DNA from: Nemertoderma westbladi
Lineage: Eukaryota > Animalia > Xenacoelomorpha
Assembly (NCBI GenBank): GCA_032718475.1
Contig: JAUCBJ010007119.1
Coordinates: 5,793 to 69,792 of the forward strand
Length of the DNA stretch: 64,000 nt
Reading direction: 5' to 3'
Part shown: positions 1 through 64,000 of the stretch, in pieces
Layout of the letters: every line of letters begins with the position of its first letter
Numbering within the stretch: position 1 is the stretch's first letter
Made by a program: the position numbers and the translations under genes
The notes under the pieces: generated by a model
Seen by the model: only the letters and a program-made list of their open reading frames with translations
Databases searched by the model: none
Told to the model about the DNA's origin: nothing

Positions 1-376
1 GGTCTGAGGCAATTATAGCATAACCGCTTATCCCACACGACTGCACGTCTGTCTACAAGGGATTTCTTTAGAAATTCAGCACACGCACTCAAACGGTGGG
101 TCCCGTCGCACAGCGCACAGTTAGGTTTTATGTTACTCACTTTACCGTGGGTAACTTGATGCACTCTCGTTCTTTCTTCGGGTTTTCTTCGGTGCATTCT
201 GTTAGGAGACTGAGGAGGGGTCTTGGCAACCTGTTCTCTCCTATCGTTGTTTCGAGCCTTGTATTTACTTACGTCTTTTGAGGTTTTGTCAATATAGTAA
301 GATCGATCAGTGTCTTTCCCGCTGTCCTCTTCTTGAGAAGCTTGGCTTTCGCCGTCGTCAGTGTAACACACCGGTG
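1..376 (-). pseudogene. Frameshifted continuation of copy 1 gag (start of zinc-knuckle region)
   Basis: Aligns with 30480-30890 of copy 2 (CALCDGPHRL...CYNCL). Copy 1 lacks 4 nt (GTAA) near 405 relative to copies 2 and 3, which causes the stop at 377. Confidence 0.8.
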
Positions 377-3355
377 TTACTCTTCTCCTAGAAGCGGGTT
401 TCTCACCTTATTTTCCGATGTTTTCTCTCTGGACTGCTTGATGAGTTGTAGTTTTACCTCACCATCTAAGAAGGACATGAGATCAGCCATGGTAGGGCTT
501 CGTCGTTGTTGTTCATTCATGTACAACACTTTCTTGTCCCAGCGCGTACATACTCCACCCTTTGGTAAAGTAGAGACTACGGCTCCAATAACCATGGAAC
601 TCTGATATTCATGAGACTTACCTAACCAGTCCAATTGTCTACAGATCTCCTGAATCTCATCGGAAAACTCTATAATCCCGCTACTAAGGAAGTTTCGGGG
701 GGCTACTAATTTTGCATACAAATACTTAGCTATGTTATCCTTGTTACCATACCTGATGTTTAATGTATCCCAAACTTGTCTTAATCCTTCTGGATGTCCA
801 ATAAACTTTAACGCCATTAACTTGGGAGGTCCTTCCAAGCACTTGATGAGGAACCTAAGTTTCTCTCCGTTAGATAGCACAGAGTTCTGTATGCTGTCTT
901 TGTAATATTCGTTGAAAGGTAACCATTTCATCTCATCTCCATTGAATTTGACGATCTCTCCCACTTTGACCGCTTGGCGGGCTTCTGTTCTAGCCATCTG
1001 ACGCGTAAAGCTTTCTTGGGCCATCGTGTTATTTAATATCGAATTATCGGTATATAAATTTCTCGGATCATTATCAGGTCTATAGGGAATATCATTATCA
1101 ACAGTTCTATAATCACCCTTAATAGGGTTTGCTATAGGAGTTTCTACTTCACTAGCAGTATAGATGCGTGTAGGCTCCACACCTTGCGCATGTAATACTT
1201 CAGACCTAACAGGTTGACACAATTTTACAGGGGGTATTGGTATACCATTTTGTATGTTGACTAATTTGTCGCGTTCTAGCACGATACTTTGCTGCACTTC
1301 TTGCAATTCTGCCCTACCTTCCCTTACGGTTCCCTTAAGTTGGTGGACAGTCTCCTGCATCTGTCCGAGCAGGAGATTCATCCCCCGCCGTCCCTCCTCT
1401 ACCCACTCGACCGCCGAAGCGGGAGTCGCCAACATTGTAGCGGGCTGACGCGGAACGACAGGAGACAAATCTTTGATTTCTCTCTCAGCTTCCAGGACAG
1501 GGATATTCTCATGGACTGTTCTACCGGGCACAGGCAGTGTAGTACTGTGTAAAGGGAATTTAGAGTTAAGCTCTGGAAGTACAGGGGTCTCTAACACAGG
1601 AGTGACTTTGGGAACGACAGGCCTAATTATTTCAGGCTCATCAACTATAGTAGGGAGTTTTTTGACCTTAATAATTTGGTCTGTAGGTTCTATACTACTT
1701 AAGTCTGTGCTAGCTAGTTGTCTTCTAACAGCTGGGGGCAAATCAGGCAATTTGTGACGGTAAGATGTTTTTCTACGCCTGCTTAGACGAGATCTATTTC
1801 CTCCACCTTTAGGATCGGTGGTTTCGCTTTCCTCCGATGATGTATATCCCTGGCGTTTGGGAGTAGATCTTCTCATCATCTGCATGTGACTAGCAGTTAA
1901 CTGTTTATTTATGTTGTCTTGCGTCTCTTGCAGATTTTCCAACTCTAGTTGGGTAGTCTCCTCAGACGCTCTCAGTTCTGCTTTTGCCACCGCTGCCTTT
2001 CTTTCTGCTTCTGCTGCTGCCGCTGCCTTCGCTGCTTCTGCTTCTGGCGCTGCCTTTGCTGCTTCTGCTTCTGCCGCTGCCGCTACCTTTGCTGCTTCTG
2101 CTTCTGCCGCTGCCGCTACCTTTGCTGCTTCTGCTTCTGCCGCTGCCTTTGCTGCTTCTGCTTCTGCCGCCGTTACTGCTGCTGCTTTTCGGTCCTCTAT
2201 CTGTTTTTTCTTTACTTGTTCTTCTTGGACTCTAGTGAGGCGGAGTTTTTCATCAAATTCAGCTTGGTTTGCAGCTAACATTTCCGCATCGATTGCGTCC
2301 AACACAAGCTTTGTTCCTTCACTATTAGGGGAAAGTCCAGACAGCCGTCTCCTCAACTCTTCATCACCCAAGAAGCGTTGATAGTCTGACAGATAGATGT
2401 CTATGGCGTCTCTCGAGGGCGGCTTCTCTGCTGGTGTTTCTTCGCTTTCCATTTGAGAAAGGGTGGCATCGGTTGGTTCTTCATAGGTTGGTCTCTCAGC
2501 CAGCTGGGATTTCCACTGGGCCGTTTCTTGCACTTTGAGACCTACCCGCTGGAACCAAGTCTTGACAGCAACCTGCAGCGACGTGTCCTGTCTTCTTTTG
2601 GAAGTTTCCTCAAAGGCTGATAGGATTAGTCTAATACGTAGGGTTTTTTCACGTACTTGATAAAGCAGCTCTTCCTGCTCTTGAGGTCCTTGGGGTTGTC
2701 GAAACAATTGTTCTTCCAATCGCTCTAAGGAGCCGAAGAATCCCTGCACATATCCTGCTGCCGACCTCTTCCAAACAGCTGGATCCATCGTATCTTTAGT
2801 CACTCCCATCCTGTGTATATCTTCCCAAGTAGCTTCAGACAAATCTAACGGGAGTCCGGGTCCGGGAAAGTTCCATTGTGACTCGACAATAGACACCAAT
2901 TCTTCTCTGGCGTATCCCGCATAATCATCTTGGGTCGCTCTCTTACTTCTCGCCCAATCGGCTTGATGTTCCTCCACCGCAATCAATATAGTAGTTAGTA
3001 CTGCGGCAGGAAGGGTGAGAAGGGGATCCGAGTAGGCTGTAGCCGCCATCGGCAATCCGCGTTCGGGGGTCAGCTCTACAGTATCCGAACTACTGGAGCT
3101 ATCCGATCGCTGGGAACAAGTTTCTTGACTAGGATGTTGCTGCTGTTGGACAGCTGCTTCCTGGTTCCGTTTGACCTGGGCCCGAGTGCCGATGATGGAC
3201 CTACGGTGTTGGATTAGCTTAGGGTCTGATACTACTACGGGAGGGATGACCTTTCTTTCAGTAGGAGGTGAGCTGAACTCCTTTCTTAATCGCTCCACAC
3301 TCCTATCTGTGTCACAGATGGTTGTATCGATTAGACTGTCTGACAGGTTTTGCTG
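377..3355 (-). CDS. gag: BEL/Pao Gag (long N-terminal extension, Ala/Glu/Lys helical repeat, DUF1759-like capsid region)
   Basis: 973-aa ORF containing KFNGDEMKWLPF...LSNGEKLRFLIKCLEG...WDTLNIRYG. Homology to copies 2 and 3 extends the frame to QQNLSDSL at 3355. The true ATG (MSDTQ) is at 6179, beyond an insertion. Confidence 0.88.
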   Translation of the reverse strand, partial: QQNLSDSLIDTTICDTDRSVERLRKEFSSPPTERKVIPPVVVSDPKLIQHRRSIIGTRAQVKRNQEAAVQQQQHPSQETCSQRSDSSSSSDTVELTPERGLPMAATAYSDPLLTLPAAVLTTILIAVEEHQADWARSKRATQDDYAGYAREELVSIVESQWNFPGPGLPLDLSEATWEDIHRMGVTKDTMDPAVWKRSAAGYVQGFFGSLERLEEQLFRQPQGPQEQEELLYQVREKTLRIRLILSAFEETSKRRQDTSLQVAVKTWFQRVGLKVQETAQWKSQLAERPTYEEPTDATLSQMESEETPAEKPPSRDAIDIYLSDYQRFLGDEELRRRLSGLSPNSEGTKLVLDAIDAEMLAANQAEFDEKLRLTRVQEEQVKKKQIEDRKAAAVTAAEAEAAKAAAEAEAAKVAAAAEAEAAKVAAAAEAEAAKAAPEAEAAKAAAAAEAERKAAVAKAELRASEETTQLELENLQETQDNINKQLTASHMQMMRRSTPKRQGYTSSEESETTDPKGGGNRSRLSRRRKTSYRHKLPDLPPAVRRQLASTDLSSIEPTDQIIKVKKLPTIVDEPEIIRPVVPKVTPVLETPVLPELNSKFPLHSTTLPVPGRTVHENIPVLEAEREIKDLSPVVPRQPATMLATPASAVEWVEEGRRGMNLLLGQMQETVHQLKGTVREGRAELQEVQQSIVLERDKLVNIQNGIPIPPVKLCQPVRSEVLHAQGVEPTRIYTASEVETPIANPIKGDYRTVDNDIPYRPDNDPRNLYTDNSILNNTMAQESFTRQMARTEARQAVKVGEIVKFNGDEMKWLPFNEYYKDSIQNSVLSNGEKLRFLIKCLEGPPKLMALKFIGHPEGLRQVWDTLNIRYGNKDNIAKYLYAKLVAPRNFLSSGIIEFSDEIQEICRQLDWLGKSHEYQSSMVIGAVVSTLPKGGVCTRWDKKVLYMNEQQRRSPTMADLMSFLDGEVKLQLIKQSREKTSENKVRNPLLGEE

Positions 3356-3356
3356 G

Positions 3357-6164
3357 ACGGTCAGGGCCCTAAACCGATTAGGTTCTCTGTTCGCAGAACA
3401 CCGAACACTATTCCGGCCACGGAACTAGTCCAGCAGAATGCCTTTATAGAATCCTGGGATTTGTGGGACGAGAGGATCTCAGCAACTAAGCGAAAACGAA
3501 CAATAGGATGTTCCTAGACCCCCCCCCCCCCCAAAATTTATCTAGAAGACTTTTTCCCATATATATTACGTTTCAAAAGTCTACGGTTCTCCAGCTAGGG
3601 CCAATTTGAGTCAAAAAGTCAGCCTCCCTAGCAACCTCGTTGCTATGCGTACAAGTCCAGAACCGCTAATGCTACGGACTTGGGACCGGCGCCAAACTGT
3701 AGGCAGCATATGAGTTTACATTGAGGGAGTCTTTTGTGGAGGTGCCCAATCATGATCTTGACCATGATCAGCAAAGATCAGTTTTGATCAGGGATCGGAC
3801 ACTCAAGGCTTGCTCCAATCGAAAAACTTAACATTACAAAAAGATTCAGCGACCCCACATTAGTCATGATTCCCGTTAAAAGATTTAAAAAAAAGTGAAT
3901 TCTTCCCGGTCAAAACGCAAGATCATGATCGCGCAAAGATCGGACTTCGTAAAATTGTAACTAAGCATTTTGGATATAAACAATTACTGTAGGAAACGTT
4001 CAGAACACCGCCCTGAGTCGATTAAAAAAAAAATTGGCTCGATCGGACAACCGGTTCTCGAGATCTGATACCTGATCATTAAAGATCATATTTTTCGGTT
4101 TTTTCCAATTTTCTCGAAAACTTTGTTTGAGACCCCCGATTTTTTTTTTACGAATCGACCTCTATGGTGAAGGGGCAACTTTTGAGCATTTCGAAATTTT
4201 CAAAAAGCGATTTGATCAGGCCGCGATCAGAAAAGATCGTGTTTTTGGTTTTATTTCGAAGACCAAGTCCTGGGAGTTCACCGTATGGAAAAACTTAACA
4301 TCACAAAAAGATTCCTCACCCTCGAATTATGGGGGGTAGCCAAAATTTGGGCATAAAAAAGTTCAAGTCTTGTGGGTCAAAACTCAAGATCATGATCGCG
4401 AAAAGATCAGTATATTTAAAATCGAATCTAATCATTTTTCTAATAAACATTCATTGTAAGAAATGTTCAATGGTCTATTCTGAGTTGATTAAAAAAAAAA
4501 TTGGCTCGATCGGTCAACCGGTTCTCGAGATCAGCTTCCAGATCATAAAAGATCGTGTTTTTTGGTTTTTCCCGATTTTCTCGAAAACTTTGTTTGAGAC
4601 CCCCGATTTTTTTTTTACTAATCGACTTCTATTAAGAAGTGGCAACGTTTGGGCATTTCGAAATTTTCAAAAAGCGATTTGATCAGGCCATGATCAGGAA
4701 AGATCATGTTTTCGGTTTTATTTCGAAGACCAAGTCCTGTGAGTTCACCGTATGAAAAAACTTAACATTACAAAAAGATTCCTCACCCTCGAATTAGGGG
4801 GGGTAGCCAAAATTTGACCATAAAAAAGTTCAATTCTAGGGGGTCAAAAGATCATGATCGCGAAATGATCACTTTTTTCGAAATTACTTCTGAGCATTTT
4901 GGGGCAAAACTTTCAAATTAAAAAACATTCACTGGAGTGTTCTAAGTAGATTAAAACAAATTTCGACTCAATAGGCCTACCGGTACCGGAGATATGGTCG
5001 TCCAAAGTCTGCTTCCGGTAATTCGAAAATATTTCGAAAACCCTTGATCGAATTTTTTCCTTGAAAATATGTGAATGTACAGTTAGCGGACCCGCATCTA
5101 ACGATATATCACAATCCATATTTCGGATGACAGGTACCGGTGAAATCAGACTTTACCGAAAAAAATTTAAATTTTAGGTACTCATGTCTGACAATCTCGA
5201 AAACTATAACAGGTATGGAAATACTTTCACTGCAAGAAATGTTCGCCTATCCAATGCGCTTCTAACTCTGTGCTCGGATTTTGCATAGTGTCAAAACCTA
5301 CAACTTAACCCCCCCAGCGGAGGGAACGGAGTGACCGGAGCGCCAGTACTATCTTTCATTATTATATAGTAATAAGGGTGGAGGGTGGGGTAGGTGGTGA
5401 ATACTATTTATAGGGTGGAGGGAGGGTCTAGTATATTACTTTAGGATATTTGATTTCTTTGCAATATAGTTTAGCTGCCTCAGTCTTATTTATAATATGT
5501 TATACATTATACCAAATTATATCAAGTTTTAACATACTACATTGTCTACCTGTGGGAGAAATATACAATGTAGGGCTCATAATATATTTATAAGTAGATT
5601 AAGTATATTTACATTGTATAACAGAGTTAATTGATACTATTACGGTATTATACTAAAGACGCCGCTTCGATATATCTGATCAAATGGCAATTTCTGGTAA
5701 ATTATTTATTTCACTATCTTGGGTATATCATTCAATTTCTAAAACTATAATAATAAACATTTACTTCAGTTCTTGTTTACTCACATGGATATATTGATAT
5801 AAAATACATCAGTATAATATCTTATGGGGCCAAACGCAGATTAATCAGAATAATATGTTTAATTATTATTACAATTGGCACATTGAAGTAAGTAGTACAT
5901 GAGTTTGATAAAATAATAATGAATCCGTATCTTATTCTACTTTGTCTATATGATTATGTTATATAATAATGTTACTTTATCACTTTGGTTTAAACCGATC
6001 TCATTTACTATTACTTACTACTTATACTACTACTACTACTGCTACTATTACTACAACTACTACTGACTACTACAGAGTTATATATTATAAGAGGATGGGG
6101 TTCGTGATTATTAGTTATTATACAAGTGCCCCTCGGCTATAGAGAGTCCACCCTCGGTTGCTTA
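3357..6164. mobile_element. 2.8-kb unclassified insertion in codon 5 of copy 1 gag
   Basis: Absent from copies 2 and 3. Flanked by CTGG at 3353-3356 and 6165-6168, an apparent 4-bp duplication. Confidence 0.75.
3780..5370. repeat. Nested non-autonomous DNA/Helitron-like repeat with about 2.5 tandem units of about 468 bp, rich in GATC/TGATCA
   Basis: AAAAACTTAACAT recurs at about 3822, 4289 and 4756. TTGGCTCGATCGG recurs at about 4034 and 4501. A GC-rich hairpin-like end lies at 5310-5350. Boundaries are approximate. Confidence 0.55.
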
Positions 6165-8392
6165 CTGGGTGTCAGACATGTTTAGCTATAAGGTTGAATG
6201 CCTACTGCTATAGTTACGGTTAAAGCAAGTCTAGTAATTCAGTATGACCGTTGGCCTAGTACCGTTAATTTATTGCAGTATATTAGAATACCGGTATACA
6301 CTTATAGTATATATAAGTATTGTAAACTAGTTTTGTCACAGAGTACCAGTATATAATTTTAGCACAAATATATGTATATATATAATAGGCCTATCGTGAA
6401 TACCGGTATACAGCTTACACTTATAGTATATATAAGTATAATTATGAACTAGAATTAATTACAGAATACCGGTATGATTTCAACCCAAATTTATAGAAAT
6501 AAATATAATAAGCCTATGGTAAATACCGGTATGACAATTATTTTAGAATAATTGAATTTCTGAATATTTTAGGGTTACTTGGTTACTTTAACTTACTTTA
6601 TTACCGTTATTTAAGCAGTAGTCCAACTTATATTGAGACCTAGTTGTTGTATGGCAGGCCTACTATTTATAAATCGTTTGAGTTGATTTATAATATTTAT
6701 ATACCCGTTTAAAATGGGTTTTTTGTCAATATTTGAAATAAATGTTATTATTTCTGGGGGTCACTACACAGAAGCTGTGCGCTCTCAGTGAAGTGCTATT
6801 TATTGGACACTAAAACAGATAATTCTAATTTACCTAAGTTACTTAATACTACAAATTACTTACGATATGGGTGAGATTAAATCTCTAATTAAACACAACA
6901 AAAATATTACGTACGAATTTTTAGGGTAATTTTACAGGAAGTCTACAATCCAGTCTAACAAAGGGTTAGAATTCTGGTTATTACAACGGACAGGGTACTA
7001 CGGTATTTGAAAATAATAAGTAGTAGTAAATATATTGCACTGTCCAGATAAGAAAATACCACCGCCTGACGACCTATAGCAGTATCGCTATAGGTACTAC
7101 GTTATGTATCACGGAGTGTTCCTACCTGGAAGTTAATTACCGCGGACTACCAGATCCAACGTGCCTATTAACCACTTTACAACACAAATATACTGCCTAC
7201 ACACTAATTACTTTCGGAAAGCACTGTACACTAAACTCTAAATTAGGTACAAGTACTGGTACAACGAATAATCAGTAGTTAAATATACTTGAACAGTTAA
7301 AAGAACCACGGCATCTGCTGGAGTGACCAGAGCACAAAGTCACCAGTCTTTTCCTACGCCAAGCAGCCTGTGTAGTACCGGGGTTAATTTAACTATAACG
7401 GTATGTGTAACAAACACAATTACTGTAGGAATAAACTTGGGGACATGAATGTTGCGAATAATCGCATAAACTCTGAATAATAAATATTACGCTACCCGTA
7501 CAGAATACTCAAACAAAATACAAACCAAACGCTGGCCGACTACCACCAAGCCTAAATAAACTACAGTATGTGCAGATTCCGAAACGGTTAGTTAGTATGC
7601 GTTCTAACACGGTAGTACGACTTATTCTTTAAGAGGGGATTGACCTTACAGCTATGGCTGCCCCAACTTACTAACTGGCACTTTATCAGACAAACTCTAC
7701 ACACGCAGCAATCTCTTCAGACCTAATAATAGCTAGACAACAATCCAGCCTACAAAATATCTGAGTAATAACTATTACGGTACCTGAACAGACCACACAA
7801 ACAAACACAGGCCAAAACGCTGGCAGAATACTGTCAAGCCTAAATAAACTACAGTATGTGCAGATTCCAAAATGGTTAGTTAGTATGCGTTCTAACACGG
7901 TAGTACGACTTATTCTTTAAGAGGGGATTGACCTTACAGCTATGGCTGCCCCAACTTATTAACTGGCACTCTATCGGACAAACTCCACACACGCCGTAAT
8001 CTCTCCAAACCCAACAACAATCCGACAAACAGTTATCTGAACAATCTGAGCAGACTTACACGTCTTCAGCTCAATATTAACTTACTAGGAAATAAAACTG
8101 ACAGAAATAGACCTAAGTAAAATCCCAATAAAAACCAGGCGTCCCTGATTTAATATCGAGACCTACCGGTATACAATAATCAAATCGAATAATACTAATG
8201 TACTTATACTGGAAGTACCGGTTATGACAGTTGGGCCTACAGACCTACAGAAGTACCGGTTCTGGCAGTTGGACCTACGGACCTACAGCAGTACCGGTTC
8301 TGGCAGTTGGGCCTACTGACCTACAGAAGTACCGGTTCAGGTTTACCGGTCGACCGGTACTTTCTACTTTATTGCTTACTGCAATAAAGTCA

Positions 8393-8403
8393 ATAACTGT
8401 TAT
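8393..8403 (-). promoter_or_regulatory. Non-tRNA primer-binding-site position of copy 1 (ATAACAGTTAT)
   Basis: Directly abuts the 5' LTR end with no TGG. Identical in copies 2 and 3. Complementary to the LTR motif at 9143-9153. Confidence 0.6.
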
Positions 8404-9582
8404 TGTACGCGCTTTTGAAGACCTTTAGCAGTTTAACCTGCCAAAATTTATATGTCTTTTGGTTTATAAATAGACTTTAGAAGTTGACAAATATTTAATA
8501 CCAATAAACACAACATTAGCAGAAGCCAGCCTAGTGCGCGTCCATTCACCCGCTGGATATACCCGGGAGACTGGATTCTGAGGGCTTAGATTATTATTGC
8601 AGTGTAAGCTTACTGTATTATTCGATTGATCGTTAATAAATAATTTCTGACTAATATTATTCACTTTCGGGAAATATTAACAGTTCCTTTAGGACATGGC
8701 GCTCTATCTAGGTAAACAGAGATATGACTTATACTAATCACAACGGCAAGTCGGTAAGGCTTATGATTCATGTATGAGGCGCATTCTTTAGGAAATGCTT
8801 AGTTATCAGTCACAATCAGGCACACTACCGGTAACACACAATACTGCTCACTAATTTGCCGACCGTCAATGAATTTTATCATATATAAAGCGAACAGCAA
8901 CGGACTCATGTAGTGCTTATCAAATAGCATTAAATTCACTACAAACCACAACAATATAAGTCGCAATCGCTATATATAACCCGTCTCTCTAACCTGTAGT
9001 CTATCAAGAAAATTGGGAAATTTGGGTTCTTTATGGATGTTCTCCAAATAATATTCAACCAACTGATACAAAATATGACAACAGTAAATAGCAGTATAAT
9101 AATGTATGTTGAACCGATAATGTAAGACTGAAGTGAGATAAGATAACAGTTATACGCTCTATAATTTAAGCCTACTAATGTTTCTTCTAAAGTATGAAAA
9201 CGAGTTGACTCTAGAGCCGGTGTTCCTGGCCTAGATAGAAACAACACAACAGTATCACGAAAAACAGTAAGACTGAACACTCCTAGTATGATCTGCCAAA
9301 ATATCTCCACATCGACAGAAAAAATCGCTCTGATTGGCTGTTAAGCTAAACAAAGAACCATGTGTCCAATGGCCGTTTCCATGTCAGCAACCAGCTGTTA
9401 GATGTCGTAATCTGAATCATCAAGGCTAAGCTGTGCAAGGGTATTTGGTGCATTGCGGGTTTTTTGCCTTACCATGTCCGCCAAAGCACGTATATAGAAG
9501 AATGACTTTCATGTCCGTTAAAACACCTATAACGGTACCTTGCGGGCGAGGGGGACTGAGTATATCCGCAAAAGCTTTTACA
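8404..9582 (-). repeat. 5' LTR of copy 1 (1179 bp, divergent subtype)
   Basis: Runs TGTACGCG...TTTTACA and is homologous to 18031-19204. Confidence 0.9.
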
Positions 9583-9829
9583 ACTTGAGTTTGAGAAAAG
9601 ATATGAGAAAATTGCTTGCAGATTAGAAATCTCCATTAAATTCGGTACATGATAGGATAAAAACGTTTTTTGTCAATTTCCAAAATAAAGGATTTTTCCC
9701 TGTTAATTTTAATTTTAATATAGATAATCCTAAGGAACCTTACAGGTTAAATATAGATTACCGAGAAAAAAAACTACAGAAATACACAACAATACAGTGA
9801 TTAACAAACAATAATATGCACATTGAAAC

Positions 9830-11430
9830 CGGTTTAAAAAAAGTATATTTGTTGGGCATATAAAATACTTCATTGTGTCGTATCGTGTCAGTAATGAATT
9901 CCAATTGCCGACACACTGTCTATAATCTCTAATCTATCATCCAAAACTGTAAAACTCATCCCGAATATCCACATGAGCTGTAGTAGGTTAAATGACACTT
10001 AATTCTTGCGTGGCAGGTCTTGTGGTGTGGTGACATAATATATCCTGCATCTATGTAAACCAGGTATAGTATTACTGGCTGTATTGTTACTTCCACTTTT
10101 GTAAAATGTCACCTCGGTCACGCCTATCTGTATTCAAGTAATGGTCGCTTGTAGTCTACTTGTATAAGACGAGGAATTAATATTAAGGACCAACATATTG
10201 TTCTATAGATGCACCCTCGTACTTTTGTCCATATAATGTGGAAGTTCCAACATCTAATACCTCATTAGCCTTCTTGGTAGCTGCTGCACAACGATATTAT
10301 GATGGATTTTATGAGGCGTGCATATTGTGCGTGCACCCCAACATCATTTTCGAGGGTGAGACTCTGTTGTGTATTGGCAGAAATTGTAAACTGAAAGTCT
10401 TTGTTATGTTTACCAAAGTGCAAAATGTGACATTAAGAATAATGAAACAGCATCCTGCCAGTCTAGACTCCATTTAGGGAGATTGTTAATGTCGGTTTGA
10501 AATTTATTTCTGTCATTTTTTTTTTCAATTCAATTCAATGTTTATTTTACCCTTCAAATAATAATTCAAAATAACAACAATAACTCAGTATAAAATAGAA
10601 ATTAACATGAGTATATACTATATATGGTAAGTTCTATATAAATGGGTACTGGAGAAAAACCAAATAGCAGGGCTAGTAAACGGCTGCTCACCAGGAGGAT
10701 GGGATTATATAAAATGTAAATATATGTAACATTTGATAGAATGGATGTAGTAAGTAGTGGTTTGAAGTAATATTATACTGTAGGGTGTAGCAGATGCAGA
10801 ATAGAGAGGTGAAGAAGAAGATGGCATATAGACAGATAGATAATGTAGGTAAGGTAGAGTAGAAAGTAGATAGAAGAGAGAATAGGAAGGGTAGGGACTA
10901 TGTATTAGGTGTGCTAATTTAGCGATAGATTTATGGTAATTAGTCGGGGCAGACTGCGATTTTTTAACATTTTTTGTTTATACTGTAGGTCTATATATAT
11001 AATTGTATTTAGTAATACATAAATTTAATTTAATTTGGCGAATGACAACGAGTTATTTTAATAGATGGAGATTTAAACAGCCCCGGGTAATATTCATTTA
11101 ACCTCAAAGAGAGGAAAACGTGGTCCCGCGCCCGGGTAATGTTCGTGTACCCTCAAAAACTGTCGCAATCGTTCGCAATACCACTCAGTTTAGTGTCGTC
11201 CGCAAACTTAAATGAAGTATCCGCAATATTATCAAAAGCACTATCGATGTCATTGATATAAATATATATTAAAAAGAAGAGGCCTCAGAACCCTTGTGGA
11301 ACACCGGAAAGAACTGGTGCCCCATTCCAGAAAGCACCTTTTAGTAAACCACACACTAAAGTCTGCCAGATAACCACTATCGGCTGGAGCTTAATTTGAG
11401 TAGGTTGTACACGTTCTGGAACACAGTACC
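9830..11430 (-). pseudogene. Interrupted, degenerate CR1/L2-like LINE reverse-transcriptase fragments
   Basis: The minus strand at about 11240-11330 reads WAPVLSGVPQG...PLLFNIF, with a WNSL-like 3' motif near 9900. Heavily decayed. Confidence 0.5.
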
Positions 11431-12279
11431 CTTTTGGTTTATGATCATTTGGTTATTTGCGTCAATTTTTTTTCCAGGAGGGTGAAAATTGCATTTGATT
11501 GCATTAAGAGCCCCTCCCCCGAATCTATGACAACAGCATATACAATCTATACCCAAATCTTAATGTATAATGAATTTGAAATAAATGACTATAACTTAGA
11601 ATGATGCTGCTTTATCTCTCGTCGGTTTTTAGTTTCAGTATATTCAATTGACTCGCTTTGCTCATTAGTGTAAATAATCGCACTCAGGAGGCTAAAATCG
11701 CTATACACAATATAATAAACAGGTAGTAATTTATAGGAACATTATAGTTTCACTACTATACTACTATACTAGGTCATTATTACTCCAGTCATATAGATAA
11801 TAATCAGTAATTTAGAACTCTAAACTGTCTTTCATGCAAACAAAATTCTAACTAAAGACGGGTGAATGACCATGATCATGGAAATAATTTTAAATATAAT
11901 TCTATATCAACTATTTGGGGAGGCTTCCAAGTTAAACCCGAAAACAATTATTTCGTTCCATACATTATATAACGTTGTATGCTCTTCCTCTCATCACACT
12001 AATTTATTATAAATGAAATATCTCTGATGCCTGTAACATTTCACAACCAAATGTTTCTGTACGCCATTTCATACGCCCGCCCAAACAGCCGCAAACGCAT
12101 AGCCAACAAATTTAACAAAAGGTTACATACATGTTGGGTTCATGCGAGTGAAAATTGATCGTTTAATATAAACTAAATTAAAAGTCCGGCTTCCCTCCAC
12201 TTCCTTGCCCAATGGAATTGTTGTTGTTATAATCTAATGGGGTGGCTTTCTCTCGGTCGAGCGAACTCGGACAGTAGAA

Positions 12280-12580
12280 ATGAGATCCTTCCAGACTCTC
12301 CATAGTTGTCGCAATTTCGTTTCTCCTAAGTTCAGTATCCCTTTCAAGTTGATCTATATATGTTATGGCAGGTCGTCCACGACTACGATTTCCATGAGTT
12401 GGTTGCCAGAGAAGTAGATCTGGTATGACCTCGTCTTTACTTCGCAGCAGTGCCCACTGAATCTTAATCTGCGTTCACGGAGGGTGGTTGATACAGGTGG
12501 TATTGTACCATAAAGCTCGGCGTTTGTCATGTGTTGTCTCCAGCTGATGTTTAGGGCTGCCCTTAGTAACTTGTGTAGCA
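12280..12580 (-). pseudogene. RTE-clade LINE 3' fragment
   Basis: LLRAALNISWRQHMTNAELYG...LRERRLRFSGHC is the typical RTE ORF C-terminus. Confidence 0.7.
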
Positions 12581-13075
12581 ATTCGTTGTTCAAGATACTT
12601 TCACAGAAGAAGCAATATTTGAAAATTCGTATTTACAAATACATGTCATGTCAGATCAATCGCCTTGTTTCAATAGTACAATCATTTATTTATACTATAA
12701 ACTATTATTTCCACAAGGAATAATATAATATTAGAGCAAATTGGAAAAATTCCATTTATAATTAATAATAATATTCGTATTAATATATTCGTAATTCGTA
12801 ATATAAATAATATTCGATTAAATCGAAACGTACTAATCTTATTATAAATGATTTATTTCCAATTTGCGCTAATATTATTATACTTTATATAAAAATAATA
12901 TCTTATAGTATAAATGTATAGATAAGTAATACTCCCCCCGTGTGCACGATATATGTTATGTTTCAGTCTAATTACGTCATCAGATTATACTATCATTGAA
13001 TATATATTTGGCTTGAGATTTGAGAAATTAGCGCTTAAATTAATAATTTAGACACAATACTCTAGACTTTGAGTT

Positions 13076-14255
13076 TCAATGGTGCAGTCCATTAAAGTTA
13101 AGACCGGGGTTAGATAAACAACTCCCTAAATTCGGACTGGTCATATCCATGCTTCCGAAATGCTGATTGGTCAGATCGCTGCCCCCTATATGCTGATTGG
13201 TCAAATCGCTGCTCCTTAAATATATTCCTGGAGGAGGGAAGGGGGGAGGTAGGGGCGGAAATCCGCTGGAGCGGTCCAATAAGCCGGGCCATGGACCACC
13301 CCTCTCGAGCCACGTACCACCCCTCTCGGGCCACGTACCACCCCTCTCGGGCCACGTACCACCCCTCTCGGGCCACGTACCACCCCTCTCGGGCCACGTT
13401 CCACCCCTCTCGGGCCACGGACCACCCCTCTCGGGCCACGGACCACCCCTCTCGGGCCACAGTCTACCTGTCGGAATAGTGCAGCTGAGTTGGAAGACCA
13501 AGCGATGCAGTTCCGTGACTGTCCGGTTGAGGGCCACGATATAGTTCTTGGCAACGGCTAGCGTTCCAATCTTACTTAGCTTACGGACCGCGGGATTGTT
13601 TGCGTACGGCATCACGTCACGCAATCCGTCCAACGCAGCGTTCAGACCATGCATTCGTTTCCCTGTAAAAGTGTGTTAATAGGTAATATTAGCTTGTAGA
13701 CTAACCAAAGGTTCATACTGTACAATAAACTATTATTATTATTTTTATTAATGTAGGTATACCAGTTATCAATTAATGGTATAGTGCCATTAATTGTTCA
13801 AAAGTATGATCTAATAATTTCGTTGGCATGTTGCCATGATAAATCCATTGACTGGGAAATTCATTTATCTTATCTTAAAATGCATCCCACCAAGGTAATT
13901 TATTTTGTAGAAGTTTTTTAATTATACCTTAAAAATTAATAACAATTAATTGGTAACAATTAAGAGTAGACATCCACTTACGTTCACGACTATTGATTTT
14001 AAGGCGATGTTCTAGAGATATCCTCGCGGTTTTCCGTTGTAGACTACTGGCTGTTGACTGACTCAAAGATTGTCTGTTTCCTGGGTCCATTGGAGTCCTT
14101 AGACTAAGATATGCTTTTGTTTCTGAATTCTCCATTGCGGACACTGCAAATAACTGTGACTGTGTTATTGTTGTAATTTCTCCAGTGGAACTTGGTGAAC
14201 AACTTGATGATCTAGAAAACCCCTGTTCTGCCATTGATGACTTATGGACTTCCAT
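13076..14255 (-). CDS. olig: Olig-family bHLH transcription factor, two exons (14255-13982 and 13662-13076), about 286 aa
   Basis: Splicing GAAC|GTAAGT...TTTTACAG|GG gives [50 protein letters not shown], close to the Olig2/3 bHLH. The exon lengths, 274 + 587 = 861 nt, are in frame. Confidence 0.88.
13287..13460 (-). repeat. Coding 21-bp minisatellite, about 8 units, encoding WPERGG[P/T]
   Basis: Tandem GGCCACG(T/G)ACCACCCCTCTCG units on the plus strand. Confidence 0.95.
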
Positions 14256-16297
14256 ACTTTTTAGTTAATGTTCTAAACAGCGCTCGATTAAAAAAATTTG
14301 TAAATGTTATATTAACTGATCTGAAGTCAGCTTTCTCCATGTTCATCGCTAATATAAAACCTGAGTAAATGTGTTACTCGGGTTAGAGTTCTGATTGGAC
14401 GAGCACAAAACGGAATGCCCCTCTGCATTCAACTTCGTTAGGAGTTAGGCAGGATCTGCCCAATAAGCCCTCGGCATGGTCTTAGCGATAGTGCAAACGT
14501 TTATTTTAACGTAAGGTAAGTTACACTGATAACTCAAAGAGTGAAACATAATGATTTAGAGAAATTAACACAATTACATACAATGTCCATCACAATGTCA
14601 CTAAATAAATGGTAGTAAAATTATTTAAACTTAAACTTGTTTACACGGACTATGGTGCCGGATGGTGGACCATCTGTTAGCAGTTTAGTTTGTTTTGTTA
14701 GAATTGTAATATAATTCCTCCTGAAAACCTGTTAACATATTGACATTCACCGGCTTGTTTGAGCTGCTTAAACTGTTGTTGGGTTTCCTCCACTAACCAC
14801 AAAATGGCTCAAAATCCGACGACTGAAGCTTTTGTCCTTAATGTATCAGCAATAATGTTAGCCTTTGTTTTACTGCCATGCCTGAAATCTTCGGCCGAAT
14901 TTTATAAAAATTTGTATGAGGAAGGGGAATGTATCTTCACTGCACTATTTGGGGGTTGAAAAATTCCAAAACACCACACTCCCATATATCGAAAATCCCA
15001 GTAACATCCACCCCCAAACAGTTGAAATAGCTTTGATATGCAATAATATCATAACAGAACACAAGCTAAGAAACACCAAGCATTTCGTAGCTTTTATTTT
15101 ATCTTATTTAAATTTGATCATAAAATGCTTTTTAACACTAACAATATTTATTCGGCAAAAATAATGTTGTTAGTTCGTCTTTAATCATTGCCTTTTCACA
15201 ATAATCAGTAACAACCAACATAGTTGTACTCAGTGTATTCTTCCAATTTAAAATAAACAGTAAGTGTAATACCATTTCCTCCCAAGATCCCATTCTTTCA
15301 TAAAGTAAATGCATCCACCAATATGGCAAGTGGGTTTGTTATGAATAGAGCCGCCTGTTACTGTGATTGCATTAAGTAAATATTTGCCCCGTACCAACTA
15401 CCGAGCTAATGGCTCACCACCTGCTAAAAAACCGACCCATTTGAAAGAGAATAGGGGTTGGGACCATTATAAGATTGAACTGTCATGAGTGTGAGTCTCC
15501 CGGGATTGTTGGCCATAGAGGTAGTTTTGACGACTAAATCAGTGTTAAACATTTCTTTCTTTTCGTCTGTTCTTCCTTGTTCCTTCCGAGAGGAACGTTT
15601 TTGGAATGTTATCCATTTATTTTCATTTATTCAACATTTATTCATATATTTTTTTTACACCCTATAATAATAATATCAGCTGCCGGACTATATCATGTTC
15701 GGCCGCAGCCCCTCCTTAACATGTGGGGCACCGTGTGAATTGTGGGTCTCCCTAAAACCCGGTCCGGTACCGGTACCTACTGTAATAAATGTGTCAATAG
15801 CTATAAACTAACACGTTCGTGGGGCCATCGCGCAGGACGAGGTTCAGTTATTAGATACAGATTAAAATTGGGCAATTTTATCCCAAAATCGGTACTTAAG
15901 AAATTGAAATAAATAAATAAGAAATTTAACCAAACCGCCTATAAGAATAAATCAAAGAAGAAAGGAAAGTTCCCCTTACCTTATATTGTATTGATACTGA
16001 AATATTAATTTATCATGTTAATGCCTCAACGTAATCATTTAGCTAATATCTAAAGAATCACCATTAAATTCAGCTGTGACGGAATCCACTGGAGTTGACA
16101 GTGGTGGATTCCGACCGGTGTATGGACTGTACGCGTCGTCGCGTCCGTGGGCTGCTGGGCTGACACTGGATATATTAGGCCGAAGGCCGTTGAAAATGAC
16201 AGAGTTAAATTGTCAGTATTAATAATCACAGTAATTGATAATAGCACAGTCTGAATATAATAGCATGCAATACAACGGTCAGTAACGACGACGGTCA

Positions 16298-16575
16298 TTG
16301 CTTTGCAGGACATTGCTTTCGCCGTGAGGACCAGCCAGTGCATAATCTTGTACTTTGGCAGCCTCATGGAGTGAATAAGCATGGTGGACAGCCCATGACT
16401 TTCTTGAGACGTATCTTAAAGGACACTGGCCTTAAAGATGCGGATGATCTAGCAAATGTCATGGGTGATAGGGAGTTGTGGCGGTGCAATTTTGTTGACA
16501 AGCCGGCACAGCATTCTTAAAAATGCAGCTGCAATGCAGCATGCCGATCCTAGTAGTAGTAGTAGTAGTAGTAGT
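16298..16575 (+). mobile_element. 5'-truncated RTE-like LINE 3' end with (AGT)n tail
   Basis: Encodes VLWQPHG...DLANVMGDRELWR. 17-bp TSD AGTAACGACGACGGTCA at 16281-16297 and 16576-16592. Confidence 0.82.
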
Positions 16576-16921
16576 AGTAACGACGACGGTCAAAACTATT
16601 CCGGTCTCACAACTGTAAGGAAATCAACTAAACTAATAATCAGTAATCATAACGGTTATATCATTGACACATATTACATTAGCCCTACACTACTGGACGG
16701 CCAATAGATGCGCTCTTGTCCTCTCCAATGTACGTTCCCGCCGACTATTGGCTTAACCTGATTAATTCTCACCTCGCCATTCCCTGTTGGCGTTATCCCT
16801 TGGTGCTAGCCTTACTAGCTTGTTTGTCCCTCTGAGGTGGTTTGACCTCTCACCTCTCTCTGTGGCTTATGGCGTGTGTCGCCCCAGTTTGTTATGAGGT
16901 GAGATTATTATTGGTAATCTC

Positions 16922-17139
16922 TACTGCTACTACTACTAGGATCGGCATGCTGCATTGCAGCTGCATTTTTAAGAATGCTGTGCCGGCTTGTCAACAAAAT
17001 CGCACCGCCACAACTCCCTATCACCCATGACATTTGCTAGATCATCCGCATCTTTAAGGCCAGTGTCCTTTAAGATGCGTCTCAAGAAAGTCATGGGCTG
17101 TCCACCATGCTTATTCACTCCATGAGGCTGCCAAAGTAC
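16922..17139 (-). mobile_element. Second, inverted copy of the same RTE-like 3' end
   Basis: Near-identical reverse complement of about 16348-16565. TSD ATTGGTAATCTC at 16910-16921 and 17140-17151. Confidence 0.82.
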
Positions 17140-17354
17140 ATTGGTAATCTCACATCGCCAACTATTTTGGTAAAATGCCACTAATCCCAGTTTCGGTGGG
17201 TAATGCACGGAATTAAGCCGCTTACATCAGCCAATCAGTGTGCTAGATAGAGCAAGCTCAGTGGAAGGATGATTGGAATGTCTCCCATCTAGGCAATATC
17301 AAGAATACCAAGGATTGATGAGACTGGAAGTATAGAGTGATGGAATGCATTTTA

Positions 17355-17990
17355 ACTTAATTACGTTTAGATCAATTAAAAACACATTTCTTAAAGCAGA
17401 TCTCTTGAACTAATTAAAAACTATAATGGAATAGTGTATGAGGATTACAGCTGTATAACTTTTAAGTATAATTATTTAAATCTTATACTAGAAAATAGTT
17501 AATATTCTTTAAGGAGGCAGGTTGAAATTGATGTTTTTACCCTAATCAACTTAATTAACTAATTAACTGCTATTATCTTAGCTTCTCGAAGGCCACGCGA
17601 AAATTTAACTTGGAAAATTTCTAAACTTTTGCCAGACTACATGTGTACCAAGTTTGGTTAAATTTCATTAATATTTGGCTGAGTTATTAACCAACTTAAT
17701 TAACTAATTAACTGCTATTATCTTAGCTTCTCGAAGTCCACGCAAAAATTCAACTTGGAAAATTTCTAAACTTTTGCCAGACTACATGTGTACCAGGTTT
17801 GGTTAAATTTCATTAACATTTGGCTGAGTTATTAACGTTTAAAATTGGACACAACAGATCAACAGAACAACAGATCAACAGAACAACAGATCAGCAGAGC
17901 AATACGTTCGTGGGGCCTTCGCGCAGCACGAGGCCCAGTTATGAGATACAAATTAAAACTGAGCGACTGTATCACAAAATCAGTATTTGA
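17355..17990 (+). repeat. Dispersed non-autonomous Helentron/HINE-like repeat (copies at about 52040-52475 and 55535-55965)
   Basis: Shared core TTAATTAACTAATTAACTGC...ATGTGTACCAAGTTTGG, duplicated here, followed by an ACAGA-type microsatellite and a GC hairpin. Confidence 0.55.
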
Positions 17991-18030
17991 GAAATTTACC
18001 CACACCACCAATCAATTAAAGAAAGGGGTA

Positions 18031-19204
18031 TGTTCGCGCTTTTAGACCTTTAGCAGTTTAACCTGCCAAATTTAGGTGTCTTCTAGGTTATAAATCGACT
18101 TTAGCCTATGACGAGTATTTGATACACTACATTAGCCGAAGCCAGCCTATGCGCGACCATTCACCCGCTGGATATACCCGGGAGACTGGATTCGGAAGCT
18201 CTAACCTTATTGCGATGTAGGCCTACTGTATTATTCGATTGATCGTTAATATATAATCTCTGACCAATATTATTCACTTTCGGGAAATATTAACAGTTCC
18301 TTTAGGACGTGGCTCTCTAAGTATGTAAACAGAGTTATGACTTACACTAAACACAACGGGATGGTTATTGATTCACGTATAAAGCGCATTCTTTAGGAGA
18401 AGCTTTGTTATCTGTCACAGTCATGCACACTACCGCACAATGCTGCACACCGATCTGCCGACCTTCACTAATTTTAGTCACATATAAAGAGAACAGCAAC
18501 CGACACATGTAGTGCCTATGAAATAGCATTAGATTCACTCCAAAACCAATATAATGTAAGTCGCAATTGCTATATGTAACCGGTCTCTTACCTTCAGTAT
18601 ATCAAGAAGATTGGGGTTTTATGATTATTTATCGATATTATCCAAATATAACAATATTCCATCAACTGATACAATTAATAACCGACAGTAAATAGCAGTA
18701 AAATAATGCGGTGTTTGTAGGTGACAATATGATTTGATTTGGCAGTTTGTGAATTGATAACAGTTATATGTTTCTATGATCAAAGCCGTTCTAATGTTTG
18801 GCTAAAGTCTGCAACACAGAATAATTCCACAGCCGATGTTCTGGCATCAGGAAAAAAGGTAAACATAAACCATAACGCATTGCGCGATTTCCCGGAGGCT
18901 TCTGTACAAATAAAATGAAAATCGCTCTGATTGGTCGACCGAACAAAGAACAAAGAAAAAGTTACACGTGTACATATCAGCTGATAGATGTCGTCATCTG
19001 AACTTATACTGTACTAAGAGTATTTTGGCGTATTGCGACATAAAATTGCTAGTTATGTCCGCTAAAGTACACATACAGAAGAAATGGCTTTTTATGTCCA
19101 CTAAAACACCGGTACAGTAAGGAAACGGCTTTTTATGTCCGTTAAAACACCTACAGAGTACTTTGCGGGGAAAATAACCAGCTAATTCCGCAAAAGCCTT
19201 TACA
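18031..19204 (-). repeat. 3' LTR of copy 2
   Basis: Direct repeat of 35592-36765. Confidence 0.97.
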
Positions 19205-19212
19205 CCGCTCCC
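19205..19212 (-). promoter_or_regulatory. Polypurine tract (GGGAGCGG); same sequence at 39039-39046 in copy 3
   Basis: Purine-rich run immediately upstream of the 3' LTR on the minus strand. Confidence 0.7.
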
Positions 19213-21104
19213 AGAAAATGGGATTTAATTCTATAAAATATAAAAAATCCCAGTTTCTAAAATATAAAAATACTCTAAACAGTTAGTCTTTCTTGCGCGG
19301 ACGGCATTTACGCAGTTTTTTGAGGCTAGCAAGAGTCCTTTTCTCTTTGGGGCGAGCCACTTTACTAGGAGGGCTATAACTCCTGGGTGAAGGGTGCAAT
19401 ACAATTGCATCAGAAGGTTTAGGATTACGGTCGGTGTATCCACCGGTCGAGGTACCTGGTTGATCGATATCAACTTCAGTGGAGCGAGGTCTAACGGCCT
19501 TTAGAGCGCGTCTTAGGACAGCAGCTCCTACTGGTCCCTGACGAGTCATCTGGACAATAGCGGTAGGTGGACCGCGAGTGGTGAGAAACTTCCTCGGTTT
19601 AATGGTTCTTTCCAGCTCGCGTTCTCGGGCTCGATATTCGTAGGGCCGTCGATGTACTTCCTGTAACTCAGGGTGCGAGTTGATGAACAAATCGCCATAC
19701 TCAGGGTCTTGACGGATGAAATTGGTCAAATTGTATGAATTAATATCGTTAGGATTGATGTTCCTGAGATATTTATGAACAAATTTGGTGGAAATACACT
19801 CACCTACACGCTTCATTAGTTCGTAACTCGGTGTGCGCGATTTTTGTTCAACAGATGCGAATAGATAAGGATGGAATGCGTAAACTCCTTCGTAGGCGCG
19901 TCCAGGGTAATAGCGATGGCGTGACTCACAATGTAAATCCGCATTCGCTTCCCAAGCTCGGATGTAGCGCAGGGTAATCATCTCATCTACGCTTTCCAGA
20001 TCGCGGTTAAAAGGGCAATCAAAACTGGCATGTCCTTTAAGTTGACAATGATGGCATTGAGTCATAAATTGGGGGCAGACTGCGAAAATGTGCGAGTTAT
20101 TGAGTCTGCAATACGCACAATAGATCTCCATCATCGGTTGTTCATGGAAATAGGAGCAGGGTACGTCTGAGTCCATAGGGGTGAAATGATCTCTCGATGC
20201 GCATAATCGGCAACGTTTTCGAGAAACATAGTTGGCATGCCGATAATCGTATGCGGTGAGACATTGTGGACCTTGATACCATTCCAAGACGTAGTCGTTA
20301 TCGCTGCTCCGGGGCACTGTAGGTTGAATCTCCTCAGATTCTAAGCATATTGGTTCGTCTTCCAATTGCATAGCTGAGGTAGGTGCGGCTGTCTCCGCAA
20401 GCAAACCCACTGTCTGAACTTCCACGACAGAATAACCCGTGGGTATTCGAGGTCTTTGTATAACAGATGAATGTAAGTTCTGTATACAAACGTCCTTGAA
20501 AAGGGCGAATCCCGCGCTGTCTAACTTCTCCGCAGCTGAGTCTCTTAGGCTGAGCTTGGTCAGAGCGCGGTCCTTGAACTGACTATCAACGTTACGGAAC
20601 GGAGTCAGAAAGCGCCTGAAACATTCGAAGCAGATTAATTTATTGTGTTCATCTAGCTTGGCGAGTTTGGTTCCAAGTATTAAGGGATGGGCGCGTATGG
20701 TACGACTGCACACATCGGCTAGCCAACCGGCAAGTGCGGCGTTTTCAAAGATCGTGTATATAGCTAAGGAGGGACGAAGTGGAACACTCATAAAGCTATA
20801 CACGGCGCCAGGTGCGGTCAATGGTCCGTCAAAGTATAATCCAGAATAATGATCTCCATATACTTGTTGGTAGTTGATAGGATTTCCAACCTTGAAATTC
20901 CATCCGTATTCTTATACATTTATTATAGGAAGGGATCTAGGGGTCTTAACCTCTAATGACAAGTTTATTTTACCGAAAATAACTTATCTTTTATTGGCGC
21001 AATTGTAGGACTAATCCCATCACATGCGTACTTTTTAACAGGGTAGTGTACAAATTTAGAAACCGCGTAATTTTTCTTGAAATTAATATCTCATATCTCT
21101 CCAA

Positions 21105-21147
21105 ACCACGTACGCGTTTCGACCTTACTGGGTCTCATCAGCGTGGT
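21105..21147 (-). ncRNA. Type I hammerhead ribozyme (minimal, palindromic stem III)
   Basis: ACCACG-CTGATGA-GACC(CAGTAA)GGTC-GAA-ACGCGT-A-CGTGGT: all core nucleotides and stems I and II are present. Confidence 0.85.
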
Positions 21148-21255
21148 GTCGGATTCGAACCTGGGACCTCGAGGTGGAAGCCGAGACTGGGTGAGGTGGG
21201 GGCCTAGTGGTTGTAGTCTCGGCTTCCACCTCGAGGTCCCAGGTTCGAATCCGAC

Positions 21256-21298
21256 ACCACGCTGATGAGACCCAGTAAGGTCGAAATGCGTACGTAGT
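21256..21298 (+). ncRNA. Type I hammerhead ribozyme, mirror copy with two substitutions
   Basis: ACCACG-CTGATGA-GACC(CAGTAA)GGTC-GAA-ATGCGT-A-CGTAGT. Confidence 0.75.
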
Positions 21299-24200
21299 TT
21301 GGAGAGATATGAGATATTAATTTCAAGAAAAATTACGTGGTTCCTAAATTTGTACACTACCCGGTTAAAAAGTACGCATGTGATGGGATTAGTCCTACAA
21401 TTGCGCCAATAAAAGATAAGTTATTTTCGGTAAAATAAACTTATCATTCGAGGTTAAGACCCCTAGATCCCTTCCTATAATAAATGTATAATAACAAACA
21501 CCTCGATAAATACAGCTTGCCAACCAACACATTGTTACTATCAATAATCCGTATTCTTGAAAGGCAAGATGTCCGATGGAGGTTCGTTGTACTTTAGTAA
21601 TGCCGCTGGGTGTATTTGCATACATAGTGCGGAAGAAACCTCGGCCTTCTGCCCAGGGAGCAATCAGCTGAGTATCGACGAAAGGATATGGAATGTTCTC
21701 CATGTTCCCGTTGTATGGCCGCCAGTGATGGTAGAGAGCAGAGGAAAACCTATGTTGCATTCTGAAATATTCAGAAATACGATCTCAGTAGGAGGATTCA
21801 AACGTTCGAAGACTATCTCCAAATGAATTTATCCCCAGTTATTAGGGGGGTGAACAACCAGATTTATGACACATAATGGTACCAGTTGTTCACGAACTAT
21901 CCGCGTGTCCTTTCAGTCCTTGTATCACGGTTGTGGACTTAAGGAAATTATTGATGGTTGATTTTCTAATCAACAACGAGAGGGTGGAAGTTGATATCAT
22001 AAATATCAACAGAATGTGACATGGACAGGAGGGGCGGACACCAATATGAGCATCCAGATCAATAGTAAGGGATGAGGAGGTTTAGTAGTAAGTGGTACGA
22101 TCCATACCACGATACCACTAGGATTGGTCGATCGTCTCCCAAAGCTCCGAGCGCGTTGGGAAGAGAAGGTGGGACGAAGTATGTTGTATCTTCAATAGCG
22201 ATGTATAGAGGGATAATGGTAGTAAGGAGGAGGAAGGATATATGGTAGTATCTGTAAGATACCACGATGGACTTGTTTTCCGTTATGTCACCATTCATTC
22301 TTGCTCTTTAATTGCGACACTGATCACAATAATTACAGGAAGACGATGAAATAAGAGAAAATTACAGCCTCCCGAAGGAGACGGCCCGCGAGCACCCGTG
22401 CCCCGGGGAATATTATTCACATTATGGACCCTGGACATTAACGTATGTCTTTTCTCCAGTGATTCTCCTCTACTTGTCTTTACAAGCCTTCTTCCACATT
22501 CCATCTTTCGAGTCTGTTTCGAATAGAATTCTCATGTTCTATTCTCGGTTTATCGTTCAGACTCCACTGGGTATGATATTTAAATAAAACCATTTCCCTT
22601 TCGGTGTCTACATCGTCCGTCTCGTGTAAATCGATAGGATGGCCAGTAGTTAAGAATTCCATATACGTACCATTACGATGCGTATAGCGAGCGGTGAATT
22701 TTCTATAGTCCAATTCACGCGTAAGTTGCTCCTGGGACATTGGCGGTTCGATATAACGACCATCGTCCTCCGTAGTAGTTGGACCAGCGTCGCCGCGTAT
22801 CAAGCTATCAACAAACGCTTGTAACGGTAGAGTATATCGCTCCCTGATACCAAGATCATCTTCTATCAACTCAGTCATATCTGCTATATGAGTTTATTAA
22901 TATTATAATAAATTTATATTTAGGCTAGCGGGCGTCGCTGCCTACCCCTCTCTGCCCCCGGACAGTGCAAGATCCTCAGCGCTGATGTACCATCGTCGCT
23001 GTGTTTTTCGCCAACGTAGTAGCTACACAACGACAACAATAACCAGCACAAGTCACTCCACTGTCCGTCCCAAAGGCTTAGATTTACTTCAGGTTCTTGC
23101 TGCAGAGTTAGGGCTACTTTCACAATTGCGACTCGCTACTGTAAACACACTTTAGTAGTAACATTCACCTATAAACGCACAAATTCCACACAACTGTCAC
23201 AAATTGTACACATTCGGGCCATTGGTCCGTTAGTCAGTGCCTTCCAGAATGCCACGTTATTATTATGTATCCTTGGATACTAGCAGTGTGCTATTTATTC
23301 CCTATGCTATTCAATGGGGCAAGCTTTCTATTGTTCTTTTAACTCACTTCTAATTCTAGCGTGGTTGTTGCTATGGTGACATTATGGAAAGCTAGCAGTA
23401 GAATTAGGGTAATTCTCATGCATACAGATCTGGGATGCTATTTAATAGTAATTCTTTAATTGTCAATATCCCCTTTATACATGATTTTATGAATTTTATC
23501 GGCTATTGACTATATATTGGAGATTCTCGCACACTAATACACTTAATAGGGCGAATCTCCGCTCCCATGATCTATTAATTAATGTAATTTTGGGAATATT
23601 ATAAATTGTATAAAATGACAATTTATCAAATTCATTAACAGAGATGAATTAGAATTTATTCCCGTAAATTTTATTATTTAATATTAAAATAGACACAATT
23701 TTATTCCAGAACATGTCTGGGGACTGGGATCCTTGATTCTAGGAAATTTGTCCTTTTAAGAGTATCGGTAAGTGCTACGATATCTTAATAGACTAGAATT
23801 TTAAAGGATCTGAAATTTGACAGATTTTATAAATATTAATAGTTAATATTTAAGATGGGCACCGGTTTATTCCAGAACATGTCTGGGGACGTTAACCATT
23901 GATTCTAGAATTTTGTCTTTCAAGTATATCGGTGGGTGCCGCGATATCTTAATCGACTAGAATTACAGATGGTCAAAGGGTTTAACAGATTTATTTGCGT
24001 TGTACGCTACTGTTAAAGGGACATCACGCTACTATATGTATTATTTAATATATGGTATGAGAGCAATATCGCAAGAAGCAATGTCAGTGAGAAGAGGCAA
24101 GTCGTTTCCAAGGTCTACCCAGAGCTTGGTTTAGCCGAGACACGAGGATCTGAATTTTGCATTCCTAATACTCTACTTACCAATAATACTTGAATATAGT

Positions 24201-24519
24201 AGGAGCTTTATTGTACTTTAATAAGTATGGACATTTCATCTTACTGTAGTCACGTATTTATAATGTACTATGGACAGTAAGGAAAGAGAAAAAGAATTAT
24301 TTCTCGCCGTCGCACTAAATATATAATATAGAAGTAATTAAGTAATAAACGCAAATATATATATGGCACTAATCTACTAAATAATCGCTAAAATAACATT
24401 CTACTAAATAAAATTAAAGAAAACGATTATAATAAAATTACATAATAATACATACCTAAATATAAAAATAATGAAGACAGATATCAAATAATATAGTCAC
24501 ACACCCACTCCAGACGCTG

Positions 24520-27500
24520 TCACGTTGGGGAGTCCCTAGATGTTTGTTGGATTAGAGAGGTGGTCGTGGGAAGAGTATCTTGCCTTCCATAGTTTCCGGA
24601 AAGTTCTCTGTCTCTTTCCAGTAAACATAAACGACCAACTGGGCGATTGAGCTGCTGCGTCTCGAAGACAATTCCCGGTTTCTTAAAGTTGCCTCGCATG
24701 ACAACGAGTTCTACCGATCGCACCAAACCATCATCCGAGATATGAGTCTCGATGATACGACCTGTCTGCCACCGCTAACGTGGAAGATCTGAATCCACAA
24801 TAAGTACCATGTCTCCTGCGCTCACGTTTTCTTGCTGCGCAAACCACTTAGTTCGAAGTTGTAGCGTGGGCAGATAATGTTTTTCGAAATGGTCAGGGAA
24901 ACGACGGGATAACAACTGCATAAGTTGCCAAGTTTGCCGGCAGTATTCGTCTCCGTCTGTGATTTCCGATCGTGGGAGCATGGCAACAGGTTTCTTCAAT
25001 AGGAAGTGCGCGGGTGTTAGCGCTTCCAGGGAATCGGGACTCGATGAGACTGGCATAAGCGGCCTCTCGTTGAGATAGGCGGCGATTTCCTCCATTAACG
25101 TCCGCAAAAGTTCATCGGTGAGATACGCGCGGCACGGCACTATAAAGTGAAATGCGGTCTTCACGCTCCTGATTAATCTCTCCCAACTTCCTCCCCACCA
25201 AGGGGCGTCGGCGGCGTTGAAGGTCCAGCTAGACGCTGTTACCCTTAGCTGATCGTCCACCTGTCTTTGGTTCCAATCTTTGATGTAAGCTTTGATTTCA
25301 TTGTTGGCACCAATGAAGTTCGTTCCCTTATCAGATCTCATCGTGTTACTAGTTCCAAAGCGAGCGATCTGTCGGCGTAAGCTCAATAGGAAGCTGTTAG
25401 TAGATAAATCGTTCACCATATCGAGATGGATAGCTCTACAAGTCATATAAACAAAGATGACACACCATCTCTTGACTATAGTCCTAGCACGATATACTTA
25501 AATAGGGCCAAATAAATCTACACCGGTATTAGTAAAGGGTGGTTCATAGAAGCTTAATCGTTCCCTAGGTAATTCTGCCTCTCGCTGTGTTAAAGGCCTA
25601 CTGAATGCTTTCCTACAGGGTATGCAGTTCCTAAGAACTTGGTTCAGAGCTCTACGGGGTTTATAAAAATAATAGCGAGTTCGAATTTCGCTAAGAACTC
25701 GTTCTCTACCAGCATGATAAAGTTTGCTGTGAACATCTACAATCATCTTGATTTGTATTTCAAGATTTCTAATGAGTATGGGAAACTTAGTGTCAAAGGA
25801 TAATGGAGCATTAGTTAGTCTTCCTCCAACACGTATTAACCCATCTATCATTGTGTTAGAGAAACGATCCCTTAAGTGCATCTGTGGATTTCTCAACAAC
25901 AGGAAATACTTATCGGAATCCTCATAGCATTGCAGGAGTCTCAGCATCTGCTTATTGGTTTCTTCATGCTCCTGGTCGCTTGCGTCCTTCTGGGCTCCTC
26001 CCCGAGGTGCACCCACGAGGCGGACGCTGTCCCACCACCCTTGGGGCCAGTCTGACTCCGTTTTTATCAGACCGGGCCGGAGGGTAGCCCGATGCTTCCC
26101 GGGTTCAATTTTCAATCCCCCGATCACACCGGCACAGCTCGTCGGTGTAGCCAGATGGTCGGCTACTGTCAACTTACTGTGACCTGACTGTACATTGAGC
26201 CAACTCAGAGAGTCAACCGGCGGGTGGACCAGTCGATAGCGATCGAGCATCAAGGTCGCCCTTGAGCCAAACCGACGGTCTTGTCCCAAGTGGGCTTGCG
26301 CTACCCAACATGGAATTTTGACATGTTTTCACCCGCCTCGCCGGCAGTATTGAGGGAAAGTCAGTTCCGCAAACAATACTGACTAGCTCAAAAGCTAGGA
26401 ACAAGTAACCACTTACCAGTCACTGTACACGTGTACTCAACAGATGTTCACAAATCAAGTACACAATAGTAAACACATAATTGGACACATACCATGCACA
26501 CACAGAGGACATAATCGGGAAAGACGAATGGGTCACAAAATCAGAGGGGACAAAATTGTATCGACTAATAAAAGAGTCGAGAGTACCTTATTTTGCCGTC
26601 AGGGCAAAATAACTTTGTGTGCACAAAGTATGCTGGGGCGCAGTAAAGATATTGTGCTACTAATACCAGCGGCGTCTGGACCAACCGGCAAGGGTTCCCA
26701 TACTCACTCGCAGTGGCCACACATACAATCACGTGTACTCACGCACCCACAGCAACAGAAAGCTCATCTCAGACCCAAACACACCCCAAAGACCAATCAG
26801 CTGAACATGGAGACAATAACATATAGTATCAAAAAAACGGAACAGCTGACGGTCAATGGCACACATCCAAGCCCCAACGCAAGCTAACTGCCACTGGTCG
26901 CCCACATACAAAACACAGTTCACACCATATAACACCACAAATCACGCCATGCCACCACCCCTACTGTGTACAGGACTGGCAGTACGGCAACAGGCCGACT
27001 AGACGGTACCACGGCACCATGTTGATTCATGGTTCGCTAGACACGAGGGCCTTCAGTAACTCCCTTGCACCATAGAAGAGATTTAGTGTGCCCCCAGACC
27101 CTCACGAGTCCGCCGCCGCCTGTTTCAGTCACCCCTATAGAGACCTCACCTCCTTGGGTAACTGATCTTCTCCTTCAGAAACCTGTCGGATATCTTGTAT
27201 TTGGGAAGATCTTTAACAACATGGACCTGCGCAGATGTCAGTGGAGCGGTATCACTAGTGGTCTTCGTCCTGGAGTAGTGATGATGAAAACATCGCTTTA
27301 AATATATAACGGCCTTACAGAGCCGATTCCAGGAACTATAATGATGTATCGCTCTCTGCAGGAGAGGTGAGAGTCCTTGCGAGACATCTGGTATTCCAGA
27401 TTTCCAATCCCTCTCTCTGATTTCCACAACAGACTTATTTGTGGCTGTGGGTTTCGGATCCAAAGCGTCGTCTCCGGAAGTGTGTAGTACAGACAGATCT

Positions 27501-30500
27501 ATCACAGGTTTAAATAACTTCGATTTACTCGCCCGGATTTTAGGTTTTACTTTCTCCGCTCCCTTGGCCTGTCTAATCTCCGCTGTAGTAAGATGAGGAG
27601 GCCATTCATCCTCTTCTTTGCTTAGGAAGTCGGGTCCACCTAACCAGTCTGGAGTATCTATCAGTTCTTGTGGAGTTGCTCCCCTGGAGGCGATGTCTGC
27701 TGGATTAATCGTTCCGGGGCAATGTCTCCATTGATCTATCTTCGTGCGACTAAGTATAATGGCTACTCTGTTGGTAACGAAGACGCTGAACTGACAGACT
27801 TCATTGGTTATATACTCCAACACGAGTAAAGCATCGGTCCAATAGACAGTTTTTTCCAGTGGGTAGTCGATCTGTTCTGTTACATTCCGGCCGATGGCTG
27901 TAGCATATAGAGCCGCCTTTAACTCCGCTCGAGGAACTTTCAACTTGTTGTTTATCAAGGCCTTAGAGGTAACCAAGGCGATCTTAATTCCATCCGGAGT
28001 TTCAACTCTCAGGTAGGCTACTATACCTATTCCCATATCGCTGGCGTCTCCAAACACATGGAGTTGATAGGAATACGTAGGGAGAACATGACCAAAATAT
28101 GAACAGGTAATTATAAAGTTCTCGATGGCTGGTAGAGAATCTTCCCATTTCATCCACTTCCTTAATAGTTCTCCCTTAAGTGGATCGTCCCATGAGTGGT
28201 TTTCAAGCCACATTTGTTGTACTAAACTCCGAGCAATCAATATAACTGGGCTAATAAATCCCAATGGATCGAAATAAGTGCTCAGGATACTTAAACAAAT
28301 CCGTTTAGTCCGAACTGGATTATCTCACTGTTTTAGCTGGAAAAACAGGATATCTCTCTCTGTGTCCCATTTCAAACCAAGTGTCTTGGTTTCTGGAAGA
28401 TCGTCTTTGATCAGGTCTAGATCTTTAACTCCTCGATCTTCTACCGGGATCGATTCCAGAAACTCACGGGAGTTGCTGGTGAATTTAGTTAATCGAAATC
28501 CACCTCTTTTTAAGCACTCTACCGTTCCTTTGGCGACATCAATGGCTTCTTCCACTGATGGGAGGGACTGTAAATTGTCGTCCATGTATATATCCCGTTT
28601 GATGTTGTCGATCACCTCTTTAGAGAAGGCGTCCCGGTTGTCATCAGCAGTGGTTCGCACCACTGAGCAGGCGTTTGAAGGGCTTGAGATGATCCCAAAA
28701 GCCTGGATGGTCATCCAGTACTCCACCAGTTTCTGGTTGAGGTCTCCTTCAGGCCACCACAGAAATCGTAGGCTGTCTCGATCCCTATCCAGCGCCTTGA
28801 CTTGTAAGAACATGCCTTCTATATCAGAGGCGAAAGTGATTGAATATTGTCGTAATCTTAAGAGTATTCCCAACAAGGATTGGAGTAAGTTGGGTCCTGG
28901 CAACAACTCGGAATTAAGGGATTGGCCCATGTAGAGGGCGGAGCCGTCAAATACTACCCGGACTTCATTGGGTTTACCGGGTTTGGGAACATAATGATGT
29001 GTTAGATAGAACGTTCTCTCAGTTATGGGTGTTTCCTCCGGTACTCGCTCCGCATATCCCTTGTTAATAAATTTCTTCAACTGAGTCTTGTACATTTCCT
29101 TAGCTGAAGCATTTGCCGTAAGGCGTCGATGTAGTTGCGCAATTCTTTTCTCCGCCAAGGGTCGGTTGTTTATAAATTTAGGTTCTCGCTTTCGAAATGG
29201 TAGACCGATTTCATATCTACCTTGATCTTTAAGAAAACGTGTAGTTGTCTCCTGGATCTGCTTGGCTCTTTCTTCTTCTACCGATAGGGCCTTATCGTAG
29301 GAATTGTGCTCTACACCCTCTTGAGTAAAGAATCGTACGGCGTGTTCATCCCGAGTCTTCGCGTTGTAGCGATCTATTACGTCATTCAGTTCGTCGTTAT
29401 AGTCGACTTGTCCTGATGGACGAATGAGTTGACATAGGTTCACTTGGTTTTGCCAAGTTTCGTTTTCCGTAAGGAGGTCAATGTTATTCTCCTCGTCGAA
29501 GAGTTGGTGGATATCGTCATTATCTGAGGAGTATGGTGTTCCCTCAGTTGGGTCGTCCACCTCACTGCTCTCCGCTTCCCATTCACTTACTTGGTAGACC
29601 CGTTCTTTGGGTAACCTTTCCATGAGAGTTCTACGGGAAGGGCCAGTAAAGTACCAACCTACTCTAGTTCTTCCCGCATAGGCTTGTAGTGGTTGCGGTT
29701 GAGCAGGCCGTTTCTCCAATGTCTCAAGCACCTCATGCGCATTTTGGCCGATGAGTATTTGCACTCCAGGGTAGTCTGTGTTGAATCTAGGTATCTCAAG
29801 CTGCTGGGTGAAATCGTCCTCCTCCCAGTTATAAGGTTCCACTTGGTTGGTAGCGAAGTTCTTTATCGCCACCATTTTTACTGACCTTATACTGTGTTCT
29901 CCTAGTTCATCCTGGGGGGTGGACAACGCACCTACATAGTAATCTGCAATTACTGTAGATTTCCAAACCTGCATAATTCCTGACATGTTTAACTTAGTTC
30001 GGAACTTGGGTTGTCCAGCAAAGATGTCTTCGGCTAGTTCTTTGTCAATGAATGTTCCTGTGCTGCCGGAGTCAAGAAGGGCATTCACTATATAACTTTT
30101 TCGTGGCCCGTGGACTCTCAACTGCACTACGGGAAATTCTCGGATTCCTACATTTGAAGTTGGTGCTTTCCAAGATGGTTGTCGGTCAGGAGTAGTTAGG
30201 GGGGCTCACTGTCGGTGTCCTTTTCATACGTAAGTGCTCGATACACTGCGGTATTTATTAGGTAACAGGATTCGTTTTTGTCGGAGAATTCGTCCGTATA
30301 GAATCCTTCCATCTCAGAACTTTGGTCAGTGTCGTTCACATCACTGAATTGGACATGTAGTTCGGACTCACTTACCTGACTCGGGCTGTTTCGTTCGAAT
30401 TCAGTGTGCAACAAGATATGATGTTTTGCGCCGCACTTTGCACACCTTGCGTCGGAGTAACAGGTTCGCCGTTGGTGTCCTTGTCTGAGGCAATTATAAC

Positions 30501-33500
30501 ACAACCGCTTATCCCACATGACTTCACGTCTATCCTTTAATGATTTCTTTAGGAATTCATCACACACATTCAAACGGTGGGGCCCGTCACACAGCGCACA
30601 TTTCGGTTTGATGTTACTTACTTTACTTTGAGTAACATTGTGCACACTCATTCTTTCTTCGGGCTTTCTTACATGAATTCTCTTAGGAGACGTAGGAGGA
30701 GTTTTTCTTACCTGTTCTCTCCTGTCATTGATTCGAGACTTGAATTTACTTACGTCTTTAGGCGTTTTGTTGACATAATAAGATCTTTCAGCGTCTTTCC
30801 CGCTGTCCTCTTCTTGAGAAGCCTGGCTTTCGCCATCGTCGGTATAACACACTGGTGTTACCTTTCTCCTAGAAACGGGTTTCTCACTTACCTTATTTTC
30901 CGGTGTCTTCTCTCTGGACTGCTTTAGGAGCTGTAATTTTACTTCTCCATCTAAGAATTACATGAGATCAGCCATGGTAGGGTCTCGTCGTTGTTGTTCC
31001 ATCATATATAACACTTTCTTATCCCAGCGTGTACCTACTCCACCCTTTGGTAAAGTAGAGGCCACGGCTCCAATAACCATAGAACTCTGATATTCATGAG
31101 ACTTACCTAGCCAATCTAATTGTGTACAGATCTCCTGAATCTCATCGGAAAACTCTATAATCCCGCTGCTAATGAACTTTCGGGGCGCTACCAATTTTGC
31201 ATACAAATACCTAGCTATGTTATTCCTATTACCATACCTGATGTTAAGAGTATCCCAAACTTGTCTTAATCCATCTGGATGTCCAATAAACTTTAACGCC
31301 ATTAACTTGGGAGATCCTTCCAAGCACTCGATGAGGAATCTAAGTTTCTCTCCGATAGATAACACAGAGTTCTGTATGTTATCTATGTAATATTCATTAA
31401 AAGGTAACCATTTCATCTCATTTCCATTGAACTTGACGATCTCACCTACCTTTACCACTTGACGGGCTTCGGTTCTAGCCATTTGACACGTAAAACTTTC
31501 TTGGGCCATTGTGTTATTTAATATCGAGCTATCGGTATATAAATTTCTCGGATTATGATCAGGTCTATATGGAATATCATTGTCAACAGGTTTATAATTA
31601 CCCTTAATAGGGTTTACTATAGGAGTTTCTACTTCACTAGCAGTATAGATGCGTGTAGGCTCCACACCTTGCGCATGAAATACTTCAGACCTAACAGGTT
31701 GACACATTGTTACCGGGGTTGGTGGTATACCCCTTTGGGTATTCACCAACCTATCGCGTTCCAATGCGATACTCTGCTGCACCTCTTGCAACTCTAACCT
31801 ACTTTCCCTTACCGTGCCCTTGAACTGCTGAACAGTTCCTTCCATCTCCCGGACCTGCTGAGAGGAGCACTTACGGTGTTCCCTCAACTGCCCGAGCAGA
31901 AGACCCATCTCTCGTCGTCCCTCCTATACCCACTCTACCGCCGAAGCGGGAGCCGCCAACATAGTAGCGGGCGGACGAGGGACAACGGGCAACAAATCAT
32001 TGATATTTCGCTCGGAGTCCAGGACAGGAACCGTCTCAGGGGTTGTTCTGCTGGGCACAGGTAGTTTTGTGCTGTGCAAAGGGAATTTAGAGGTAGGTTC
32101 TGGGAGTACAGGTGTCTCTATCACCGAAGGGGTGGCTTCGAGAACAGGCCTAATTATTTCAGGCTCATCTACTATAGTAGGGAGTCTTTCTATTTTAATA
32201 ATTTGGTCTGTGGGTTCTGTACTACCTAAGTCTGTGCTAGCTAGTTGCCTTCTAACAGCTGGGGGCAAATCAGGCAATTTCTGACGGTGGGACATTCTTC
32301 TACGCCTACTTAGACGAGACCTACTTCCTCCGCCTTCAGGATCGGTGGTATCGCCTTCATCAGAGGATGTAAATCCCTGTCATTTGGGAGTAGATCGACT
32401 CATCATCTGCATTTGACTAGCTGTTAACTGTTTATTTATGCAGTCTTGATTCTCTTGAATATTTTCCAACTCTAGTTGGGTGGTCTCTTCAGATGCTATT
32501 CGTTCCGCTTCTGCCACCGCTATCTTTCTTTCCGCTTCTATTGCTGCAGCTGCCGCTTTTGCCTCTGCCGCTGCTTCTGCCGCCTTTCTTTCCGCTTCTG
32601 CCGCTGCCATTGCCGCTGCTGCTGTCTTTCTGTCTTCTATACGTTTTTTCTTTACTTGTTCTTCTTGGACCCTAGCGATGCGGAGTCTTTCATCAAATTT
32701 AGCTTGGTTCGCAGCTAACATTTCCGCATCGATTGCATCCAACACAAGCTTGGCTCCTTCACTATTAGGGCGAAGTCCAGACAGCCGTCTCCTCAACTCT
32801 TCGTCACCTAGGAATCATTGATAGTCTGACAGATAGATGTCAATAGCGTCTCACCCGCTGGAACCAAGTCTTTACGGCAACTTGCAACGACGTGTCTTGT
32901 CTTCTTTTCGAAGCTTCCTCAAAGGCCGATAGGATTAGTCTGATTCTTAGAATTCTTTCTCTAACTTGATAAAGCAGCTCTTCCTGCTCTTGAGGTCCTT
33001 GGGGTTGTCGAAACAGTTGTTCCTCTAATCGCTCTAAAGAGCTGAAGAATCCCTGTACATATCCTGCTGCCGACCTCTTCCACACAGCTGGATCACTAGT
33101 GTCTTTTGTCACTCCCACCCTGTGTATGTCTTCCCAGGCAGCTTCCGATAAGTCAAACGGGAGTCCGGGTCCGGGGAAGTTCCATTGCGACTCGACAATA
33201 GACTTCAGTTCCTCCCTTGTGTATCCCGCATAACTGTCCTTGGTCGATCGCTTACTTCTCACCCAATCAATTTGGTGTTCCTCCACCGCAATCAATACCC
33301 TAGTGAGTACGGCTGCAGGAAGAATGAGAAGGGGATCCGAATAAACCGCATCTGCCATCTTTGCTCCTCGCTCGGGTGTCAACTCTACAGTATCCGAACT
33401 ACTGGAGCTATCGGGCCGCTGAGAAATAAGTTCTTGGCTAGGGTGTTGCTGCTGTTTAACAGCTGCTTCCTGGTCCCGCTTGACCTGAGCCCGAGTGCCT

Positions 33501-33676
33501 ATGATAGACCTACGGTGTTGGACTAGCCTAGGGTCTGATAGCACTACTGGAGGGATGATCTTTCTTACAGTAGGAGGTGAGTTGAACTTTGGTCTCACAC
33601 GTTCCACACTCCTGTCTGGGTCACAGATGGTTGTATCTAGGAGACTGTCTGACAGGTTTTGCTTTGTGTCAGACAT
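24520..33676 (-). pseudogene. Copy 2 gag-pol polyprotein, fragmented by stops, frameshifts and a group I intron
   Basis: Gag with a triple knuckle (CALC..H..C, CYNC..GH..C, CAKC..HH..LH), protease ALLDSGS, RT YMDD, RNase H VFGDAS...NPADIASRG, integrase HAG..CIPC / GVDLFGP / SDKGTNF / GGSWERLI, and a DUF5641-like tail. Confidence 0.93.
25977..27159 (-). ncRNA. Group I intron (ID-like core, no ORF), 1183 nt, in the RNase H-integrase linker of copy 2
   Basis: The 5' exon ends in U, paired with G in P1 (TCAGTT|ACCC : GGGTGACTGA). P3 is GGCGGGTG/CACCCGCC and P7 is GACTG/CAGTC, with S element AATGTACAGTC. The intron ends in G, and excision restores KISY-QEHEE in frame. Confidence 0.85.
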
Positions 33677-35580
33677 GTTTGTTTGTACAGTTGAATGCCT
33701 ACTGCTATATTACAGTTAAAGCAAGTCTAGTAATTCAGTATCAACTGTTAGCCTAGTAATTAATTACCGATATCGTTACTCAGTGTAACGTGATATATTT
33801 ACAATATATTAGAGTACCGGTATACACTTATAGTATATATATAAGTATTATTACAGACTAGGTTTGTCACAGAATACCGGTATATAATTTCAGCGCAAAT
33901 ATATATAAATATATAATAAGCCTATCGTGAATACCGGTATACAGCTTACACTTATAGTATATATAAGTATAATTATAGACTAGAATTAATTACAGAATAC
34001 CGGTATATAATTTCAGCACAAATATATAGAAATATATAATAAGCCTATCGTGAATACCGGTATATCAATTATTTTAGAATAATTGAATTTCTGAAATTTA
34101 GGGTTACTTGGTTACTTTACTTTACTTTATTACTGTTATTTAAGCAGTAGTCCAACTGACATTAAGACCTAATTGTTGTAAGACAGGCCTACTATTTTAT
34201 AAATCGGTTTGAGTTGATTTATAATATATATACCCGTTTAATGGGTTTTTGTCAATATTTGAAATAAATGTTATTATTTCTGGGAAAGAGTCACTACACA
34301 GAAGCTCTACACTCTCAGTGAAGTGCTACTTGTTGGACACTAAAACAAATAATTCTAATTTACCTAAGTTACTTAATACTACAAATTACGTACAATTACG
34401 GGGTGAGATTACAATCTCTAAATAAACACAAAAAATTACACGTACGAATTTTTTTTTAGGGTAATTTTACTAGAAGTCTACAAGCCAGCCTAACAAAGGG
34501 TTAGAATATCTGGTTCTTACAAACGGACAGGATACTACGGTATTTGAAAGTAATAAAGCAGTAGTAAATATACTGCGTTGTCCAGATAGGAAAAATACCA
34601 CCGTCTGACGACTTATAGCCATAGCGCTATAAGTACTACGTTATGTATCACGGAGTGTTCCTACCTAGAAGTTAATTACCGCGGCCTAACAGAGCCAACG
34701 TGCCTATCAACCACTTTACAACACAAATATACTGCCTACACACTAATTACCTTCGGAAAGCACTGTACACTAAACCCTAAATTAGGTACAAGTACTTATA
34801 CAACAAATAACCAGCAGTTAAAAATACTTGAACAGCTAAATGAACCACGGTATCTGCCGGAGTGACCAACGCATAAAATCTCCAGTCTTTACCTACGCCA
34901 AACAGCCCTGATGTAGTACCGGGGTTAATTTAACTATAACGGTATGGATAACAAGCACAATTACTGTAGGAATAAACTTGGGGGTATGAATGTTGCGAAT
35001 AATCGCATAAACTCTGAATAATAAATATTACGCTACCCTTACAGACTACACAAACAAAATACAGACCAAACGCTGGCAGACTACTATCAAGCCTAAATAA
35101 ACTACAGTATATGCAGACTCCGAAATGGTTAGTTAGTATGCGTTCTAACCGAGTAGTACGACTTATTCTTTCAGGGGGGATTTACCTTACAGCACTGGAT
35201 GCCCACCACTTTCCTAACTAGTACTTTATCGGACATACACTCTACATACACTGCAATCTCTTCAGACTTAACAACAGTCAGACAACAGTCTAGCCTACAA
35301 ATTACCTGTACAATCTGAGCAGGCTTACACGTCTTCTGCTCAATATTAACTTACAAATAAATAAAACTGACAGAAATAGGCCTAAGTAAAATCCCAATAA
35401 AAAACCAGGCGTCCCCGATTAAATATTAAGACCTACCGGTATATAATTATCTAAATCGAATAATATTGCTGTACTTGTACTGCTGTAAGTACCGGTTCGG
35501 GTAGTTAGGCAGTCAGGCCTACTGGTTGCCGGTCGACCAGTACTTTTGCCTTTTTATTGCCTACGTGCAATAAAGAAGCT

Positions 35581-35591
35581 ATAACTGTTAT
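35581..35591 (-). promoter_or_regulatory. Non-tRNA PBS position of copy 2 (ATAACAGTTAT)
   Basis: Abuts the 5' LTR and is complementary to 36318-36328. Confidence 0.6.
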
Positions 35592-36765
35592 TGTTTGCGC
35601 TTTTAGACCTTTAGCAGTTTAACCTGCCAAATTTAGGTGTCTTCTAGGTTATAAATCGACTTTAGCCTATGACGAGTATTTGATACACTACATTAGCCGA
35701 AGCCAGCCTATGCGCGACCATTCACCCGCTGGATATACCCGGGAGACTGGATTCGGAAGCTCTGACCTTATTGCGATGTAGGCCTACTGTATTATTCGAT
35801 TGATCGTTAATATATAATCTCTGACCAATATTATTCACTTTCGGGAAATATTAACAGTTCCTTTAGGACGTGGCGCTCTAAGTATGTAAACAGAGTTATG
35901 ACTTACACTAAACACAACGGGATGGCTATTGATTCACGTATAAAGTGCATTCTTTAGGAGATGCTTTGTTATCTGTCACAGTCATGCACACTACCGCACA
36001 ATGCTGCACACCGATCTGCCGACCTTCACTAATTTTAGACACATATAAAGAGAACAGCAACTGACACATGTAGTGCCTATGAAATAGCATTAGATTCACT
36101 CCAAACCCAATATAATGTAAGTCGTAATTGCTATATGTAACCGGTCTCTTACCTTCAGTATATCAAGAAGATTGGGGTTTTATGATTATTTATCTATATT
36201 ATCCAAATATAACAATATTCCATCAACTGATACAATTAATAACCGACAGTAAATAGCAGTAAAATAATGCGGTGTTTGTAGGTGACAATATGATTTGATT
36301 TGGCAGTTTGTGAATTAATAACAGTTATACGTTTCTATGATCAAAGCCGTTCTAATGTTTGGCTAAAGTCTGAAACACAGAATAATTCCACAGCCGATGT
36401 TCTGGCATCAGGAAAAAAGGTAAACATAAACCATAATGCATTGCGCGATTTCCCGGAGGCTTCTGTACAAATAAAATGAAAATCGCTCTGATTGGTCGAC
36501 CGAACAAAGAACAAAGAAAAAGTTACACGTGTACATATCAGCTGATAGATGTCGTCATCTGAACTTACACTGTACTAAGAGTATTTTGGTGTATTGCGAC
36601 ATAAAATTGCTAGTTATGTCCGCCAAAGTACACATACAGAAGAAATGGCTTTTTATGTCCACTAAAACACCGGTACAGTAAGGAAACGGCTTTTTATGTC
36701 CGTTAAAACACCTACAGAGTACTTTGCGGGGAAAATAACCAGCTAATTCCGCAAAAGCCTTTACA
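35592..36765 (-). repeat. 5' LTR of copy 2
   Basis: Direct repeat of 18031-19204, followed by TSD GGGTA. Confidence 0.97.
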
Positions 36766-36984
36766 GGGTACAGTACGTGTCTAGCCCTTTTAATCTGCAC
36801 CCCCCCCCCCCCACCCTTCCCACCCACCAATACATAACCGCGACATCTACCACCCACGGAAGGGTAGCGCGAACTTATTTCCAATCGCACATTCAATATG
36901 CAAGGCCAGGTGGTTTATAGGAATATAATAAACGCAGTACTCGTTTTCATTATAAGCCTCGTTGCGTTCGTCCTGTTTTGAATT

Positions 36985-37883
36985 TAAATATATTTCTTAA
37001 ACGCAGGCTAGGACGATCTTTATAATAATAATAACTAGGGATGCGATCAATGTGTGAAGCCAGGTGGTTTATATAATAATATAGTCAACGCAATATTCCT
37101 CTTCTTTATAAGCCTCGTTGTGCTCGTCCTGTTTTGTATTTAATTATAGTTCCTAAACGCAGACTGACGATCTTTATAACTACCGATGCGTTCAATAGGC
37201 GCAGCCAGGTATGGTTTATAGGAATATAGTCTATGCAGTACTCGTCTTCATTATATGCCTCGTTGCGCTCGTCGCTCGTCCTGTGTTGTCATAAAATATT
37301 TTTCCTAAACGCAGACTGACGACCTTTATACAGTTATAACTATGCGAAGTTTCGAAACTGTGCGAGTAACTGCTGATACATCTATGTGGAGATATGTGAT
37401 ACAATGCCAACGCATCGTATGCCGATGTAGTAATATCTGAATATGGGTATTGAAATAATATTATATCAATGTACACTCTTAAAATGCAGCAAAAAATTGT
37501 AGCTAATTTCATTGGTTACATATAAAATAATAAAATTATTTTTAAGAACATTAATTTTACTACTTTACAAAAATTCAATTAAAAAATAACCAGACAAATA
37601 CATTGTGGAATAAACTATTTCATATATAAGCCTACACAACAGCCATGCCATGGATAGTATTTATGTTATTATATCTGTCATTTACCTGAGATAGCAATAC
37701 AACATTTATAGTAGAGTCAATAGGAAGTGGAATACAGGAAGGATGGTGGGATGTGGGATTTAAAGAATGCTGTCTGGGCTGGAATAGCAATACTGGTTGC
37801 CTATTACAATTCCTCTCTGGTTAGTCTACAGCCACAACTCCCAGCTAGCTAGCTCCACACCAGCAGAGACTTGACCAATAATC
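36985..37883 (+). repeat. Dispersed repeat, second copy at about 54735-55500
   Basis: Colinear, highly similar sequence from AAATATATTTCTTAAA to GACTTGACCAATAAT. Confidence 0.75.
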
Positions 37884-37897
37884 ATTCCCAGCAACTG

Positions 37898-39038
37898 TGT
37901 TCGCGCTTTCAGACCTTTAGCAGTTTAACCTGCCAAATTTAGATGTCTTCTAGATTATAAATCGACTTTAGCCTATGACGAGTATTTGATACACTACATT
38001 AGCCGAAGCCAGTCTATGCGCGACCATTCACCCGCTGGATATACCCGGGAGACTGGATGCAGAAGCCTTGACCTTATTGCGGTGTAGGCCTACTGTATTA
38101 TTCGACTGATCGTTAATATATAATCTCTGACAAATATTATTCACTTTCGGGAAATATTAACAGTTCCTTTAGGACGTGGCGCTCTAAATATGTAAACAGA
38201 GTTATGACTTACACTAGACACAACGGGATGGCTATGGATTCACGTATAAAGCGCATTCTTTAGGAGATGCTTTGTTATCAGTCACAATCATGCACACTAC
38301 CGCACAATGCTGCACACCGATCTGCCGACCTTCACTAATTTTAGTCACATATAAAGAGAACAACAACCGACACATGTAGTGCCTATGAAATAGCATTAGA
38401 TTCACTCCAAAACCACTTTAATGTAAGTCGCAATTGCTATATGTAACCGGTCTCTTACCTTCAGTATATCAAGAAGATTTGGGGTTTTATGATTATTTAT
38501 CGATGTTAACCAAATATAATAATATTCCATCAACTGATATAATTAATAACCGACAGTAAATAGCAGTAAAAATGCGGTGTTTATAGGTGACAATATGATT
38601 GGTGTTGAGTTGGTATGGTTTGTGGTTTGATAACAGTTATACGTTTCTATGACCAAAGAAAACTAATGTTTGGCTAAAGCCTGAAACACAGAAATTCCAA
38701 AGCCGGTCTTCTGGCTGTGGACAAAATACACATACTGACTGAATTGCATGAGTTTCTGTATACAATCTCCAACACAGAGTCAAAAAACGCTCTGATTGGT
38801 CGACCGAACAAAGAACGAACAAAGAACAAAGAAAAAGTTACACGTGTACATATCAGCTGTTAGATGTCGTCATGGTAACTACACTGTATCAAGAGGATTT
38901 TGGCTTATTGCGACATAAGATCGCTAGTTATGTCCGCTAAAGTACACATACAGAAGAAATGGCTTTTTATGTCCGTTAAAACACCTACAGAGTACTTTGC
39001 GGGGAAAATAACTAGCTAGATCCGCAAAAGCCTTTACA
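37898..39038 (-). repeat. 3' LTR of copy 3 (lacks one 41-bp U3 repeat unit)
   Basis: Direct repeat of 50766-51947. Confidence 0.95.
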
Positions 39039-39116
39039 CCGCTCCCAGAAAATGGGATTTAATTCTATAAAATATAAAAAATCACAGTTTCTAAAATATA
39101 AAAATACTCTAAACAG

Positions 39117-40668
39117 TTAGTTTTTCTTGCGCGGACGGCATTTACGCAGTTTTTTGGGGCAAGCAAGAGTCCTTTTCTCTTTGGGGCGAGCCACTTTACT
39201 AAGAGGGCTATAACCCTTGGGTGAAGGGTGCAATACAATTGCATCAGAAGGTTTAGGGTTACGGTCGGTGTATCCGCCAGTCGAGGTACCCGGTTGATCG
39301 GTATCAACCTCAGTGGAACGAGGTCGAACAACCTTGAGAGCGCGTTTTGAGACAGCAGCTCTTACTGGTCCCTGACGGGTCGTCTGAACGATAGCGGTAG
39401 GTGGACCGTGTATAGTGAGAAATTTCCTCGGTTTGATGATTCTTTCCAACTCGCGTTCTCGGGCTCTATCGGAATCGATATGCTTCTCCTCGAGCTGATT
39501 TTCCTCCGCTTGTTGTTGAAAACATTTGTCCAAACTCTTGCAGAAAGTAGAGCCGTCCAAGTTCAATATCTTCTTAGAGATTCTGGATTTTCTGATCGAA
39601 CTGAGACAAAGCTAATTCGTCCACCGCTTGGACCTGTTGCTGCAATTTACGTTTCTCTAAACAATTGTAGGTTCCTTTTCCGATCTTTTGAAGAATAGTG
39701 TCCAACACGTTTCGTACAACTCTCTCCTCCGCCTTGGTGACAAGTTGTATCGGGTTAAACCGGGACAATGATACGGTTGAATGACGATATTAGATGTCCG
39801 CGTCCCAATCCGGCTAGGTAAGATTGGCGAATATTTAGGGAGCCCACAACCGGAGTGCCACCGACTAATTATTCGGGTAACACTAGATCTTTGAACAGTG
39901 AGTACAGTTCGGGAGGATCCGTGATACTATTAGGATCAAGAGTCTGAAGTCTAACTAGGAAATGAGGAGGTCTGACTGAGTACTCCGGAACTCTGATCAT
40001 AGGTTTATTTAAGGATCGTTTGAGTCGAGCGAGCGTAGGTGATACATCGAACAAGTTTCGCTCGAAACTCCCGTAAATATAGCGAGTAAAACCGTGTTTA
40101 AAGCAACGTCTCCGCGGATGTTTATGTCTTTCCGTTTGTTGGTTGGGTCTTGGGCATTCATCGCAATAATACCAAAGACGCACATCTTGTAGGGGAAACG
40201 CGGGTGATATTTATTCGGTTTTACAATGTTTCTCTCAAGAATTCCAAATATACGTTGGAGTTACCGCGTTTATTCGGTTCTTTAACGTCTTCTCTTTCGA
40301 GTCGATTTCGAATAGAATTTTCGCATTCGATTCTCAATTTATCGTTCCGACTCAGCTGGGTATGATATTTAAATAGGACCATTTCCCTTTCGGTGTCGAT
40401 ATCGTCCGTATCGTGTAAATTTGATAGGATGGCCAGTAGTTAAGACGTCCATATACGTACCATTACGATGCGTATAGCGAGCGGTGAATTTTCTATAGTC
40501 CAATTCACGCGTAAGTTGCTCCTGGGACATTGGCGGTTCGATATAACGACCATCGTCCTCCGTAGTAGTTGGACCAGCGTCGCCGCGTATCAAGCTATCG
40601 ACAAACGCTTGTAAAGGTAGAGTATATCGCTCCCTGATACCAAGATCATCTTCTATCAACTCAGTCAT
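39117..40668 (-). pseudogene. 3' accessory ORF of copy 3 (frameshifted; shares both ends with copy 2, different middle)
   Basis: The MTELIEDDLG... start and ...RARERELER...KKLRKCRPRKK end are shared with copy 2. The middle contains YYCDECPRP...HKH...CFKHG. Confidence 0.65.
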
Positions 40669-42398
40669 ATCTGCTACATGAGTTTATCAATATTATAATG
40701 AGTTTATATTTAGGCTAGCGGGCGTCGCTGCCTACCCCTCTTGGCCCCCGGACAGCGCAAGATACTCAGCGCTGGTGTACTTTCGCCGATGTGCCTATCG
40801 CCAACGTCGTAGCTGCACAACGACCACAACAACCAGCGCGAGTCACTCCACCGTCCGTCCCAAAGGCTTAGATTTACTTCAGGTTCTTACTGGAGAGTTA
40901 GGGCTACTTTCACAATTGCGACTCGCTACTGTAAACACACTTTAGTAGTAACATTCACCTATAAACGCACAAATTCCACACAACTGTCACAAACCGTACA
41001 CATTCGGGCCATTTTTCCGTTAGTCAGTGCCTTCCAGAATGCCACGTTATTATTGTGTATCCTTGGATACTAGCAGTGTGCTATTTACTCCCTATGCTAT
41101 TCAATGGGGCAAGCTTTCTATTGTTCTTTAACTCACTTCTAATTCTAGCGTGGTTGTTGCCATGGTGACATTATGGAAAGCTAGCAGTAGAATTAGGGTA
41201 ATTCTCATGCATACAGATCTGGGATGCTATTTAATAGTAATTCTTTAATTGTCAATATTCCTCTTTATACATGATGTTATGAATTTTATCGGCTATTGAC
41301 TATATATTGGAGATTCTCGCACACTAATATACTTAATAGGGTGAATCTCCGCTCCCATGATCTATTAATTTATGGAATTTTGGGAATGTTATAAATTGTA
41401 TAAAAATGACAATTTATCAAATTCATTAAAAGATGAATTTAAATTTATTCCCGTAAATTTTATTATTTAATATTAAATAGACACAATTTTATTCAAGAAC
41501 ATGTCTGGGGACTGGGATCCTTGATTCTAGGAAATTGGTCTTTTTAAGAATATCGGTAAGTGCTACGATATCTTAATAGTCTAGAATTTTAAAGGATCTA
41601 AAATTTGGCAGATTTTATAAATATTAATAGTTAATATTTAGGATGGGCACCAGTTTATTCCAGAACTTGTCTGGGGACGTTAACCACTGATTCTAGAATT
41701 TTGTCTTTTAAGTATATTGGTGGGTGCCGCGATATCTTAATCGACTAGAATTACAGATGGTCAAAGGGTTTAACAGATTTATTTTGCGTTTTACGCTACT
41801 GTTAAAGGGACATCACGCTACTATATGTATTATTTAATATACGGTATGAGAGCAATATCGCAAGAAGCAATGTCAGTGAGAAGAGGCAAGTCATTTCCAA
41901 GGTCTACCCAGAGCTTGGTTTAGCCGAGACACGAGGATCTGAACTTTGCATTCCTAATACTCTACTTACCAATAATACTTGAATATAGTAGGAGCTTTAT
42001 TGTACTTTAATAAGTACGGATATTTCATATTACTGTAGTCACGTATTTATAATGTAATACAGACAGTAAGGAAAGAGAAAAATAATTATTTCTCGCCATC
42101 GCACTAAATATATAATATATAAGTAATTAAGTAATAAACGCGAATATATATTGCACTAATCTACTAGATAATCGCTAAAATAACATTCTGCTAAATAAAA
42201 TTAAAGAAAACGATTATAATAAAATTATATAATAATACATACATAAATATAAAATAATAAAAACAAATATAAAATAATATAGTCATACACCCACTCCAGA
42301 CGTTGTTACGTTGGGGAGTCTCTAGATGTTTGTTGGATTAGGGAGGTGGTCGTGGGAAGAGTATCTTGCCTTGCATAGTTTCCGGACAGTTCTCGGTC

Positions 42399-45300
42399 TC
42401 ATTCCAGTAAACATAAACGACCAACTGGGCGATTGAGCTGCTGTGTCTCGAAGACAATTCCAGGTTTCCTCTTCGTCCTGGAATAGTGACGATAGAAACA
42501 TCGCTTCAAATACACGACGGCCTTACAAAGCCGATTCCAGGATCTATAGTGGTCCATCGCTCCCGGCAGGAGAGGTGAGAGTCCCGGCGAGACGTCTGGT
42601 GTTCCAGATCTCCAGTCTCTCTCTCTGATCTCCACAACAGATCGGTTCGCGGTGGGGGAGTTTAGATCCACAGCGTCGTCCCTGGCAATGTGTAATACAG
42701 ACAGATCTATCACGGGTTTAAATAACCTTGATTTACTCGTCCGGGTTTTAGGTTTGACTTTCTCCGCTCCCTTGGCTTGTCTAATCTCAGCCGTGGTAAG
42801 ATGGGGAGGCCATTCATCTTCTTTACTTAGGAAGTCGGGTCCACCTAACCAGTCTGGAGTATCTGTCAGTTCTTGAGGAGTTGCTCCTCTGGAAGCGATG
42901 TCGGCTAGATTAATCGTCTCGGGGCAATATCTCCATTGATCTACATTAGAGTTAATATCGTCATTATCTGAGGAGTATGGTGTTCCCTCAGTTGGGTCAT
43001 CCACCTCACTGCTCTCCGCTTCCCATTCACTTATTTGGTATACCCGTTCTTTTGGTATGCTTGCGTCCTTCTGGGCTCCTCCCCGAGGCGCACCCACGAG
43101 GCGGACGCTGTCCCACCACCCCTGGGGCCAGTCTGACTCCATTTTTATCAGACCGGGCCGGAGGGTAGCCCGATGCTTCCCGGGTTCAATTTTCAATCCC
43201 CCGATCACACCGGCACAGCTCGTCGGTGTAGCCAGATGGTCGGCAACTGTCAACTTACTGTGGCCTGACTGTACATTGAGCCAACTCAGAGAGTCAACCG
43301 GCGGGTGGACCAGTCGATAGTGATCGAGCATCAAGGTCGCCCTTGAGCCAAACCGATGGTCTTGTCCCAAGTGGGCTTGCGCTACCCACATGGAATATTG
43401 ACACGTTTTCACCCGCCTCGCCGGCAGTATTGAGGGGAAGTTGGTTCCGCAAACAATACTGACTAGCTCGAAAGCTAGGAACAAGTAATCACTTACCAGT
43501 CACTGTACACGTGTACTCAACAGATGCTCACGAAATCAAGTACACAACGGTAAACACAAAATCGGACACATACCATGCACACACAGAGGACATAATCGGG
43601 AAAGACAAATCGGTGACAAAATTAGAGGGGACAAAATTGTATCGACTGATAAAAAGTCGAGAGTACCTTATTTTGCCGTCAGGGCAAAATAACTTTGTGT
43701 GCACAAAGTATGCTGGGGCGCAGTAAAGATATGGTCCTACTAATAACCAGCGGCGTCTAGACCAACCGGCAAGGTTTCCCACACTCACTCGCAGTGGCCA
43801 TACACACTCACGTATACCACGTACCCACAGCAACAGAAAGCTCAAGCAAACTGCCACTGATCATCCACACACAAACCACAGATTCCAGAGTATCATTCAC
43901 TCAGACCACACTACCACCATCCCCTCCTTGCAGCGGATATTCCGGGTGCTACCTCCATTCCAATAGTAGTACCAACAGAATCATCAGAATCCTGCCCATT
44001 CCGATGCAACACCTCCATTCCAATAGTGCTACCCTGGGAAAAGACACGTTTCGGCAACCGATCGGAGACAGCAAAGAGTCTGGTCAACTCATACATACCA
44101 AACATAGACCTACCACATAAACCACATAGACCACAGATCACACTAAGCCACCACCCCTACTGTGTACAGGACTGGCAGTACGGCAACAGGCCGACTAGAC
44201 GGTACCACGGCACCATGTTGATTCATGGTTCGTAAGACACGAGGGCCTTCAGTATCTCCCTTGCACTATACATGGGATTTAACGTGCCCCCAGACCCTCA
44301 CGAGTCCGCTGCCGCCTGTTAAAGGCACCCCTATAGAGACCTCACCTCTTTAGGTACCTTTCCATGAGAGTTCTACGGGAAGGGCCAGTAAAGTACCAAC
44401 CTACTCTAGTTCTTCCCGCATAGGCTTGTAGTGGTTGCGGTTGAGCAGGCCGTTTCTCCAATGTCTCAAGCGCCTCATGCGCATTTTGGCCGATGAGTAT
44501 TTGCACTCCAGGGTAGTCTGTGTTGAATCTAGGTATATTAAGCTGCTGGGTGGAATCGTCCTCATCCCAGTTATAAGGTTCTACTTGGCTGGTAGCGAAG
44601 TTCTTTATCGCCACCATTTTTACTGACCTTATGCTGTGTTCTCCTAGTTCATCCTGGGGGGTGGACAACGCACCTACATAATAATCTGCTATTACTGTAG
44701 ATTTCCAAACCTGCATAATTCCTGACATGTTTAACTTAGTTCGGAACTTGGGTTGTCCAGCAAAGATGTCTTTGGCTAGTTCTTTGTTGATGAATGTTCC
44801 TGTGCTACCGGAGTCAAGGAGGGCATTCACTATATAACTCCTTTCAGGTCCGTGGACCCTCAACTGCACTACGGGAAATTCTCGGATTCCTACATTGGAA
44901 GTTGGTGCTTTCCAAGATGGTTGTCGGTCAGAAGTAGTTAGGGGGAGCTCGCTGTCGGTGTCCTTTTCATACGTAAGTGCTCGATACACTGCGGTATTTA
45001 TCAGGTAACAGGATTCGTTTTCGTCGGAGAATTCGTCCGTATAGAATCCTTCCATCTCAGAACTTTGGTCAGTGTCGTTCACATCACTGAATTGGACATG
45101 TAGTTCGGACTCACTTACCTGACTCGGGCTGTTTCGATCGAATTCAGTGTGCAACAAGATATGATGTTTTGCGCCGCACTTTGCACACCTTGCGTCGGAG
45201 TAACAGGTTCGCCGTTGGTGTCCTCGTCTGAGGCAATTATAACACAACCGCTTATCCCACATGACTTCACGTCTGTCCTTTAGTGATTTCCTCAGGAATT

Positions 45301-48300
45301 CATCACACGCACTTAAACGGTGGGGCCCGTCACACAGCACACATTTTGGTTTGATGTTACTTACCTTACTTTGGGTAACGTTGTGCACACTCGTTCTTTC
45401 CTCGGGCTTTCTTACATGAATTCTCTTAGGAGACGTAGGAGTTTTTCTTACCTGTTCTCTCCTGTCATTGGTTTGAGACTTGAATTTACTTACGTCCTTA
45501 GGCGCTTTGTTGTCATAGTAAGATCTTTCAGTGTCTTTCCCGCTGTCTTCCTCTTGAGAAGCCTGGCTTTCGCCGTCGTCTGTATAGCACACTGGTATTA
45601 CCTTTCTCCTAGAAACGGGTTTCTCACTTACCTTATTTTCCGGTGTCTTCTCTCTGGACTGCTTTAGGAGCTGTAATTTTACCTCTCCATCTAAGAATGA
45701 CATGAGATCAGCCATGGTAGGATCTCTTTGTTGTTGTTCCATCATATATAACACTTTCTTGTCCCAGCGTGTACCTACTCCACCCTTGGGCAAATAGATG
45801 CTAAGGCTCCTACAACCATAGAATTCTGGTATTCATGAGACTTACCTAACCAATCTAGTTGTCTACAGATCTCCTGAATCTCGTCGGAAAACTCTATAAT
45901 CCCGCTGCTAAGAAACTTTCGGGGCGCCATTAATTTCGCATATAAATACCTAGCTATGTTAGTCCTATTACCATACCTGATGTTTAGTGTATCCCAAACT
46001 TGTCTTAATCCATCTGGATGTCCAATAAACTTTAACGCCATTAACTTGGGAGATCCTTCCAAGCACTCGATGAGGAATCTAAGTTTCTCTCCGTTAGATA
46101 GCACAGAGTTATGTATGTTATCTTTATAATATTCATTAAAAGGTAACCATTTCATCTCATCTCCATTGAACTTGACGATCTCTCCCACCTTTACCGCTTG
46201 ACGGGCTTCGGTTCTAGCCATTTGACGCGTAAAACTTTCTTGGGCCATCGTGTTATTTAATATCGCGTTATCGGTATATAAATCTCTCGGATTATTATCA
46301 AGTCTATATGGAATATCATCGTCAACAGGTTTATAATTACCCTTAATAGGGTTTACTATAGGAGTTTCTACTTCACAAGCAGTATAGATGCGTGTAGGCT
46401 CCACACCTTGCGCATGAAATACTTCAGACCTAACAGGTTGACACATTGTTACCGGGGTTGGTGGTATACCCCTTTGGGTATTTACTAATTTATCGCGTTC
46501 TAACGCGATACTCTGCTGCACTTCTTGCAACTCTAACCTGCTTTCCCTTACTGTGCCCTTGAACTGCTGAACAGTTCCTTCCATCTCCCGCACCTGCTGA
46601 GAGGAGCACTTACGGTGTTCCCTCAGCTGCCCGAGCAGGAGACCCATCTCCCGTCGTCCCTCAGCTACCCACTCGACCGCCGAAGCGGGAGTCGCCAACA
46701 TAGTAGCGGGCGAGCGAGAGACGACGGGCGATAAATTCTTGATATCTCGCTCGGCGTCCAGGATGGCTTCGGACTCGGGAACAGTCCTACTGGGCACAGG
46801 TAGTTTCGTGCTGTGCAAAGGGAATTTAGAGGTAGGTTCTGGGAGTACAGGTGTCTCTATCACCGAAGGGGTGGCTTCGAGAACAGGCCCAATTATTTCA
46901 GGTTCATCTACTATAGTAGGGAGTCTTTCTACTTTAATAATTTGGTCTGTGGGTTCTGTACTACCTAAGTCTGTGCTAGCTAGTTGCCTTCTAACAGCTG
47001 GGGGCAAATCAGGCAATTTCTGACGGTGGGGCATTCTTCTACGCCTGCTTAGACGAGATCTATTTCCTCCGCCTTCAGGATCGGTGGTATTGCCTTCATC
47101 AGATGATGTAAATCCCTGCCTTTTAGGAGTAAATCGACTTATCATCTGCATTTGACTAGCTGTTATCTGTTTATTTATATAGTCTTGCTTCTCCTCAAGA
47201 TTTTCCAACTCTAGTTGGGTGATCTCTTCAGACGCTCTTCGTTCTGCTTCTGCCACGGCTCGCTTTCTTTCCGCTTCTGCTGCTGCCACTGCCGCTTTTC
47301 TTTCCACTTCTGCCGCTGCCTCTGCCGCTTTTCTTTCCGCTTCTGCCGCTGCTGCTATCTTTCTGTCTTCTATACGTTTTTTCTTTACTTGTTCTTCTTG
47401 GACTCTAGCGATGCGGAGGCGTTCATCAAATTTAGCTTGGTTCGCAGCTAACATATCCGCATCGATTGCGTCCAACACAAGCTTGGCTCCTTCATTATTA
47501 GGGCGAAGTCCAGACAGCTGTCTCCTCAACTCTTCGTCACCTACAAATCGTTGATAGTCTGACAGATAGATGTCAATAGCATCCCTCTTATGCGGTTTTT
47601 CTGCTGTCACTTCACTTTCCACTTGGGAAAAGGTAGCGTCTGTTGATTCTCCATGGGTTGAGCGCTCAGCCAGCTGAGATTTCCACTGGGCAGTTCCTTG
47701 AACTTGGAGACTCACCCACTGAAACCAAGTCTTTATGGCAACTTGCAACAAAGTGTCTTGTCTTTTTTTCGAAGTCTCCTCAAAGGCCGATAAGATTAGT
47801 CTGATTCTTAGAATTCTTTCTCTAACTTGATAAAGCAGCTCTCCCTGCTCTTGAGGTCCTTGAGGTTGTCGAAACAGTTGTTCCTCTAATCGCTCCATAG
47901 AGCTGAAGAATCCCTGTATGTATCCTGCTGCTGACCTCTTCCACACAGCTGGATCGCTGGTTTCTTTTGTCACTCCCATCCGGTGTATGTCTTCCCAGGC
48001 TGCTTCCGATAAGTCAAACGGGAGTCCGGGTCCAGGGAAATTCCATTGCGACTCGACAATAGACTTCAGTTCTTCCCTTGTGTATCCCGCATAACTATCC
48101 TTGGTCGATCGCTTACTTCTCGCCCAATCAATCTGGTGTTCCTCCACCGCAATCAATACCCTAGTGAGTACGGCTGCAGGAAGAATGAGAAGGGGATCCG
48201 AATAAACCGCATCTGCCATCTTTGCTCCTCGCTCGGGTGTCAACTCTACAGTATCCGAACTACTGGAGCTGTCGGGCCGCTGAGAAATAAGTTCTCGGCT

Positions 48301-48567
48301 AGGGGGTTGTTGCTGTTTGACAGCTGCTTCTTGATCCCGCTTGACTTGAGCCCGAGTGCCTATGACAGACCTACGGCGCTTCACTAACTTTGCAAATTGC
48401 AAAATTGCTTCTACTAACCTAGGTTCTGACACAGCTACTGTAGGGGTTGCCTTTCTTACAGTAGGAGGGGTCTCAGACCTCGGTCTGGGATTCTCTATAC
48501 TCCTATCTGAGAAACAGACTGTTGTTTCTAGGAGACTATCTGACAGAGTTTGCCTTGTGTCAGCCAT
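42399..48567 (-). pseudogene. Copy 3 gag-protease plus pol remnants
   Basis: 930-aa gag (48567-45775), a frameshift into a 483-aa knuckle-protease ORF (45793-44342), then the intron and RNase H/IN remnants. Confidence 0.9.
43058..44355 (-). ncRNA. Group I intron (ID-like core, no ORF), 1298 nt, in the protease-RT linker of copy 3
   Basis: P1 is AAAGGT|ACCT : GGGTGCCTTT with U-G at the splice site. The core (43267-43420) matches the copy 2 intron. Excision restores MERLPKERVYQ exactly as at the empty site in copy 2. The terminal base is A, not G. Confidence 0.82.
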
Positions 48568-50754
48568 GTTTGATTGTACATTTGAATGCCTACTGCTATA
48601 TTACAGTTAAAGCAAGTCTAGTAATTCAGTATCACTGTTAGCCTAGTAATTAATTACCGATATCGTTACTCAGTGTAATGTGATATATATACACAATATA
48701 TTAGAATACCGGTATACATTTATAGTATATATATAAGTATTATTACAGACTAGGTTTGTCACAGAATGCCGGTATATAATTTCAGCACAAATATATATAA
48801 ATATATAATAGGCCTATCGTGAATACCGGTATACAGCTTACACTTATAGTATATATAAGTATAATTATGGACTAGAATTAATTACAGAATACCGGTATAA
48901 TTTCAGCCTAAATTTATAGAAATAAATATAATAAGCCTATTGTAAATACCGGTATGTCAATTATTTTAGAATAATTGAATTTCTGAATTTTTAGGGGTTA
49001 CTTGGTTACTTTACTTTACCTTATTACCGTTATTTAAGCAGTAGTCCAACTGATATTTAGACCTAATTGATGTATGACAGGCCTACTATTTTATAAATCA
49101 GTTTGAGTTGATTTATAATATGTATATACCCGTATAATGGGTTTTGTCAATATTTGAAATAAATGTTATTATTTCTGGGAAGGAGTCACTACACAGAAGC
49201 TGTGCGCTCTCAGTGAAGTGCTACTTATTGGACACTAAAACAAATAATTCTAATTTGCCTAAGTTACTTAATACTACAAATTACGTACAATTCGGGGTGA
49301 GATTACAATCTCTAAATAAACACAAAAAATTACACGTACGAATTTTTAGGGTAATTTTACAAGAAGTCTACAAACCAGCCTAACAAAGGGTTAGAATATC
49401 TGGTTATTACAAACAGACAGGATACTACGGTATTTGAAAATAACAAAGCAGTAGTAAATATACTGCGTTGTCCAGATAGGAAAAATACCACCGTCTGAAG
49501 ACTTATAGCCGTATCGCTATAAGTACTACGTTATGTATCACGGAGTGTTCCTACCTAGAAGTTAATTACCGCGGCCTACCAGAGCCAACGTGCCTATTAA
49601 CCACTTTACAACACAAATATACTGCCTACACACTAATTACCTTCGGAAAGCACTGTACACTAAACCCTAAATTAGGTACAAGTACTTATACAACAAATAA
49701 TCAGCAGTTAGAAATACTTGTACAGCTAAAAGAACCACGGTATCTGCTGGAGAGACCGGGGCACAAAATCACCAGTCTTTACCTACGCCAAGCAGCCCTG
49801 ATGTAGTACCGGGGTTAATTTAACTATAACGGTATGTATAACAAGCACAATTACTGTATGAATAAACTTGGGGTTGTGAATGTTGCGAATAATCGCATAA
49901 ACTCTGAATAATAAATATTACGCTACGCGTACAGACTACTCAAAAAAAATACAGACCAAACGCTGGCAGACTACTATCAAGCCCAAACAAACTACAGTAT
50001 ATGCAGACTCCGAAATGGTTAGTTAGTATGCGTTCTAACCGAGTAGTACGACTTATTCTTTCGAGGGGATTTACCTCACAGCACTGGAAGCCCCTACGTT
50101 CCTAACTAGTACTTTATTGGACATACACTCTACACACACCGCAATCTCTTCAGACATAACAACAGCCAGGCAACAATCCAGCCTACAAATTATCTAAATA
50201 AGAAATATTACGCTACCCGTACAGACTACACAAACAAAAATACAGACCAAGCGCTGGCAGACTACTATCAAGCCTAAACAAACTACAGTATATGCAGACT
50301 CCGAAATGGTTAGTTAGTATGCGTTCTAACCGAGTAGTACGACTTATTCTTTCGAGGGGATTTACCTCACAGCACTGGAAGCCCCTACATTCCTAACTAG
50401 TACTTTATCGGACATACACTCTAAACACACTGTAATCTCTTCAGACCTAACAACAGTCAGACAACAGTCCAGCCTACAAATTATCTGTACAATCTGAGCA
50501 GGCTTACATTTCTTCTGCTCAATATTAACCTACAAATAAATAAAACTGATAGAAATAAGTAAAATCTCAATAAAAAACCAGGGCGGCCGTCCCTGATTAA
50601 ATATTAAGGCCTACCGGTATATAATTCTCAAAATCAAATAATACTGTTGTACCTGTACTGCTGTAAGTACCGGTCCAGGTGGTTAGGTAGTCAGGCCTAC
50701 TAGGTACCGGTCGACCGGTACTTCAGCTTTATTGCCTACTGCAATACAGAAGCA

Positions 50755-50765
50755 ATAACTGTTAT
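50755..50765 (-). promoter_or_regulatory. Non-tRNA PBS position of copy 3 (ATAACAGTTAT)
   Basis: Abuts the 5' LTR and is complementary to 51498-51508. Confidence 0.6.
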
Positions 50766-51947
50766 TGTTCGCGCTTTCAGACCTTTAGCAGTTTAACTTG
50801 CCAAATTTAGATGTCTTCTAGATTATAAATCGACTTTAGCCTATGACGAGTATTTGATACACTACATTAGCCGAAGCCAGTCTATGCGCGACCATTCACC
50901 CGCTGGATATACCCGGGAGACTGGATTCGGAAGCTTTGACCTTATTGCGGTGTAGGCCTACTGTATTATTCGACTGATCGTTAATATATAATCTCTGACA
51001 AATATTATTCACTTTCGGGAAATATTAACAGTTCCTTTAGGACGTGGCGCTCTAAATATGTAAACAGAGTTATGACTTACACTAGACACAACGGGATGGC
51101 TATGGATTCACGTATAAAGCGCATTCTTTAGGAGATGCTTTGTTATCAGTCACAATCATGCACACTACCGCACAATGCTGCACACCGATCTGCCGACCTT
51201 CACTAATTTTAGTCACATATAAAGAGAACAACAACCGACACATGTAGTGCCTATGAAATAGCATTAGATTCACTCCAAAACCACTTTAATGTAAGTCGCA
51301 ATTGCTATATGTAACCGGTCTCTTACCTTCAGTATATCAAGAAGATTGGGGGTTTTATGATTATTTATCGATGTTAACCAAATATAATAATATTCCATCA
51401 ACTGATATAATTAATAACCGACAGTAAATAGCAGTAAAAATGCGGTGTTTATAGGTGACAATATGATCGGTGTTGAGTTGGTATGGTTTGTGGTTTGATA
51501 ACAGTTATACGTTTCTATGACCAAAGCCTACTAATGTTTGGCTAAAGCCTGAAACACAGAAATTCCAAAGCCGGTCTTCTGGCTGTGGACAAAATACACA
51601 TAATGACTGAATTGCATGAGTTTCTGTATACAATCTCCAACACAGAGTCAAAAAACGCTCTGATTGGTCGACCGAACAAAGAACGAACAAAGAACAAAGA
51701 AAAAGTTACACGTGTACATATCAGCTGTTAGATGTCGTCATGGTAACTACACTGTATCAAGAGGATTTTGGCTTATTGCGACATAAGATCGCTAGTTATG
51801 TCCGCTAAAGTACACATACAGAAGAAATGGCTTTTTATGTCCACTAAAACACCGGTACAGTAAGGAAACGGCTTTTTATGTCCGTTAAAACACCTACAGA
51901 GTACTTTGCGGGGAAAATAACTAGCTAGATCCGCAAAAGCCTTTACA
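50766..51947 (-). repeat. 5' LTR of copy 3
   Basis: Runs TGTTCGCG...TTTACA, followed by TSD AACTG. Confidence 0.95.
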
Positions 51948-52479
51948 AACTGGCTGCCTTACATACACATCCTTCCATCTATGTACCAGCATGTTGGCCA
52001 ATAAATGAGCAGTATTTAATGAGAATCAATTTATTATGACGTTTTAATTACTTTAGATCAATTAAAGACACAATTATTAAAGCAAATCACTTGAACTAAT
52101 TAAAAACTATAATAGAATGGGGTATTTGGATTACATCTGAATAATTTATAAGTATAATTATTGAAGTCTTATACTGTAAAACAATTAATTTCCTTTAACA
52201 GTTGAAACGGTTGAAATTGCTGTTTTTACCGTAATCAATTTAATTAACTAATTAACTGCTATTATCTCTGCTCCTCGAAGGCCACACGAAAATTCTACTT
52301 GGAAAATTTCTAAACTTTTGCCAAACAACATGTGTACCAAGTTTGGATAGATTTCATCGAAGATTGGCCGAGTTATTAATGTTTAAAATTGAACAAGAAC
52401 GACAGAACGACAGAACGACAGGTTGATTAATGGTACCACTACGCTAAGGCTCACTCACTTCGTGGCTCGCCCCACAAGG

Positions 52480-54560
52480 ATCATTGTTGTCACCAACGCT
52501 ATTTAATGTCTATTTAAAGGGAGCCTTAGATTCAGTTGAGAAAACAGGTCTTGGAGTATCTTTTCACAACATCTGGTCAGGTCTAGTTTGCTATGCGGAT
52601 GATATAGTTTTATTAGGAGCCCGCTTGACAGCGGGATACTTACTGTAAGAATCTCAGGGATACTTTCTGTAAAAATCTCAGGATACATTACACTGACTGA
52701 CATACTGACTGACTGATAATTATCTAGGTTAAGGCACTTCCTGCCTGGCGATTTTGATGAAATTTTGCAAGTACATTGCTTTGGTGGTTCATAATCGCGT
52801 TACAAAATTTCAGATCGATTCTATGTGTGGTATTCGATATATTTAGTTTTTTGACATTGTTTTGTCGCGAAATTAAAAGCAATGGTAAAATAACAGCTGG
52901 TGTTCATGATGAAATATGGCTTAATATGTTATACACAGTCATAGAAAAACGTGTTGGTTGCCAAGTTTTACTAGTAGGCTATAAGGAAAGGCAATGTTTA
53001 CTCACACATAAGCTGTTGGTTTCTAATGTATTACCCCATAAGCTGATTGCTCTCCCAGTGCTTCCTAAGGGTATATCTACAATAAGGTTACTCACTCTGC
53101 TATGTTAGGGGGTGGATCAGGAGAATGAATTTTAGTTACACAATTGTGTAACTAAAATTCATTCTCCTGATCCACAAGCAGTGTGTTGTGTCCTATTGCA
53201 GTCGATACTCACTGTGGATTGCAAAATGTTTTATAGTTGACCTACACTATAATACAGTAGTTGCATGTATTTAAGGAGCCCGCTCTGGCCTACCGCCTAA
53301 GGAGTACCTATATTACATATTCACATAGAATTCACTGGGAAGAGATATTCCGCTTGACGACGGGGTAATACCTATAGAAGGAAACTAAATTTGTTATTTG
53401 GCTCTATTCGTTGTTATTTATCTGGTTGTGCATCATGGGCATTTTTTATAAATATTCGGTAATCGCATCTTATATCTTGTAAACGTTCTTGATAATGAAA
53501 TTATTTGCTTCATATTATATTTTTGTTAGTGGTAGCTAAGTTGCATTTTTTATTATGTGGGGCGAGCCACAAAGTCAGCTAGCCTCACGCCTTGCAGTTT
53601 AGACAATTTTAGTTTACTTACTGCTGACTGACATAGTTCTTTGTAATAGTCTTGGCTAGGATTTTTCCCCCGGGCTCCTTCCAGCCTGCTTGCTGGCTTT
53701 CTAGTTGTGCAATAATAAAGAGGAGATCACTAGTATGCTAGCATTACTATCATATGAAATGGATAAATTGAATCTAAACATGGAACCCACAAAATCAAAA
53801 TGGATGAGCATTATACCCAAAAACACATACCGACCCCTATTCATCAACTCAGCAAATTGCCTATTCCCTGAATCCCAAACAATCAAATTCCTTGGCCACA
53901 CCTTATATGGAAATAATAACTGTATCACTAATTACTCAGTCATAATTCAAACTCTTGCGTCTATGTCACAAGCGTTTCACAAAAATGGCTGGACCATTCG
54001 ATGGTACACCATAAACACAGTGTTCAATCTTTGGTCCAGGATGGCCATACCAGCAATTCTGTACAAAATAAAATTCATAATAGGGAATCTAAATCAAGAT
54101 GAAATCCAATCTATGAATGCATATTATAGAAAGATACTCAGGGGACTTCTTTATGTTGGATCGTACGTCAATAATGCTACATTAAGGAAACTCTCAGGAT
54201 GTAGAGATCTATTACTTGAGGTATACCGTGACTAATTGCATGCTGCGTTTGGTAGTTAGTCCACATCTCAAACTTCAGTTGCTGCTACGTCTTGGTCTTA
54301 TCTGGAACTATCAATCAAAGCGGCGCTATCCTGGACTGGGAAGTACATATATGCGAGCGACTCGAGAATTCCCGATACCCTCACTATTTTCAATGTGTGT
54401 AAACCGGTACCACAAACGGACACTGAAATCTCACATAAACCACGGACATCCAACAGGAAAATATATTGTCAATGCGGACTTTATATATAACTGTTATAAC
54501 TCTGGCCAATGCGGATTTGCAGCAAAACATAACCGCATACTGCAGTATTTCTTAAAATAA
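52480..54560 (+). pseudogene. Interrupted non-LTR reverse transcriptase remnants
   Basis: CYADDIVLL near 52590. The ORF at 53705-54235 has LNLNMEPTKSKWM...IKFLG, typical of RT domains 6-7. The two pieces may not be the same element. Confidence 0.55.
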
Positions 54561-56315
54561 TTATCTTTTGCACAGATTTTTCCTCCATTTACAACAATTA
54601 ACCTATGAACCTTATGACATTTTTAATTTTGTATAGTTTGTTCGGTTTTTATTCAGTATTAATATATACTTTTTACTTCAATATAAATACCGGCTTGACC
54701 GGTGTACCTTGTGAAATGAAATGAAAAAATATTTAAATATATTTCTTAAACTCAGGCTAGGACGATCTTTATAATAATAATAACTAGGGATGCGATCAAT
54801 ATGTGAAGCCAGGTGGTTTATATAATAATTTAGTCAACACAGTACTCGTCTTCATTATATGCTTCGTTGCGCTCGTCGCTTGTCCTGTTTTGTCATAAAA
54901 TATTTTTCCTAAACGCAGACTGACGATCTTTATACAGTTATAACTATGCGAAGTTTCGAAACTGTGCGAGTAACTGTTGATACATCTATGTGGAGATGTG
55001 TGATATGTGGAGATGTGTGATACAACGCCAACGCATCGTATGCCGATGTACAGTAGTAATATGGGTATTGAAATAATATTAAATCAATGTACACTCTTAA
55101 AGCTGCAGCGAAAAAATGTAGATAATTTCCTAGGTTACATATAAAATAATAATATTATTTTTAAGAACATTAATTTTACTACTTTGCAAAAATTCAATTA
55201 AAAAATAACCAGACATATACATTGTGGAATAAACTATTTCAGAAGCCTACAACAGCCATGCCATGGATAGTATTTATGTTATTATACATGTATCTGTCAT
55301 TTACCTGAGATAGCAATACAACATTTATAGTAGAGTCAATAGGAATTGGACTACAGGAAGGATGTTGGGATGTTGGATTTAAAGAATGCTGTCTGGGCTG
55401 GAATAGCAATACTGGTTGCCTATTACTATTCCTCTCTGGTTAGTCTTAGCAACAACTCCCTGCCAGCTAGCTCCACACCAGCAGAGACTTGACCAATAAT
55501 GGGAAGGATTAAATTTGTACTCAATAATTGTGCCGTTTAATTACGTTTAGATCAACTAAAGACACATTTATTAAAGCAAATCACTAGAACTAATTAAAAA
55601 CTATAATAGAATGGCGTATGTGGATTACATCTGTATAATTTTTAAGTATAATTATTTAAATCTTATACTGTAAAACAATTAATTTCCTTTAAAAGGCAGG
55701 TTGAAAATGGTGTTTTTACAGTAATCATCTTAATTAACTAATTAACTGCTATTATCTTAGCTTCTCGAAGGCCACACGGAAATTCAACTTGGAAAATTTC
55801 TAAACTTTTGCCAAACAACATATGTACCAAGTTTGGATAGATTTCATCATAGATTGGCCGAGTTATTAACGTTTAAAATTGAACAAGAACGACAGAACGA
55901 CAGAACGACAGGTTGATTAATGGTACCACTACGCTAAGGCTCACTCACTTCGTGGCTCGCCCCACAGACACACCGATTGAGTTAGTGGTACCTGCATGCT
56001 AAGCTCGCTTACTTTCGCCGCTCGCCCCACATTACAAATCACAGTAATACGAGTTTTTCAGACATGCTCCCATGGGTACGACGTGGTCTGTCATGCTTAT
56101 AATGGCCATTGGTGAGACATCAGCTACTGGGTGTGGGTTCGCAGGGGATTGATAATCAAAACGGGTTTTTTGGAACTACCGCTAACATGAAAGGATGTAA
56201 GATTTATAGATATATAGATATATAGATTTATAGATATATATTATGTCGCAAATAAAATAACTTTCAGACACATAAAATATTTGCAGTTTACTTTATTCAA
56301 TAATAACATATATTA

Positions 56316-56424
56316 TTATATATATACTGTATATATACTGTATATATACTGTATATATACTGTATATATACTGTATATATATATATACGTGTATATATAT
56401 ATACGTGTATATATATATATATAT
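56316..56424. repeat. (TA)n / TATATATACTG microsatellite
   Basis: Visible simple repeat. Confidence 0.9.
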
Positions 56425-56429
56425 TACTT

Positions 56430-57500
56430 GTAGCCAACTTGTTAGTCGGAACCGGCGCATAATCGGGCGCCAGGCCGATCGCCCTCGCGGGAGAGCAGTC
56501 GGGGCGGGTCGACCCCACCAACTAACAATCGACAGGTCCGCTTTGAGGAACCTAAGAGAGGAAGCACCCCACCCACAGCGAGAAGGGGAAGTGGGAAATG
56601 TGTGAAGGATGTCTTTTTTATGGACATCGGGGAGTTCCCTTTCACCGAGGAAAGGTATTGCCAGTTCCATGGGGGAACCTCTCACAGAACGATTGAGTGC
56701 AGAAATTGGCAGAAGATGGACGCCAACACACACAAGGCGTATGCTAAGAAGCATCACCTGTGTTGGACTTGTGCTTGAACAGGACACTCCGGGCGGGAAT
56801 GCCCATACGATAGTAAGAATACGGAGGGGGATAGTGAGTACACCGAGCAACAGTCGCATAAACACGCGGATAATAGGACAGCGGGGGAGAGGGTGGCTGA
56901 TAAACAGGTGGCCTACCCTGTCTTTCCCATGAGATGGAGATTATGGAACCACCGAAGATTAAACCCTATGTGTACCTGAGGATCATCGCGTTGGTGGTAT
57001 GTGATAACCGTGGTCAGCAGCTAACCACTTTGGGGCTCTTAGACGGAGGTTCGGCGATAACGATGATGGACAGAGTGGTTGCAGACCGCCTTCAAGTCAA
57101 ACGAAGGAAGGCATTTATGCAACTCTGTACCATCGCCAATCCGGATAGAGATGTAGCGTACGACCTAATTCTATGTCGAACCCGAGCTCAACGTACCGGC
57201 AGACCGGCCCTCGGCCGAAGAAATTCAACAATATACATACGCCCGGGGACTGAACTTTAACATACCCGATGACCTGGACATACCCTATGTATCAGTACTT
57301 ATTGGTATATATTGCCCAGGATCTCACCGGCTACTGCAACCTACCATCGAAGGACCAGACCCCGAAAGGGACCCTCAGGTCATGCTAACCCCATATGGTT
57401 GGTGTATGACTGGACCCGTAAAAGACATCGACGAGCAGCCCGACAGACACAGCGTGGGGCTGGCCAGACCGGTTTTCACCGTGGCCGGGAAGGGGGACCC
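56430..57500 (+). pseudogene. Degenerate gag-knuckle/protease relic of a different BEL/Pao-like family
   Basis: YCQFHGGTSH..EC...LCWTC..GHSGRECP, then GLLDGGSAITMM and TPYGWCMTGP across frameshifts. Confidence 0.65.
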
Positions 57501-57789
57501 CGCCGAGTCTCTGATACCACTCATTTCATACCTGATTTATTGTTTGTTACCTGAGATATTCTGTTTCTATTCTGTATTACTATGGTGCTGTGGCTGTGTA
57601 GGGATCGGCCTGCACAGACACTACACTGGAGCGTTTAGTTATCAGTTTCCTTTCCACCGGACGGGCGGGTTACCTGATTTGGGCGGTCCAGTGGGGAACT
57701 CATCATAACATGTTATTTACGCCACTACACCAACCCATATACACGACAAATTCTAGAATACAGTAGTACTGTCTGGAATCCTTCCTTAA

Positions 57790-58010
57790 GGCCATGATAC
57801 ACCGCAGGAGCGGCGAGCCGCAGCGGCGGGCGGCCGCGACGAGCAGCCGATTTGAGCGGCGACTTTTAGTATGATCCACTATAGGAGCGGCGAGCGACAG
57901 CAGCCATTTGTGGTGTATCATCACCCATAGAAAATAATGTGTTCTATTTTTAAAAACTGGCCGCATGCCGCGGCCACTGCCGCTCGCCGCTCCTGTGGTG
58001 TATCATATCC
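57790..58010. mobile_element. MITE, 221 bp (PIF/Harbinger- or TTAA-type)
   Basis: TIRs GGCCATGATACACCGCAGGAGCGGCGAG and CTCGCCGCTCCTGTGGTGTATCATATCC, flanked by TTAA on both sides. Confidence 0.8.
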
Positions 58011-58579
58011 TTAAGCAACGATATGTCATCTAAACTCTTTAAAACCTTCAAAACTGCGGGTTTCTCCAAAAGATTCCACGATTCCAAAAGATTCCGTCTT
58101 CTTAGATGGCCCGACCAGTCTAGACTACTACTACAACACTAGGTCAACGAGCTCGTACATTGGAAAAGAGATCCTTCCAGGCTTCCTGATTCTCAGTAGT
58201 TGTCTTATTCAATATCCCTTTCAAGTTGGTCTATATAATTGATTTATCGATAATTGGTTTTGAGGTATATTCGTTCGAAAAAGTATCAATATAAGAATAA
58301 AAATGTGTAATTTCAATTAATACTGTGGTAACAAAAGATCAAATAGGGACGAATACAAGGGATGATAGTCTTCCAAAATTTTTGCAAAGAACTATTTCAA
58401 ATTACGATCGATGTATGTGCCAGAATTTTAGAATTTTGCCTCTAAATTCTTTTATAATCTTTTTTAAGAAACTGCCTTTAGTGAAATCGCACTCTCAGTT
58501 CATCATGGGTATTCTTAATATTTGCCACTAATTTTTATATTAATAGAAACAAAGCGTAGCAACGAGAGAAAGCCGCCCC

Positions 58580-59060
58580 AATATTAGATTATTACAACAA
58601 CATATCCATTGGGTAAGAAAGTGGAGGAGAGCCAGCCCGTCTCTTAATTTTTTACTTTATATTACGCGATCAATTTTCACTCATCTCGTCATGAACCCAA
58701 CATGTATGTAACCTTTTGTTAAATTTGTTGGCTATGCGTTTGCGGTTGTTTGGGCGGAGTGTGGTAGGCCTACACTTTTCACACTTAAATATTTTGGTTG
58801 TGAAATGTTACAGGGCATAGCTATCTGAGATATTTCATTTATATTTTATTATGAGAGGAAGAAGAACATACAACGTTATTTACTATGTAACAAAATAATT
58901 GTTTTCGGGTTTAACTTGGAAGCCTCCCCAAATAGTTGATATACAATTATATTTAAAATTATTTCCATGGTCATGGTCATTCACCCGTCTTTAGTTAGAA
59001 ATTTGTTTGCATGAAAGACAGTTTAGTTTAGTTTTTACTGATTTATTATCTCTTATCTGA
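58580..59060 (-). repeat. Inverted dispersed copy of about 11790-12235
   Basis: Reverse-complement match, for example GGGGAGGCTTCCAAGTTAAACCCGAAAACAATT. Confidence 0.7.
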
Positions 59061-59149
59061 CTGGGGTAATAATAAAGGATAGGATAAATGGAAGCAAAGT
59101 GTGACAGTAACAAATATTTCCCCGTCACCCTAGCATGTCTTAAGTATAT

Positions 59150-62100
59150 GATATATCAAAGGGGGAAGTTTGGATTCACTGCATAAATGCAGTTCACCAA
59201 ACTTCCCCCGAATGCACACTGTAACTTCCCCCTTCCCCCAAATATCCACTGTTGAATTAATTTGAAGCGATATAATAAGTACAAAATTGTGCGAGTTTTT
59301 AATTGTGTGGTCCAATTGTTATTTGATTTCTATTTATTATTTAAAGTGCATTTAATATCACACTGGTTTTTAGAATATTATACTATACAACCTTATGTTT
59401 TATTAATTTACCCAATCGAAGCCTCATAAGGGCCGGTTATTTGTACGCATATCCCCTAATGCGCTCAGTAAGGTTCAAACAACATATTAATATGAAAATA
59501 AAGTATCTGCAAAGAAAATAACCCAATACTATATAATTTGACCTTATTAAAAAATTTGCACTTTTGCACACTTATTTGTACAAATGCACTTTAGCAGATC
59601 GTAATGGTGGCTCTTATTTAACAAACTTATGTTTATCCTCTACCGATCTACGATGGTGTATGATCAAGTGTCAGTCGCTAAAAGTGTCAAAAATCCAATT
59701 TAATAAATCTGGATTTGCGATTTTGGACCATATTCATGGACATTTTAAGTCACTTTATAGACATAAAAAGTTAAACAAATGTTACGATTATAGTTAGAAA
59801 TCATTCCAAACTACATTTTAATCCAAAAAATAACATTCTACGATGAATAGAACTGGAAATAATAGTGTTTGAAATATCGAAAAAATGTTCACTATTTAAG
59901 TGCATTTTGCACTAAGTGCACATAAGTCTTTTCCCAAGTTTTATCCTATTTCACACACTACAATCTATCCTCTATCCAATGAAAAAAGTTTCAGATTAAA
60001 CGGCCCTGTAGAACCGAAGTTATTTATGTTTAAAAATAGTCACTCGAAAATTTCAAATTCTCTTGGTCACATAGTCTAGTGGTTATCAATCACGTTAATG
60101 AAACCTAAGTTCGCGGGTTCGAAATCCAATATTGACCTGACCATTCTTAATTTTTTTGCAAAAAAAATTATTTTTATTTTTTCACTAAAATCGCTCTAAC
60201 TTCGGTTCTGGTGGTCCAAATTCAATAAAATTGGTATATTCTTTGCCGTAATTTTTTTCTTAATCTTTTGAGAAGGGGTTATTTTTGGCCCCAAAAAAAT
60301 TAAAAAAAAGGGCCAAAATAACGCGATATTTTTCGACCCTTAAAATTCGTAATTTTAATTATATATGTTAAGATAAAAGATAGCGGAGTTAATTTGATAC
60401 TTTTTACAGGTACTTTTGGCGCAATACGCTAAATTATAATGGAATAGCGATTTGTTAAAAAAAAAAATTTTCGTCCCTTTTTATAAATATTATATTTCAC
60501 ACGATCGCCTGCCGCTCCAGTTTTATAATACCTCCGGCGCTGTGATTAACGCTGTTAGATAGATAATTTAACGCACTATAAGTCTGTGTAAACAAATCTC
60601 CCGTAAGTTAAGTAGTTTTCGAGCTAGACGATTTCCCGCGAAGCAAGTTTGAAGCGCGAAATTATAATTTTGGCCCTCATTTTTTTAATATCATCCTTGG
60701 AGCAAAACCGATAGCATATTTGAATTCCCCGTATGGATATTGACTGTATAGAATGTACCTTAACCAACTAAAGTTAAAAATAAAAAATTATTCGATAAAA
60801 ACTACTTTACAAATTCTGGCCCTTTTTGGCCCCTATTGCCGACATATTTTTTGTACCCCCATTCGATAGGAACGTAGCCCCAATGGTCTTCTACGAGTTT
60901 CATAAAAGAATTAGTGGATTCCTACCCGCGTTGTCGAATTAAACATTTCGGAAATAAGTTTTCCAAAAAAGACGGACAAAAACGTACAAATTTACAGCCC
61001 CTTTTTCCACCCGAAATTTTAATAAATATCTTACCCCCATTCGATACGAAGGTAGTACCACTCTTCCCCTTTCCAACCGCGTTACTTTCGTCCCCGTACG
61101 ATTAATATTAGCCGAGTTATAGCGGATCCCGCAAAGTCATTTTGTCCGTTTTTTCAACTTTGACGGACATTTTCGGAAAAAAGGCGTGGTAATCTTTTTT
61201 GAAAAAAAAAACGAATTCACTAATTAATCCCTTCTATCGTATCCCGGCGTCGGCTAAGCAATAACCTAGGGTTTTTTCGAGCCACTGTAGAGCGCCTTTC
61301 AAAAAAATTTTAAAATTGTCGAAAAAATGACGGTTTTTTGTCCGCCGTGTCCGTCGAAGGGTTAGATTTAATAATGTTAGAGTTGCTAATATCTTAGAAT
61401 TCCGAGCCGCTCCCCTGGTGAGAAAATAAAAAAATTTGGTCAGTTCCTTCATCGAAAAGTCCCCCAGAATCCCAAGTTAACCTATATAGTTAGCGATGGC
61501 CTGCGGCTTTAGGAGCGGCCGCGGTATTCACCTCCCTCATAGCGGCCGCGGCGGTGTTGCGTCAAATGGAGAAATATTTATCCCACCAAGGTGGACCCAA
61601 AATGAAGTTATACTTAAAGAAAGACCACGAGGTAAAGGGAAAAGTGTGGAGGGGGGGGGGGGGGGGGGGGGGGGTATGCGTCGAATGACACGAGGGGAGA
61701 CGAACTGGACTCGTTAATTTTATATTACTCGAAATTGTATGTAATATATTTTCGCTCCCAGTCTACACTCGTTCTATATACCGGTAACCCATTAATATTA
61801 ATATATACTACTCAGTCGTTTGTACATAATACGAAGCCTGTAAGTTATAGTCACCGAAACATTTCAGCTCGGAAATTATAATATATGAATCAAGGATGTC
61901 TCTCTTATGATCTACATAGAATAGATATGGTTATTGATACTGTTACATTGTGATAATGGATTCTAGGTTTCTTTCACTGGTAAATCCGTATAAAAGTTGA
62001 AGTAATAAAATTTAATTACAGAACCATAGTTCGAAGATCAGCATTTTTCATACCAGTCATTGCTTAGAAATTTTACAGGATAATATTGTTAATCTGACTT

Positions 62101-64000
62101 AAGTTGTTTAGGTTGAACAAAGTCTACATAGTAAACAACAGGTCCTCCAAAGAGTGTGTCTTTGGTATATTATATCATGAAGGGGGAAGTTAGATTCACT
62201 GCATAAATGCAGTTTATCTAACTTCCCCCAAATATCTACTGTTGAATAAAATTGAAGCCATATATTAAGTCCGAAGAGGTGCGAGTTTTTTAATAAATTG
62301 TGTGGTCCATTTGTTATCTGATCTCTATTTATTGTTTAAAGTTCATTTAAGATCACACTGGTTTTTAGAATATTACAACCTTATTTATTATTAATTTATA
62401 CAATTGAACCCTTATAAGGACCGGTTATTTGTACACATACTCCTAATGCGCTCAGTAAGGTCCATACAACATATTAATATGAAAATAAATTATCTGCAAC
62501 GAAAAGAACCCAATAATACACCATTTGACCTTATTAAAAAAAATTGCACATTTGCACACATATTTGCACAAGTGCACTTTAGCGGATCCTAAAGGTGGTT
62601 CCTATTTAACACACTTATGTCTATTCTCTACCGATCTACGATGGTGCATGATCAAGTGTCAGTCGCTAAAAGTGTCAAAAATCCAATTTAATAAATCGCG
62701 ACATTTGCGATTTTGGACCATATTCATGGACATTTTAAGTCACTTTATAGACATAAAAAGATAAACAAATGTTAAGATTATAGTTAGAAATCACTCCAAA
62801 CTACATTTTAACCCAAGTAATAACATTCTACGATGAATAGAACTGGAAATAATAGTGTTTGAAATATCGAAAAAATGTCCACTATTTAAGTGCATTTTGC
62901 ACTAAGTGCACATGCGTCTTTTCCCAAGTTGTATCCTATTTCACACACTACAATCTATCCTCTATCCAATGAAAAAAGATTCAGATCAAACGGCCCAATA
63001 GAACCGAAGTTATTGATGTTTAAAAATAGTCACTCGAAAATTTCAAATTATATTGGTCACGTAGTCTAGTGGTTATCAATCATGTTAATGAAACCTAAGT
63101 TCGTGGGTACGAAATCCAATATTGACCATTCTTATTTTTTTGTAAAAAAATTTTTTTTATTTTTTTACTAAAATCGCTCTAACTTCGGTTCTGATGGTCC
63201 AAATTCAATAAAATTTGTATATTCTTTGCCGTAATTTTTTTTTCTATCTTTTGAGAGGGGGTCATTTTTGGCCCCAAAAAAAAATGAAAAAAAGGGCCAA
63301 AATTACGCGATATTTTTCGACCCTTAAAATTCGTAATTTTAATTATAAATGTTAAGAAAAAAGATAGCGGAGTTAATTTGCTACATTTTACAGGTAGTTT
63401 TGGCGCAAAGAGCTAAATTATAATAGAACAGCAGATTATTAAGAAAAAAACGTTTTTCGTCCCTTTTTTATAAATATTATATTTCACACGATCGTCTGCC
63501 GCTCCAGTTGTATAATAGCTTCGGCGCTGTAATTAACGCTGTTAGATAGATAATTTAACGCACTATAAGTCTGTGTAAACAAATCTCCCGTAAATTAAGT
63601 AGTTTTCGAGCTAGACGATTTCCCGCGAAGCGAGTTTGAAGCGCGAAATTTTATTTTTGGCCCTTATTTTTTTAATAGCGTCCGCGGAGCAAAACCGATA
63701 GCATATTTGAATTCCCCGTATCGATATTGACTGAATAGAATCTACGTTAACCAACTAAAGTAAAAAATAAAAAATTATTCGATAAAAACTATTTTTCATA
63801 TTCTGGCCCTTTTTGGCCCCTATTGTCGACATATTTTTTGTACCCCCACTCGATAGGAACGTAGCCCCAATGGTCTTCTACGAGTTTCAAAAAAGAATTA
63901 GTGGATTCCTACCCGCGTTGTCAAATTAAATATTTCGGAAATAAAATTTCGAAAAAAGACGGACAAAAACGTAGAAATTTACGGCCCCTTTTTTCCACCC
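59150..64000 (+). repeat. Two direct copies (about 59150-61010 and 62170-64000+) of a non-coding DNA-transposon-like repeat, offset about 3 kb
   Basis: Colinear sequence from GGGGAAGTT..GATTCACTGCATAAATGCAG to CCCCTTTTTCCACCC. Each copy contains a decayed tRNA-like segment (about 60063 and 63053). Confidence 0.75.

Follow-up and report, generated by a model that had tools for sequence, protein, structure and literature searches.

A group I intron at two sites of a BEL/Pao retrotransposon family and its probable movement through element RNA

Introduction

Can a group I intron reside in the pol gene of an animal nuclear retrotransposon, and if so, by which route does it reach new sites? The question is raised by an insert in a 64-kb stretch of DNA (the window), which a first-pass annotation had read from the letters as a group I intron inside a BEL/Pao element. 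According to the relevant sections of two reviews, nuclear group I introns are confined to the rRNA genes of microbial eukaryotes (PMC3679873, PMC10964413); the second of these also mentions non-bilaterians and five shark species. Extracts from the description of a 42,459-intron database place animal members only in placozoans, corals and sponges, most of them mitochondrial; this database starts from the Rfam model, the one that misses the family of the window (PMC11835236). A full-text literature search, with subscription papers and preprint supplements outside its scope, yielded nothing published on group I introns within LTR retrotransposons or within protein-coding genes of animal nuclei.

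Position and anatomy of copy 1

The insert is read on the minus strand. Its 5′ exon ends in TCAGTT at 27160, the insert itself runs from 27159 to 25977, and its final base is the terminal G (25977); location, preceding exon U and final G are all as the first-pass annotation had placed them. The features of this copy are as follows.

27160..27165, minus strand: P1 strand contributed by the 5′ exon, with U as its last base
25977..27159, minus strand: group I intron copy 1, 1,183 nt, between the RNase H and integrase regions of pol
27125..27135, minus strand: internal guide, of which 27130–27125 pairs with the 5′ exon (P1)
27135–27131, minus strand: part of the guide that pairs with the intron start and with 3 nt of the 3′ exon (P10)
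27001..27121, minus strand: P2 domain, with closing strands 27121–27116 and 27006–27001
26347..26960, minus strand: T/G-rich non-coding insertion between P2 and P3, without recognisable ORF
26185..26337, minus strand: catalytic core with P3 (26337–26330/26226–26219), P4 (26326–26320/26280–26275), P5, P6, P7 and P8
26239–26230 and 26196–26185, minus strand: the P7 strands R and S
26040..26184, minus strand: hairpins of the P9 region, including a family-conserved domain (26127–26094)
25977..26035, minus strand: conserved 3′ terminal module, ending in the terminal G

The guide GGGTGACTGA at 27134–27125 folds with the junction to form P1, with a U-G pair at the last exon base; the fold bears out the pairing proposed at first, and the strands of P3, R and S also lie where they had been put. 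The 3′ 386 nt have a folding z of −3.2. The flanks contain a Pao domain (PF05380) upstream and an integrase zinc finger (PF17921) downstream, and share one phase. When an X is put at the junction, the joined flanks are aligned across it in 14 of the 38 BEL/Pao relatives matched, in gapped alignments of 20–30% identity. This agrees with the earlier statement that removal of the insert keeps the pol frame.

P4 pair 3 of copy 1 is mismatched (26324); this pair is invariant in 73 of 73 aligned relatives, and the mismatch occurs in 3 of 105 cores. The first-pass annotation, whose core features stand, had overlooked both this mismatch and a second copy in the window. Both window copies lack a pre-P3 segment that is present in 59 of 88 cores, and both have 600–730 nt of non-coding DNA ahead of P3. 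In copy 1, this insertion (26347..26960) occupies the place of the LAGLIDADG ORF in a mitochondrial relative (L099). Neither copy contains an ORF or a terminal inverted repeat, and neither encodes a homing endonuclease. A 162-aa antisense frame in the insert was considered as a hidden ORF and set aside, having no Pfam match and low Atlas recognition. Searches by tblastx and blastn gave no source for the middle part of the insert.

The 3′ module is matched by a strict pattern in 38 of the 82 cores that have enough 3′ DNA; both window copies carry a variant form, recognised by eye. A reading of this module as an HDV-like ribozyme, also made by eye, was rejected: no P1 partner was found, and in the window the catalytic C position is missing.

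Host elements and genomic setting

The intron copies reside in two neighbouring elements, both on the minus strand.

18031..36765, minus strand: BEL/Pao element 1, with LTRs at 18031–19204 and 35592–36765 (1.5% apart) and a 5-bp target duplication
37898..51947, minus strand: BEL/Pao element 2, with LTRs at 37898–39038 and 50766–51947 (0.9% apart) and a 5-bp target duplication

The assignment to BEL/Pao made at first is upheld by the Pfam domains and the paired LTRs: the hosts contain PF03564, PF05380, PF17921 and PF18701, LTRs of 1.1–1.2 kb and 5-bp target duplications. They agree with Belpaoviridae in gag/pol domains, LTRs and target duplication. They differ in size, being 14–19 kb long against 4–10 kb in the ICTV profile, where introns go unmentioned (PMC8742986). 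The reading frames of element 1 are interrupted by stops, and internal deletions in element 2 took away the copy-1 site, hence the window has no empty counterpart of that site. Along their long shared parts, the two elements are 5–6% different.

Belpaoviridae are characterised as metazoan (PMC8742986), all named protein matches of the pol search are animal, and a bHLH gene, whose sole PDB match is NeuroD1, lies 4 kb from the elements. For these reasons, the window is likely to be animal nuclear DNA, as judged from its sequence.

Several further features of the surroundings are recorded here. The bHLH gene (13076–14264, minus strand) is apparently in pieces and contains a 21-nt coding repeat. 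Element 1 has about 5 kb of extra DNA 3′ of pol, and near its 3′ LTR lies a 542-aa frame with cysteine/histidine clusters (19283–20911, minus strand) and no Pfam match. Window positions 1–9099 hold a third member of this element family, less close at about 82% likeness; its pol is beyond the window and may hold more sites.

Copy 2, the empty site and the change of guide

Self-comparison of the window uncovered a second intron copy, which sits in the sister element at another pol site than copy 1.

43058..44355, minus strand: second copy (copy 2) of the group I intron, 1,298 nt long, its pol site lying between protease and reverse transcriptase
44321..44326, minus strand: guide of copy 2, complementary to its own exon (44361–44356)
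29606..29621, minus strand: the copy-2 site in its empty form, as present in element 1, with the junction at 29614/29613 and an open pol frame around it

Comparison of the filled with the empty site reveals that no base was lost and none duplicated. The claim that the insert has no target duplication is therefore established at copy 2; copy 1 alone would also be compatible with a 3-nt duplication, since the insert and its downstream exon both begin with ACC.

Both copies are in sense orientation, in phase, and inserted after U. Their target sites have only few bases in common, and their guides differ at 3 of 6 positions. Each changed base forms a Watson-Crick pair with the new exon, the U-G pair is kept, and P1 has 6 of 6 pairs in both copies. 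P7 is fully paired in both, and P10 consists of 3 pairs in each.

Overall, the copies are about 90–95% alike, with differences in 15 of 200 columns of the 5′ domain, 5 of 164 of the core and 5 of 205 of the 3′ part. Copy 2 has lesions at P4 pair 2, P6 pair 1 and the terminal G. CpG-type transitions account for 6 of the 10 differences in core and 3′ part, as decay after integration would give. Both genomic copies are now decaying together with their host elements.

Structure tests across the family

Rfam reports no group I intron in the 64-kb window at any threshold, so that the check with RF00028 proposed at the outset came back empty. It is also silent at 12 related loci (6 viral, plus a set of 8 including mitochondrial nad5 introns of fungal type, with L182 and L019 among them). 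Since mitochondrial and other members are missed too, the silence on the window is uninformative and reflects a blind spot. Pattern scans retrieved 38 + 31 viral loci, at least 119 metagenome loci and 1 locus in prokaryote genomes. Together with the window, the matches listed comprise at least 133 distinct cores, from giant-virus genes, mitochondrial nad5 and other retroelements. A further 16 pattern matches, unlike the family in look, were discarded, as they had no model score. P7 and part of P4/P6 are fixed by the search patterns, and their invariance carries no evidential weight.

For P3, both anchors are found in 101 of the 133 cores among the matches listed, giving 54 distinct rows; 45 of these have all 8 pairs, and the mean is 7.70 of 8, against 5.32 after shuffling. 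In a covariation set of 73 cores, from which the window copies were left out, 97.2% of the cells of the named structure are paired, compared with 25–44% when partners are slid. In these relatives, 7 of the 8 pairs in P3 vary on both strands, as do 6 of 6 in P8, while P4 and P6 are 99.5% paired and almost invariant, and P7 barely varies either. In 30 of 31 rows of the family, the closing strands of P2 pair at 6 of 6 positions, and both strands vary.

P1 could be assessed in 35 cores with a 5′ anchor (33 distinct, both window copies included). A strict match of the guide to its own exon is present in 21 of 33 rows, as opposed to 1.8 ± 1.2 in shuffled data, with a maximum of 7 in 20,000. Among the 12 strict failures, three have G-C as their splice pair, and one or more are due to a false anchor. 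P10, examined in 17 rows, displays a modest excess (mean 2.35 versus 1.54, matched in 12 of 20,000 shuffles). P9.0 is one pair only in the subclass with the 3′ module, and the terminal G, by a loose pattern, is found in 42 of 54 over the family. As for departures at the 5′ splice position, L003, L016 and the second copy of L011 have G-C there together with a different 3′ domain, and L017 and L054 have C-A.

A model (R1), built without the window copies, scores copy 1 at 117.3 bits and copy 2 at 112.8 bits; the next match in the window reaches 11.8. The insert contains a G-binding site with P3/P7 pseudoknot (a G-C pair beside the bulge), P4-P5-P6, P8 and J8/7. The group I architecture first proposed is sustained by covariation across the relatives, by mitochondrial nad5 introns built on the same core, and by a second copy whose guide matches its new site. 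On this sequence evidence, the insert is a real group I intron.

Hosts of the family

In giant viruses, the family is found in capsid, DNA polymerase B and RNA polymerase genes. Viral DNA polymerase B, at the YGDTD motif, and the RNA polymerase gene Rpb2 are interrupted by relatives, and both genes should depend on splicing. Mitochondrial nad5 introns with LAGLIDADG ORFs carry the same core, and one family locus has a His-Me endonuclease ORF. Retroelement domains lie beside 8 of the 21 metagenome loci that have any Pfam match (56 loci examined; 2 of the 8 fall under the Pfam cut-off). Gypsy pol genes are hosts at 6 of 126 loci, with introns before protease, in reverse transcriptase, near RNase H and after RNase H; blastx on the 126 loci gave no further BEL/Pao host. 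A tree of 95 cores places no starred relative with the window pair and hence names no donor.

Individual loci offer additional detail. In L008 and L019, the intron directly follows YGDTD of viral DNA polymerase B. In L003, L004, L007, L011, L016 and L031, introns sever the final codons of a giant-virus major capsid gene, as assigned by Pfam, which we take to be iridovirus-like from its look. They occupy two neighbouring sites, both of which are filled, in tandem, in L011; with the intron left in, the capsid gene reads into a false C-terminus. Several members are clustered on one viral contig (L009:1–300, L026:1–800, L054:1100–2400).

Other members lie next to genes of a different kind. L088 (351–1077, minus strand) ends just ahead of a histone H3 frame that misses only the first codons, the intron's 5′ end being beyond the contig; here a group I-like intron sits in a nuclear gene of ordinary look. 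L136 is upstream of a CDV3 frame and L147 downstream of a Pho88 frame, each on the same strand and possibly in untranslated regions. The only match in the prokaryote collection (L189:939–1147) is on a 1.3-kb contig of a metagenome-assembled genome and is possibly eukaryotic carry-over.

Comparison with known group I introns

Among the known introns close to it are those of fungal mitochondria: nad5 introns L099, L120 and L130 have a near-identical P4/P6/P7 core and score 93–107 bits, with L099 and L130, though not L120, in the training set of the model. These fungal introns probably belong to subgroup ID, and the window intron may do so too; the link to nad5 backs this label only indirectly. 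ID introns are reported from nad5 (PMC6279837), and PMC8598970 gives no class for the nad5 intron site. In the self-splicing ID1 cob intron of Fusarium, the ORF lies in the P2 domain (PMC10254303), and the window intron likewise has a long insertion 5′ of its core. The window intron differs from the fungal mitochondrial introns by its nuclear retrotransposon host, the lack of an endonuclease, GC-rich extra 3′ domains and a guide re-matched to new sites.

Nuclear rDNA introns share the nuclear setting, and passages in PMC3679873 and PMC3984707 propose reverse splicing for their spread to new sites. However, they are described as residing exclusively in rRNA genes of microbial eukaryotes, whereas the window intron is in a protein-coding retrotransposon gene of a probable animal. 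IStrons combine a group I intron with IS200/IS605 or IS607 and likewise silence an insertion in a coding gene at several sites. They are bacterial, of class IA2, with a fixed target motif and their own transposase (PMC4227781), in contrast to the window intron, which is lodged within a different mobile element, lacks an ORF and carries a guide that varies. Group I introns outside rDNA are also described, in extracts of PMC12220804, from integrated viral elements, namely the endogenous polinton-like viruses of protists. These introns are RF00028 matches in DNA viruses of protists, and their hosts are neither retroelements nor animals; in those extracts, their splice sites and guides go unanalysed (PMC12220804).

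How the intron may move

The guide sequence determines the splice sites of group I introns. The explanation that probably holds for the window is that an endonuclease-free group I intron, predicted to be self-splicing, occupies two sites of one BEL/Pao family and was moved by reverse splicing into element RNA, with the reverse transcriptase of the element completing the transfer. In principle, splicing would keep pol translatable. Transcripts that stay unspliced, or are re-invaded at a guide-matching site, would be reverse-transcribed and integrated; the retrotransposon transcript would serve as both target and template, and the element's own reverse transcriptase and integrase would finish the route. 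The intron would need no protein of its own, because the element would copy and integrate the intron-bearing transcript.

The match of guide and site could come about in two ways: guide variants may choose their own targets, or only spliceable insertions may go on transposing. Matched guides would then be selected through pol staying translatable. The three guide changes may represent stepwise moves or selection among variants; in a sample of two copies, the order of guide change and move is not readable, and three changes are hard to accommodate in one reverse-splicing step.

If the insert were no ribozyme, it could be an insertion of non-autonomous type that made a short target duplication and is like a group I core by chance. 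The absence of an Rfam match and the ACC on either side of copy 1 are what such a reading has in its favour; it is scarcely credible, and already largely refuted, given model scores of 117 and 113 bits where the next match reaches 11.8, the covariation, and an empty site that excludes a duplication at copy 2. It is also very improbable that the intron is real and the setting wrong, either because the window comes from something other than an animal nucleus or because an assembly error produced the two-site arrangement. Members do occur in viruses, mitochondria and eukaryote contigs, but Belpaoviridae are characterised as metazoan (PMC8742986), the named protein matches are animal and a bHLH gene lies 4 kb off; moreover, LTR pairs and 5-bp duplications are present at either element, and a matching guide is not producible by error.

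The other alternatives concern movement as DNA. Under homing, the region between P2 and P3 would once have encoded an endonuclease that moved the intron as DNA and was then lost, the guide adapting later. Mitochondrial members have LAGLIDADG ORFs at that very position, one locus has a His-Me endonuclease ORF, and the window copies carry their 600–730 nt insertion at the same place. Yet this insertion is without protein similarity in copies merely 2–8% apart, which leaves little time for full erasure, and the two target sites share few bases and no long recognition site; homing is thus unlikely here. An equally unlikely origin is IStron-like, in which a transposase supplied in trans moved the DNA and the intron merely makes the insertion harmless. 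IStrons, of which ORF-less copies are known, document that a DNA transposon can carry a group I intron along (PMC4227781); the conserved 3′ terminal module could serve as a recognition end, and relatives also lie beside histone H3, CDV3 and Pho88 genes. On the other hand, IStrons as portrayed there have fixed targets and belong to IA2 (PMC4227781), while guides and targets co-vary here; terminal inverted repeats are absent from both copies, and no transposase family was found among the 125 flanking ORFs scanned. In addition, 20 of the 21 neighbours with annotation share the strand of the intron, though ORF selection favoured that strand.

Reverse splicing into element RNA is therefore retained as the favoured route. 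As stated in sections of PMC3984707, four to six matching bases can be enough for an intron to be inserted by reverse splicing, and fixation needs reverse transcription; the full route is, in the same text and in that of PMC3679873, without direct evidence. For the family as a whole, the balance tips only slightly towards a broader reading: a protein-free group I family, invisible to Rfam, in giant viruses and in eukaryotic retroelements including animal ones, which would transpose as guide-programmed RNA by reverse splicing at guide matches and be fixed by the reverse transcriptase of the host.

Implications

The family looks mobile, set in a new niche and undescribed, as far as sequences can tell. 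Since it interrupts essential genes unseen by Rfam, gene models of giant viruses may be wrong. Its naturally variable guides would be a source of trans-splicing ribozymes. Spread at the RNA level has long been proposed, but for want of the reverse-transcription step it has remained without direct evidence; an intron within a retrotransposon transcript would supply this step and make the route testable. The reading as guide-programmed RNA, if true, would be a natural, testable instance of the reverse-splicing pathway, and the presence of the family in animal retrotransposons, if true, would overturn the confinement of nuclear group I introns to rRNA genes.

Follow-up and report, generated by a model that had tools for sequence, protein, structure and literature searches.

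Self-priming of reverse transcription has been described for Tf1, Tf2 and Tj1 and for the Tf1/sushi group within the Ty3/gypsy chromoviruses, as set out in the available sections of three reports (PMC7175516; PMC4600332; PMC10085805). The Tf1 self-primer has a length of 11 nt, and according to the available sections of two of these papers RNase H cuts between bases 11 and 12 (PMC7175516; PMC4600332). In the Tf1/sushi elements the RNA is folded into a 'pretzel' of three duplexes, and in the available part of the account the two extra duplexes join bases adjacent to the site with LTR bases lying downstream of the primer (PMC10085805).

A different mode of priming is given for the Belpaoviridae (Semotivirus). 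Priming by a host tRNA is the stated character of this family, the site being 18 nt long and complementary to the 3' end of tRNA-Arg or tRNA-Gly, and the elements have a size of 4.2-10 kb (ICTV profile). In the main survey of BEL/Pao elements the terms PBS, tRNA and self-prim do not occur (PMC3118150), and two further papers mention self-priming only for Tf1 (PMC5443660; PMC5445492). We found no report of BEL/Pao self-priming in the full-text literature, with subscription journals lying outside the coverage.

Long-range pairing and unusual primers are known from other elements. In Ty1 the CYC5 and CYC3 sequences provide long-range pairing of the region of the primer site with the 3' LTR, which cyclizes the genome 5' to 3', and copia is primed by an internal piece of the initiator tRNA. 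Programs for the annotation of LTR elements are built to seek sites complementary to tRNA.

Three copies of a BEL/Pao element

Comparison of the window (the whole 64-kb stretch of DNA analyzed) with itself reveals three copies of one family of LTR retrotransposon, all on the minus strand. Copies B (18031-36765, minus strand) and C (37898-51947, minus strand) each have a pair of LTRs, while copy A is incomplete since the start of the window cuts through the element. The family is BEL/Pao, as the sequence-only reading of this DNA had also concluded, because Pfam finds Peptidase_A17 (E 1.2e-35), DUF1759 (E 1e-12 to 1.7e-10 in the three copies) and the integrase zinc domain Integrase_H2C2 (E 1e-07). 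In copy B the Pao retrotransposon peptidase, Peptidase_A17, lies in a pol fragment at 27146-28324 (minus strand), which served as the query in our search for relatives, and the BEL/Pao gag domain DUF1759 lies in a gag fragment at 30958-31923 (minus strand). A 542-aa open reading frame at 19283-20911 matches no Pfam domain and no sequence in the PDB.

The borders of the LTRs are exact. Every LTR runs from TGTAAAGG to ACA, with TG..CA ends and a length between 1141 and 1182 bp. In copy B both the 5' LTR (35592-36765, minus strand, TGTAAAGG..ACA) and the 3' LTR (18031-19204, minus strand) have 1174 bp, and the pair is 98.5% identical with 18 mismatches and no gaps. The LTRs of copy C, a 5' LTR of 1182 bp (50766-51947, minus strand) and a 3' LTR of 1141 bp (37898-39038, minus strand), are 98.7% identical. 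The elements are flanked by target site duplications of 5 bp, TACCC for B and CAGTT for C, and the combination of TG..CA LTRs with a short duplication is that of BEL/Pao elements. A short purine-rich tract, GGGAGCGG, stands before the 3' LTR of copy B (19205-19212, minus strand), and the same tract is found before that of copy C (39039-39046).

Copy A represents a diverged subfamily. The 1179 bp of its 5' LTR (8404-9582, minus strand) can be aligned with that of B only from about position 360, at 77-81% identity, with ~81% over the alignable 700 bp at the 3' side. The same limit of ~360 applies to A against B and C together, and this fits a variable U3 with a border between U3 and R near the motif described below.

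The primer-binding site and its complement in the LTR

In all three copies the 11-mer ATAACAGTTAT starts at the first base past the terminal ACA of the 5' LTR, at offset 0 and with a spacer of 0. It lies directly after the LTR at 35581-35591 (minus strand) in copy B, and is matched exactly over 11 nt at 50755-50765 (minus strand) in copy C and at 8393-8403 (minus strand) in the diverged copy A. The trinucleotide TGG is absent from the first 50 nt of the leader in A, B and C. Judged by this missing TGG, the 18-nt site for host tRNA-Arg or tRNA-Gly that characterizes BEL/Pao elements is not present. ARAGORN finds no tRNA genes in the window, and at a permissive threshold Rfam gives no matches in 34800-36800, which covers the LTR and leader.

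The exact complement of the 11-mer, ATAACTGTTAT, is present in five of the five LTRs at about LTR position 430-440, with sense-strand coordinates of 9143-9153 (copy A), 18757-18767 and 36318-36328 (copy B, 3' and 5' LTR), and 38630-38640 and 51498-51508 (copy C, 3' and 5' LTR). In the 5' LTR of copy B this candidate self-primer (36318-36328, minus strand) is at LTR position 438-448, placed 726 nt upstream of the primer-binding site. The locus thus has the feature of Tf1/sushi elements in which a site adjoining the 5' LTR is complementary to that same LTR, over 11 nt in 3/3 copies and with 5/5 LTRs. The sequence-only reading had described the lack of a TGG site, the 11-mer with zero spacer and its complement in every LTR, and our analysis agrees with it on each position. 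In copies A and C the complementarity is exactly 11 nt and the flanks vary between copies; in copy B it is 12-13 nt, where both flanks happen to fit. In all copies the placement is such that the 3' end of the primer would sit opposite the first base after U5.

The motif is contained in a 12-mer, TATAACTGTTAT, that is invariant in 5/5 LTRs and is followed by ~48 poorly alignable bases. An earlier statement that the motif is constant amid differing LTR sequence is correct in that respect, but the motif is not the sole invariant block; others of 35-40 nt lie further downstream, with conservation equal to or better than that of the motif. A CCAAT box is found 167 nt upstream of the motif, in keeping with the ~165 nt read previously. 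Both 11-mers are invariant among A, B and C, and there is no co-variation within the family in the window. The 11-mer is a near-palindrome, being palindromic except at its center, so that a 'complement' and a 'direct repeat with changed center' are one base apart; this caveat had been raised with the original proposal, and it stands.

Allowing up to one mismatch, the window contains 26 matches to the 11-mer against 2.69 expected, and none of 100 shuffles reached 26. An additional exact copy lies at 54487-54497 (minus strand), in unique sequence outside the elements.

We compared the match with two controls. In 2000 shuffles of the LTR, with the complement anchored at offsets -2 to +3 from the LTR end, an anchored complement of equal length occurred at frequencies of 0.001 (B), 0.0035 (C) and 0.004 (A). 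When the anchor was instead shifted to 232 places along 1.2 kb of real sequence after the LTR, the observed length was reached by 1/232 (B), 1/232 (C) and 2/232 (A); if G-U pairs are allowed 22-42 of the 232 shifted anchors match and the test loses power. A chance match is unlikely, although the chance figures alone are insufficient because the family was picked for the match beforehand.

Predicted pairing of the RNA

In all three copies the LTR stretch that RNAduplex pairs most stably with the primer site is the motif, with energies of -14.5 (B), -16.0 (C) and -15.3 (A) kcal/mol. The predicted helix is longer than the 11-mer, running on for 9-12 nt upstream of it in the window copies. In copy B the bases upstream of the 11-mer, TAGAAACGT (36329-36337, minus strand), can pair with 35573-35580, just downstream of the primer-binding site. 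The paired extensions are AGAA/TTCT in B, ATAGAA/TTCTGT in C and ATAGAG/CTTTAT in A, and include a single change from A-U to G-C between C and A. For an RNA assumed to begin with the motif, the minimum-energy fold pairs the site with the initial 12 bases in B and the initial 8 in C, while in copy A forcing the pairing of motif and site costs 1.9 kcal/mol.

Constrained folds of A, B and C did not yield the Tf1-type pretzel with three duplexes. The ~48 nt after the motif are unconserved among the three copies and do not pair with the bases adjacent to the site in these folds. The extra pairing predicted in the window copies involves bases upstream of the motif, unlike that in the pretzel.

Two further structures are found in the leader. 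A hairpin of TTTATTGC and GCAATAAA immediately follows the primer-binding site (35553-35574, minus strand) and is conserved in all three copies, with AATAAA in the 3' arm. The leader of copy C includes a perfect palindrome of 18 nt, GTACCGGTCGACCGGTAC (50704-50721, minus strand). The first 15 nt of this sequence occur in copy A at 8346-8360, and copy B has a counterpart with one change at 35529-35543.

Primer sites in related families

The nearest proteins in a large protein collection have only ~40% identity, and those that are named belong to a nemertean, an abalone, a coral and arthropods. Viral contigs yielded one pattern match and no relatives. Among metagenome contigs we found 565 relatives, of which 79 loci with 30-42% amino-acid identity were kept. 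A repeat pair is present in 21 of the 79 loci, many of these pairs being assembly overlaps or involving a truncated 3' LTR, and the metagenome contigs show no matching target duplications. Usable loci were sorted into families by cross-comparison, and in four of these (L007, L018, L016/L019 and L058) the LTR ends are fixed by the presence of two LTRs. In none of the four does the base after the LTR begin a TGG site, and such a site is absent from most related families in which the LTR end can be fixed. ARAGORN finds no tRNA genes in the 30 loci scanned among the 79. In a tree of 31 rows 14 of the 28 inner branches are open and the window sequence is on a long branch, and no order of events is supported.

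One family resembles that in the window. L007 has a contiguous 10-mer at offset 0, GTTACTTCGA, whose complement is found at position 125 of the 326 in the LTR, a match that was reached by none of 232 controls. Contiguous complements in other families are only 7-8 nt in length, and were equaled by 8, 13, 26 and 50 of 232 controls.

We considered whether a complement could be created by splicing. All GT and AG dinucleotides of the LTR were tried as donors and acceptors, the donor coming first by 40 nt or more, and the end of one exon joined to the start of the next had to be complementary to the sequence at offset 0-4 past the LTR. The same search at 120 shifted anchors provided the control. In L018 the junction AAAGCT/TCAAAC gives a match of 12 nt with an intron of gtaagt..ttttcag (0/120 controls). 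L016/L019 has CAAA/TTCGAAC, 11 nt with the donor gtaagt (3/120), and in L058 the match is 10 nt (0/120). L063 has one of 11 nt (2/120), with LTR ends that are ambiguous by ~8 nt. In the remaining cases there is no second LTR to fix the end of the first. L028 has TGAT/TTCGAAC, 11 nt with gtaagt (0/120), and L069, also with a single LTR, reads alike. GAAAGAG/TTTTTAC in L046 is 14 nt with gtatgt (0/120), with an LTR end chosen by the complement scan itself, and AGAT/TTTTCGTTAC in L079 is 14 nt with gtgagt (0/120), with an LTR end backed by a terminal inverted repeat matching at 10 of 12 positions.

Thus in seven families a match of 10-14 nt appears only once a canonical GT..AG intron is removed from the LTR. 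The predicted splice sites are canonical, with the donors gtaagt three times, gtgagt and gtatgt, and with pyrimidine tracts ending in cag or tag. We regard this as independent support, because the search required only GT and AG. The start of the second exon, TTCGAAC, is common to L016, L058, L063, L028 and L069, and these are not fully independent of one another. No junction beyond chance is found in L007 (7 nt, 10/120). L043 and L024 have no junction, and with both LTRs present they have no complement either (52/232 and 85/232 controls). In L024 there is a possible TGG site 5 nt further on.

Several candidates were discarded along the way. A T-rich tract with an initiator at the start site had been assigned to the partners in the relatives; this was wrong, and the tracts proved to be 3' splice sites. 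A contiguous 8-mer partner in L018 was superseded by the 12-nt junction, and a donor-like CTGCAAA/GT in L016/L019 was dropped since it lies downstream of the acceptor and is out of order. Terminal inverted repeats do not predict the known LTR ends of L007 and L018, while they work for L079; comparison of L079 with L073, intended to fix the LTR end, gave no similarity. An open scan anchored on CA was noisy, with 1-6 matches of at least 9 bases per locus.

The letters of the primer site differ among eight related families, and each matches its own LTR, either contiguously or after splicing; two families have no match. This apparent co-variation favors self-priming over a shared host primer. Co-variation of site and LTR motif among relatives had been named at the outset as a check on the proposal, and the outcome is positive, with different sites pairing with their own LTRs. 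In the junction families the upstream exon precedes the complement, from which it follows that the primer would be internal to the RNA there and need not be its first bases. The partners are separated by roughly 130-290 nt in the relatives, against 726 nt in the window family.

A junction primer was examined for the window family too, and rejected. It is not conserved, with best matches of 11 (B), 10 (A) and 6 (C) nt that use different acceptors, and the best junction in copy B uses a weak donor, GTTATT. A strong donor, CTGAAG/GTAAGA, is present at LTR position 614/622 in B and C, and copy B has an acceptor-like site at LTR position 365, but there is no matching pair of donor and acceptor. Together with L007, the window family belongs to the contiguous type.

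A model for self-priming

Self-priming by RNA derived from the element's own LTR appears to be the best reading of the site and its complement, and from the sequences we would put its probability at roughly 60%. The 11-mer ATAACAGTTAT would occupy the primer-binding position and bind the stretch ATAACTGTTAT of the element's own LTR RNA, and likely not a tRNA. Genomic RNA would start at or upstream of LTR position 438, placing the motif in the 5' R. The partners would pair across 726 nt in cis, or between two packaged RNA molecules, whereupon the RNase H of the element or another nuclease could cut after the last T of the motif. The 3' end so created would be extended by reverse transcriptase, with minus-strand strong-stop DNA running from the cut through U5 and R. 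Copying of the RNA primer during plus-strand synthesis might then re-create the primer-binding site, and this would explain why the 11-mers have stayed exact complements, including the central A/T, despite an LTR identity of ~81%.

This model does not require that the primer come from the very start of the RNA, in which it differs from Tf1. The sequence-only reading had drawn on the Tf1 case, where the primer is the first 11 nt of the transcript, and this detail is unsupported here: the primer would be internal in seven relatives, the predicted pairing extends 9-12 nt upstream and no pretzel was found. Its broader proposal of Tf1-like self-priming fares better as regards a site complementary to its own LTR and the lack of a tRNA-type site, though not in the detail of the Tf1 primer.

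The start of the RNA bears directly on the model. TATAA is found inside the invariant 12-mer TATAACTGTTAT, and is one of only two such sequences conserved in all five LTRs, the second lying 60 nt before the LTR end. If TATAACTGTTAT functioned as a TATA box then transcription could start ~30 nt downstream, and the RNA would lack the motif at its 5' end. AATAAA is absent from all five LTRs, so that R and U5 are not delimitable, and a single presumed-RNA run gave 371 short contigs that are mostly <95% alike and are uninformative on transcript ends.

Of the other explanations the one that survives best, although we consider it unlikely, is that the LTR motif is a promoter element, either a TATA box (TATAAC) or a site of palindromic form for a factor. 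In that case transcription would start downstream, pairing with the primer site would occur through the copy in the 3' LTR as a 5'-3' cyclization of the genome or simply by chance, and the true primer would be another. This would leave the element primerless at the only place where a primer must anneal, even if it accounts for the TATAA within the invariant 12-mer as one of two conserved in five LTRs, and for a CCAAT box upstream. The spacing does not suit a TATA box, as indels shift the next conserved start candidate of CA type relative to TATAA by up to ~15 nt among A, B and C. The near-palindromic form is like that of many factor sites, and the further exact copy outside the elements (54487-54497) also speaks for one; yet the LTR partners in the relatives lack a TATA sequence and nevertheless pair with primer sites, and a chance match of such length is rare.

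It is very improbable that a host RNA is the primer, be it a tRNA fragment, a tRNA of the mitochondrion or some other small RNA whose end reads ...ATAACTGTTAT, with the copy in the LTR a coincidence. The absence of TGG rules out a tRNA's 3' CCA end, and there is no tRNA or Rfam match in the region. CTGTTAT might conceivably represent an anticodon loop, GTT being the anticodon. Invariance of the site in three diverged copies is what would be expected if it were tied to a host RNA. However, in A and C the complementarity breaks off at precisely 11 nt, the flanks differ between copies, and in each related family a distinct site fits its own LTR or splice junction, which would not be expected of a shared host primer.

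Lastly, the near-palindromic 11-mers might serve to join two genomic RNAs (dimer linkage), with any priming in trans, as an 11-mer palindromic except at its center, the perfect 18-nt palindrome in the leader and a distance of 726 nt that makes pairing in cis less obvious would allow; but we give this little credence, given that site-to-site pairing leaves a central A-A mismatch where motif-to-site pairing is perfect in all copies, that the complements in L007 (contiguous) and in L046 and L079 (at junctions) have no palindromic form, and that priming in trans is a form of self-priming and no alternative to it.

Significance and comparison with known systems

If self-priming is correct for this family, Tf1/sushi and BEL/Pao represent at least two separate origins of it. 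The elements concerned would likely evade host control exerted through tRNA-derived small RNAs aimed at primer sites, and annotation pipelines would mis-score them as being without a primer site. Primers made by splicing in the relatives would couple the initiation of reverse transcription to RNA processing by the host, which would be an unusual form of control. A more tentative extension, possible but on balance doubtful, is that a large lineage of BEL/Pao elements in marine invertebrates has abandoned tRNA priming for two interchangeable forms of self-primer, one made by splicing of an LTR intron and the other contiguous. The contiguous form might have come from reverse transcription of a spliced LTR, and the 11-mer in the window would then be a fossil exon junction.

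With canonical BEL/Pao elements the window family shares TG..CA LTRs, the 5-bp target site duplication, a gag with DUF1759 and a pol with Peptidase_A17 and an integrase zinc domain. It departs from them in having no tRNA-type site, and in a length of 14-19 kb. Ty1 and copia are precedents for pairing of the primer region with the 3' LTR and for primers other than tRNA 3' ends, but both keep a host tRNA as primer, whereas no tRNA match can be placed in the window family.

The resemblance to Tf1/sushi, so far as the available descriptions of that group extend, lies in the lack of a tRNA site and in a short site after the 5' LTR that is complementary to the same LTR. Within the same limits the complement is 11 nt as in Tf1. 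The Tf1 self-primer may also begin with similar letters, a likeness that carries no weight in our reading. There are also clear differences. By its domains the window family is BEL/Pao and no chromovirus, so that it would share a similar mechanism and not be a member of the group. Its partners are 726 nt apart, and its predicted folds do not show the pretzel. Relatives of the window family appear to build the primer by splicing, unlike Tf1/sushi elements as described in the available sections. The position of the window primer is a prediction from sequence, and unlike the Tf1 primer it may be internal to the RNA. The window family is probably Tf1-like in principle, belonging to another family of elements and differing in detail.

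Primer-site complements in related families

The primer site, the 11 nt adjoining the 5′ LTR, is complementary to a motif within the LTR in the three minus-strand BEL/Pao copies A, B and C. Within seven families of related BEL/Pao loci from metagenome contigs there is a canonical GT..AG intron inside the LTR: L018 (682-1077), L016 (3490-4131; the same family as L019), L028 (836-1344; grouped with L069), L046 (2634-3171), L079 (1729-2311), L058 and L063. The introns are 75-194 nt long, with that of L063 longer, and joining of the exons yields 10-14 nt complementary to the post-LTR site. In L046, for example, the junction GAAAGAG/TTTTTAC pairs with GTAAAAACTCTTTC. When the junction search was repeated at 120 anchors shifted along the sequence, the observed length of complement was matched by 0-3 of them.

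The LTRs of B and C contain a strong 5′ splice-site-like sequence, CTGAAG/GTAAGA (window 36152 and 51326, minus strand; LTR position 614/622), lying between the LTR motif and the primer site, with a weaker counterpart in copy A. No partner acceptor was found for it.

For two relatives, L024 (5118-5140) and L043 (464-520), which cluster together in the tree (94/63), no LTR complement of the post-LTR site was found. In L024, TGGAGCAGG lies 5 nt past the last base in common with the truncated 3′ LTR, and this may be a tRNA-type site.

One additional exact ATAACAGTTAT occurs in unique sequence with no adjoining LTR (54487-54497, minus strand). This is probably due to chance, despite simple arithmetic giving an expectation of only ~0.03 matches per 64 kb.

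Leader structure

Immediately 3′ of the primer site is a conserved hairpin, TTTATTGC/GCAATAAA, found at 35553-35574 (minus strand) in copy B and at the equivalent place in A and C. Its 3′ arm includes AATAAA, a sequence present in none of the five LTRs of these copies. A perfect 18-nt palindrome, GTACCGGTCGACCGGTAC, lies ~45 nt downstream of the primer site in copy C (50704-50721, minus strand), and is a candidate site of RNA dimerisation or hairpin formation. Copy A retains 15 of the 18 nt (8346-8360, minus strand), and the counterpart in copy B has one change (35529-35543, minus strand). The untranslated leader between primer site and gag extends for 2 kb, with ~290-nt tandem repeats in all three copies (49942-50486, 7371-8052 and 34912-35305).

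Insertion context, coding regions and element size

The host DNA flanking B and C is a repeated unit of 86-92% identity (36893-37882 with 54731-55500; 51994-52476 with 55489-55966 and 17357-17881). The two copies, whose target duplications differ, are separate insertions into a repeat array.

In the gag reading frame (45775-48600 and 377-3424, minus strand) ~800 residues N-terminal to DUF1759 have no Pfam match. Copy B has a 542-amino acid open frame (19283-20911, minus strand) immediately upstream of its 3′ LTR, where an env-like gene would sit. Neither a Pfam match nor a sequence match to solved structures was found for this frame. Copies C and B are 14 and 18.7 kb in length respectively, far longer than the 4.2-10 kb stated for the BEL/Pao family.

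Follow-up and report, generated by a model that had tools for sequence, protein, structure and literature searches.

Three minus-strand copies of a single LTR element lie in the window, a stretch of 64,000 nucleotides of Nemertoderma westbladi DNA. The pol regions of copies 2 and 3 are interrupted by related inserts at different places. What are these inserts, and how did one of them come to occupy two sites of the same gene, each with a guide that fits it? The group I introns of basal metazoans and of sharks are mitochondrial. According to the available text of PMC10964413, metazoans have no group I introns except in basal lineages and five sharks; in that of PMC3679873, nuclear group I introns are said to be exclusive to rRNA genes, and the whole pathway of reverse splicing, reverse transcription and integration is said to lack evidence. 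The accessible part of PMC8557442 mentions group I introns solely as a source of endonucleases. No description of a group I intron in an LTR retrotransposon was found in searches on retrotransposons, animal nuclear genomes and iridoviruses in the literature outside subscription journals.

The element belongs to the BEL/Pao group. Between its LTRs lie Gag (DUF1759), protease, RT, the Pao RNase H region (Peptidase_A17), integrase and DUF5641, a target duplication is present, and the Pfam families found (DUF1759, Peptidase_A17, Integrase_H2C2 and DUF5641) are the BEL/Pao set. Named pol homologues come from fish, corals, molluscs, echinoderms and other animals at 32–47% identity, and in the homologue and representative protein searches no pol protein exceeded 50% identity. 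Each of the two host copies is a complete and young integration. The RT/RNase H and integrase parts of copy 3 are deleted, and gag-pol of copy 2 is broken by several stops and frame breaks. The positions of the features are given in Table 1.

Table 1. Positions of the introns, their parts and their host elements in the window
Feature	Position	Strand	Remarks
BEL/Pao copy 2	18031..36765	-	LTRs 1.5% apart (18/1174), 5-bp target duplication
BEL/Pao copy 3	37898..51947	-	LTRs 0.9% apart (10/1141), 5-bp target duplication
Sister of the copy-3 group I intron, in BEL/Pao copy 2	25977..27159	-	1183 nt, RNase H-integrase linker, last base G
Group I intron in BEL/Pao copy 3	43058..44355	-	1298 nt, protease-RT linker, last base A
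Copy-3 site in its empty state, in copy 2	29610..29619	-	Cut between 29614 and 29613
5′ exon end, copy 3	44356..44361	-	AAAGG, and U pairing with G in P1
3′ exon start, copy 3	43054..43057	-	TACC, P10 partner, offset by one base
P1 extension hairpin and the fixed guide bases (GGU)	44326..44355	-	Predicted P10 with 3′ exon ACC
Variable five-base guide CCTTT, copy 3	44321..44325	-	Opposite exon AAAGG-U; polymorphic in public runs
Guide ACTGA, sister intron in copy 2	27125..27129	-	Complementary to exon 27165-27161 (TCAGT-U)
P2-region domain	44177..44320	-	Common to viral and environmental relatives
Peripheral insertion	43495..44176	-	651 nt in copy 3, 535 nt in copy 2; no conserved ORF
Catalytic core P3-P4-P5-P6-P7-P8	43266..43417	-	Alignment of 34 cores and independent model
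P3, copy 3	43417-43410 with 43307-43300	-	
P7, copy 3	43317-43311 with 43271-43266	-	
P9 region and 3′ end	43058..43265	-	Motifs common to relatives

Other features of the window were also recorded. A tRNA-type primer site is absent from the BEL/Pao copies (35571–35593 and 50745–50767, minus strand); the bases that follow the 5′ LTR, 13 in one copy and 11 in the other, complement a segment some 436 nt within the LTR, which makes self-priming a candidate. Copy 1 carries a 2.8-kb unrelated insertion (3354–6169) just after the start of gag, with an internal 470-nt tandem repeat, and the model of 27 relatives described below detected no intron-family core in it. In copy 2, an extra 542-codon ORF (19283–20911) precedes the 3′ LTR, with no Pfam match and weak zinc-knuckle look-alikes, and beside it is a 586-nt palindromic insert (20909–21494). 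A bHLH-type ORF (13076–13675, minus strand), followed by a 21-nt tandem repeat, has its best matches in a limpet protein (76%) and NeuroD1.

An earlier note on this DNA had described one intron family at two sites of pol, and related inserts do lie in the protease–RT and RNase H–integrase linkers; they are 95% and 90% identical in two blocks flanking a variable stretch. The note had also put an empty equivalent of the copy-3 site at about 29612 in copy 2, where the cut can now be placed exactly (Table 1). Contigs skipping precisely 43058–44355 (1298 bases) occur in two public DNA runs, three in X1 and four in X3. Both intron boundaries are exact to the base, with neither duplication nor loss, and at 2/2 sites the upstream and downstream ORFs are in phase once the intron length is subtracted. 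The copy-2 linker then has 201 codons, slightly above the range of 116–193 (median 152) in 101 homologues. The copy-3 site falls between the protease motif and the RT of pol, at about residue 197 of P0002, upstream of the best-scoring stretch in 150/150 homologues (starts at 224 or later). The 3′ exon of the sister insert begins with ACC. For the copy-2 site the window offers no empty allele, since the corresponding part of copy 3 has been lost. A target duplication at the junctions was considered and rejected, since the frame would break and the empty allele conflicts with it.

Relatives of the inserts were collected with a 17-base core pattern, which matched 62 loci in viral contigs, 29 of them holding 19 distinct similar cores; a second pattern added metagenome loci and brought the collection to 40 distinct cores in L001–L210. 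The alignment of 34 rows comprises 32 of these 40 cores and the two window cores, with eight near-duplicates left out. A P3-based pattern yielded two loci, both unrelated and rejected, and exact patterns of the intron 5′ end had no match in metagenome or viral contigs.

The aligned rows share a P3/P7 pseudoknot core in the order P3-P4-P5-P6-P7-P3′-P8-P7′, and the P4–P6 domain is present in both window copies. Pairing holds in 98.7% of the 1020 cells of P3–P8, with 12 of the 30 pairs changing on both sides; no shuffled control (0/500) reached any of five measures, and slid controls paired at 27–46%. The invariance of P4, P6 and most of P7 is circular, as these were built into the search patterns. 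P3, P5, P8 and the first P7 pair were absent from the patterns; seven of the nine P3 pairs covary, and the first P7 pair is U-A in 18 rows and A-U in 16. The guanosine-binding G-C pair after the P7 bulge is found in 34/34 rows, both window copies included; among the relatives, the search patterns account for part of this invariance. A model derived from 27 relatives, excluding the window copies and their sister clade, matched both window copies (E 5.6e-25 and 6.1e-22), the next match having E 0.03.

The window gave no Rfam group I match (RF00028 at gathering score), and 2 of 17 family loci match RF00028 below gathering (33.6 and 30.5 bits). That score is a database convenience and not a defining feature; the lineage is group I, at the edge of the Rfam model. 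With a covarying P3/P7 core and an independent model that matches both copies, the group I identity implied by the earlier note is upheld, and the inserts are almost certainly group I introns.

Outside the core, the P2-region insertion is closed by the same 15-bp stem in both copies and is absent from the three relatives aligned. The intron had been said to have no homing endonuclease, and none was detected: the 16 intron ORFs had no Pfam match better than E 0.07. The longest ORF inside the intron has 162 codons and is not common to both copies, and no fused IS transposase or TnpB gene was present among the intron ORFs.

The cores of copies 2 and 3 differ at 4/156 positions, versus a divergence of 6.0% in gag-protease. 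Copy 3 has one core mismatch in P4 and one in P6, and copy 2 has one in P4. In four public runs the bases at 43357 and 43321 are the pairing base at all depth, so the copy-3 P4/P6 mismatches are private and recent, in line with decay since integration. Judged from its letters, with a terminal A and two broken core pairs, copy 3 has probably lost its ribozyme activity. CpG decay is a possible but weak cause of these lesions (CpG ratio about 0.75).

The guide of each copy is perfectly complementary to its own exon, with 5/5 Watson-Crick pairs and a G opposite U. The P1 helix, with a U.G pair at the 5′ splice site in 2/2 copies, is present in the minimum-energy fold of both introns. The bases flanking the guide are conserved (20/20 and 37/40 identical between copies), and in both copies the 3′ exon (T)ACC can pair with the GGU beside the guide (P10), with an offset of one base in copy 3. 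Apart from the offset, which it does not mention, this agrees with the earlier note, which was also right that the guide had changed but not that all five bases had done so, as only three of the five differ. Three random guide changes would all complement the new exon with a chance of about 1/27. Set against the site of the other copy, each guide matches at 2/5 bases in the observed cut registers. The first bases of each intron resemble the start of its own 3′ exon.

Both cuts fall at U/ACC or U/TACC (the slash marking the cut), a motif found at 84 of 17,552 positions, and this U/(U)ACC motif pairs with the fixed part of the guide. The empty allele shows that the match of the copy-3 site to the fixed guide predates the insertion. 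The copy-2 guide and the empty copy-3 site form seven contiguous pairs in a register one base off the observed cut, a fit that was found post hoc (about 3 of 84); its heptamer occurs three times in 17,552 nt of the element. In an unconstrained duplex-energy scan, the empty site ranked 290th and 216th among 4052 U positions, and the scan was set aside as uninformative.

Part of the intron is present in five public runs from four studies, none of which is on record as RNA. The summed contig depth was about 7,000–93,000 in intron bins and 350,000–1,110,000 in flanking pol bins of X1, and 5,000–120,000 and 137,000–815,000, respectively, in X3, which, depth not being copy number, indicates an intron in many copies and in a minority of the elements. 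Further guide variants were present: at least four alleles found in neither window copy, at positions 44321, 44322, 44323 and 44325, each in 4–17 contigs and in two studies. Their shares of the local depth were 45, 12, 20 and 31% in X1 and 44, 17, 21 and 33% in X3. Another run has a single guide-variant contig, for which either site is possible. There is at least one further guide, and probably several. Among the contigs listed, none bridges an intron-exon junction with 31 letters per side, and loose contig ends show that the flank of the copy-3 site varies within the element family.

The relatives interrupt the major capsid, Rpb2 and DNA polymerase B genes of large DNA viruses, and are found also in capsid-like ORFs, which we take to be polinton-like, and in one eukaryotic SSU rDNA. 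In prokaryote genomes, where the model was run on 46 of the 72 loci found by pattern, there was one strong match; the gene that holds it is of the Rpb2 type, as in viral relatives. The lineage had no match in GenBank phages. In the tree (39 rows, 361 columns) the window introns are sister to L070, L111, L124 and L187 with bootstrap 100, and deeper branches are poorly supported. Identity to the copy-2 intron is 67–70% in the sister clade, 63–70% in the capsid-gene group and 53–63% in the rest. A viral origin of the intron is likely on these comparisons, and we infer that a large DNA virus, or an element of that kind, would have supplied the founder.

The guide keeps a constant position across the lineage, before the P2 motif. 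Twenty-six introns have enough flank (25 relatives and copy 3): 17 show five Watson-Crick pairs plus U.G or C.A, three more show five pairs plus G-C, and six fall short. The P1 pairing claimed for the window copies therefore recurs at the same position, at 5/5 in 20/26 introns, while swapped guides passed in 9/632 trials. Guide matching is general in the lineage and is not the mark of one mobility route.

Some relatives have peculiarities of their own. At the predicted 5′ splice site, G-C or C.A replaces U.G in L008, L026, L048, L027, L031, L093, L108, L118 and L160. The four close copies of the sister clade L070/L111/L124/L187 have four different 3′ flanks, that of L070 with a weak RT-thumb match (E 0.0045), and possibly represent a second multi-site family. 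L008/L189, L009, L013, L019, L022, L026 and L052 occupy two sites near the 3′ end of major capsid genes, sometimes in tandem, in a virus group that is presumably iridovirus-like. Major-capsid introns of the lineage may be unannotated in such viruses; four invertebrate iridoviruses are reported to have no group I introns in the available part of PMC4149023. L129 sits in a eukaryotic SSU rDNA, close to its 3′ end, and was not detected by RF00028.

How, then, did the intron reach two sites? It likely moves by reverse splicing into the element RNA and is fixed when the RT of the element copies the unspliced RNA, a route to which we give a little better than even credence. The fuller reading, that a virus-derived ribozyme is a protein-free, RNA-guided parasite of one animal LTR retrotransposon family, combining retargeting by changes in a five-base guide, reverse splicing into many sites of the element RNA and fixation by the RT of the element, might as easily be wrong as right.

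The mRNA of an LTR element is also its genome. Forward splicing would keep pol translatable; fully spliced genomic RNA would therefore give an intron-free daughter, and only unspliced or re-invaded RNA would transmit the intron. Excised intron RNA would bind a target by means of P10 (the fixed GGU), the U.G pair and some of the variable guide bases, and the guide would then be perfected by mutation under selection for splicing. Integrated copies would decay afterwards, like copy 3.

This route is favoured because both sites are variable linkers, a poor ground for a homing endonuclease; because each has the uncommon U/(U)ACC motif, the pairing partner of the fixed guide; and because the copy-2 guide fits the empty copy-3 site over seven bases, one base off. 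In two rDNA introns, a slide by one base has been reported (available text of PMC1299323). Complementarity by itself does not single out reverse splicing, because the relatives in DNA-virus genes show the same, and in the observed cut registers neither guide fits the site of the other copy. Guide matching can be explained by selection alone, and the U/(U)ACC motif and the linker sites can be explained by survival of spliceable insertions. The statement of the earlier note that the intron always lies in sense orientation is correct for both copies, and its "always" rests on 2/2 copies.

The alternative that survives best, though we consider it rather unlikely, is a separate arrival at each site at the DNA level, by a trans-acting endonuclease, by illegitimate recombination, or by separate captures from a virus with sibling introns. 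Only spliceable insertions would survive, the guide would adapt later, and the intron would spread with the element or by gene conversion. The relatives at many DNA-virus gene sites with matched guides are in its favour, as are the endonuclease-less "offspring" introns of Bodo saltans virus, described as probably trans-homing in the accessible part of PMC5871332, and an endonuclease acting in trans is possible. However, the sites are variable linkers, one of them with a flank that varies in the family, whereas the intron sites of the viral relatives are conserved. Only a few bases are common to both sites, and both copies share the long insertion that is missing from the three relatives aligned. 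The intron divergence is, moreover, close to that of the host elements, which fits a move inside the element family.

Still less probable, in our estimate, is that RT switched templates between co-packaged element RNAs at short end similarities and that the guide was rewritten later, perhaps all at once if the P1 hairpin was copied across. The resemblance between the first bases of each intron and its own 3′ exon would serve as the microhomology, and the three guide changes between the copies have no intermediate in the window. P1-extension/P10 pairing would nevertheless lead one to expect the same resemblance, which L129, the relative in rDNA, also shows, and the boundaries are precise to the base. 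That the inserts are dead relics, or a non-catalytic group I look-alike mobile element never spliced in this host, is very improbable: the missing Rfam match, the terminal A of copy 3 and the core mismatches point that way, but the three-position re-matching of the guide, the kept frames, the low-divergence core and the stem-closed insertion imply selection on splicing, and the P4/P6 mismatches of copy 3, absent from four runs, are private and recent.

Reverse splicing into the element RNA becomes testable here, as target RNA, reverse transcriptase and integrase all belong to one element, and the many copies with different guides can be tabulated. If the fuller reading is true, the family would preserve a record, made in nature, of the reverse-splicing pathway from end to end, in numerous nuclear copies that lie outside rDNA. 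A multi-copy group I intron in the coding region of an LTR retrotransposon breaks the pattern of occurrence in rRNA only and of absence from animals, and similar cases may be overlooked, as the lineage is missed by standard Rfam annotation.

Nuclear group I introns outside rDNA have a precedent, because polinton-like viruses (PLVs) of protist genomes, namely cryptophyte and rhizarian PLVs, carry them (available text of PMC12220804). In Bodo saltans virus, polr2a and polr2b contain group I introns, and some giant-virus introns have no endonuclease (available text of PMC5871332). To these published introns the BEL/Pao introns are likened by class, a common lineage being shown only for the viral loci found here, which belong to the same ribozyme lineage at 53–70% identity over trimmed columns. 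Viral loci and BEL/Pao introns alike have the guide before the P2 motif, the P3–P9 motifs and a protein gene as host. Unlike the viral introns, the BEL/Pao intron resides in an LTR retrotransposon of a nuclear genome, in variable linkers, with an insertion of 535–651 nt, and the gene that it interrupts itself encodes a reverse transcriptase.

Like the nuclear rDNA introns (IC1/IE), for which a spread by reverse splicing has been proposed, as these are presented in the available parts of PMC3679873, PMC1299323 and PMC10964413, the BEL/Pao introns are endonuclease-free, have a guide pairing of 4–6 nt and occupy heterologous sites. The heterologous sites of rDNA introns share the 5′ exon, whereas the 5′ exons of the BEL/Pao introns differ and the guide has changed. 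IStrons, in the accessible text of PMC4227781 and PMC10690162, are likewise a partnership of ribozyme and transposon, a group I intron being fused to an IS element, in which self-splicing makes insertion into coding sequence tolerable. IStrons occur in bacteria, have their own transposase genes and are mobile as DNA, whereas the BEL/Pao intron is an ORF-less passenger in a separate retroelement. Its ribozyme class is known, its home had not been described, and its route of mobility can be tested.
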